DNA from: Eledone cirrhosa | Lineage: Eukaryota | Assembly (NCBI GenBank): GCA_964016885.1 | Contig: OZ024742.1 | Coordinates: forward strand, 8,060,001-8,124,000 | Direction: 5' to 3' | Length of the DNA: 64,000 nucleotides | In this document: positions 1-64,000 of the stretch, piece by piece | Numbering within the stretch: position 1 is the first letter of the stretch | How the letters are laid out: each line of letters starts with the position of its first letter | Made by a program: the position numbers and the translations under genes | Notes under the pieces: generated by a model | The model's database searches: none | What the model was told of the DNA's origin: nothing | What the model saw: the letters and a program-made list of their open reading frames with translations, nothing else

Positions 1-3000
1 TCCCTCAGGAGACACAGTAACATGTACCTAGGAACGTCCTATATCAATAGGGCACCACTATGAATCCCTCAGGATACACAGTAACATGTACCTAGGAACG
101 TCCTATATCAATACGGCACCACTATGACTCCCTCAGGAGACACAGTAACATGTACCTGGGAACGTCTTATATCAATACGGCACCTCTATAACTCACTCAG
201 GAGACACAGTAACATGTACCTAGGAGCGTCTTATATCAATACGGCACCACTATGACTCCCTCAAGAGACACAGTAACATGTACCTAGGAACGTCTTATGT
301 CAATACGGCACCACTATCACTCCCGCAGGAGACACAGTAACATGTACCTAGGAACGTCTTATATCAATACGACACCACTATGTCTCCCTCACGAGACACA
401 GAAACATGTACCTAGGAACGTCTTATATCAATACGGCACCACTATGACTCCCTCAGGTGACACAGTAACAAATACCTAGAAACGTCTTATATCAATACGA
501 CACCTCTATGTCTCCCTCAGGAGATACAGAAACATGTACCTAGGAACGTCTTATATCAATACGGCACCACTATGACTCCCTCAGGTGACACAGTAACATG
601 TACCTAGGAACGTCTTATATCAGTACGGCACCATTATGATTCCCTCAGGAAACACAGTAACATGTACATAGGAACGTCTTATATCAATACGGCACCACTA
701 CGACTCCCTCTGGACACACAGTAACATGTACCTAGGAACGTCTTATATCAATACGGCACCACTATGACTACCTCAGGTGACACAGTAACATGTACCTAGG
801 AACGTCTTATATCAATACGGCACCACTATGACTCCCTCAGGAAACACAGTAACATGTACATAGGAACGTCTTATATCAATACGGCACCACTATGACTCCC
901 TCATGAGACACATTAACATGTACATAGGAACGTCTTATATCAATACGGCACCACTATGACACCCTCAGGACACACAGTAACATGTACCTAGGAACATCTT
1001 ATATCAATACGGCACCACTATGACTCCCTCAGGAGACACAGTAACATGTACCTAGGAACGTCTTATATCAATATGGCACCACTATGTCTCCCTCAGGTGA
1101 CACAGTAACATGTACCTAGGAGCGTCTTATATCAATACGGCACCACTATGACTCCCTTAGGAGACATAGTAACATGTACCTAGGAACGTCGTATATCAAT
1201 ACGGCACCACTATGACTCCCTCAGGAGACACAGTAACATGTACCTAGGGACGTCTTATATCAATACGGCACCACTATGACTCCCTCCTGAGACACAGTAA
1301 CATGTACATAGGAACGTCTTATATCAATACGGCACTACTATGACTCCCTCAGGAGACACAGTAACATGTACCTAGGAACGTCTTATATCAATACGACACC
1401 ACTATGTCTCCCTGAGGAGACACAGAAACATGTACCTAGGAACGTCTTATATCAATACGGCCACACTATGACTCCCTGAGGAGACACAGTAACATGTACC
1501 TAGGAACGTCTCATATCAATACGGCGCCACTAAGAATCCCTCAGGTGACACAGTAACATGTACCTAGGAACGTCTTATGTCAATACGGCACCACTATGAC
1601 TCCCTCAGGAGACACAGTAACATGTACCTAGGAACGTCCTATATCAATACGGCACCACTATGACACCCTCAGGACACACAGTAACATGTACCTAGGAACG
1701 TCTTATATCAATACCACACCACTATGTCTCCCTCAGGAGACACAGAAACATGTACCTAGGAACGTCTTATATCAATACGGCACCTCTATAACTCACTCAG
1801 GAGTCACGGTAACATGTACCTAGGAGCGTCTTATATCAATACGGCACCACTATGACTCCCTCAGGAGACACAGTAACATGTACCTAGGAACGTCTTATGT
1901 CAATACGGCACCACTATGACTCCCTCAGGAGACACAGTAACATGTACCTAGGAACGTCCTATATCAATACGGCACCACTGTGACTCCCTCAGGAGACACA
2001 GTAACATGTACCTAGGGACGTCTTATATCAATACGGCACCACTATGACTCCCTCAGGAGACACAGTAACATGTACCTAGGAACGTCCTATATCAATACGG
2101 CGCCACTGTGACTCCCTCAGGAGACACAGTAACATGTACCTAGGAACGTCCTATATCAATAGGGCACCACTATGAATCCCTCAGGATACACAGTAACATG
2201 TACCTAGGAACGTCCTATATCAATACGGCACCACTATGACTCCCTCAGGAGACACAGTAACATGTACCTGGGAACGTCTTATATCAATACGGCACCTCTA
2301 TAACTCACTCAGGAGACACAGTAACATGTACCTAGGAGCGTCTTATATCAATACGGCACCACTATGACTCCCTCAAGAGACACAGTAACATGTACCTAGG
2401 AACGTCTTATGTCAATACGGCACCACTATCACTCCCGCAGGAGACACAGTAACATGTACCTAGGAACGTCTTATATCAATACGACACCACTATGTCTCCC
2501 TCACGAGACACAGAAACATGTACCTAGGAACGTCTTATATCAATACGGCACCACTATGACTCCCTCAGGTGACACAGTAACAAATACCTAGAAACGTCTT
2601 ATATCAATACGACACCTCTATGTCTCCCTCAGGAGATACAGAAACATGTACCTAGGAACGTCTTATATCAATACGGCACCACTATGACTCCCTCAGGTGA
2701 CACAGTAACATGTACCTAGGAACGTCTTATATCATTACGGCACCATTATGATTCCCTCAGGAAACACAGTAACATGTACATAGGAACGTCTTATATCAAT
2801 ACGGCACCACTACGACTCCCTCTGGACACACAGTAACATGTACCTAGGAACGTCTTATATCAATACGGCACCACTATGACTACCTCAGGTGACACAGTAA
2901 CATGTACCTAGGAACGTCTTATATCAATACGGCACCACTATGACTCCCTCAGGAAACACAGTAACATGTACATAGGAACGTCTTATATCAATACGGCACC

Positions 3001-6000
3001 ACTATGACTCCCTCATGAGACACATTAACATGTACATAGGAACGTCTTATATCAATACGGCACCACTATGACACCCTCAGGACACACAGTAACATGTACC
3101 TAGGAACATCTTATATCAATACGGCACCACTATGACTCCCTCAGGAGACACAGTAACATGTACCTAGGAACGTCTTATATCAATATGGCACCACTATGTC
3201 TCCCTCAGGTGACACAGTAACATGTACCTAGGAGCGTCTTATATCAATACGGCACCACTATGACTCCCTTAGGAGACATAGTAACATGTACCTAGGAACG
3301 TCGTATATCAATACGGCACCACTATGACTCCCTCAGGAGACACAGTAACATGTACCTAGGGACGTCTTATATCAATACGGCACCACTATGACTCCCTCCT
3401 GAGACACAGTAACATGTACATAGGAACGTCTTATATCAATACGGCACTACTATGACTCCCTCAGGAGACACAGTAACATGTACCTAGGAACGTCTTATAT
3501 CAATACGACACCACTATGTCTCCCTGAGGAGACACAGAAACATGTACCTAGGAACGTCTTATATCAATACGGCCACACTATGACTCCCTGAGGAGACACA
3601 GTAACATGTACCTAGGAACGTCTCATATCAATACGGCGCCACTAAGAATCCCTCAGGTGACACAGTAACATGTACCTAGGAACGTCTTATGTCAATACGG
3701 CACCACTATGACTCCCTCAGGAGACACAGTAACATGTACCTAGGAACGTCCTATATCAATACGGCACCACTATGACACCCTCAGGACACACAGTAACATG
3801 TACCTAGGAACGTCTTATATCAATACGGCACCACTGTGACTCCCTCAGGTGACACAGTAACATGTACCTAGGAACGTCTTATATCAATACGGCACTACTG
3901 TGTCTCCCTCAGGTGACACAGTAACATGTACCTAGGAACGTCTTATATCAATACGGCACTACTGTGACTCCCTCAGGTGACACAGTAACATGTACCTAGG
4001 AACGTCTTATATCAATACGGCACTACTGTGACTCCCTCAGGTGACACAGTAACATGTACCTAGGAACGTCTTATATCAATACGGCACTACTGTGACTCCC
4101 TCAGGTGACACAGTAACATGTACCTAGGAACGTCTTATATCAATACGGCCCCACTATGACTCCCTCAGGAGACACAGTAACATGTACCTAGGAACGTCTT
4201 ATATCAGTACGGCACCATTATGATTCCCTCAGGAAACACAGTAACATGTACATAGGAACGTCTTATATCAATACGGCACCACTACGACTCCCTCTGGACA
4301 CACAGTAACATGTACCTAGGAACGTCTTATATCAATACGGCACCACTATGACTACCTCAGGTGACACAGTAACATGTACCTAGGAACGTCTTATATCAAT
4401 ACGGCACCACTATGACTCCCTCAGGAAACACAGTAACATGTACATAGGAACGTCTTATATCAATACGGCACCACTATGACTCCCTCATGAGACACATTAA
4501 CATGTACATAGGAACGTCTTATATCAATACGGCACCACTATGACACCCTCAGGACACACAGTAACATGTACCTAGGAACATCTTATATCAATACGGCACC
4601 ACTATGACTCCCTCAGGAGACACAGTAACATGTACCTAGGAACGTCTTATATCAATATGGCACCACTATGTCTCCCTCAGGTGACACAGTAACATGTACC
4701 TAGGAGCGTCTTATATCAATACGGCACCACTATGACTCCCTTAGGAGACATAGTAACATGTACCTAGGAACGTCGTATATCAATACGGCACCACTATGAC
4801 TCCCTCAGGAGACACAGTAACATGTACATAGGAACGTCTTATATCAATACGGCACTACTATGACTCCCTCAGGAGACACAGTAACATGTACCTAGGAACG
4901 TCTTATATCAATACGACACCACTATGTCTCCCTGAGGAGACACAGAAACATGTACCTAGGAACGTCTTATATCAATACGGCCACACTATGACTCCCTGAG
5001 GAGACACAGTAACATGTACCTAGGAACGTCTCATATCAATACGGCGCCACTAAGAATCCCTCAGGTGACACAGTAACATGTACCTAGGAACGTCTTATGT
5101 CAATACGGCACCACTATGACTCCCTCAGGAGACACAGTAACATGTACCTAGGAACGTCCTATATCAATACGGCACCACTATGACACCCTCAGGACACACA
5201 GTAACATGTACCTAGGAACGTCTTATATCAATACGGCACCACTGTGACTCCCTCAGGTGACACAGTAACATGTACCTAGGAACGTCTTATATCAATACGG
5301 CACTACTGTGTCTCCCTCAGGTGACACAGTAACATGTACCTAGGAACGTCTTATATCAATACGGCACTACTGTGACTCCCTCAGGTGACACAGTAACATG
5401 TACCTAGGAACGTCTTATATCAATACGGCACTACTGTGACTCCCTCAGGTGACACAGTAACATGTACCTAGGAACGTCTTATATCAATACGGCACTACTG
5501 TGACTCCCTCAGGTGACACAGTAACATGTACCTAGGAACGTCTTATATCAATACGGCCCCACTATGACTCCCTCAGGAGACACAGTAACATGTACCTAGG
5601 AACGTCTTATATCAATACGGCCCCACTATGACTCCCTCAGGAGACACAGTAACATGTACCTAGGAACGTCTTATATCAATACGGCACCACTGTGACTCCC
5701 TCAGGTGACACAGTAACATGTACCTAGGAACGTCTTATATCAATACGGCACTACTGTGACTCCCTCAGGTGACACAGTAACATGTACCTAGGAACGTCTT
5801 ATATCAATACGGCACCACTGTGACTCCCTCAGGTGACACAGTAACATGTACCTAGGAACGTCTTATATCAATACGGCACCACTATGACTCCGTCAGGAGA
5901 CACATTAACATGTACATAGGAACGTCTTATATCAATACACCACTATGACACCCTCAGGACATACAGTAACATGGACCTAGGAACGTCTTATATCAATACG

Positions 6001-9000
6001 GCAGCAGTATGACTCCCTCAGGTGACACAGTAACATGTACCTAGGAACGTCTTATATCAATACCACACCACTATGTCTCCCTCAGGAGACACAGAAACAT
6101 GTACCTAGGAACGTCTTATATCAATACCACACCACTATGTCTCCCTCGGGAGACACAGAAACATGTACCTAGGAACGTCTTATATCAATACGGCACCACT
6201 ATGACACCCTCAGTACACACAGTAACATGGACCTAGGAACGTCTTATATCAATACGGCACCACTATGACACCGTCAGTACACACAGTAACATGGACCTAG
6301 GAACGTCTTATATCAATACGGCACTACTATGACACCCTCAGGAGACACAGTAACATGTACCTAGGAACGTCTTATATCAATACGGCACCACTATGACACC
6401 CTCAGTACACACAGTAACATGGACCTAGGAACGTCCTATATCAATACGGCACCACTATGTCTCCCTCAGGTGACACAGTAACATATACCTAGGAACGTCT
6501 TATATCAATACGGCACAACTATGACTCCCTCAGGAGACACAGTAACATGGACCTAGGAACGTCCTATATCAATACGGCACCACGATGTCTCCCTCAGGAG
6601 ACACATTAACATGTACATAGGAACGTCTTATATCAATACGGCACCACTATGAATCCCTCAGGAGTTACAGTAACATGTACCTAGGAACGTCTTATATCAA
6701 TACGGCACCACTATGACTCCCTCAGGAGACACATTAACATGTACATAGGAACGTCTTATATCAATACGGCACCACTATGACTCCCTCAGGAGACACATTA
6801 ACATGTACATAGGAACGTCTTATATCAATACGGCACCACTATGAATCCCTCAGGAGACACAGTAACATGTACCTAGGAACGTCTTATATCAATACGGCAC
6901 CACTATGACTCCCTCAGGTGACACAGTAACATGTACCTAGGAACGTCTTATATCAATACGGCACCACTATGACTCCGTCAGGAGACACATTAACATGTAC
7001 GTAGGAACGTCTTATATCAATACGGCACCACTATGAATCCCTCAGGAGACACAGTAACATGTACCTAGGAACGTCTTATATCAATACGGCAGCAGTATGT
7101 CTCCCTCAGGAGACACAGTAACATGTACATAGGAACGTCTTATATCAATACGGCACCACTATGACTCCCTCATGAGACACATTCACATGTACATAGGAAC
7201 GTCTTATATCAATACGGCAGCAGTATGTCTCCCTCAGGAGACACATTAACATGTACATAGGAACGTCTTATTTCAATACGGCACCACTATGACTCCCTCA
7301 GGAGACACATTAACATGTACATAGGAACGTCTTATATCAATACGGCACCACTATGACTCCCTCATGAGACACATTCACATGTACATAGGAACGTCTTATA
7401 TCAATACGGCAGCAGTATGTCTCCCTCAGGAGACACATTAACATGTACATAGGAACGTCTTATATCAATACGGCACCACTATGAATCCCTCAGGAGTCAC
7501 AGTAACATGTACCTAGGAACGTCTTATATCAATACGGCACCACTATGACTCCGTCAGGAGACACATTAACATGTACCTAGGAACGTCTTATATCAATACG
7601 GCACCACTATGACTCCGTCAGGAGACACATTAACATGTACATAGGAACGTCTTATATCAATACGGCACCACTATGACTCCCTCAGGAGACACATTAACAT
7701 GTACATAGGAACGTCTTATATCAATACGGCACCACTATGACACCCTCAGGACACACAGTAACATGGACCTAGGAACGTCTTATATCAATACGGCAGCAGT
7801 ATGACTCCCTCAGGTGACACAGTAACATGTACCTAGGAACGTCTTATACCAATACCACACCACTATGTCTCCCTCAGGAGACACAGAAACATGTACCTAG
7901 GAACGTCTTATATCAATACGGCACCTCTATAACTCACTCAGGAGTCACAGTAACATGTACCTAGGAGCGTCTTATATCAATGCGGCACCCCTATGAATCC
8001 CTCAGGAGACACAGTAACATGTACCTAGGAACGTCCTATATCAATACGGCGCCACTGTGACTCCCTCAGGAGACACAGTAACATGTACCTAGGGACGTCT
8101 TATATCAATACGGCACCATTATGACTCCCTCAGGTGACACAGTAACATGTACCTAGGAACATCCTATCTCAATACGGCACCACTATGTCTCCCTCAGGAG
8201 ACACCATAACATTTACCTAGGAACGTCCTATATCAATACGGACCACTCTGACTCCCTCATGAGACACAGTAACATGTACCTAGGAACGTCTTATATCAAT
8301 ACAGCACCACTATGACACCCACAGGAGACACAGTAACATGTACCTAGGAACGTCTTATATCAATACGGCACCACTGTGACACCCCCAGGAGACACAGTAA
8401 CATGTACCTATGAACGTCTTATATCAATACGGCACCATGTGACTCCCTCAGGAGACAGAGTAACATGTATCTAGGAACGTCTTATATCAATACGGCACCA
8501 CTATGACTCCCTCAGGAGACACAGTAACATGTACCTAGGAACGTCTTATATCAATACGGCACCATTATGTCTCCCTCAGGTGACACAGTAACATGTACCT
8601 AGGAACGTCTTATATCAATACGACACCACTATGTCTCCCTCACGAGACACAGAAACATGTACCTAGGAACGTCTTATATCAATACGGCACCACTATGACT
8701 CCCTCAGGTGACACAGTAACAAATACCTAGAAACGTCTTATATCAATACGACACCTCTATGTCTCCCTCAGGAGATACAGAAACATGTACCTAGGAACGT
8801 CTTATATCAATACGGCACCACTATGACTCCCTCAGGTGACACAGTAACATGTACCTAGGAACGTCTTATATCAATACGGCACCATTATGATTCCCTCAGG
8901 AAACACAGTAACATGTACATAGGAACGTCTTATATCAATACGGCACCACTACGCCTCCCTCTGGACACACAGTAACATGTACCTAGGAACGTCTTATATC

Positions 9001-12000
9001 AATACGGCACCACTATGACTACCTCAGGTGACACAGTAACATGTACCTAGGAACGTCTTATATCAATACGGCACCACTATGACTCCCTCAGGAAACACAG
9101 TAACATGTACATAGGAACGTCTTATATCAATACGGCACCACTGTGACACCCTCAGGACACACAGTAACATGTACCTATGAACGTCTTATATCAATACGGC
9201 ACCATGTGACTCCCTCAGGAGACAGAGTAACATGTACCTAGGAACGTCTTATATCAATATGGCACCACTATGTCTCCCTCAGGTGACACAGTAACATGTA
9301 CCTAGGAGCGTCTTATATCAATACGGCACAACTATGACTCCCTTAGGAGACATAGTAACATGTACCTAGGAACGTCGTATATCAATACGGCACCACTATG
9401 ACTCCCTCAGGAGACACAGTAACATGTACCTAGGGACGTCTTATATCAATACGGCACCACTATGACTCCCTCCTGAGACACAGTAACATGTACATAGGAA
9501 CGTCTTATATCAATACGGCACTACTATGACTCCCTCGGGAGACACACTAACATGTACCTAGGAACGTCTTATATCAATACGACACCACTATGTCTCCCTC
9601 AGGAGACACAGAAACATGTACCTAGGAACGTCTCATATCAATACGGCGCCACTAAGAATCCCTCAGGTGACACAGTAACATGTACCTAGGAACGTCTTAT
9701 GTCAATACGGCACCACTATGACTCCCTCAGGAGACACAGTAACATGTACCTAGGAACGTCCTATATCAATACGGCACCACTATGACTCCCTCAGGTGACA
9801 CAGTAACATGTACCTAGGAACGTCCTATCTCAATACGGCACCACTATGACTCCCTCAGGAGACTCAGTAACATGTACCTAGGAACGTCCTATATCAATAC
9901 GGACCACTCTGACTCCCTCAGGAGACACAGTAACATGTACCTAGGAACGTCTTATATCAATACAGCACCACTATGACACCCACAGGAGACACAGTAACAT
10001 GTACCTAGGAACATCTTATATCAATTCGGCACTACTGTGACACCCCCAGGAGACACAGTAACATGTACCTCGGAACGTCTTATATCAATACGGCACCACT
10101 GTGACAACCCCAGGAGACACAGTAACATGTACCTATGAACGTCTTATATCAATACGGCAGCACTATGACTCCCTCAGGAGACACAGTAACATGTATCTAG
10201 GAACGTCTTATATCAATACGGCACCACTATGACTCCCTCAGGAGAGACAGTAACATGTACCTAGGAACGTCTTATATCTATACGGCACCACTATGACTCC
10301 CTCAGGTGACACAGTAACAAGAACCTAGGAACGTCTTATATCAATACGACACCACTATGTCTCCCTCAGGTGACACAGTAACATGTACCTAGGAACGTCT
10401 TATATCAATACGGCACCACTATGAATCCCTCAGGAGACACAGTAACATGTACCTCGGAACGTCTTATATCAATACGGCACCACTATGACTCCCTCAGGTG
10501 ACACAGTAACATGTACCTAGGAACGTCTTATATCAATACGGCACCACTATGACTCCGTCAGGAGACACATTAACATGTACATAGGAACGTCTTATATCAA
10601 TACACCACTATGACACCCTCAGGACATACAGTAACATGGACCTAGGAACGTCTTATATCAATACGGCAGCAGTATGACTCCCTCAGGTGACACAGTAACA
10701 TGTACCTAGGAACGTCTTATATCAATACCACACCACTATGTCTCCCTCAGGAGACACAGAAACATGTACCTAGGAACGTCTTATATCAATACCACACCAC
10801 TATGTCTCCCTCGGGAGACACAGAAACATGTACCTAGGAACGTCTTATATCAATACGGCACCACTATGACACCCTCAGTACACACAGTAACATGGACCTA
10901 GGAACGTCTTATATCAATACGGCACCACTATGACACCCTCAGTACACACAGTAACATGGACCTAGGAACGTCTTATATCAATACGGCACTACTATGACTC
11001 CCTCAGGAGACACAGTAACATGTACCTAGGAACGTCTTATATCAATAAGGCACCACTATGACAACCTCAGGACACACAGTAACATGTACCTAGGAACGTC
11101 TTATATCAATACGGCACCACTATGACACCCTCAGGACACACAGTAACATGTACCTAGGAACGTCTTATATCAATACGGCACCACTGTGACTCCCTCAGGT
11201 GACACAGTAACATGTACCTAGGAACGTCTTATATCAATACGGCACTACTGTGACTCCCCCAGGTGACACAGTAACATGTACCTAGGAACGTCTTATATCA
11301 ATACGGCACTACTGTGACTCCCTCAGGTGACACAGTAACATGTACCTAGGAACGTCTTATATCAATACGGCACTACTGTGACTCCCTCAGGTGACACAGT
11401 AACATGTACCTAGGAACGTCTTATATCAATACGGCACTACTGTGACTCCCTCAGGTGACACAGTAACATGTACCTAGGAACGTCTTATATCAATACGGCC
11501 CCACTATGACTCCCTCAGGAGACACAGTAACATGTACCTAGGAACGTCTTATATCAATACGGCCCCACTATGACTCCCTCAGGAGACACAGTAACATGTA
11601 CCTAGGAACGTCTTATATCAATACGGCACCACTGTGACTCCCTCAGGTGACACAGTAACATGTACCTAGGAACGTCTTATATCAATACGGCACTACTGTG
11701 ACTCCCTCAGGTGACACAGTAACATGTACCTAGGAACGTCTTATATCAATACGGCACCACTGTGACTCCCTCAGGTGACACAGTAACATGTACCTAGGAA
11801 CGTCTTATATCAATACGGCACTACTGTGACTCCCTCAGGTGACACAGTAACATGTACCTAGGAACGCCTTATATCAATACGGCACCACTGTGACACCCTC
11901 AGGACACACAGTAACATGTACCTAGGAACGTCTTATATCAATACGGCACCACTGTGACTCCCTCAGGTGACACAGTAACATGTACCTAGGAACGTCTTAT

Positions 12001-15000
12001 ATCAATACGGCACCACTATGACTCCCTCAGGAGACACATTAACATGTACCTAGGAGCGTCTTATGTCAATACGGCACCACTATGACTCCCTCAGGACACA
12101 CAGTAACATGTACCTAGGAACGTCTTATGTCAATACGGACCACTGTGTCTCCCTCAGGAGACCCAGAAATATGTACCTAGGAACGTCTTATATCAATACC
12201 ACACCACTATGTCTCCCTCAGGAGACAGAGAAACATGTACCTAGGAACGTCTTATATCAATACCACACCACTATGTCTCCCTCGGGAGACACAGAAACAT
12301 GTACCTAGGAACGTCTTATATCAATACGGCACCACTATGACACCCTCAGTACACACAGTAACATGGACCTAGGAACGTCTTATATCAATACGGCACCACT
12401 ATGACACCCTCAGTACACACAGTAACATGGACCTAGGAACGTCTTATATCAATACGGCACTACTATGACACCCTCAGGAGACACAGTAACATGTACCTAG
12501 GAACGTCTTATATCAATACGGCACCACTATGACACCCTCAGTACACACAGTAACATGGACCTAGGAACGTCCTATATCAATACGGCACCACTATGTCTCC
12601 CTCAGGTGACACAGTAACATGTACCGAGGAACGTCTTATATCAATACGGCACAACTATGACTCCCTCAGGAGACACAGTAACATGGACCTAGGAACGTCC
12701 TATATCAATACGGCACCACGATGACTCCCTCAGGAGACACAGTAACAAGTACCTAGGAACGTCCTATATCAATACGGCACCACTGTGAGTCCCTCAGGAG
12801 ACACAGTAACATGTACCTAGGGACGTCTTATATCAATACGGCACCACTATGACTCCCTCAGGAGACACAGTAACATGTACCTAGGAACGTCCTATATCAA
12901 TACGGCCCCACTGTGACTCCCTCAGGAGACACAGTAACATGTACCTAGGGACGTCTTATATGAATACGGCACCACTATGACTCCCTCAGGTGACACAGTA
13001 ACATGTACCTAGGAAAGTCCTATCTCAATACGGCACCACTATGACTCCCTCAGGAGACTTAGTAACATGTACCTAGGAACGTCCTATATCAATACGGCAC
13101 CACTGTGACTCCCTCAGGAGACACAGTAACATGTACATCGGAACGTCTTATATCAATACGGCACCACTGTGACACCCCCAGGAGACACAGTAACATGTAC
13201 CTAGGAACGTCTTATATCAATACGGCACCACTGTGACTCCCTCAGGAGACACAGTAACATGTACCTCGGAACGTCTTATATCAATACGGCACCACTGTGA
13301 CAACCCCAGGAGACACAGTAACATGTACCTATGAACGTCTTATATCAATACGGCACCACTATGCCTCCCTCAGGAGACACAGTAACATGTACCTAGGAAC
13401 GTCTTATATCAATACGGCACAACTATGACTCCCTCAGGAGAGACAGTAACATGTACCTATGAACGTCTGATATCAATACGGCACCACTATGACTCCCTCA
13501 GGAGACACAGTAACATGTACCTATGAACGTCTGATATCAATACGGCACCACTATGACTCCCTCAGGAGACACAGTAACATGTACCTAGGAACGTCTTATA
13601 TCAATACGGCACCAATATGTCTCCCTCATGAGACACAGTAACATGTACCTAGGAACGTCTTATATCAATACGGCACCACTGTGACTCCCTCAGGTGACAC
13701 AGTAACATGTACCTAGGAACGTCTTATATCAATACGGCACCACTATGTCTCCCTCACGTGACACAGTAACATGTACCTAGGAACGTCTTATATCAATACG
13801 GCACCACTATGACACCCTCAGGACACACAGTAACATGTACCTAGGAACGTCTTATATCAATACGGCACCACTATGACACCCTCAGGACACACAGTAACAT
13901 GTACCTAGGAACGTCTTATATCAATACGGCACCACTATGACACCCTCAGGACACACAGTAACATGTACCTAGGAACGTCTTATATCAATACGGCACCACT
14001 GTGACTCCCTCAGGTGACACAGTAACATGTACCTAGGAACGTCTTATATCAATACGGCACCACTATGACACCCTCAGGACACACAGTAACATGTACCTAG
14101 GAACGTCTTATATCAATACGGCACCACTATGACACCCTCAGGACACACAGTAACATGTACCTAGGAACGTCTTATATCAATACGGCACCACTGTGACTCC
14201 CTCAGGTGACACAGTAACATGTACCTAGGAACGTCTTATATCAATACGGCACTACTGTGTCTCCCTCAGGTGACACAGTAACATGTACCTAGGAACGTCT
14301 TATATCAATACGGCACTACTGTGACTCCCTCAGGTGACACAGTAACATGTACCTAGGAACGTCTTATATCAATACGGCACTACTGTGACTCCCTCAGGTG
14401 ACACAGTAACATGTACCTAGGAACGTCTTATATCAATACGGCACTACTGTGACTCCCTCAGGTGACACAGTAACATGTACCTAGGAACGTCTTATATCAA
14501 TACGGCCCCACTATGACTCCCTCAGGAGACACAGTAACATGTACCTAGGAACGTCTTATATCAATACGGCCCCACTATGACTCCCTCAGGAGACACAGTA
14601 ACATGTACCTAGGAACTTCTTATATCAATACGGCACCACTGTGACTCCCTCAGGTGACACAGTAACATGTACCTAGGAACGTCTTATATCAATACGGCAC
14701 TACTGTGACTCCCTCAGGTGACACAGTAACATGTACCTAGGAACGTCTTATATCAATACGGCACCACTGTGACTCCCTCAGGTGACACAGTAACATGTAC
14801 CTAGGAACGTCTTATATCAATACGGCACTACTGTGACTCCCTCAGGTGACACAGTAACATGTACCTAGGAACGCCTTATATCAATACGGCACCACTGTGA
14901 CACCCTCAGGACACACAGTAACATGTACCTAGGAACGTCTTATATCAATACGGCACCACTGTGACTCCCTCAGGTGACACAGTAACATGTACCTAGGAAC

Positions 15001-16141
15001 GTCTTATATCAATACGGCACCACTATGACTCCCTCAGGAGACACATTAACATGTACCTAGGAGCGTCTTATGTCAATACGGCACCACTATGACTCCCTCA
15101 GGACACACAGTAACATGTACCTAGGAACGTCTTATGTCAATACGGACCACTGTGACTCCCTCAGGAGACCCAGAAATATGTACCTAGGAACGTCTTATAT
15201 CAATACGGCACCACTGTGACTCCCTCAGGTGACACAGTAACATGTACCTAGGAACGTCTTATATCAATACGGCACCACTGTGACTCCCTCAGGTGACACA
15301 GTAACATGTACCTAGGAACGTCTTATATCAATACGGCACCACTATGACTCCCTCAGGAGACACATTAACATGTACCTAGGAACGTCTTATGTCAATACGG
15401 CACCACTATGACTCCCTCAGGACACACAGTAACATGTACCTAGGAACGTCTTATGTCAATACGGACCACTGTGACTCCCTCAGGAGACCCAGAAATATGT
15501 ACCTATGAACGTCTTATATCAATACGGCACCACTGTGACTCCCTCAGGTGACACAGTAACATGTACCTAGGAACGTCTTATGTCAATACGGCACCACTAT
15601 GACACCCTCAGGAGACACAGTAATATGTACCTAGGAACGTCTTATATCAATACGGCACCACTATGACTCCCTCAGGTGACACAGTAACATGTACCTAGGA
15701 ACGTCCTATATCAATACGGCACCACTGTGACTCCCTCAGGAGACCCAGAAACATGTACCTAGGAACGTCTTATATCAATACGGCACCACTGTGACTCCCT
15801 CAGGTGACACAGTAACATGTACCTAGGAACGTCTTATATCAATACGGCACCACTGTGACTCCCTCAGGTGACACAGTAACATGTACCTAGGAACGTCTTA
15901 TATCAATACGGCACCACTGTGACTCCCTCAGGTGAGACAGTAACATGTACCTAGGAACGTCTTATATCAATACGGCACCACTGTGACTCCCTCAGGAGAC
16001 CCAGAAACATGTACCTAGGAACGTCTTATATCAATACGGCACCACTGTGACTCCCTCAGGTGACACAGTAACATGTACCTAGGAACGTCTTATATCAATA
16101 CGGCACCACTGTCACTCCCTCAGGAGACCCAGAAATATGTA
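1..16141. repeat. Satellite A: ~250 tandem copies of a 64-bp monomer (TCCCTCAGGAGACACAGTAACATGTACCTAGGAACGTCTTATATCAATACGGCACCACTATGAC); runs off the left edge
   Basis: Directly visible 64-bp periodicity with point variants and rare 1-3 bp indels. Identical spurious ORFs at 297 and 2409 (offset 2112 = 33x64). Confidence 0.99.
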
Positions 16142-16594
16142 TGCATGCATTGATGTTCATAATCAGTATCTGTGGCTCTCTTCTATCCCGACTAGCTCCA
16201 AGTCTTGATAACTTAGTTGAATATTCTTTGCTAGAAAGATCTCATTATGAGGAAATATCTCTGCTGTATTAAAGATCTGCATATTTCAGCTGGTTAATAT
16301 TATCGGAAATGATTTCCTAGGTTGTTGTTTTACAAATTCAAGCAGTAGCAGAGGGAATTAAGTGCCTACTAATTGCTTGAATAATTTCAGTTAATCGAAG
16401 TTTTCCAACTACAAATATTACATATCTAAACGGCTGCTGTGTGTATAGTCATTATATATAAACATATGATGAACATATCTGCGAAATGTTGGCTACACAA
16501 CATGAAAATATTAACCAATTCCTAAAGATTCGCTGAATCACGTGTACGAAATTTACATTTTCAAAATATCTAATAATTAATATTATATTGATAG

Positions 16595-16597
<3 letters not shown>

Positions 16598-16686
<89 letters not shown>

Positions 16687-16721
16687 TTGTGTGTATATAT
16701 ATATATATATATGTGTGTGTG

Positions 16722-16752
<31 letters not shown>

Positions 16753-16952
16753 ACATATGTGTGTGTGGGGGTCTTTGTTCGTGCGTATGCGTGTGTGGAA
16801 TTAAACATAACAGGAAAACCAACGATCTTAAAGGGATTCAAAACATGTTTTACTCTACGTAACACATTCAGCTTCCCATCATCTTCTTTAATAGAAACTA
16901 AGTGGATAACCCCATTTATAAATCTTTGAGTGTATATATATGTATATATATG

Positions 16953-17044
<92 letters not shown>

Positions 17045-17355
17045 AGAGTATTGAACTTTTCTTGAAGCATTGGAAGTGGAATAATAAGATATATTTTCTT
17101 TTGGTCGTTTTGGAAGCCTCAACAATGCAAATGGGTAAATCTCCGGGTAAAAATATCCGGGGGTGAAGAGAGAGAGATGTAAGTGAATCTCCCTATCTCG
17201 TGTTATTATTTTTATTTTGTTCGCTCTTTCCTACGTTCTTATACACACTATACATCTCATTCTACATTCACTTACATCTCTCTCTTCACCACCGGATCTT
17301 GTTACCCGGAGAATTACCCATCTGCCTTGTTGAGGCTTCCAAAACGACCAAAAGA

Positions 17356-17394
<39 letters not shown>

Positions 17395-17453
17395 ATATAT
17401 TATATATATATATATATATTATATATATATATATATTATATATATATATATAT

Positions 17454-17485
<32 letters not shown>

Positions 17486-17491
17486 ATATAT

Positions 17492-17523
<32 letters not shown>

Positions 17524-17527
17524 ATAT

Positions 17528-17559
<32 letters not shown>

Positions 17560-17562
17560 ATT

Positions 17563-17598
<36 letters not shown>

Positions 17599-17617
17599 AT
17601 ATATTATATATATATAT

Positions 17618-17696
<79 letters not shown>

Positions 17697-17795
17697 ATAT
17701 ATTATATATATATATATTATATATATATATATATATTATATATATATATATATAATATATATATATATATTATATATATATATATATTATATATA

Positions 17796-17843
<48 letters not shown>
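16598..17843. repeat. Compound (TA)n/(TG)n microsatellite field (16598-16770, 16933-17041, 17357-17843)
   Basis: Directly visible; source of the YIYI-type spurious ORFs. Confidence 0.97.
17042..17357 (-). mobile_element. Probable decayed PLE pLTR remnant with ~95-bp inverted arms, inserted in (TA)n
   Basis: 17092-17187 is an imperfect reverse complement of 17266-17357; one-sided tail at 17042-17091; (TA)n on both sides. Same architecture as the ribozyme-bearing units at 21852 and 22514, but no clear ribozyme core here. Confidence 0.55.
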
Positions 17844-17845
<2 letters not shown>

Positions 17846-18295
17846 GGATTATATTCATAAAAACAAGACAAAAATCAAAATAGCAAAATATTTCTAACGA
17901 GATATCAATCCCTGCAATGGGTAAGTCGCATGATTTAAAAGACCGTGCTATATACCATTAGCGTAATATTAATATACACGGAAGAAAAAATAGTGATATG
18001 GAAGCTGAATCCTTCCAAAAATATGTAAGGATTTCCTGAACTATTGGCTCATTCACAGACAAATAAATCTCCTATCCTGTCTGTAAATATAAAAGAATAA
18101 ACAGATTCGAGAGGCACAACATCAGGAAATTCTAAAGTATAAATGACTAAACAAAATATCTGTGATTTTACTTTGAATGTATATATTTATAGAAAGGTAA
18201 CGCCCGACTAAAACCAACGAATCCCCAAGTCTGAACACAACCAATTTCTTTCACAACAAGATAAAGTGTAAGAAAGAGTTATAGAGTGTGAATAG

Positions 18296-18380
18296 ACCAC
18301 AATACTGGACTGGTACTTTATTTATCGACCTGTAAAGAATGCAAACTAAAGATGACCATTGTGAGATTTGAATTCAGAGC
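18296..18380 (-). mobile_element. Decayed SINE fragment (same family as 18580-18770)
   Basis: CTGGTACTTTATTTATCGACC...GAGATTTGAATTCAGA is the reverse complement of the family core. Confidence 0.6.
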
Positions 18381-18579
18381 GCAGCCGGATCGAATAACGT
18401 AAATCATTCCATTCCATGTTCTAACGACTAACACCTCTTCCCCGCTTATTATTTCGATATTTTACTTCAAATATTGGCTTAGATTTAACAACTAGCAAAG
18501 ACAGTATATGTTAGCCACAGTAACACTTCTTCGTAGACGTGACTCAATCCGTCTCCATTATATCTCTTGGCTATTATTT

Positions 18580-18770
18580 GGATTGGCAGTATTGGTAGAA
18601 GGTCTGACGCCATGCTTTGCAGCAAAGAATTATGGCCCTTTATGGTCTGAGTTCAAATCCCGCCGAGGTTAACTTTGCCTTTCATCCTTATGGGGTCGAT
18701 AAAATAAAGCACCAGCGATACACAGGGATAATTGCTGCCCTTGTGCCAAAAGTAGAAACAATTATTTATC
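18580..18770 (+). mobile_element. tRNA-derived SINE with a central GCCTTTCATCC..GGTCGATAAAATAAAGYACCAG domain (Meta-domain-like)
   Basis: B-box GAGTTCAAATCC. Near-identical copy at 58150-58285 and diverged copies at 18296, 41040 and 59430. Confidence 0.8.
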
Positions 18771-19356
18771 AATAAAGTTATCATTGACAAAATGATCTTA
18801 CACAGATAAATGTGGACACACGGATAATATTTTTGTCTGGCGAACACACACACTCACATACTCATACACACGCACACACACAGACAACCACATATAGAGA
18901 CAGAGAGATGTATATATATGTATATATGTGTGTGTGTGTGTGTAAACGTATACATATATTTATTTATTCAAAAGCACCAAACTCACCTCTACTTCCTCAT
19001 AAGCATGATACTAATAAGACTTTGTGTTTTTGCATCTCTGTGTTTGTGTTGTCATTTCTTTATGATGAGGTAATTATTACGCTAAGAGTTTCCTGCTGTA
19101 TTTCAGAAGGTTATAGGCCTAAAGCTACCAATCAATAATGGGTAACGCCGCCGCCCATCATCCGGAAGATGCCGGATTCGTTTAATGGCAGGCGGCTCTG
19201 TCTTCTTTTTCTGGCTCCATAATAGTCTGAAGCTTACAATCTAAAGAGTTTAATGTATGGCGATTGTTCTTTCTTTTATTCATATACTTACTTCTATCGT
19301 TGGACATTGACTACTCTGTAGTAGCACTTTCAATTTATACTGGTTGACTGCTGACT

Positions 19357-19650
19357 GTGGAGGCGTGTGGTCTAGTGGTAAGTGTGTTAGTTTTATGATC
19401 AGAATATGGTGGGTTCGATTCCTGGACTGGGTTATGTGTTGTGTTCTTGAGCAAAATGCTTCATTTCGCGATACTCCAGTATACTCAGCTGAAAATAAGA
19501 ACCATTAGTAGCTGAGTGTTTAACACTGTGATGGACTGGCATCCTCTACATGGGGTGGAGGCAGCCTTGTACTCTCAGTCACTTAATGCCATGGGACCCG
19601 GGATAAACACCAGTCTGGGGAGCCTCACGAATCGAGACTGACTTTAGATT
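19357..19650 (+). mobile_element. tRNA-derived CORE-type SINE
   Basis: A-box TGGTCTAGTGG, B-box GGTTCGATTCC, then CORE-like TGTGTTCTTGAGCAAAATGCTTCATTT...CTCAGCTGAAAAT. Confidence 0.75.
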
Positions 19651-19740
19651 TCTTCCAGTTTGAATATTTATAAATATATATATTTTTATATATATATATA
19701 TATTTTTTTTTATATATATATATATATATTTTTTTTCTTA

Positions 19741-19886
19741 TACCATTTTAAAGGGTCCGTCGAGCTGCCGATTATTGAGTCGGGTAAGATCGATACAGAT
19801 TGAACCTTGAGCTGATCAGTGGCGAAACGCGCGTCACCTACCAATAAATGTAATGAAGGAGTAACCAATCGTCCTTGTTATCCTTT

Positions 19887-19890
<4 letters not shown>
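19741..19890 (+). mobile_element. PLE pLTR-like 3' fragment ending in (TA)n
   Basis: Nearly identical (reverse complement) to 42060-42208. Contains CTGATCAGTGGCGAAACGCGCGTC then AATAAA, resembling the minimal hammerhead region of PLE pLTRs. Confidence 0.65.
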
Positions 19891-19975
<85 letters not shown>

Positions 19976-19977
<2 letters not shown>

Positions 19978-20190
19978 ATCTAACGACAGCAACAGTTGAC
20001 TGATAAAATGACATGTCAGTCAATCATATTGGTGGCCTCCCCACAGACCCGGTGGACAGAATGGAGAAGGCGTTTCCCCGGAGGACGGCAAGGGAGACGC
20101 GCTGTCTCACACCTGCGGTTGGCCAGCTCGTTACTGGTCTTGCTATTGTTCACCCCGGGGAAACGACAGTCCACCCCTATCTCTGCCATA
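19976..20190 (-). mobile_element. Decayed 3' fragment of a CRE-type LINE
   Basis: Homologous to 21240-21390 (GGCGTTTCCCCGGAGGA..GCAAGGGAGACG, CTCACACCTGCGG), with an internal deletion. Confidence 0.65.
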
Positions 20191-21224
20191 TTCGATCTAA
20201 GAACGTATAGTATCCTAAACAAATGTCATCATAGTACTGTAGTAATTTTGGCAGTCATCGCTGATGGTTATATTTCCGTATTAAACATTGATATCCATAG
20301 AAAACATGACCACTATAATATCGATATCGAAATGTTCATATGAGATTTCATTTAATTTTAAAACCTAATTTGATTATGTTGAATTATGAGGAAATCATGT
20401 GTAAACCGTACGACAGAATTGTACTGGAGATGTTTAGTCAGTAAACAGCGAACGAAGTATTGTATGAAACCAAATCGGTATGTCATCCACTTAATATGCT
20501 TCATTTGAAATGATTTCAACATTTCCAAACGGGCTGCTGTTTATTGTTATTTATATTATTTTCATTTTATTTTTATTTATTTATATTTATTGGTTTGTTT
20601 ATTTTGTCTTACGGAGAGTTAACCAATTGTATGCGACCTTCTCATAAACCAAATAAGCGAATAAATCTTCATTGGTAAATATGCCAAGCATGTCAATGCA
20701 GATCTCAAGTAAAAGATAAAAAGGGTTTCAATAAGGGAGGAATGTATAACTGAAGTTTATGAAGGATGCAATAAATTCGAAAAGATTCGGATTAACATAA
20801 AGGGAACTCCATGTATCGAGGAAATAGGAATATTATTTCAAGACATCGGTTTGACTAAGCAATGAGTTGGAAGATTGTATTTTTATAAGGTGAACAATTG
20901 ACTGATCAAACGGCATAGTTTTCTGGAAGAAACTCCAATTCATTCGTTAACTTCCACGTCCAATAACTACACCCAGCTGTCGTAATTGACTCAGCTAGAT
21001 TTGAAAAAGCCACATGAAGCCATTAGAGGCTAATATATATATATAAACAATCTATATTTAGAATTTGTTATACTTGGGGAGGGTCATGTTGTAATAATAT
21101 TGCCAGAAATAATAACAGAACACACTCAATGTTTGGTTTGGGTTGGTTTTCGCTTCTGTATCTTTTATATCTCCATAGTTAATTTATTTGGCAATCAGTG
21201 TTTATTATTGATTGACTAACGGTT

Positions 21225-21560
21225 AAAAATAGAGATATAAAGTCAGTCAATCATGTTGGTGGCCATCCCACAGCCCCGGCGGAGAGAATAGAGAAAGCGT
21301 TTCCCCGGAGGATAGCAAGGGAGACGCGCTGGAAAAGCCATTCCAGCGCGTGGGGCTCACACCTGCGGCTGGCCAGCTCAGCGCCTATGGTGGCGAGTAG
21401 GAAGGTAGCCCTAGGGCCGAGGACACCAGAAGTCTCCACTGCCAAGGGTACAACTGCAAACCTGTCGGAGAGCGACCAGTATTTGAAGAGTTTGATCTCC
21501 TCAGCCCGACCTGGTGCAGCAGAACCTGGGTTAGTTGCAGACTGCACCAGGTTGCGGCTA
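21225..21560 (-). mobile_element. 3' fragment of a CRE-clade non-LTR retrotransposon (restriction-like endonuclease C-terminus)
   Basis: ORF 21251-21547 reads VPLAVETSGVLG...LFQRVSLAILRGNA, matching the typical CRE-clade C-terminal motifs. Confidence 0.8.
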
Positions 21561-21781
21561 GAGAAAGTGTTAGACAGCTTTCATATACTATTAATGTAAT
21601 GCATTCGTTGTAACTCTTATCACCAAATGCACAGTAGCTGTTCGAATGGGAAGACAATCGAAATCGAATCTCTTATCAATACAATAAAAATTGGTAAAAC
21701 TTTCCGAAAAGTATCTGCTTGAGTCTGCTAGGAGGAAGAGATACCAATAGTCATATATGTACTTTTCCCAAACACCCCTCC

Positions 21782-21851
<70 letters not shown>

Positions 21852-21858
<7 letters not shown>

Positions 21859-22260
21859 ATCAAAAGATGGTTAAAAGGGTTCCATGTATTTTATTATGAG
21901 CATTTCAAAAATAAATATCATCATGGGATGATATTTGCGTTCTCATCAGATAAAATAGGGAGACATGATATGAAGCTTAAAAAACACTTGCGAGAGGTGA
22001 AGTGTTAAATCTACATATTCAACACTTCACTGCTCGCAAGTGTTTTTAAGCTTCATATCATGTCTCCCTATTTTATCTGATGAGAACGCAAATATCATCC
22101 CATGATGATATTTGTTTTTGAAATGCGCATAATAAAATACATGGAACTCTTTTAACCATCTTTTGATCTTATATTATTTATACTCCAGTCCTATAAACTG
22201 TTCAGTGCTACTTATCCGATATTTGCATTGCTTTATTGTGCTACAATAAAACTCACCTCC
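21852..22260 (+). mobile_element. PLE pLTR remnant: ~158-bp inverted arms (21852-22010 / 22017-22174) plus 3' tail, in (TA)n
   Basis: Long imperfect palindrome read directly; hammerhead core in each arm; (TA)n on both sides. Confidence 0.8.
22069..22139 (+). ncRNA. Type I hammerhead ribozyme (partly decayed); mirror copy on the minus strand at ~21890-21955
   Basis: TTAT-CTGATGA (22077-22083), stem II CAAATATCATC-ccat-GATGATATTTG, GAAA (22120-22123), then ATAA. The mirror copy reads GAAA-TGC-TC-ATAA, restoring an NUH site. Confidence 0.7.
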
Positions 22261-22281
22261 TATATATATATATATATATAT

Positions 22282-22473
22282 ATAGGAACAAGTAAGACCC
22301 CGACGGCTGAGCTCAAGCCGTTTCGACGGCTAATTCTGTACAGAATTAGCCGTCGAAACGGCTTGAGCTCAGCCGTCGGGGTCTTACTTGTTCCTATTAC
22401 CCACTCTACTACCCTAAGTATTGAGTACTTTGGTGCGTTATGGTCCACCTGGTTCCTTACCACATTTCCTTCG

Positions 22474-22476
<3 letters not shown>
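22282..22476 (+). mobile_element. PLE-like remnant: perfect 116-bp palindrome (22282-22397) plus tail, in (TA)n
   Basis: Palindrome centred on TGTACA (22337-22342) with no spacer; contains hairpin + CGAAAC; (TA)n flanks. Confidence 0.65.
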
Positions 22477-22513
<37 letters not shown>

Positions 22514-22517
<4 letters not shown>

Positions 22518-22881
22518 CAGGAAAGAAGAGTGACACGGTTTGCTATACAAGCTCTGATGAATTGACTGGTTATAACTATGTATTGGTGATCGAATGACGC
22601 GAAAACAAGCGGGTAGCGATCTCTAGACCTACCAGTTCAGAGAAACAATTGTCAGCAATGAGATTAAAAACCTTTTTGTATAGCAAACCGTGTCACTATT
22701 CTTTCCTGATTTAACATTACTCAAAGTGTTAACAACATAGAAATCACCGCGTACTCGCAACATCACTATGGAAACGCCTTGTTGAGTCAAACTAAGCCAA
22801 ACATTGATATCATCCACTACCCGGAGTACCCTAACTGGACTACACCTAAGTGGACTACCTATAACAATAATCTGTTATCCC

Positions 22882-22882
<1 letters not shown>
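22514..22882 (+). mobile_element. PLE pLTR remnant with ~36-bp inverted arms (22514-22550 / 22677-22713), hammerhead and tail, in (TA)n
   Basis: Inverted repeat read directly; canonical hammerhead core between the arms. Confidence 0.8.
22551..22656 (+). ncRNA. Type I hammerhead ribozyme with intact core and enlarged stem II
   Basis: GCT-CTGATGA (22554-22560)...GAAA (22642-22645)-CAATTG-TC-AGC. Stem I GCT/AGC, palindromic stem III ACAATTGT, GUC cleavage triplet, stem II base TGACTGGT/ACCAGTTCA. Confidence 0.8.
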
Positions 22883-22974
<92 letters not shown>

Positions 22975-22977
<3 letters not shown>

Positions 22978-23766
22978 TTGTTTTTGGTATTATGTGGTTA
23001 GGTTTACCTGCCGCAATTTTCAATTTGTCAAGCTGTCTAAACGTATGTTATTACTCTAAGGCCTACCTTATTGAGTGCTTTGCTGCTCATTCTTAATTAT
23101 ACGTCATTCGCTTGGCCACAGCCAACGCTTCGATTTTACTAAGCTTCCACTTGTATTATTATCTCCTAGACTTAATGATTAACTAATTAATTTAATTAGA
23201 CAATTCCTTTGATTGGTTAATTATTTATGTTTGTTTAATAACGCCTAGACGAGAGCTTTTCATTCGGAATCTGGAACAGAATTGAATCCGTTGTTCACAC
23301 GTTGAATTTACCCATCAAAATCCGGGGGTAACTCCCCTTGTTGGAAATAACACGTGGCAGTGAAACAGTGGGAGCTACAAATGATAGCAGTTCAGTGTTC
23401 CAGTCGACACAGGCTTGAGGCATAGAACGTCCTGTTGACGCCGTGAATCCTTGTTCGATCATGGAATACCACAGGCTTGCATGTTACGTAAGCTGGATGG
23501 ATGATATCGAATTCATAGAAACCTATCGAAAATATTGCAAAATATCGTTCGATATGTCCAGGTCAGTTGTTTAACCTGATTAGTTTCTTCGTTGTTTTTG
23601 GTATTATGTGGCTAGGTCTGCCTGCCGCAATTTTCAATTTGTCAAGCTGCCTAAACGTATGTTATTTCTCTAAGGCCAGACCTTATTGAGTGCTCTGCTG
23701 CTCATTCCTAATTGTAGGTCGTTAGCTTGGCCACAGCCAAAGCTTCGATTTTACTAAGTTTCCACT

Positions 23767-23769
<3 letters not shown>
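22975..23769 (+). mobile_element. Element with ~180-bp diverged direct terminal repeats (22975-23155 / 23590-23769) in (TA)n; probable non-autonomous partial-tandem PLE
   Basis: Both repeats start TCGTTGTTTTTGGTATTATGTGG and end TTCCACTTGTA; no ORF inside; shares the GAGTGCT tail motif with neighbouring units. Confidence 0.55.
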
Positions 23770-23816
<47 letters not shown>

Positions 23817-24895
23817 TGAGTGTGGGGGTGGGGTGGCTGTGTGTGTGTATACAGTATATATATATATTTCTTTTCCTTCTGTTCTATCCTTTTCTTTGGA
23901 CGTGACTATCACTTCAACAACTTCCTCATCATATGTCGTATAATATACATTGTATTTCAATTAATACAGTATTGATTAGAATTACTAATTATTTTATTAT
24001 CACTAAACCTCAAAAATGTATTCTTTTAACAAATTACGTAAGAAGATTTTATTTCGAATAGGATCCCTATAAAATGTGTGGTTTTCTTTCATATATAATT
24101 TGTTCAGGTTTTCTGAGTAATAAAACTGAAAAGTGTAGCTTATATTTAATAAATCAGTAGTTGTATATATTTAATAAATTAAAGGGATGATGTTAGGGAG
24201 GATTATCAGTTGTAGCTCACAATGTTATGTTATATAGGAGTATAGTTTACAACATGTCAAGTAGTATAATAATATAATGACTTTTACCATGACATAATAC
24301 TTTATTAAGCCACTATATATCAGCATGTTGTATTACAAGTGGCTTCAATAACAAGATTATTTAAGACCATCATCAGTGATAAAATGAAAATTCTATTCTA
24401 ACTAAAATTTGAATAAATGGATCCGTCTGATGTGATTAAAAGATGAGAGAAAAGTTTTAATATCTCGGCTAAGACAGTTTTGTTTTTATTCTTTGTTCCA
24501 TTGATTAATTAGCTTCTTTTAAGCACAAATTTATCCATGAAATCTCATTATAACATCGTTTACATCTCATAATTCAATAAAAAAAATATCTTTCTCTTTT
24601 CAGCAAGAAGTTTAAAAGCAACAAAGAACCACAAATCTCTTTAATATTTCCGTAGATAAAGAATTAGAACTTTAAATCTTACAAAAATTCAAAAGAAGTA
24701 GGGAAAATAATACACACGTCGGCAATTCTATTTCTAAGTCTAGTCACATTCCCTACTTTCGCTACGGCTGTTTACAATGATTAAACTAAGCCGTACTAAT
24801 TGGATATCAATATTTCGTAAACTATTTCCACAAAATTACATCCATTTGAACGAGAATGTGTGATGTTCAGGTTCTCGTTTTCCTTATTTTCTTAA

Positions 24896-25208
24896 CCCTT
24901 TAGCATTTAAACCGGCCATATCCGGCCATATCCGGCCAACATTCTCTCACCTCTTTCTGTTTAAACTGACCATATCCGGCCAAAATTCTCTCACCTCTTT
25001 CTGTTCAAACTGACCATATCCGGCCAGAATTCTCTCACTTCTTTCTTTTTAAACCAGATATTACTGGTTACTCATACTGATGTTAAGGTATTGTTCTCAA
25101 AATAAATAACATTAAAATCTCATAGATTCGATATTACGTGAGATAATTATGTAAGGTAAAGCCCTTACCACGGAAACACAATAGTAGAGTAATGGAAATG
25201 CTAAAGGG
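24896..25208. mobile_element. piggyBac-type MITE (313 bp)
   Basis: TTAA on both sides (24892-24895, 25209-25212); 13-bp TIR CCCTTTAGCATTT; internal ~43-bp tandem repeats containing CCATATCCGGCC. Confidence 0.85.
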
Positions 25209-26160
25209 TTAAGGAAACTATCTGGGAAAATGAAATGAATTTATTTCATGGGAGAATCAAAAGCCACATATACATTTCTCGGACATGTAAAATATTCTCA
25301 AAATTCTTGTTCCAAAATATTGATACACTAGAAACAAAAAGTATGAGAAATTAGTAGGTACTATCAGATCTTAAGATTCTCTTCTCCAATCTTTCGCATC
25401 AAGAACCTGTTTAGCAAGAATGTCGCTAAACATACTTAGTTGTACACATATGACCAACACGGACGACGGAACGTAATCAAGTCTTCCTCTGAGATATTTC
25501 ATATATATATTATATTCATTTCTCTCTAGAATGCCAGATTAAATATCTATAAATTGTTTCATTTAAAGCCGAGCAAACTCAAACAATTTGTTGATAATTC
25601 TATTAAAGACGACAGGAAAACACAAGGAAAACTTGGATGTACGCAGAAATGAATCAAACATTGAACATTCAACATTGGCTGTGAACGGGGTTCTACCATA
25701 ACAGCCATAGCTGCAATGGCAAAAAGAAACTAAAGAGCTTGATTTCCAAGTTAACTTACTTTTAAGATATATGTAGTTATTAGTTGAAAAAATATATAAA
25801 AATTAGGAAGATATATAGATAGACAGAGAGTCAGACAGATCAATAGATAGATAGTGAGATAAATAGATAGATAGTTAGTTTGTTGGTTAGATATCTTTTA
25901 GTTAGATAGATAGATAAATTTCTTTATTAGCCACAAGGGCACAAAAGAAGAGGACAAATACAAATGGGGAGTTTACATACAGGTATATGAAAATAAAACT
26001 ATTAATACAATAACAAATAACAATTGAAATCCCCAATAGGGGGGGGGGGTGTTACACAGGGGTTGTACACACCTCCGAAAAAATGTACAACCCTCATCTC
26101 CAGGAGCACCAATAGTGAGTACTCCCTTCCTCTCTTCCTCTCTTCCTCTTTTTCCTCAAC

Positions 26161-29100
26161 CTACAAGCTTATTTAGAGAGAAGGCCTAACCACTCGGGCC
26201 ATCTTTGCCACATTCACCCACCTTCTATAAAATTTGCTGGGGTGCAGCACCTTTCTCTCCATCCTGATTCTTCTACCAAAATAATATTTGAAAAAATGAA
26301 TCAGTTGCTCGCCGGAGAGAAAGGTGTCTGACCTCAGCCCTTTTAACCTCGTCCACCATATAACCTCTTTCACCATAGCCATAACACATAGGAAAACCTC
26401 CTCTCCCTCGTTTTTGAAGGAGGGTGGCGGTATGATCATGACAATGGACTCGGTGGTAAAATGGATTGGTCCCACCCGCGACAATAGTCGTTCTACATAG
26501 CCCCACAGGTCGGTAACGCCCGGGCAGTGTACAAATGCGTGTGCGACGGTTTCCTCGTCGCGCACGCATCTCGGACAGATCTTTTTCGAAGGGTCCCTAC
26601 CCGGGCGCCCGTGTCTGTAGAGCTGGTCTCAAACTGGTAGAGCTCCTCGGTAGCACTGCCAGGCCAGGGACTTTTGGAAGTTGTCCAATTGGTCCCGGGC
26701 GGAAGGTCCTACCGAACAGACTGGCCAGTTCGTCCTCCTCTACGCCTAGAGATTCTCCGAGCGTGTCGTCGCACTTGCTGCGGACCAACCCTCTATAGAA
26801 TGTCGAAGTGGAGTCTCCACTGATCGCCGGCTCCGTTTGCCAGAGGACTGTGAGCGCCTGAGCACATTCGATGTGCCAGTCGCCCATTTTCCTCGGTCTT
26901 TGCTTGACCCAGGACTGCAGCTCGGTCAGCGAGACGAGTCGTGGGAAGGCTCCCCTCACGAACGAGGCCCACACCGGTTGTCTGGTGAGGAATACGTGGA
27001 GGTGCCGCAGCCTGAGCGCTTGTTTGCGCATCGTCAGCCACGGCATCCCCAGCCCTCCGTTTGAAGAGTGTTGGCAGCAGATGGATCCTCTCACCAAAGG
27101 AGCCTGTTTCTTCTAAAGGAATTGGAAGAGCGCGTGCTCCATTTTGGTGAGCGTTTTGGCTGGACTGGACAAGGCACGAGGGTCAAGCGATAGTAGATGA
27201 CGGACGCTATAAAAGTGTTCGCCACCTCCGCTCGACCTTTCAAGTATAGTTTGCACTCGGCCCACTTCTGGGTTAGCGCAAACACCTTGGCCGTCACCTC
27301 GTTCCAGTTCTTCTCCACCTGGAGGTCCGGACCAAACCAGACCCCGAGCAGCTTTACCGGTCCTTCCGTCCAGCGTCCGACGACGTCATCGGAAGGCACC
27401 GGTTTGCCTCTCCACGTTCCGAGTTGCAAACCGACGGATTTGTCCCGGTTCAGCTTCGCTCTTGTGAACCTTTCGTATTCCTCCAGTAAGGTGCCGACGT
27501 CCCCGAATTGCGAGGTGCTCGACACAATTACTGTCACGTCGTCGGCGTAGGCCGACGCCGCTTTTCGCAGTCCCGGTTCCAAAGGGATGCCCTGCAATAG
27601 CTCCAACTTCCGCAGTAGTGGCTCGAGAGTCAGTACGTACAGAAGGGAGGAGAGAGGGCATCCCTGTCGGATGGATCGCGTGATATGGAACGGCTCCGAG
27701 AGGTAGCTGTTCACCTTGACCCTTGAGCAGTTGTTGCTGCTGTGCATTGCAGCAATCCAGCCCCTGAACACGGGACCGAAGCCTGTCGCCTCGAGCACCG
27801 CATCCAGGTAACGATGGTCAACCCTATCGAAAGCCTTAGACTGATCCAAGTTGATCAGGGCCCCACCGAAGCCGGGTTTACACCCTACCCTCTCTATGAT
27901 GTATCGCATGAGGTGGACGTTGTCGTGTGTGGACCTGGTCGGGATTGCGCATGTCTGCGCTTCTCCCACCAGGTTTTCAACGACAAGCACCAGTCTCTTT
28001 GCCAACACCTTGGCCAAAATCTGTAATTCTGTGTTGAGCACAGTTATGGGCCGGAAGTTGCCTATGTCATCTCCCTTGTTCTCGTCATTCCTGACTAACG
28101 TGATTACGCCCTTGGTCACAGAACTGGGAATTCTCCCGTTCTGCTGCCAGTTGCAGTAGACCGCTTCGAGGAGACCGGAGAATAAGTCCGGCATTGCTAC
28201 GTAAAATTCGTAGGGTAGACCGTCGAGACCTGGAGATTTGTGTTTGCCGCATTGGCTCAGCGCGTTCCCTATCTCAGCGGCTGAAATCGGCCTTTCGCAG
28301 AACTTCGCCTCGCTGTCCGAGAGTCACGGTAGGCCGTCGAGGTATGAACCGAAATCCATAGCCCCTCCTGTCGCGCCGCCCTGCCCGAACAGTCGAGCAA
28401 AGTGCCGCTGAAAGGCCGCGCACATTTGCTTCGGCTCACGTAACACGCTTCAGTCTTAGTCCTTCAAAGACCGAATCGTGGACTTTTGCCACTTTTCGCC
28501 TCCGTCACCCGGGCCCAGCTAACAGCTTTGGCTCCCTCGTTTCCCAGAGCACGTATTTTACTTCTGACAACGCAGCCTTCATGCTTTGCGTCGAAGAACT
28601 AGTCCAAGGCCGTTCTCGTCGCTAGCACGCTGGCTACGTTACCACTCCTAAGTGCCTCTTCTACTTTATCTACCAGTTCATTTTCGGTCTTATTTCTATC
28701 TAACAATAATTCTTTACTAAAACCTATCGAGTCTAATCTAACTGCCCCCTTGAGAGAGTATCACCATCTGTTGTTGACAATAGCCCCTGTCAAGTGCTGC
28801 TTAACTAAAGTGCTAATCAGTCTACTGTAGACTTTGCATGTCGGTAACGACAAGTTCAGCTTCTAGTAGCTGGGTCCCTGTCTATGGGTTTTGTCAAGGT
28901 TGACTAAGCAGATCACTAATTTGTAATCTGAATAGGCAACCATGAACATTTGTGGACAGCTTAACATGTCCCTATCCTTCTTTCTGACTAGAACCCTATC
29001 TAGGTACGATCTAGATGTTCCGCTAATTTTAGTCCACGTCCACAGTGGCATAGTAGGAAAATCTAGTCGATATCTATTGGCCAGGTCAAATCGACCGATT

Positions 29101-29603
29101 AACTGTTTGAGGCTGTTACACCCCCCTCTATTGGGACATGCTCCCACATAGTCCCAACGTGCATCTAGTATTCCATTCCAGTCCCCCACTAACAGCAGGA
29201 AGCGGGACGTTCCCAGAAAAGTCTCTAGACGTTTGAAGAAGTCTGGCTGCGGTGTCACGGATGGGGCATATGCGGCCACCAGCCTGAAGCCTCCACCTTC
29301 ACTACCGTCAACGTCTAGGACCACCAGTCGACCCTCCGGGTCCAGATGTACCGTCTGTGTTACGAGGTCCAGGTGTTTCCGCAGCAAAACGGCAACCCCA
29401 CCCCCACCACCCGGCTGACAGAGAGATGCGTAAATCTCAAGGTCGTCGAAGATGGGGGCCAGTTGACGCTCGCTGTGGATCCTGGACTCGCAAATGGCTA
29501 CTACATTCATACTGTGCGACCTGAGGTCGTTTAAGAGTTTGCCCTGTTTCCAGGGCATCCCCAGGCCGCGTACATTCACACATCCAACTCTTATATTGGC
29601 CAT
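26161..29603 (-). pseudogene. Copy 1 ORF2 (APE endonuclease + RT + C-terminal zinc finger), with stops and frameshifts
   Basis: MANIRVGCVNVRGL, GDWN, YLDRVL, QGCPLS, YADD and CPRC..ETVAHAFVHC spread over ORFs 28863-29603, 27091-28194, 26597-27097 and 26173-26565. Confidence 0.93.
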
Positions 29604-30373
29604 GTTGGTGCTGAAAAGTTAAAAGAAGAGGAAAAGAAATCACTCACCTCTTCGTCTCCTGGGAACTAGGCTGCACAATTTCCATGGGGGTGTTGGAGGG
29701 GTTGTTTGGTGGGGTGGTGGTCTCTGGAGGGGTGGGGACAGAGATGTTTGGTGGGAAGGGGGTGTCTGGTGTGATGGGGGTGGGGGGGATATTTTAACAG
29801 GACTCGATTGTAGGGTTTGACGCAGGGTTTACCTACGTCGTTAGGAAATGTTTCTTTTAACTGTTTATGTGTGTCCATGGAGGCCCTAATCATTTTAAGA
29901 TTAGGATCCTCCGAAGAATGTGTAAAAGTTTTCCCTTCGGTCTCCACCGAAGGGTTTTTATATATGGTGTCTGTTAAAGTTTTATTGTTAGTATTTATGT
30001 AGGTGTAACATTTTTGTTGTGTTGGGTTGCTTTTTGTCTGGGGTTCTTGTGTGTGTTTACGTTTTGTAGTAGGTGTTTTGTTTTCAGGAGGGGGTGTTTT
30101 TGTTTGTGCTGTTTGCGTCGCTTGTGTTGGTGTTTGTGTGTTTGTTGCATTTTTGTTTGTGTTATGTCTTTTCTTTTTCTTTTTACTGGTCGGAAAGACA
30201 CTCCCTCATCGTCACTGGGTGACGATGAGGGAGTGTCATCCGTGTTGTTGGGGAGGGGTACATTTTGGGGAGCTGTTATGTGTGTGGGTGTTTCTGGAGT
30301 TGTTTTAGGTGGGTTGGGGTTGGGTGGGACTGTGTTTGTCGTTTGTTTTGTTGTCACTATTTTTTTATGTTGT

Positions 30374-30442
<69 letters not shown>

Positions 30443-31714
30443 GGGGTGGTGGTGGTGATTGTTGTGCTGGTGTTGCAGGTGTTGGCAGTAGTGCCTTTTT
30501 TTGGCTAGTTAGCCGAGGACAGGAAGCTCTCAGGTGACCCCTGCTTGAGCAGTGGTAGCATGAGGGCCGCCTACCCTCGACCGAAATGTTTATGTATATA
30601 AGCCCATCCAGCAACACACGTTCCGGCATCCTAGCTATTCGTGCTGGTGTCATTTGGACCAGAACTTCCAGGCTAGTTCCGCTGAACAGGTCGCCGGAGG
30701 ACTTACCTACCGATATTATATAGTCTGTTTCGTGGTTTAAAAATCCACATAGTACCCACCAAATATCAATATTTAGTGTGATACTTTGGATTTTTACTTT
30801 CTGTGTCCTTTTCCCCATGTAAATGGGGAAAAAGATGAACAGCGGTGACACAATTGGCGACACAGAATATTTATCTGCCGTCAATTGGTCTTTCATTAGA
30901 ATGGTTAAACTCCCGTAGAGTCTACCCTTCTGAATAAAAGCAATGTCTTTTAAGGCATTTTTTAAAACCAACTCAATTTCGCCTTGTGAAAGTTGAGTCG
31001 GTTTTCGGGTTTTGTTTGAGACTGTCCTGAAAATTACAGTTTTCAAGGCAGCTTCTCTTCGCAAATCTGAGGGAGAGTTTATGGAGAATGATCCGTTCTC
31101 CCCAAAAGTTACATATTGTCTGGCGTTATTCAAAAGCTCATTTGCATTTGAAATATCTACCGAAGTGTAGCTTACCGTTTTCTTTACGGTTTGCGCAAAT
31201 GATATTTTGTCGTTTACTTCCTTGTTGCAGTTATTGGTATTGTTGTTGTTATTGTTGTTATTGTTGATGTTGTTTTCGTTTTTCCGTTGTTGGTGTTGTT
31301 GTTGTTGTTGTTGGTTGTGGTTTTGTTGTTGTTGTTCTTCTAGTTCTCGTTGTGACTGTTGTTGTTGATGGCGTTGTTTTGGTTTGTGCCATTCACAGTT
31401 TTCGTGTTGGTGGTGCTGGTGTTGTTGTCAGGGTGTGTTTTAAACATATCGAAGTGTTTCAATCAGGCGGTGCGAGCTGCTTCTTGGCTTGACAGTTTTA
31501 CCGTCCCTCCACCACCTCTGTCTAATTGTTGGCTGACAGATTTGATGTTGTTGTTGTTTTTGTTGCTGTTGTTGTTATTGTTGTTGTTGTTGGTGATAGC
31601 AGCAGGCAGTCAACCTTCACCTGCTACTAGTGCTGTGGAAGGTGATATTAACAGCCCATCTCCACAATTCCCTGATGTGTTTTTTGTGAAGACGAGGTCA
31701 AAGAATTTGGCCAT
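29590..31714 (-). pseudogene. Copy 1 ORF1 (gag-like, CCHC zinc knuckle), disrupted, with (CAA)n expansions
   Basis: CYHCSSRGHLRASC in ORF 30357-31133; clear homology to copy 4 ORF1 (GENG.FSINSP, RLYGS, VEGRRP, KRK, NRVLLK). The 5' limit (ATG at 31714) is uncertain. Confidence 0.85.
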
Positions 31715-31944
31715 TTTGGCTATATTCAAAATTCCGGTAGAAATTTTGTGGAATTTCTCCGTTTTTCGCCCTGATGGACTTATTATTTGGGGTTGCTACC
31801 ACCTACCAAGTGTAGGGTGGCAGCTTATCTACAAAATGGTGAAGAATGTAGATTCAGTTCATGCAATTTCCAATGAAATTAAAACATTTACTCACCAGCG
31901 CGTTTTCCACGTGTTAGACAGAATCTGAGATGGATAGATAGATA

Positions 31945-32910
31945 TGTTTCTTTTATTTGCCACCAGGGCATCAAAAGTGGGACAAGTACAATGGGGGGAG
32001 TTTACAAAACAAGGCGTCCTCAATAAGGAGGAGGCAATAACAATATATAAAAATAAAATAAAATATAACAAAAAATAAAATTTATAACAAAGTCCTCCAT
32101 AGAGAGGAGGCGCCTTGGGGGGTCGCACACACCCCCGAAAAAAGTGTGCAACCCTTCTCCTCAGGAGCACAGAGAAGGGGTGCTCCCTTGGTCTTTCATC
32201 TTCCTCACCTATAGTCTGATGTAGAGTGAAGGCCCATTCACACGGGCCATTCTCGCCACTTTCACCCATCTTTCATAGAAACGGCTGGGGTGCAGCACCT
32301 CTCTCTCCATCCTGATCCTTCTTCCGAAATGATATCGGAAGAAACGGACCAGTTGTTGGCCAGAGAGAAAGGTGCCTGACCTCAGTCCATACAACCTCTT
32401 TCGCCATGGCTATTACGCACAGAAACACCGCCTCTGCTTCATCTTTGAAGGGGGGAGGCGGCTTGATCATTACAATAGACTCGGTGGTCAACCGGATCGG
32501 TCCCACCCTTGACAGCAGTTGTTCGACATAGCCCCACAGATCGGCTACGCCCGAGCAGTGTACCAATGCGTGTGCAACGGTTTCCTCGTCGCACACGCAT
32601 CTGGGACAGATCTTTTTGGCGGGGTCCCTACCCGGGCGCCCGTGTCTGTAGAGCCTTTCTCGAACGGGTAAAGCTCCTCGGTAGCACTGCCAGGCCAGGG
32701 ACTTCTGGAAGTTGTCCATAGGTCCCGGGCTGAATGTCCTACCGAACAGGCCGGCCAGTTCGTCCTCCTCCATGTCTAGGGCTTCTCCGAGGGCGTCGTC
32801 GCACCTGGTGCGTACCAGCCCTCTATAGAATGTTGCGGTGGAGTCTCCACTGATAACCGGATCCGCCTGCCAGAGGGCGGTGAGCGCCTGGGCACACTCA
32901 GTGTGCCAGG
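31945..32910 (-). mobile_element. Tx1-like LINE copy 2: 5'-truncated (~1 kb)
   Basis: Near-identical to the 3' part of copy 3, with a 17-bp deletion near 32388; (GATA)n at both ends. Confidence 0.93.
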
Positions 32911-32924
32911 ATAGATAGATAGAT

Positions 32925-34641
32925 TTCTTTTATTTGCCACTAGGGCATCAAAAGTGGGACAAGTACAAAGGGGGGAGTTTACACAAAAATGCGTCCTCAA
33001 TAAGGAGGAGGCAATAACAAAATATAAAAATAAAATAAGATATAACAAAAAATAAAATTTTTAACAAAATCCTCAATAGAGAGGAGGCGCCTTGGGGGGT
33101 CGCACACACCCCCGAAAAAAGTGTGCAACCCTTCTCCTCAGGAGCACAGAGAAGGGGTGCTCCCTTGGTCTTTCATCTTCCTCACCTATAGTCTGATGTA
33201 GAGTGAAGGCCCATTCACACGGGCCATTCTCGCCACTTTCACCCATCTTTCATAGAAACGGCTGGGGTGCAGCACCTCTCTCTCCATCCTGATCCTTCTT
33301 CCGAAATGATATCGGAAGAAACGGACCAGTTGTTGGCCAGAGAGAAAGGTGCCCGACCTCAGTCCTTTCAGACGCGTCCACCATACAACCTCTTTCGCCA
33401 TGGCTATTACGCACAGAAACACCGCCTCTGCTTCATCTTTGAAGGGGGGAGGCGGCTTGATCATTACAATAGACTCGGTGGTCAACCGGATCGGTCCCAC
33501 CCTTGACAGCAGTTGTTCGACATAGCCCCACAGATCGGCTACGCCCGAGCAGTGTACTAATGCGTGTGCAACGGTTTCCTCGTCGCACACGCATCTGGGA
33601 CAGATCTTTTTGGCGGGGTCCCTACCCGGGCGCCCGTGTCTGTAGAGCCTTTCTCGAACGGGTAAAGCCCCTCGGTAGCACTGCCAGGCCAGGGACTTCT
33701 GGAAGTTGTCCATAGGTCCCGGGCTGAATGTCCTACCGAACAGGCTGGCCAGTTCGTCCTCCTCCATGTCTAGGGCTTCTCCGAGGGCGTCGTCGCACCT
33801 GCTGCGTACCAGCCCTCTATAGAATGTTGCGGTGGAGTCTCCACTGATAACCGGATCCGCCTGCCAGAGGGCGGTGAGCGCCTGGGCACACTCAGTGTGC
33901 CAGGCGCCCAGTTTTCTAGGTCTTTGCTTGACCCAGGATTGCAGCTCGGTGAGTGAGACGAGTCTGGGAAAGGTTCGTCTCACAAACGAGGCCCACACCG
34001 GTTGTCCGGTGAGGAATACGTAGAGGTGCCGTAGCCTTAATGCGTGTTTACGCATCATTAGCCACGGCATCCCCAGCCCTCCTTTCGAAGGGTGTTGACA
34101 GCAGATGGATCTCCTCACCATAGGAGCCCGCCTCTTCCAAAGGAATTGGAAGAGCGCGCGCTCCATCTTGGTGAGGGTTTCCCTTGGGCAGGGCACTACG
34201 GTCAGGCGGTAGTAGATGACGGACGCTATGTAGGTGTTCGCCACCTCCGCCCGACCTTTCAGGGATAGTTTGCAACTGGCCCACTTCTGGGTCAGTGCAA
34301 ACACCCTGTTCGTAACCTCCGCCCAGTTTTTCTCCACCTGGAGGTCCGGTCCGAACCAGACCCCGAGCAACTTCACCGGGCCCTCCGTCCAGCGTCCGAC
34401 GACGCTATCGGAGGGCATCGGTCTGCCCCTCCACGTGCCGAGTTGCAAACCGATCGACTTGTCCCGGTTCAGCTTAGCCCCTGTGAACTTTTCGTACTCA
34501 TCCAGTAAGGTGCCGACCGCCTCGATTTCGGAGGCCGTCGACACCATTACTGTCACGTCATCGGCGTAGGCCGACACCGCTTTCCGCAATCCCGGTTCCA
34601 AAGGGATGCCCTGCAACAACTCCAACTTCCGCAGTAGTGGC
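32925..34641 (-). mobile_element. Tx1-like LINE copy 3: 5'-truncated (~1.7 kb) with open ORF2 C-terminal half
   Basis: ORF 33186-34625 with YADD and CPRC..ETVAHALVHC; (GATA)n at both ends. Confidence 0.95.
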
Positions 34642-34674
34642 AGGATAGATAGATAGTTAGATAAATAGACAGAC

Positions 34675-34728
<54 letters not shown>

Positions 34729-34959
34729 ATTTCTATTTATTTGCCACGAGGGCACAAAAGAAGGGGACATTTACACAGTGGGGGAGTTTACATAAATCGA
34801 GTAAAGAAAAAAGGAATAACAATAATAATATAACAATAAAAAGTCCTCAAAAGGGAGGGGGCGTGTTGGGGATTGCACATACCCCCGAAAAGTGTGCAAC
34901 TCTTTTCGCGGGGGAAGCCCAGAGAGGAGGCGCTCCCCCTTTCCTCTTCACTTCTTCAC

Positions 34960-37900
34960 CTACAGAACAATGTAGAGAGAAGGCCCATTTACACGGGCCA
35001 TTCTCGCTTCTTTCACCCACCTTTCATAAAACTGTCTGGGACCAAGCACTTCTCTCTCCATCCTGATTCTTCTTCCGAAGTGGTATCGGAAGAAGTAAAC
35101 CAGGTGATGGCCGGAGAGAAAGTCACCCGACCTCAGACCTTTCAGGCGCGTCCACCACACAACCTCTTTCATCATGGCTATTACGCACAGAAAGACCGCC
35201 TCTGCTTCATTTCTGAAGGGAGGAGGCGGCTTGATGTTCACCACAGACTCGGCGGTTAATCGAATCGGCGCCACACGCGACAGCAGTCGTTCGACGTAGC
35301 CCCACAGATCGGCAACGCCCGGGCAGTGTACCAGTGCATGCGCAATGGTTTCCTCGTCGCGCACGCATCTGGGACAGATCTTTTTCGCGGGATCCCTGCC
35401 CGGGCGCCCGTGTCTGTAGAGCTTTTCTCGAACGGGCAGAGCCCCCCGGTAACACTGCCAGGCTAGGGACCTCTGGAAGTTGTCCATGGGTCCCGGGCCG
35501 AAAGTTCTACCGAACAGGCTGGCCAGTTCGTCCTCCTCCATGCCTAGCGACTCTCCAAGGGTGTCGTCGCCCCTGCTAGCCACCAACCCTCTATAGAATG
35601 TCGAGGTGGATTCTCCACTGACAGTCGGGTCCGCTTGCCAGATAGCCGTGAGCGCCTGGGCACACTCAGTGTGCCAGTTGCCCAGTTTTCTCGGTCTTTG
35701 CTTCACCCAGGATTGCAGTTCGGTGAGCGAGACGAGCTGTGGGAAGGCTCGCCTCACAAACGGGGCCCACACTGGCTGACCGTTGAGGAATACCTGTAGA
35801 TGCCGTAGCCTCAATGCGTGCCTACGCATCAACAGCCACGGCATACCCAGCCCTCCTTTCGAAGGGTGCTGGCAGCAGATGGATCTCCTCACCATGGGAG
35901 GCCGCTTCTTCCAGAGGAACTGGAAGAGCATGCGTTCCATGATGGTGAGCTTTTCCTTGGGGCAAGGCACGACGGTCAGGCGGTAGTAGATGACGGACGC
36001 TATGTAAGCGTTCGTCACCTCCGCCCGACCTTTCAGTGATAGTTTGCACTTGGCCCACTTCTGGGTCAGCGCAAACACCCTGCTCGTCACCTCGCCCCAA
36101 TTCTTCTCCACCTGGAGGTCCGGTCCGAACCAGACCCCGAGCAGCTTCACCGGGCCCTCCGTCCACCGCCCGACGACACCGTCTAACGGCATCGGTTTGC
36201 CCCTCCACGTTCCGAGTTGCAAACCGACTGACTTGTCCTGGTTCAGCTTAGCCCCCGTCAGCCTTTCGTATTCCTCCAGTAGGGTGGCGATCGCCCCGAT
36301 TTCCGAGGCGTCCGCCACCATTACTGTTACGTCGTCGGCATAGGCCGAGACCGCTTTGTGCAATCCCGGTTCCAGGGGTATGCCCCGCAGCAACTCCAAC
36401 TTCCGCAGCAGTGGCTCGAGAGTCAATACGTACAGAAGGGAGGAGAGGGGGCACCCCTGTCTGATGGATCGGGTGATTTGAAACGGCTCCGAGAGGTAGC
36501 CGTTTACTTTAATTCTAGAGTAGATGTTGCCACTGTGCATGGCAGAAATCCAGCCCCTGAAAACGGGTCCGAAGCCCGCCGCCGCTAGCACCGCATCCAG
36601 GTAACCATGGTCGACCCTATCGAACGCCTTAGATTGATCCAAGTTGATCAGGGCCCCACCAAAGCCGGGTTCGTAGCCAACCCTCTCTATGATGTATCGC
36701 ATGAGGTGGAGGTTGTCGTGAATGGACCTGGACGGGATAGCGCATGTCTGCGCGTCTCCCACCAAACCACCCACCACAAGCGCCAACCTCTTCGCCAACA
36801 CCTTGGCCAAAATCTGTAACTCTGCATTCAGCAGAGTTATGGGCCTAAAGTTACTTAAGTCGTCCCCCTTGCTCTCGTCCTTCCTCACTAGCGTGACCAC
36901 GCCCTTGGTCACAGAACAGGGAATTCTCCCGTTCTGTTGCCAGTTGCAATAGACAGCCTCGAGGAGTTCGGAGAACAAGACCGGCATAGCTAAATAAAGT
37001 TCGTATGGTAGACCATCGAGACCCGGGGATTTGCGTCTGCTGCATTGGCTGAGCGCTTCCCCGATTTCAGTGGCTGTGATTGGCCTTTCGCAGCACTCCG
37101 CTTCGCCGCTCGAAAGACGCGGTAGACCGTCGAGGTATGGACCGAAGTCCACATCCCCGTCCGGCCCCCCGCCACCTCCGAACAGTCGAGCAAAGTGCCT
37201 TTGAAAGGTCTCGCACATTCGCTCAGGTTCAAGGATCACCCGTCCATCCTGGTCTCGCAAAGACCGAATGGTGGATTTAATCCCACTCTTGGCTTCTGTC
37301 ACGCGGGCCCAGCTAACAGCTTTGGTCCCCTCGTTTCCTAAAGCACGTATTTTACTTCGGACAACGCAGCCTTCGTGCTTCGCGTCAAAGAACTGGCTCA
37401 ATGCCGTTCTCGTCGCTAACACTCTGGCTACGTCTCCGCTCCTAATCGCCTCTTCTAGTTTATCTGTTAACTCCCTTTCCCTCCTATTTCTATTCGCCGC
37501 TAGTTCCTTACTGTAACCTATCGAACTTACTCTAATCTCTCTCTTTAGAGATATCCACCACCTACTGTTGACGATCGCTCCCGTCAACCGCATCTTAACT
37601 AAGCTACTAATCCGGTTTCTGTAATCTTTCTTTGTCGGTAAGGACAAGTTCATCTTCCAGTAACCGGGACCCTGTCTATGCGTTCTATCAAGGTTGACCA
37701 CGCAGGTCACTAATTTGTGATCTGAATAGCCAACCATGATCAGTTCTGGACAACTAAATACGTCCCTATCCTTACTCCTAACCAAAAACCTATCTAGGTA
37801 CGATCTAGATTGTCCACTGCGGTTTGCCCAGGTCCAGGTTGGCGCAGTTGGACAATCTAGTCGAAATCTATCGACCAGGTCGAATCGATCGAGTAACCCC

Positions 37901-38404
37901 TTGAGGCTGCTACACCCCCCTCTATCGGGACATGCCCCTGCATAGTCCCAACGCGCATCTAGGATTCCATTCCAGTCCCCCACTAAAAGCAGGGAACGCG
38001 ACGTTCCTAGAAAAGTCTCCAGACGTTGGAAGAAGTCGGCTCTCTCCGCCCCGAAGGGAGCATAAAGACCGACCAGTCTGAAAGCCCCGCCTTCACCACC
38101 TCCGACGTCCAGCACCAGTAATCGACCCCCCGGGTCCGAGTGAACAATCTGTACGTCGAGAGTCAGACGTTTATCCAGCAGTACGGCAACTCCCCCCCCC
38201 CCCCCCGCCTCCGGGTTGACAGAGAGATGCGTGCATCTCAAAGTCATCGAAGGCGGGCGCCAGCTGTCTCACGCTGCTGATCTGACTCTCGCAAACAACC
38301 ATCACATCTATACTTTGTGACCTGAGGTCACTTAGAAGCTTTGCTTGCTTCCAAGCTGAGCTCAGGCCACGCGCGTTCAAACAGCCAACTCTCAATTGAT
38401 CTAT
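34960..38404 (-). CDS. Copy 4 ORF2 (APE endonuclease - RT - zinc finger); one frameshift in a G homopolymer (38192-38206) and start codon reading ATA
   Basis: 1095-aa ORF 34960-38247 (GDWN, SDHK, PGLDGL, QGCPLS, YADD, CPRC..H..C) plus the N-terminal LRVGCLNARGL in ORF 38171-38395. Confidence 0.93.
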
Positions 38405-40237
38405 TTTGGTGTTGAAAGTGAAGAAAGAAAAGCACTTACCTCTCCGGGTTGCGTAATTTCCATGGCATCAGGTGTGTTGGGTGGAGGGATGTTTTGTGGT
38501 GGTGTGGGGGTACACGTGTGTGGTGGGGTTGGGGTATTTGGAGTTGTGTCAGGGAGAGGGGCGGTTATGGGGAAATCTTTCAAGAGGACGCGATTCAACG
38601 GTTTTAAACAGGGGGGGGCTCACGTCCCGTCTAAATTGTTCTTTTAAGGAACGATAAAGGTCCAGAGGGACCTTTATCATTTTTAAATGGGTGAAGTTCT
38701 CTGTTGAGATAAAGTTTGGCCCTTCGGTCTGCACCATAGGGTTATTGTTTATTAATTTAACCAGTTTTTTGTTTTCTTTATTTATATATGTGTATTGCAA
38801 CGTCTTTTTTTGTGATGCTGTCAATGTTTCGGAGAGGGGAGGCGCAGATTTATTTTTGTTTGTTGAGGGTGGGGTGTTTTTGATTGGAGTTGGTGTTTGT
38901 GTGTGGGTTATTTGTGGTGTGCTGGGTGTGTGTTTTCTTTTTTTTCTTTTAACTTGTCTGAAGGCTTCTCCTCCTTCTTCTTCAGAAGTTGGGGGAAACT
39001 CTTCAGCGCTAGGTGGGAGGGACGTGTTGTGTGGTTGGTTTTTTTTTGCGGGAGGGGTAGATTTGTTACTGTTTTTTTTATTATTTGTTTGGAATGGGTT
39101 TTGCGGTGGTGGTGGTGGTAATGTTTGTGTCGTGCTTGTGGTTGGTAATGGTGGTGGTGATGTTTGTGTTGTGGTTGGTGGTGGTGATTTTTGTGTCGTG
39201 CTTGTGTTTGGTGCTGGTGGTGGTGATGTTTGTGTTGTGTTTGTGGTTGGTGGTGTCTGTATTTTGTTTGCTGTGTGTGGTATTAGTGTATTTTTGGAGG
39301 TGGGTGGTGCTGGTGTACTGTTTGTGGTGGGTGTGGGCAATAGTCCTTTTTGGGGGATACGTTTCGGGCAGTTAGCCTTAACGTGTCCCCTTTCCATGCA
39401 TAAATAGCATGCTGGTCTTCTCCCCTCTACAATTATGTCTATTGGGGTAAGGTCATCCAGCCAGATGCGATCCGGGATTTGTGCTATTCTTTCGGGCCTC
39501 ATTTGGACTAGTATGTCGAGGCCCATTCCCAGGAACGCATCTCCAGTTGCCTTCCCCATTGACAGCATAGTGTCTTCGCCCATATCAATGAAGCCAGCAA
39601 TAGCCCACCAGAAGTCCATTGTGGGCAGCATTGTTTTTACTTTTATTCTCTGTGTTCTTCTACCCATGTAGGAGGGATAGAAGCTATATGTTGTCGACGA
39701 GAGTGGGCTTAGGGAAAGCTGAACCGCCGTTTCTTTGTCTCTTGTTAGGACCGAAATGCTGCCATAGAGTCGGTCCTTTCGTATGAAGAGAATATTCTTC
39801 ATATAGTCTTTTAGGACTAACTCTATTTCCATTTGGCTGGGCTGTGCTGGCTTTCTTGACTGGTTTAGTATAGTTCTGTATATAACTGTGTTTTCTGCTC
39901 TGGCTTTCTTGAATTCTGGGGGGGAGTTAATGGAAAACATTCCGTTCTCCCCCAAAACAATATGTTTCTTTGCTTCGGCCAGTTTTTCTCTGGCGGCAGT
40001 TAGGTCAATTGGTGTGTATGTAATGGATTGCTTTGTTTTCTGGGCGAAAGTTGCCCTGTCGTTATTTGTATTATTTTCTGTTTGTTTGTTTTCTGTTTGC
40101 TCATTTTCCTTAACATTTGTTTTTTCATTTTGTTTGTTTGTTTCAATGTCTAATTTTGTTGTAATTATTTTTTGTTCTTCAGACTTGGGGGGCGTGGCAG
40201 AGCTAATGGCAGACATGTCTGCCATCTTTTCCGCCAT
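38401..40237 (-). CDS. Copy 4 ORF1 (CCHC knuckle, Pro/Thr-rich linker, basic KRKKRK patch); one frameshift in a C homopolymer near 38615
   Basis: CYLCMERGHVKANC in ORF 38549-40264 (first ATG: MAEKMADM). The C-terminus continues in ORF 38401-38598 (NRVLLK, homologous to copy 1). Confidence 0.9.
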
Positions 40238-41039
40238 GCTGCCAAGAAAGAAATTTTTCGGCAAAAATAGATATTTATTTTACCCCCTAAAAAGGGGGTA
40301 AATGCAAAAATGTTTCCCTAAATAACAGGGGTTAGTGTTCCAAATGTGTTGCACTAAAAAATTTATCCGGTACTTACAATAGTAAGGGTAAATCCCGATG
40401 GAATAGCGGAGCCGATGCGAAGCGTGTCTTACTCTATCAAGATAGATAGATAGATAGATAGATAGAGCGCTGGAAAAAAAAAATAAAAAAAAAAGCAGTT
40501 TTAAAGAAAATGAAGTGAAAGTATTTGAATGTGTATATTTAGTAAGAAAGAGAAATAAAAACAACGCACATCGAAAATGTAAGAGGCTGAATGAAATGAA
40601 GGAAGGGGCAATTTAGAGAAAAAGTGAAAGGAACTCTAATAGAAGACAGACGAAAGGAATTGATTAAATAATGAGAATAGTGGGAGATAGCATAACATAA
40701 ATGGCTGCAGAATGTTCCATATTGTAAAAGAGAAACTTCATTCTATCCAATATTCAAACATTACATGTAAGTGGTGAACTGGGAAATCTTCGTAAGAACA
40801 TCAAGCTATAAAATCTGAAACTACTCGTCTCAAACAGTGACGTATCCACCATCAACGCCAACTATCGTTAGATACTAACCCGACATCAACATTAGTATCA
40901 CTGTTATTACTCATCAACAACACGCACCAATACTAATGGCTGGTGGACAGGCGTCAGTTGCAACGGTATGTTCTCTACTTGATCTAACCAGAAATTTAAT
41001 TCAATGTATTATAATATATATATATAAGGCTTCGAATTT

Positions 41040-41160
41040 ATGGAGTGGTTAAAACGTTGGATAGAATGGTTTACGGTCTGTCTAGGTTCAAACCTCACCG
41101 AGATAAACATTACATTTCATTCTTTTGAGGTCGATACGTAAAGTACGACCCCAGTACATA
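41040..41160 (+). mobile_element. Decayed SINE (family of 18580-18770)
   Basis: GGTTCAAACCTCACCGAG...TTTCATTCTTTTGAGGTCGATA. Confidence 0.55.
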
Positions 41161-41242
41161 TGTCGATTCTTCTCATTTTCTCTGTCACCCTCTTTCTTTC
41201 TCATTTCCTGTCACTTCCTCTGTCACTTTCTCACTCACTCTC

Positions 41243-41311
<69 letters not shown>

Positions 41312-42007
41312 ATCTCTCTATCTATCTATCTATCTGTCTTTCTTTCTTTCCCTTTCAGGACGAAATCAGCTGTGTTCAGACCTGGGATGGGCTCTACCAG
41401 GTGTTGAATGTCCAAGACAAATATATAACCTTTGTAAAATAATAATCTAATCGACATCAGTTGGATAGTTTTCGAAAATGTAATATTTTCCACTGAACAC
41501 GAATTCTTAGGTAACTTGTGTACAACAGAAGAAATTATGAAGCTTCAAATGATATGAAAACAGAGTGTTAATATATTTCTCTGCACATGAAATACTTTCT
41601 TCGATATCATAATTGTACCAACTAATGGTACCCTGAAAAATGAAGACATTCTACAATATAAACGATGCATATCATTTTCATGCTCCAGTATAGGTTTTAA
41701 ATTCGACTGAAAGTTAAAGTGACCTGCTGTATTATTAACTCCTCATGTTAATTGCATATAACTAATAAATACGAATTAGTTTTGTTTCCTTCAAGTATAA
41801 GCTGCTTCAAACAAAACAACTTCAAACTTCTTTATTTAAATATTTATAAATTGATTAATATTAAACCAGTTAAACACAAATACACAGAGGAAGAGACACA
41901 CATACACGTACACACACACATATATATACACATTAATTAACATGCTTACACATCGACACATAATACACACATACAGAGGTATCTACAGATATGCATAGTT
42001 AATAAAT

Positions 42008-42059
<52 letters not shown>

Positions 42060-42063
<4 letters not shown>

Positions 42064-42372
42064 AAAGGATAACAAGGACGATTGGTTACTCCTTCATTAC
42101 ATTTATTGGTTGGTGACGCGCGTTTCGCCACTGATCAGCTCAAGGTTCGATTTGTATCGATCTTACCCGACTCAATAATCGGCAGCTCGACGGACCCCTT
42201 AAAATGGTCCATTTTACGCGCGTCACCTACCAATAAATGTAATGAAGTAGTAACCAATCGTCCTTGTTAGCCTTTCAATATATTACACTCTGTATAGCTC
42301 TACACCTCAACACAGAAGTGAACCTAAACATCGAGTGCTCACCCGGGTGAACCTGCAGTAACTCAAACTTAC
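42060..42372 (+). mobile_element. PLE pLTR remnant with inverted arms (42060-42208 reverse; 42217-42282 forward) plus tail
   Basis: Same family as 19741-19890; inverted duplication read directly; left end in (TA)n. Confidence 0.7.
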
Positions 42373-43515
42373 TCACACACATGGGCAGCAAATTTCCACT
42401 ATTGTGCATGCATTCTTTTCCCTGTCCCATATCATTATATCTGGTCTATTATGCCTGCATTTTATTGGGGCTTTTACTGGAACATTCCACCAGTACTCTT
42501 TCATATTATGTACGTGGATGTCTTCCACATTGCTGTAGCTTTTAATGTGTTTTTTATCGGGGCTATATTTTCTACGGATTGCATCGTACAGTGTTTTGGC
42601 CACTACATCATGCCTCATAGGTAGATAGTACCGCGATGACATCTTTGGACAGCTGCTGATGACATGGGTGACATCTTCGATGTTAATTCTGCAGAGTCTG
42701 CACTTGTTATCACATCTAGGTGTTTTGCCTGCATCCCTATCTCTTTTGTGACTCAGGTATTTGTGTTAATTTCCTGTTCTTGGATTGCAAAAGCGTATCT
42801 TTCAAAGTGGGAGCCAATATAGCGGTTGTTGGTCCAAGATAGAATACTTTCCTTATCTATATTACTCTCACTCTGGAGCTTCCTGGCAACCTATCCATGA
42901 ATGATTTTTTGCTGAGAAGCATGCAGTTTTTCATCCATAGATTCACTGTGATAATGCTGAGCGACTTCCCTGGGTTGTCACACGGAATATCTCCCGAGAA
43001 GTTCCTTCCCAACTCTCATGATCTTATCTGTTTCATGCAGATAGTCTTGCTCGAGAAACGGGCTCCTACGCTTCGAGGTTCGTATAGGTTGTCGGAGGGA
43101 TATAATGCGACATTCAAATGCTGTCTCGAGTGATGTTAGGCCTCTGCCTCCCTGCTTACATTTCAAGTAAAGGCGGTCTATGTCACTTTTGATGTGGGAG
43201 TTTCCGGTGTTGTTTAGTATTTTTCGAGTTCTAACATCAACTGCTTGGATTTCGTCTATCGTCCAATTGAGTATTCCAAACGTTGGTGTTAGGAAAGGCA
43301 CAGCAAACACATTGTGAGCCACTGTTTTGTTTTGCGCAGAGAGTTCCGAGGACCAAATTTTTCTTAATCGGGTGTAGTATTCCCTGGTTACGCGTTCCTT
43401 ATTACAGACACCATTATATGATATGTTCTCATCTATCCCCAGGTATCTGTAGCAGTCCTCATCAGATATCGGTGAAACAGTTAGGCCATTGATGACAATG
43501 TTGCTAGATTGGGTT
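42373..43515 (-). mobile_element. Internal fragment of an R4/Dong-like RLE-type non-LTR retrotransposon, decayed
   Basis: YRYLGI, DRLYL..KQGGRGL, CRLC...HVISSCPKM, RHD.V and HNRPDI..WD...IVEICCP (ORFs 42978-43532 and 42373-42642). Confidence 0.85.
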
Positions 43516-43575
43516 GTATGTATGTGTCTCACGCCAGTCCCACCCTCTTAACCAAGATGATATTCTTTTTGGTAA

Positions 43576-43870
43576 ATATCATCTTGGTTAAGAGAGTGGG
43601 ACTGGCTTTGTGCAGTGCCTTTGCTCACTATAAAAGCTTCACGGCACAGGCATTGCTTTATATCTAGGGATCTCTCTGCACTTGTCGTCACATGGTATCA
43701 AGGGCCCAGCACTATGTGTCAATAATTGTCACAAGTGTAGTGTTTGTACCAGAGTTTTCAAGTCGCTGGCTGGACTAAAAAGTCACACTCGTTCAGCGCA
43801 TCGGTAGGGGTTCTCCTACATGGATATAAAGTAGTAGTCGTACTCGAAAACGAGTTGGCAGCCACCATGT
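43576..43870 (+). mobile_element. 3' end of an RTE-type LINE
   Basis: 43730-43807 translates to HKCSVCTRVFKSLAGLKSHTRSAHR* (C2H2 finger typical of RTE ORF ends), followed by a short 3'UTR with hairpin ACTCG-AAAA-CGAGT. Confidence 0.65.
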
Positions 43871-44656
43871 GTCTCACGCACGCACCCACACACACTCTCT
43901 CTCACACACACATACAAACACGCTCTCACTCTCTCTTTCTCTTTCACACACACATACAGACACACTCTCTCTGTCATTCTCTCTTTTTTCTCTCCCTCTC
44001 TCTCTCACACTCTTTCTCTCTCTCTCATTCTCTCTTTCTCTCTCCCTCTCTCTCTCACACTCTTTCTCTCTCTCTCATTCTCTCTCACTCTCACTCTCTC
44101 ACTCCCTCTTTCAACACACATACATACACACTCTCTCTCTCACACATACACTCTCTCTCCTCTCTCAACACACCATGCTACTCTAGACAATATGTTAACC
44201 CGACAGTAATATTGAACTAAATACAATAAACAATATCGAATCAAGAGAATATTTAACGAGGTGAATACATTAAAATATGAAAGAAAAGAAACATAACATT
44301 GAAGTGGATTAAAATACATAAAAATAAAAATCCAAGTTTGTGTGTTGTTAAGCTGTTTAGAAGACATCGAAGAACATAGTTTAATATTGTTAAATACAAT
44401 TAAAAAATCGTCACGATACTTAATAAATTAACGGCGAAAAAGAAAATTGTGAAATGTAAGTTCAATAATTAAGTATATAAACCTAATGATTGATGTTAAT
44501 TGAGTGAAAGGTTAAATAATTAAATGAATATATTAAAGTTTGTAACTGGAATAGATGTTAACTTGTATGTTTGTAAGTTTCTATTGTGTAGTTTCAACGA
44601 GATAAGATTATTAAATTGATTAGAGGCTAAATAGACGTTTCTTTGCTGTACTCTTA

Positions 44657-47600
44657 TTGTCAAGGTTTCTATCTGGACATTATACGTTATAGGTCTACCC
44701 AGTGGTTGTCAAGGTTTCTATCTGGACATTATACGTTATAGAAGGTCTACCCAGTGGTTGTCAAGGTTTCTATCTGGACATTATACGTTATAGAAGGTCT
44801 ACCCAGTGGTTGTCAAGGTTTCTATCTGGACATTATACGTTATAGAAGGTCTACCCAGTGGTTGACAAGGTTTCTATCTGGACATTATACGTTATAGAAG
44901 GTCTACCCAGTGGTTGTCAAGGTTTCTATCTGGACATTATACGTTATAGAAGGTCTACCCAGTGGTTGTCAAGGTTTCTATCTGGACATTATACGTTATA
45001 GAAGGTCTACCCAGTGGTTGTCAAGGTTTCTATCTGGACATTATACGTTATAGAAGGTCTACCCAGTGGCTGTCAAGGTTTCTATCTGGACATTATACGT
45101 TATAGAAGGTCTACCCAGTGGTTGTCAAGGTTTCTATCTGGACATTATACGTTATAGAAGGTCTACCCAGTGGTTGACAAGGTTTCTATCTGGACATTAT
45201 ACGTTATAGAAGGTCTACCCAGTGGTTGTCAAGGTTTCTATCTGGACATTATACGTTATAGAAGGTCTACCCAGTGGTTGACAAGGTTTCTATCTGGACA
45301 TTATACGTTATAGGTCTACCCAGTGGTTGTCAAGGTTTCTATCTGGACATTATACGTTATAGAAGGTCTACCCAGTGGTTGTCAAGGTTTCTATCTGGAC
45401 ATTATACGTTATAGAAGGTCTACCCAGTGGTTGTCAAGGTTTCTATCTGGACATTATACGTTATAGGTCTACCCAGTGGTTGTCAAGGTTTCTATCTGGA
45501 CATTATACGTTATAGAAGGTCTACCCAGTGGTTGTCAAGGTTTCTATCTGGACATTATACGTTATAGGTCTACCCAGTGGTTGTCAAGGTTTCTATCTGG
45601 ACATTATACGTTATAGAAGGTCTAACCAGTGGTTGTCAAGGTTTCTATCTGGACATTATACGTTATAGAAGGTCTACCCAGTGGTTGTCAAGGTTTCTAT
45701 CTGGACATTATACGTTATAGAAGGTCTACCCAGTGGTTGTCAAGGTTTCTATCTGGACATTATACGTTATAGAAGGTCTACCCAGTGGTTGTCAAGGTTT
45801 CTATCTGGACATTATACGTTATAGAAGGTCTACCCAGTGGTTGTCAAGGTTTCTATCTGGACATTATACGTTATAGGTCTACCCAGTGGTTGTCAAGGTT
45901 TCTATCTGGACATTATACGTTATAGAAGGTTTACCCAGTGGTTGTCAAGGTTTCTATCTGGACATTATACGTTATAGAAGGTCTACCCAGTGGTTGTCAA
46001 GGTTTCTATCTGCACATTATACGTTATAGGTCTACCCAGTGGTTGTCAAGGTTTCTATCTGGACATTATACGTTATAGAAGGTTTACCCAGTGGTTGTCA
46101 AGGTTTCTATCTGGACATTATACGTTATAGAAGGTCTACCCAGTGGTTGTCAAGGTGTCTATCTGGACATTATACGTTATAGAAGGTCTACCCAGTGGTT
46201 GTCAAGGTTTCTATCTGGACATTATACGTTATAGGTCTACCCAGTGGTTGTCAAGGTTTCTATCTGGACATTATACGTTATAGAAGGTCTACCCAGTGGT
46301 TGTCAAGGTTTCTATCTGCACATTATACGTTATAGGTCTACCCAGTGGTTGTCAAGGTTTCTATCTGGACATTATACGTTATAGAAGGTTTACCCAGTGG
46401 TTGTCAAGGTTTCTATCTGGACATTATACGTTATAGAAGGTCTACCCAGTGGTTGTCAAGGTTTCTATCTGGACATTATACGTTATAGAAGGTCTACCCA
46501 GTGGTTGTCAAGGTTTCTATCTGGACATTATACGTTATAGGTCTACCCAGTGGTTGTCAAGGTTTCTATCTGGACATTATACGTTATAGAAGGTCTACCC
46601 AGTGGTTGTCAAGGTTTCTATCTGCACATTATACGTTATAGGTCTACCCAGTGGTTGTCAAGGTTTCTATCTGGACATTATACGTTATAGAAGGTTTAAC
46701 AAGTGGTTGTCAAGGTTTCTATCTGGACATTATACGTTAGAGGTCTACCCAGTGGTTTTCAAGGTTTCTATCTGGACATTATACGTTATAGAAGGTCTAC
46801 CCAGTGGTTGTCAAGGTTTCTATCTGGACATTATACGTTGTAGAAGGTTTACCCAGTGGTTGTCAAGGTTTCTATCTGGACATTATACGTTGTAGAAGGT
46901 CTACCCAGTGGTTGTCAAGGTTTCTATCTGGACATTATACGTTATAGGTCTACCCAGTGGTTGTCAAGGTTTCTATCTGGACATTATACGTTATAGGTCT
47001 ACCCAGTGGTTGTCAAGGTTTCTATCTGGACATTATACGTTATAGAAGGTCTACCCAGTGGTTGACAAGGTTTCTATCTGGACATTATACGTTATAGAAG
47101 GTCTACCCAGTGGTTGTCAAGGTTTCTATCTGGACATTATACGTTATAGAAGGTCTACCCAGTGGTTGTCAAGGTTTCTATCTGGACATTATACGTTGTA
47201 GAAGGTCTACCCAGTGGTTGTCAAGGTTTCTATCTGGACATTATACGTTGTAGAAGGTCTACCCAGTGGTTGACAAGGTTTCTATCTGGACATTATACGT
47301 TATAGAAGGTCTACCCAGTGGTTGTCAAGGTTTCTATCTGGACATTATACGTTATAGAAGGTCTACCCAGTGGTTGACAAGGTTTCTATCTGGACATTAT
47401 ACGTTATAGGTCTACCCAGTGGTTGTCAAGGTTTCTATCTGGACATTATACGTTGTAGAAGGTCTACCCAGTGGTTGTCAAGGTTTCTATCTGGACATTA
47501 TACGTTATAGAAGGTCTACCCAGTGGTTGTCAAGGTTTCTATATGGACATTATACGTTATAGAAGGTCTACCCAGTGGTTGTCAAGGTTTCTATCTGGAC

Positions 47601-50600
47601 ATTATACGTTATAGAAGGTCTACCCAGTGGTTGTCAAGGTTTCTATCTGGACATTATACGTTGTAGAAGGTCTATCCAGTGGTTGTCAATGTTTCTATCT
47701 GGACATTATACGTTATAGAAGGTCTACCCAGTGGTTGTCAAGGTTTCTATCTGGACATTATACGTTATAGAAGGTCTACCCAGTGGTTGTCAAGGTTTCT
47801 ATCTGGACATTATACGTTATAGAAGGTCTACCCAGTGGTTGTCAAGGTTTCTATCTGGACATTATACGTTATAGAAGGTCTACCCAGTGGTTGACAGGGT
47901 TTCTATCTGGACATTATACGTTATAGAAGGTCTACCCAGTGGTTGTCAAGGTTTCTATCTGGACATTATACGTTATAGAAGGTCTACCCAGTGGTTGACA
48001 AGGTTTCTATCTGGACATTATACGTTATAGAAGGTCTACCCAGTGGTTGTCAAGGTTTCTATCTGGACATTATACGTTATAGAAGGTCTACCCAGTGGTT
48101 GACAAGGTTTCTATCTGGACATTATACGTTATAGAAGGTTTACCCAGTGGTTGTCAAGGTTTCTATCTGGACATTATACGTTATAGGTCTACCCAGTGGT
48201 TGTCAAGGTTTCTATCTGGACATTATACGTTATAGAAGGTCTACCCAGTGGTTGTCAAGGTTTCTATCTGGACATTATACGTTGTAGAAGGTCTACCCAG
48301 TCGTTGTCAAGGTTTCTATCTGGACATTATACGTTGTAGAAGGTCTACCCAGTCGTTGTCAAGGTTTCTATCTGGACATTATACGTTATAGAAGGCCTAC
48401 CCAGTGGCTGTCAAGGTTTCTATCTGGACATTATACGTTATAGAAGGTCTACCCAGTGGTTGTCAAGGTTTCTATCTGGACATTATACGTTATAGGTCTA
48501 CCCAGTGGTTGTCAAGGTTTCTATCTAGACATTATACGTTATAGAAGGTCTACCCAGTGGTTGTCAATGTTTCTATCTGGACATTATACGTTATAGAAGG
48601 TCTACCCAGTCGTTGTCAAGGTTTCTATCTGGAAATTATACGTTGTAGAAGGTCTACCCAGTCGTTGTCAAGGTTTCTATCTGGACATTATACGTTATAG
48701 AAGGTCTACCCAGTCGTTGTCAAGGTTTCTATCTGGACATGATACGTTATAAGTCTACCCAGTGGTTGTCAAGGTTTCTATCTGGACATTATAGGTTATA
48801 GAAGGTCTACCCAGTGGTTGTCAAGGTTTCTATCTGGACATTATACGTTATAGGTCTACCCAGTGGTTGTCAATGTTTCTATCTGGACATTATACGTTAT
48901 AGAAGGTCTACCCAGTGGTTGTCAAGGTTTCTATCTGGACATTATACGTTATAGAAGGTCTACCCAGTGGTTGTCAAGGTTCCTATCTGGACATTATACG
49001 TTATAGGTCTACCCAGTGGTTGTCAAGATTTCTATCTGGACATTATACGTTATAGAAGGTCTACCCAGTGGTTGTCAAGGTTTCTATCTGGACATTATAC
49101 GTTATACGTCTACCCAGTGGTTGTCAATGTTTCTATCTGGACATTATACGTTATAGAAGGTCTACCCAGTGGTTGTCAAGGTTTCTATCTGGACATTATA
49201 CGTTATAGAAGGTCTACCCAGTGGTTGTCAAGGTTTCTATCTGGACATTATACGTTATAGGTCTACCCAGTGGTTGTCAATGTTTCTATCTGGACATTAT
49301 AGGTTATAGAAGGTCTACCCAGTGGTTGTCAAGGTTTCTATCTGGACATTATACGTTATAGAAGGTCTACCCAGTGGTTGTCAAGGTTTCTATCGGGACA
49401 TTATACGTTATAGGTCTACCCAGTGGTTGTCAATGTTTCTATCTGGACATTATACGTTATAGAAGGTCTACCCAGTGGTTGTCAAGGTTTCTATCTGGAC
49501 ATTATACGTTATAGAAGGTCTACCCAATGGTTGTCAAGGTTTCTATCTGGACATTATACGTTATAGAAGGTCTACCCAGTGGTTGTCAAGGTTTCTAGCT
49601 GGACATTATACGTTATAGGTCTACCCAGTGGTTGTCAAGGTTTCTATCTGGACATTATACGTTATAGAAGGTCTACCCAGTGGTTGTCAAGGTTTCTATC
49701 TGCACATTATACGTTATAGGTCTACCCAGTGGTTGTCAAGGTTTCTATCTGGACATTATACGTTATAGAAGGTTTAACAAGTGGTTGTCAAGGTTTCTAT
49801 CTGGACATTATACGTTAGAGGTCTACCCAGTGGTTTTCAAGGTTTCTATCTGGACATTATACGTTATAGAAGGTCTACCCAGTGGTTGTCAAGGTTTCTA
49901 TCTGGACATTATACGTTGTAGAAGGTTTACCCAGTGGTTGTCAAGGTTTCTATCTGGACATTATACGTTGTAGAAGGTCTACCCAGTGGTTGTCAAGGTT
50001 TCTATCTGGACATTATACGTTATAGGTCTACCCAGTGGTTGTCAAGGTTTCTATCTGGACATTATACGTTATAGGTCTACCCAGTGGTTGTCAAGGTTTC
50101 TATCTGGACATTATACGTTATAGAAGGTCTACCCAGTGGTTGACAAGGTTTCTATCTGGACATTATACGTTATAGAAGGTCTACCCAGTGGTTGTCAAGG
50201 TTTCTATCTGGACATTATACGTTATAGAAGGTCTACCCAGTGGTTGTCAAGGTTTCTATCTGGACATTATACGTTGTAGAAGGTCTACCCAGTGGTTGTC
50301 AAGGTTTCTATCTGGACATTATACGTTGTAGAAGGTCTACCCAGTGGTTGACAAGGTTTCTATCTGGACATTATACGTTATAGAAGGTCTACCCAGTGGT
50401 TGTCAAGGTTTCTATCTGGACATTATACGTTATAGAAGGTCTACCCAGTGGTTGACAAGGTTTCTATCTGGACATTATACGTTATAGGTCTACCCAGTGG
50501 TTGTCAAGGTTTCTATCTGGACATTATACGTTGTAGAAGGTCTACCCAGTGGTTGTCAAGGTTTCTATCTGGACATTATACGTTATAGAAGGTCTACCCA

Positions 50601-53600
50601 GTGGTTGTCAAGGTTTCTATATGGACATTATACGTTATAGAAGGTCTACCCAGTGGTTGTCAAGGTTTCTATCTGGACATTATACGTTATAGAAGGTCTA
50701 CCCAGTGGTTGTCAAGGTTTCTATCTGGACATTATACGTTGTAGAAGGTCTACCCAGTGGCTGTCAAGGTTTCTATCTGGACATTATACGTTATAGAAGG
50801 TCTACCCAGTGGTTGTCAAGGTTTCTATCTGGACATTATACGTTATAGAAGGTCTACCCAGTGGTTGTCAAGGTTTCTATCTGGACATTATACGTTATAG
50901 AAGGTCTACCCAGTGGTTGTCAAGGTTTCTATCTGGACATTATACGTTATAGAAGGTCTACCCAGTGGTTGACAGGGTTTCTATCTGGACATTATACGTT
51001 ATAGAAGGTCTACCCAGTGGTTGCCAAGGTTTCTATCTGGACATTATACGTTATAGAAGGTCTACCCAGTGGTTGACAAGGTTTCTATCTGGACATTATA
51101 CGTTATAGAAGGTCTACCCAGTGGTTGTCAAGGTTTCTATCTGGACATTATACGTTATAGAAGGTCTACCCAGTGGTTGACAAGGTTTCTATCTGGACAT
51201 TATACGTTATAGAAGGTTTACCCAGTGGTTGTCAAGGTTTCTATCTGGACATTATACGTTATAGGTCTACCCAGTGGTTGTCAAGGTTTCTATCTGGACA
51301 TTATACGTTATAGAAGGTCTACCCAGTGGTTGTCAAGGTTTCTATCTGGACATTATACGTTGTAGAAGGTCTACCCAGTCGTTGTCAAGGTTTCTATCTG
51401 GACATTATACGTTGTAGAAGGTCTACCCAGTCGTTGTCAAGGTTTCTATCTGGACATTATACGTTATAGAAGGCCTACCCAGTGGCTGTCAAGGTTTCTA
51501 TCTGGACATTATACGTTATAGAAGGTCTACCCAGTGGTTGTCAAGGTTTCTATCTGGACATTATACGTTATAGGTCTACCCAGTGGTTGTCAAGGTTTCT
51601 ATCTAGACATTATACGTTATAGAAGGTCTACACAGTGGTTGTCAATGTTTCTATCTGGACATTATACGTTATAGAAGGTCTACCCAGTCGTTGTCAAGGT
51701 TTCTATCTGGAAATTATACGTTGTAGAAGGTCTACCCAGTCGTTGTCAAGGTTTCTATCTGGACATTATACGTTATAGAAGGTCTACCCAGTCGTTGTCA
51801 AGGTTTCTATCTGGACATGATACGTTATAGGTCTACCCAGTGGTTGTCGAGGTTTCTATCTGGACATTATAGGTTATAGAAGGTCTACCCAGTGGTTGTC
51901 AAGATTTCTATCTGGACATTATACGTTATAGGTCTACCCAGTGGTTGTCAATGTTTCTATCTGGACATTATACGTTATAGAAGGTCTACCCAGTGGTTGT
52001 CAAGGTTTCTATCTGGACATTATACGTTATAGAAGGTCTACCCAGTGGTTGTCAAGGTTCCTATCTGGACATTATACGTTATAGGTCTACCCAGTGGTTG
52101 TCAAGATTTCTATCTGGACATTATACGTTATAGAAGGTCTACCCAGTGGTTGTCAAGGTTTCTATCTGGACATTATACGTTATACGTCTACCCAGTGGTT
52201 GTCAATGTTTCTATCTGGACATTATACGTTATAGAAGGTCTACCCAGTGGTTGTCAAGGTTTCTATCTGGACATTATACGTTATAGAAGGTCTACCCAGT
52301 GGTTGTCAAGGTTTCTATCTGGACATTATACGTTATAGGTCTACCCAGTGGTTGTCAATGTTTCTATCTGGACATTATAGGTTATAGAAGGTCTACCCAG
52401 TGGTTGTCAAGGTTTCTATCTGGACATTATACGTTATAGAAGGTCTACCCAATGGTTGTCAAGGTTTCTATCTGGACATTATACGTTATAGAAGGTCTAC
52501 CCAGTGGTTGTCAAGGTTTCTAGCTGGACATTATACGTTATAGGTCTACCCAGTGGTTGTCAAGGTTTCTATCTGGACATTATACGTTATAGAAGGTTTA
52601 CCCAGTGGTTGTCAAGGTTTCTATCTGGACATTATACGTTATAGAAGGTCTACCCAGTGGTTGTCAAGGTTTCGATCTGGACATTATACGTTATAGGTCT
52701 ACCCAGTGGTTGTCAAGGTTTCTATCTGGACATTATACGTTATAGAAGGTCTACCCAGTGGTTGTCAAGGTTTCTATCTGGACATTATAGGTTATAGAAT
52801 GTCTTCCCAGTGGTTGTCAAGGTTTCTATCTGGACATTATACGTTATAGGTCTACCCAGTGGTTGTCAAGGTTTCTATCTGGACATTATACGTTATAGGT
52901 CTACCCAGTGGTTGTCAAGGTTTCTATCTGGACATTATACGTTATATAAGGTCTACCCAGTGGCTGTCAAGGTTTCTATCTGGACATTATACGTTATAGA
53001 ATGTCTACCCAGTGGTTGTCAAGGTTTCTATCTGGACATTATACGTTATAGGTCTACCCAGTGGTTGTCAAGGTTTCTATCTGGACATTATACGTTATAG
53101 GTCTACCCAGTGGTTGTCAAGGTTTCTATCTGGACATTATACGTTATAGAAGGTCTACCCAGTGGCTGTCAAGGTTTCTATCTGGACATTATACGTTATA
53201 GAAGGTCTACCCAGTGGCTGTCAAGGTTTCTATCTGGACATTATACGTTATAGGTCTACCCAGTGGTTGTCAAGGTTTCTATCTGGACATTATAGGTTAT
53301 AGAAGGTCTACCCAGTGGTTGTCAAGGTTTCTATCTGGACATTATACGTTATAGGTCTACCCAGTGGTTGTCAAGGATTCTATCTGGACATTATACGTTA
53401 TAGAAGGTCTACCCAGTGGTTGTCAAGGTTTCTATCTGGACATTATACGTTATAGGTCTACCCAGTGGTTGTCAAGGTTTCTATCTGGACATTATACGTT
53501 ATAGAAGGTCTACCCAGTGGCTGTCAAGGTTTCTATCTGGACATTATACGTTATAGAAGGTCTACCCAGTGGCTGTCAAGGTTTCTATCTGGACATTATA

Positions 53601-55021
53601 CGTTATAGGTCTACCCAGTGGTTGTCAAGGTTTCTATCTGGACATTATAGGTTATAGAAGGTCTACCCAGTGGTTGTCAAGGTTTCTATCTGGACATTAT
53701 ACTTTATAGGTCTACCCAGTGGTTGTCAAGGATTCTATCTGGACATTATACGTTATAGAAGGTCTACCCAGTGGTTGTCAAGGTTTCTATCTGGACATTA
53801 TACGTTATAGGTCTACCCAGTGGTTGTCAAGGTTTCTATCTGGACATTATACGTTATAGAAGGTCTACCCAGTGGTTGTCAAGGTTTCTATCTGGACATT
53901 ATACGTTATAGGTCTACCCAGTAGTTGTCAAGGTTTCTATCTGGACATTATACGTTATAGGTATACCCAGTGGTTGTCAAGGTTTCTATCTGGACATTAT
54001 ACGTTATAGAAGGTCTACCCAGTGGTTGTCAAGGTTTCTATCTGGACATTATACGTTGTAGAAGGTCTACCCAGTGGTTGTCAAGGTTTCTATCTGGACA
54101 TTATACGTTGTAGAAGGTCTACCCAGTGGTTGTCAAGGTTTCTATCTGGACATTATACGTTATAGGTCTACCCAGTGGTTGTCAAGGTTTCTATCTGGAC
54201 ATTATACGTTATAGAAGGTTTACCCAGTGGTTGTCAAGGTTTCTATCTGGACATTATACGTTATAGAAGGTCTACCCAGTGGTTGTCAAGGTTTCTATCT
54301 GGACATTATACGTTATAGGTCTACCCAGTGGTTGTCAAGGTTTCTATCTGGACATTATACGTTATAGAAGGTTTACCCAGTGGTTGTCAAGGTTTCTATC
54401 TGGACATTATACGTTATAGGTCTACCCAGTGGTTGTCAAGGTTTCTATCTGGACATTATACGTTATAGGTCTACCCAGTGGTTGTCAAGGTTTCTATCTG
54501 GACATTATACGTTATAGGTCTACCCAGTGGTTGTCAAGGTTTCTATCTGGACATTATACGTTATAGAAGGTTTACCCAGTGGTTGTCAAGGTTTCTATCT
54601 GGACATTATACGTTATAGGTCTACCCAGTGGTTGTCAAGGTTTCTATCTGGACATTATACGTTATAGGTCTACCCAGTGGTTGTCAAGGTTTCTATCTGG
54701 ACATTATACGTTATAGGTCTACCCAGTGGTTGTCAAGGTTACTATCTGGAGATTATACGTTATAGGTCTACCCAGTGGTTGTCAAGGTTTCTATCTGGAC
54801 ATTATACGTTAGAGAAGGTCTACCCAGTGGTTGACAAGGTTTCTATCTGGACATTATACGTTATAGAAGGTCTACCCAGTGGTTGTCAAGGTTTCTATCT
54901 GGACATTATACGTTATAGAAGGTCTACCCAGTGGTTGTCAAGGTTTCTATCTGGACATTATACGTTATAGGTCTACCCAGTGGTTGTCAAGGTTTCTATC
55001 TGGACATTATACGTTATAGAA
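44657..55021. repeat. Satellite B: ~200 tandem copies of a 52-bp monomer (GGTCTACCCAGTGGTTGTCAAGGTTTCTATCTGGACATTATACGTTATAGAA) mixed with a 49-bp variant lacking GAA
   Basis: Direct periodicity. Identical spurious ORFs at 46602/49680 and 48967/52045 (offset 3078). Confidence 0.99.
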
Positions 55022-55402
55022 TGTTCTGGGAGTGGTTCTTCATGGTAGATTTTTATACTTCTTTTCACACCAACAACAACATTAAACTCCTCACATCTTC
55101 AAATTGAAAATATTACACACACGTTTGGGTGTTTGATATTTATATATATATGTATGATATAATATATGTATACACACTCACACACACACACAAGAAATAT
55201 ATATATGTATATATATTAGTAAAAGGAAAAGAAAATGGTAACAAATTTTTCCCAGTGAAAAATAGTTTAATTAGGAATAAGTATAAATTTGTAATAAGTA
55301 TTGGTTAGTATTGAGTTTTAGTTTTAAGTTTTTACCGGTTGCGCATTTCTAATGCTTTTCAAAAATAATTTTGAGAAAGAGCGCTCGTGATGTTTGCTCT
55401 AA

Positions 55403-55437
<35 letters not shown>

Positions 55438-55574
55438 TGGGGGGTGTTTGTATGTGTGTTAGTCAAACACCTGGGTATATTTTCAATCATACTTTGATAA
55501 TGTGATAGGTTTCAGTCTGTATTGGCCCAGGATATGTCTAAAAATCATTGAATATCGATCTAAACCTATACTAT

Positions 55575-56860
<1,286 letters not shown>

Positions 56861-57256
56861 AGTCGAAATATAAAACCTCCGTCCATTTAATCAGGAATGC
56901 CTCTAATCTCTCTTTCTAATCATATATTGGGAAAAACATTAAAACATTGATGGAATCTCTCATAAATTATCTTGACAACAGTCTCCATCTCTTCTGCAGA
57001 GTTATCTTATCCTAACAGGTTCGGTGTCGGGAAGGTCATCTAATTTCGTTTGTATCCAATGTTCAAACGTTGTGTGTCACCAATCAATGCCTCTATAAGA
57101 GTTTCTAGCGAAAGAGAGACGTGTTGCTTGTTTTATATCAATGTTGATTTCATATTAGAATATTTCGTTATCAGAGAAGTTTGTGTAGAGGGGGAGAAGG
57201 TGTCGTAGAAACGCTTCAGTGGCGGATTAAAGGCCAAGCAGTATTTATTTTCATTC

Positions 57257-57310
<54 letters not shown>

Positions 57311-57486
57311 TTTTATGATGTTTATTGAAATCCTGCCGAGTTTTAATTTTGCCTGTTATCATATTTGGCTTCGATGTGATAAGTTCCTACAAGTTTATTC
57401 CGATTGAGACGCGATGGTGATCAATAACCTTGTATATATCTCTGCCATATAAACCTGTGTACATAAACCTTATAATAAATTGTGAA

Positions 57487-58080
57487 TGTTGTTGATGTTG
57501 TTGTTGGTGTTGGTGGTGTTGTTGTTGTTGTTGGGGTTGTTGGTTTTGGTGGTGTTGGTGTTGGTGGTGTTCTAGCTGTTGTTTTCTATTCTACGTCTAC
57601 CCTGTATTGTATAGACCTGATCTAGGGTGTTCCAGGCATGACCAACCCGTTTGATTACAAATAGATTAGAACGACCGTATATAATGGATATTTCTAATCT
57701 CGTTTAAGAGAGTTTAGTGTGAGATGAGAGAGATTTGGTTGCTATTTATAGCAGGTCAAACGTCTAAGGAGTAACCCCAATACTGTTGTTGGCGGTGGGA
57801 GGCACGTGGAGGTGGTGGTGGTGGAGCTGGTGGTGGTGGTGATGGGGATGGCGGTGATGGTGGTGATGGGATTTGGTGGTATCGGTGTTGGCGGTGGTGG
57901 AACTTGTAGTCATGGAGGTGGTGATGGCGTTGTTGATGGTGGTGACGGGGATAGCGGTGATGGTGGTATCGGTGTTGGCGGTGTGAGAGCTTGTGGTAAT
58001 GGCGGTGGTAATGGCGTTGTTGATGGTGGTGATGGGGATAGTGGTGATGAGGGTGGTGTGTTGATGGTGGTGGTGGTGTT
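57487..58080. repeat. Degenerate (GTT)n/(GGT)n trinucleotide repeats (57487-57580, 57785-58080)
   Basis: Directly visible; source of the His/Pro/Gly-rich spurious ORFs. Confidence 0.9.
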
Positions 58081-58149
58081 AACAATCCTGGTCATCGTTG
58101 GTCCGAAGACATTCTAGCCGCCAACTCACATATCTAGAACATTATTATC

Positions 58150-58285
58150 ACGGCCCTTGTCATTCTGAGTTCAAATCCCGCCGAGGTTAACTTTGCCTTT
58201 CATCCTTACGAGGTCGATAAAATAAAGTACCAGTAATACACTGGCTAATTGCTGGCCTTGTGCCAAAAGTAGAAACAATTATTAT
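58150..58285 (+). mobile_element. SINE copy (family of 18580-18770)
   Basis: TCTGAGTTCAAATCCCGCCGAGGTTAACTTTGCCTTTCATCCTTA is identical to ~18647-18691; same 3' end CCTTGTGCCAAAAGTAGAAACAATTATT. Confidence 0.85.
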
Positions 58286-59429
58286 CAAATAATTGCATAC
58301 ATTTTAAAGTTGGTAGGGGGTGACGACACAGATGCCTTTTTTTCTTTTTTCTTTTTTTTTGCTGAATCAACATAGATCTTTAATACTAGACGTTGTCTGA
58401 AGTAAAGAAATGGAAGAACCGGCAGCGTTTAGAAATATCCAATATTCGCTGTCATTTCTCTGAGATCAGGTTATTAATCCTATTGTGATAATTCTTCCTG
58501 TGTTGTCCTTCAGTTTCTGTTGTCTATTTAATCATTATCTCCCACTGTGTTTTCTAGCAATTCTGTACAGACCTCATACAGGTGACATTTTAATGTTTCA
58601 TCATTTTATAACGTGTCTTATTTGTCTAATCAGAGAAGAGTGGGCTGTCGTCAGCCATTTTAGCAGAAGTCAAACTGTTTTCTTTCTCGCCTGGTTTTAC
58701 AGAAATCGGAAACCAGGAGCTGCTTTCCTTTCACTCCTATTCTCTCTTTCTCTCTTATTTTCTCTCTCACTCTCATTTTCTCTTCTCTTTCGCTTTTTCT
58801 TTCTCTCTCTCTCTTTACTTTCCTTTCACTCCTATTCTCAATCATTATCTCTCTCTCTCTTTCTTCTTCGCTCTCTCTATCTTTCGATTTCTCTGTCACT
58901 CTCATTTCCTCTCTCTCTTTCGCACTCTCTCTCATTCTCTCTCGCTTTATCTTTTCTCTCTTTCATTTTCTCTTACTCTCTCTTTCATTCTCTATCTCAA
59001 TTTCTCTCTTTCTCGCTCACAACTTCCCTCCTTCACTCCCTCTCACTCTTAACATATTTAGTTTCGTCTCAACAGAACCTAATTACCTCCCTTCTCAGCT
59101 CTCTCACCTCAGGAGACACATACAATGAATAAGAAATAATAAGCCAACCTTTTTTACGACCAGTTTAAAAACGCCTACATTATTTACTTTCTTTTTACTT
59201 GAGGTCATTACTCGTTAATACATATTTCACTCTACAAGAAAACAATTACGAACACAATTCTGTTGAATATTTAAAACATGAACTTATATATATTTTCAAT
59301 AAAACATTTCTGTAAACTTTGCTATGGTTGATGGTTGTGTATTAAGACCAGTGAGATTTTATAATTGAACTACAATTTTAATTTGAACTTTTATTCACAA
59401 GCTACTGTTGCTGGAAAACATTTTGTGTG

Positions 59430-59535
59430 GAGGAGAAAGTCGATTCAATCGACCCTAGTGTATGACTGGTACTTCATTTTATCGACCCCATAAGGATGAG
59501 AGGCAAAGCTAACCTCAGTGGGATTTGAATTCATA
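59430..59535 (-). mobile_element. SINE fragment (related family)
   Basis: CTGGTACTTCATTTTATCGACCCCATAAGGATGAGAGGCAAAG...GGGATTTGAATTCA. Confidence 0.7.
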
Positions 59536-59815
59536 AAGAATGATATATTGTTGCAAATAAAATAAAAAAGATTTCCTATATATTTCTTACAACATTAATT
59601 CTCTACCAATGTATTGAGTACCTTTTTTTAACTGGGGTTACGCCTTTCACCCCAACACAACTATTTATATATTGAAAATAGGACCAAACACTGTTAATTA
59701 TATGATATATTTATCACCTACTGTTATCTATTTTCTTATTTGAAAGTGACGTATTCTCTCTCTCTCCCTCTCTCTCTATCTCTCTCTATCTCTCTTTCTC
59801 TCTCTCGTTCTCTCT

Positions 59816-59903
<88 letters not shown>

Positions 59904-59925
59904 ATATATAAATATATACAGATAC

Positions 59926-59956
<31 letters not shown>

Positions 59957-59958
59957 GA

Positions 59959-60023
<65 letters not shown>

Positions 60024-60057
60024 AATACGGCACTGAATCAACTGAATACGGCATCCA

Positions 60058-60089
<32 letters not shown>

Positions 60090-60615
60090 AGCAAGAAAGT
60101 AAGTGTTGGTAAAATCCAGTACTTCAGTATGCGGATAGGGAGCACTCAACGAAGATATAAGTTCCGTAGTTATAATAGTGACGAAACATAAGTCAATTGT
60201 ATGAACTCAATTTAAGAATGACCTGTAGTATTATTTCAGAATATTAACCTTAATTGAATATATATCTGACCAGGAATGCTTTTTGTGAAAATCAGTCATA
60301 TGGAACTATTGTCATTTTGCCTGACGGTTTGAACTTTACGACACCACCTGCCTCTTTGAGGTCAAATACCAACCCTACTAGCATCTACAAACTGACCAAT
60401 GAGGATTAAGACTATTCCTGCTGACAACATTAAATTATTCCTAACAAGTTCATATTTCCCAAGGCTCTGATACCATCAACACTATAAACACAGAGCTGGC
60501 ATATCTAAGAAATGACTAACTGCCTCATGAGGTCATAGCCATTCAATGGCTATCATCGAAATATATATAGCAGTAAATGAAGGATTATGAGTTCATACAA
60601 TTGACTTATGTTTCG

Positions 60616-60622
<7 letters not shown>
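60090..60622 (-). mobile_element. Probable PLE remnant with 35-bp inverted arms (60176-60210 / 60588-60622) and tail, in (TA)n
   Basis: Perfect inverted repeat ATAGTGACGAAACATAAGTCAATTGTATGAACTCA; tail carries TTGAGTGCT on the minus strand; (TA)n flanks. Confidence 0.6.
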
Positions 60623-60664
<42 letters not shown>

Positions 60665-60671
<7 letters not shown>

Positions 60672-61003
60672 TGGATGCCGTATTCAGTTGATTCAGGTTT
60701 ATTAAAAACACTCGTTGACTTATTTCACTTAGGACTATCAGTTAAGATAGCCTGAGCTCTTCAGACGCAAAACCTAAAAGAAAGTTCATAAGAAACCATT
60801 AAATTTGAAAAAATTTAATAATTTCCCCGAAAACATTTCCTTTCCATGATATAAGGGTTCGGCCGAACGTGTGGTGTTGTTTCTTGGACGGCCGGCATGT
60901 TCCGTCTTGTACCATTTATACAGCTCTTGAGCGCTTTGTTTTATCTGCTTCACAACCGACAGATCATGGTGTGATCCTCACGTACCTGTTCTATTAACCC
61001 CTT
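60665..61003 (-). mobile_element. PLE 3' end (pLTR with hammerhead); a short opposite-strand copy of its terminus lies at 60033-60065
   Basis: Hammerhead at ~60695-60776, AATAAA, terminus CTGAATCAACTGAATACGGCATCCAAT running into (TA)n. Confidence 0.7.
60695..60776 (-). ncRNA. Type I hammerhead ribozyme (slightly decayed)
   Basis: Minus strand: AGGTTTtgCGT-CTGAAGA-GCTCAGGCTATC-ttaact-GATAGTCCTAAGT-GAAA-TAAG-TC-aACG...AAACCT. Confidence 0.65.
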
Positions 61004-61031
61004 ACTCTCTCTCTCTCTCTCGCTTACCCCC

Positions 61032-62926
<1,895 letters not shown>

Positions 62927-63838
62927 CACAATCTATACGTAGATATTTTACGTCTTGATGTGGGAGCTAAGTATAAGTTTTGTTTATTCCTTTACTTATT
63001 TGCATAGGTAAGTATATATTACCCGTATGTTTTGTGAAGGTATGTATACCTTCTCGTACGTATATTTGACTGTTATAGCGTATAATTTTTACATATTTTG
63101 GTATTTAGGGTTTGGCTATGTGTATACGGGAGTTTTGCGTCCGCGTGAGTGTGCAGGTTCGTACGTATGGTGGGTGTGTGTATATGTGTACTTCTTGGTT
63201 TAGTTGACTTACGTCTCCGAACATTCGTGTATTTATATGTAGGTATGCGTGTGCGCTTGTTATATACGTATTTATTTACTTATATACGTTTATATAATTA
63301 TTTATTTATTTGTACACAAGCATACACAGACACACATATTTATATGTGCGTGGTTTTGCATACCCATGGTAAGGTTTTGCGTATGCTTGTGTATGTACGT
63401 ATCTGTTTGCGTGTATGTATTTATTTGTTTCTATTACTTCTGTATCGTATTTATTTACTTTGTTCTTAACTCTGTAGCGGAGATTCATTTGGTCTCCTAG
63501 TTAGAATTTTAGTCTACGATTTCTGCTATACCATTTACGTGGTTTTGTCTTTGCGTGCTTTTGTTCTCCCCGCTCCACATATGACGTATTATCTTCGTTT
63601 TTTCGTTCATTGCCAGAGCACGTCTCTATGCACCACCTAAGAGAACATTAGTCTACGACCTCTTTTATACCATAAACGTGGTTTTGTCTTTGCTCGTAAT
63701 TGTTTTTCACCGCTCCTATTAATGACGTATTATTCGTTTTTTCCCGTTCTTTGCCAGCGAACGTTACCACGAACCAAAGTATCGTCTTCCGGTCTTCCTC
63801 CGGTTGCAACGTTTTTTGAAATATCCAGTTCTGCGTTT

Positions 63839-63914
63839 ACAGATTGACTTTGTTAGTTTCAGAAGATCCCGTTAAGGGTGAAAGCAGCGATTCTTTGCTT
63901 AAACTTTAATCTGT
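63839..63914 (+). ncRNA. Type I hammerhead ribozyme with a variant core at the PLE 3' end
   Basis: Stem I ACAGATTGA..AGTTT / AAACT-TTAATCTGT, core CAGAAGA (U4>A), stem II CCC-gttaa-GGG, GAAA, stem III AGCA/TGCT, H=U. Confidence 0.7.
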
Positions 63915-63921
63915 TATTTTA

Positions 63922-63965
<44 letters not shown>

Positions 63966-64000
63966 GATATTAAACAAATGGAAACTATATTTATAAAACC

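What the first reader, a model, noticed from the sequence alone, without database searches (positions are those of the whole stretch)
34960..38439. LINE ORF2 appears to sit exactly inside a spliceosomal intron
Seen on the minus strand: a perfect donor just before the ORF2 start in both diverged full-length copies, GAG|GTAAGT at 38439 (copy 4) and GAG|GTGAGT at 29647 (copy 1), in an otherwise poorly conserved ORF1 tail. In all four copies the ancestral ORF2 stop is TAG followed by GT, preceded by a pyrimidine tract and followed by a GAA-rich stretch: CCTTCTCTCTACATTGTTCTGTAG|GTGAAGAAG (34960), CCTTCACTCTACATCAGACTATAG|GTGAGGAAG (33186, 32209), CCTTCTCTCTAAATAAGCTTGTAG|GTTGAGGAA (26161). Inference: splicing of a ~3.48-kb intron (34960-38439; 26161-29647) would remove all of ORF2, leaving an ORF1-only mRNA that keeps the 3'UTR hairpins. 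This could set the ORF1p:ORF2p ratio, act as an on/off switch, and spawn ORF1-only non-autonomous elements. Established analogy: Drosophila copia makes gag from a spliced RNA; I do not know of a precise equivalent in Tx1 LINEs. Caveats: no clear branch point, and the post-splice reading frame differs between copies.
Basis: partly seen in the sequence, partly recalled or inferred. Interest (0 to 1): 0.8.

Follow-up and report, generated by a model that had tools for sequence, protein, structure and literature searches.

The report
LINE stop codon doubles as splice-donor
In an abundant animal LINE retrotransposon family the stop codon of the first gene sits inside a conserved splice-donor sequence and the stop of the second gene inside an acceptor-like one, so splicing would remove the whole reverse-transcriptase gene and likely tune the two proteins' ratio, though no spliced RNA has been seen.

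Summary
The motifs are real and at the stated places. The element is a two-ORF L1/Tx1-type LINE that inserts into (CTAT)n arrays, with about 15,400 3' ends in the genome. Correction: the 'donor' is the ORF1 stop codon. Intron positions +2 to +4 read TAA, TGA or TAG depending on subfamily, and the flanking donor letters are invariant in 8 of 8 subfamily clusters, including two lineages whose ORF1 stop has moved. It is the best or second-best donor match in four of five elements scored. Two chimeric subfamilies are joined exactly at the donor, each to a position after a CAG in another subfamily's ORF1 tail, a likely fossil of splicing. The acceptor is weaker: TAG+G is kept in 16 of 16 clusters, but four lineages have a rival AG 7 nt upstream. 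No retroposed ORF2-less copy exists among at least 1,738 donor-bearing copies, which cis-preference could explain. No run on record as RNA was available. Verdict: donor likely functional (about 0.65); the whole-ORF2 intron is plausible but unshown (about 0.38).

The parts
34729..40440 (-). Copy 4, full-length LINE of a young subfamily ('A'), between CTAT repeats
   Evidence: 40 of 40 scored 3' hits are 100% identical
38549..40237 (-). ORF1 of copy 4 (weak zinc knuckle), ending early after an 8-C run at 38611-38618
38401..38463 (-). True ORF1 tail frame of subfamily A (20 codons), its stop overlapping the ORF2 start
38434..38442 (-). 5' splice-site sequence, copy 4 (intron +1 = 38439)
34960..38404 (-). 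ORF2 of copy 4 (endonuclease, RT, zf-RVT); starts ATA; frameshift in a G-run near 38200
34957..34980 (-). Acceptor-like site: pyrimidine-rich end of ORF2, stop TAG (34962-34960), then GT and a purine-rich stretch
34729..34959 (-). 3' UTR with conserved blocks and a polyadenylation signal at 34741-34736
32911..34644 (-). Copy 3, 5'-truncated, subfamily D type; stop TAG ends at 33186
31930..32910 (-). Copy 2, 5'-truncated, 96.6% like copy 3; stop TAG ends at 32209
25915..31920 (-). Copy 1, full-length decayed copy of subfamily B
29642..29650 (-). 5' splice-site sequence, copy 1 (intron +1 = 29647); ORF1 stop TGA is +2 to +4
29604..29641 (-). Pyrimidine-rich ORF1-ORF2 spacer of copy 1, with a CAG 37 nt after the donor (not conserved in A, C, D, G)
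26161..29603 (-). ORF2 of copy 1, broken; stop TAG ends at 26161

Best explanation
The ORF1 stop codon of this LINE family lies inside a conserved 5' splice-site sequence that is likely a working donor, and its likely regular partner is the AG of the ORF2 stop codon, so a fraction of transcripts would lose all of ORF2 and become ORF1-only mRNAs. Shown: the geometry, the conservation, and two chimeric subfamilies joined exactly at the donor. Inferred: unspliced RNA makes both proteins and retrotransposes in cis; spliced RNA keeps the 3' UTR and poly(A) signal, regains a stop at or near the junction, supplies extra ORF1 protein and, lacking ORF2, is rarely copied back. Also inferred: in read-through RNA of head-to-tail arrays the donor sometimes lands in the next element's ORF1 tail and founds a chimeric subfamily.
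For: Donor positions -2, -1, +1, +2, +5, +6 are invariant in 8 of 8 clusters (114 copies, 3 rows dropped) against 7 of 16 fourfold sites, 0 of 11 positions just upstream and 1 of 10 just downstream; four of them are not forced by the stop or by Arg (rough p about 0.04). 110 of 117 distinct copies keep the motif (8 were picked for carrying it). It is kept in lineages A and H, where it no longer holds the ORF1 stop. Top or second donor match in four of five elements. None of 26 distant relatives with a called ORF1 has this stop context and 1 of 22 complete ORF2s ends TAG+G (29 of 54 loci examined). TAG and +1 G in 16 of 16 clusters, +2 T in 14 of 16 (2 rows dropped). Acceptor ranks in the top 3 of 157, 7 of 148 and 5 of 154 YAG sites in A, G, H. 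A join gives a stop 1 codon on in 18 of 28 copies, 3-4 codons in 7. 12 loci are chimeras cut exactly at the donor, two independent junctions, each after a CAG; the 5' part of the second is 96% like copies with an intact donor; a 9-nt control window gave 7 ordinary deletions or duplications and no chimera.
Against: No retroposed donor-to-3'UTR junction: 1 false positive, 0; the 12 and 2 acceptor-side hits are short local deletions or duplications, against 1,738 donor-bearing tails and 15,417 ORF2 ends. Those hits also show that a shared AG alone produces recurrent junctions without splicing. 60 of 60 ORF1-tail loci run on into ORF2. Acceptor is mediocre in B and D (35 of 178, 25 of 156) and has a rival AG upstream in 17 of 28 copies. 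The regained stop follows largely from GT plus purines, so it is not independent support; copy 1's subfamily would read 22 codons on. No chimera at the donor among 38 hits in subfamilies G and H. The subfamilies share recent ancestry (mean identity about 0.7), so conservation p-values are modest and post hoc.
Confidence: 0.38

Rival explanations
1. No splicing: both motifs are inherited stop-codon contexts (stop followed by G favours termination; recalled) and the chimeras arose by reverse-transcriptase template switching at a shared AG.
For: The variable donor positions are exactly the three stop codons. 7 of 16 fourfold sites are also invariant. Shared-AG slips recur at the ORF2 stop in at least three subfamilies. 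For the first chimera the two templates, aligned on the ORF2 start, lie within about 7 nt of the junction (read). No junction copy in the genome; none at the donor in G/H.
Against: The motif persists where the stop has moved; terminal Arg is always the same codon while neighbours vary; the second chimera is a 75-76 nt offset with only 2 nt of homology, again exactly at the donor; distant relatives lack the context.
Confidence: 0.35
2. The donor works, but its job is not the whole-ORF2 intron: it binds U1 to steer 3'-end processing, or splices to downstream acceptors in neighbouring copies or host genes; the TAG+G is incidental.
For: The only fossil junctions go to acceptors in other subfamilies' ORF1 tails. 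Acceptor strength varies and has a rival AG.
Against: TAG+G is fixed in 16 of 16 clusters against 2 of 13 fourfold sites and 26 of 235 UTR columns; it is the acceptor-like site that leaves a terminal exon with the element's own poly(A) signal. Cis-preference filters the fossil record towards ORF2-retaining products (PMC5860796, passages).
Confidence: 0.27

Closest known systems
Drosophila copia spliced gag RNA (and plant Ty1/Copia EVD, BARE1)
   Same: An intron covering the whole polymerase region gives an RNA for the structural protein only (PMC5580714, passages).
   Different: copia is an LTR element with one ORF and the splice is demonstrated; here a two-ORF non-LTR element, both sites on stop codons, splice not shown.
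Human L1 splicing: SpORF2 and SpIREs
   Same: LINE RNAs carry working donors and acceptors and spliced forms are retroposed (PMC2896524, PMC5860796, passages).
   Different: Those splices remove 5' UTR or ORF1 and keep ORF2, within one element; here the predicted intron removes ORF2, and the fossil junctions join two subfamilies and founded multi-copy lineages.
Tx1-clade microsatellite targeters Kibi and Koshi
   Same: Non-LTR elements inserted into specific microsatellites (PMC4494074, passages); here CTAT repeats.
   Different: Different repeat and host; clade placement not tested by tree; the passages read say nothing of splicing.
HAL1 (half-L1) elements
   Same: ORF1-only derivatives of L1 are what the spliced RNA would found (definition recalled; only search listings seen).
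   Different: No such copy found in this genome.

Membership tests
L1/Tx1-group non-LTR retrotransposon | ORF2 with APE endonuclease and RT | tested here: met
   PF03372 and PF00078 above cut-off; best solved match human L1 ORF2p, E 2e-48
L1/Tx1-group non-LTR retrotransposon | C-terminal zinc-binding domain in ORF2; ORF1 with zinc knuckle | tested here: inconclusive
   zf-RVT E 1e-5 to 4e-5 but just under cut-off; zf-CCHC E 0.017-0.05
L1/Tx1-group non-LTR retrotransposon | 5' truncation and a 3' poly(A) signal | tested here: met
   15,417 ORF2 ends against 3,912 ORF2 starts; signal in 92 of 97 ends
Tx1 clade | Target preference for a repeat | tested here: met
   55 of 97 distinct 3' ends run into CTAT repeats within 14 nt of the signal
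Tx1 clade | RT phylogeny with named Tx1 elements | not tested
   no named Tx1 references among the hits
Spliceosomal GT-AG intron | Donor consensus | tested here: met
Spliceosomal GT-AG intron | YAG acceptor with pyrimidine tract, no rival AG | tested here: inconclusive
   good in A and G, rival AG in B, C, D, H
Spliceosomal GT-AG intron | Branch point | not tested
   no branch-point model was run
Spliceosomal GT-AG intron | Spliced RNA observed | not testable with these tools
   no holder on record as RNA
copia-type structural-protein-only RNA | Intron spans the whole enzyme region and leaves the structural ORF with a stop | tested here: inconclusive
   geometry fits; predicted stop within 4 codons in 25 of 28 copies; RNA unseen
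SpIRE (spliced, retroposed LINE) | Genomic copy with a junction at canonical donor and acceptor inside one element | tested here: not met
   none within one element; the two junctions found join different subfamilies
HAL1 | ORF1-only genomic copies | tested here: not met
   0 junction copies; 60 of 60 tails continue into ORF2

The most novel reading that the evidence does not exclude
A LINE family has placed all of ORF2 inside an intron whose two ends are its two stop codons, a copia-like switch between an ORF1-only mRNA and the full retrotransposing RNA; the same donor, splicing across head-to-tail copies, builds new chimeric subfamilies.
Probability: 0.38. Interest if true: 0.8.

Novelty: new variant of a known kind. 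Interest (0 to 1): 0.52.

Why it matters
How two-ORF LINEs make far more ORF1 than ORF2 protein is explained mostly by translation. A built-in, conserved ORF2-removing intron would add the copia strategy to non-LTR elements and give hosts a splicing lever on a very active family. The chimeric junctions would also show splicing between tandem copies as a way to found new LINE subfamilies. Eight literature searches (open-access library only) listed no LINE with a whole-ORF2 intron and none with splice-made subfamilies. One RT-PCR would test it.

Tried and rejected
No RNA holder listed for the stretch; this is no evidence either way. Four runs of unrecorded kind, contigs only, were laid on 34730-39300: none of the 15 joints shown (of 105) is the proposed one, and in run X4 single contigs cross the donor (38219-38565) and the acceptor (34730-35328) unbroken; X4 also has more depth on ORF1 than ORF2, but contig depth cannot rank parts and the run type is unknown, so none of this is used. 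A 37-nt micro-intron fusing ORF1 to ORF2 in subfamily B: acceptor absent in A, C, D, G and no such junction among the hits; rejected. Stop read-through into ORF2: in frame only in some subfamilies; rejected as general. Eight internal deletion junctions inspected do not start at the donor and mostly sit on short repeats. One search's pattern missed one 3' UTR type and was redone. (control downstream of the donor) had low power and gave 0. Metagenome relatives are mostly 22-34% identical, too far to date the motifs. The number of intact donors in subfamilies G and H was not obtained, so one search has no denominator. No earlier scan notes exist for this genome. No supplements were read.
Full report
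Observation. All quoted motifs are in place. The region 25.9-40.4 kb holds four head-to-tail copies of one LINE family on the minus strand, separated by CTAT repeats. ORF2 has endonuclease, RT and a weak zf-RVT match, ORF1 a weak zinc knuckle; the best solved match is human L1 ORF2p and the nearest named protein is from Argonauta hians, 64% identical over 64% of the query. The family is large and partly very young: 15,417 ORF2 ends, 3,912 ORF2 starts, and 40 of 40 scored 3' hits identical to copy 4. 55 of 97 distinct 3' ends run straight into CTAT repeats, like the microsatellite-targeting Tx1 elements Kibi and Koshi (PMC4494074, passages).

What the donor is. Full-length copies from about ten subfamilies show that ORF1 ends in a Met-Glu-Ile/Val...Arg-stop tail and that the stop codon is intron +2 to +4: TAA in D and B2, TGA in B, TAG in C, G and two rarer lineages. 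An intact copy confirms the frame (L128). Window copy 4 hides this: its lineage lost 14 nt before the donor, so ORF1 runs 12 codons past it and stops on the ORF2 start, which reads ATA in 30 of 30 close copies; this copy also has a C-run shift. The three stop variants are also common donor hexamers (recalled), so that variation alone cannot separate the two readings. The flanks can. Positions -2, -1, +1, +2, +5, +6 are invariant in 8 of 8 clusters (114 copies; L079, L116, L197 dropped for large rearrangements), while 0 of 11 positions upstream, 1 of 10 downstream and 7 of 16 fourfold sites are. The motif survives in lineages A and H where the stop has moved. It is the first or second donor match among 264-300 GT sites in four of five elements and tied top in the fifth. 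None of 26 distant relatives has the context (29 of 54 loci examined, some ORF1 calls short).

The acceptor. TAG and the next G are fixed in 16 of 16 clusters, the next T in 14 (56 copies; L010, L086 dropped), against 2 of 13 fourfold sites and 26 of 235 UTR columns; 1 of 22 distant ORF2s ends this way. By pyrimidine content it ranks in the top 2-5% of YAG sites in A, G and H but only 25 of 156 and 35 of 178 in D and B, and 17 of 28 copies have another AG just upstream. A join would leave ORF1 with a stop one codon on in 18 of 28 copies, 3-4 codons in 7, and 22-42 in 3.

Fossil record. 30 of 30 copy-4-type and 30 of 30 copy-1-type tails continue into ORF2 (30 of 40 scored hits each, one of each the window's own). 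Genome-wide, 1,738 tails carry the donor. Junction patterns gave one false positive and zeros; 12 and 2 acceptor-side hits are local deletions or duplications, several at a shared AG. So no ORF1-only copy was found. L1 proteins favour their own RNA (PMC5860796, passages), so an RNA without ORF2 should rarely be copied; the blank counts against trans-mobilised offspring more than against splicing.

Unexpected result. Asking for tails followed by foreign sequence gave 15 hits at 13 loci. One is a 9-nt deletion. Twelve are chimeras cut exactly at the donor. In six, an ORF1 of its own lineage is joined to a D-type tail right after a CAG, and the rest is 96-97% like D-type copy L243 in the five tested. 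In four, an ORF1 of B type (three testable, 93-96% like L108, L208, L095, which have intact donors) is joined to the first chimera's tail, again right after a CAG 75-76 nt upstream. Two more have the B-type ORF1 on the first junction. Both junctions have only the AG in common. A 9-nt control window upstream gave 10 hits: two subfamily-A variants and seven ordinary deletions or duplications, no chimera. This fits splicing from one element's donor into the next element of a tandem array, the one kind of product that keeps an ORF2 and can be copied. Against: I searched at the donor on purpose, there are only two events, the parent of the first is unseen, AG-only slips occur elsewhere, and subfamilies G and H show no such chimera in 38 hits (six inspected, the rest read from the printed match).

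RNA. No holder is on record as RNA, so the splice is untested.

Mechanism and odds. Donor functional about 0.65. Regular splice to the ORF2 stop, giving an ORF1-only mRNA, 0.38; donor used otherwise 0.27; inherited stop contexts with template switching 0.35. It would work like the copia gag-only RNA (PMC5580714, passages) and mirror human SpORF2, which drops ORF1 instead (PMC2896524, passages). It is not a HAL1 or SpIRE case by the tests above. Eight searches of the open library listed no equivalent in a LINE; the TART splice-site paper (PMC1636488) was seen only as a listing.

Noticed in passing
L247-L261, L286-L296: Two successive chimeric LINE subfamilies joined exactly at the donor; the second restores the ORF1 frame so that it again stops inside the downstream donor.
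   Followed up: yes
window 38404-38402; L031-L060, L238-L245: A whole young, very abundant subfamily starts ORF2 with ATA, overlapped by the ORF1 stop, which suggests AUG-independent reinitiation.
   Followed up: partly
window 38611-38618 and about 38193-38207: Length-variable C-run and G-run shift ORF1 or ORF2 in many otherwise 99-100% identical copies (slippage or assembly error).
   Followed up: partly
L262-L275: The same 7-nt deletion between two AGs removes the ORF2 stop independently in at least three subfamilies.
   Followed up: partly
window 1-16141: 64-bp tandem satellite of about 250 copies, about 92% alike.
   Followed up: no
window 44657-55025: Second satellite, period about 52 and 101-104 bp, about 95% alike.
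   Followed up: no
window 42373-43547 (minus): Fragments that read like another retroelement (RT end and a restriction-like endonuclease motif), judged by eye.
   Followed up: no
window 60998-62926 (plus): 642-codon stop-free frame after a CT microsatellite; not identified.
   Followed up: no
window 19742-19918, 42032-42208, 42216-42283: A 177-bp dispersed repeat, 98% alike, with an inverted partner.
   Followed up: no
   Followed up: no
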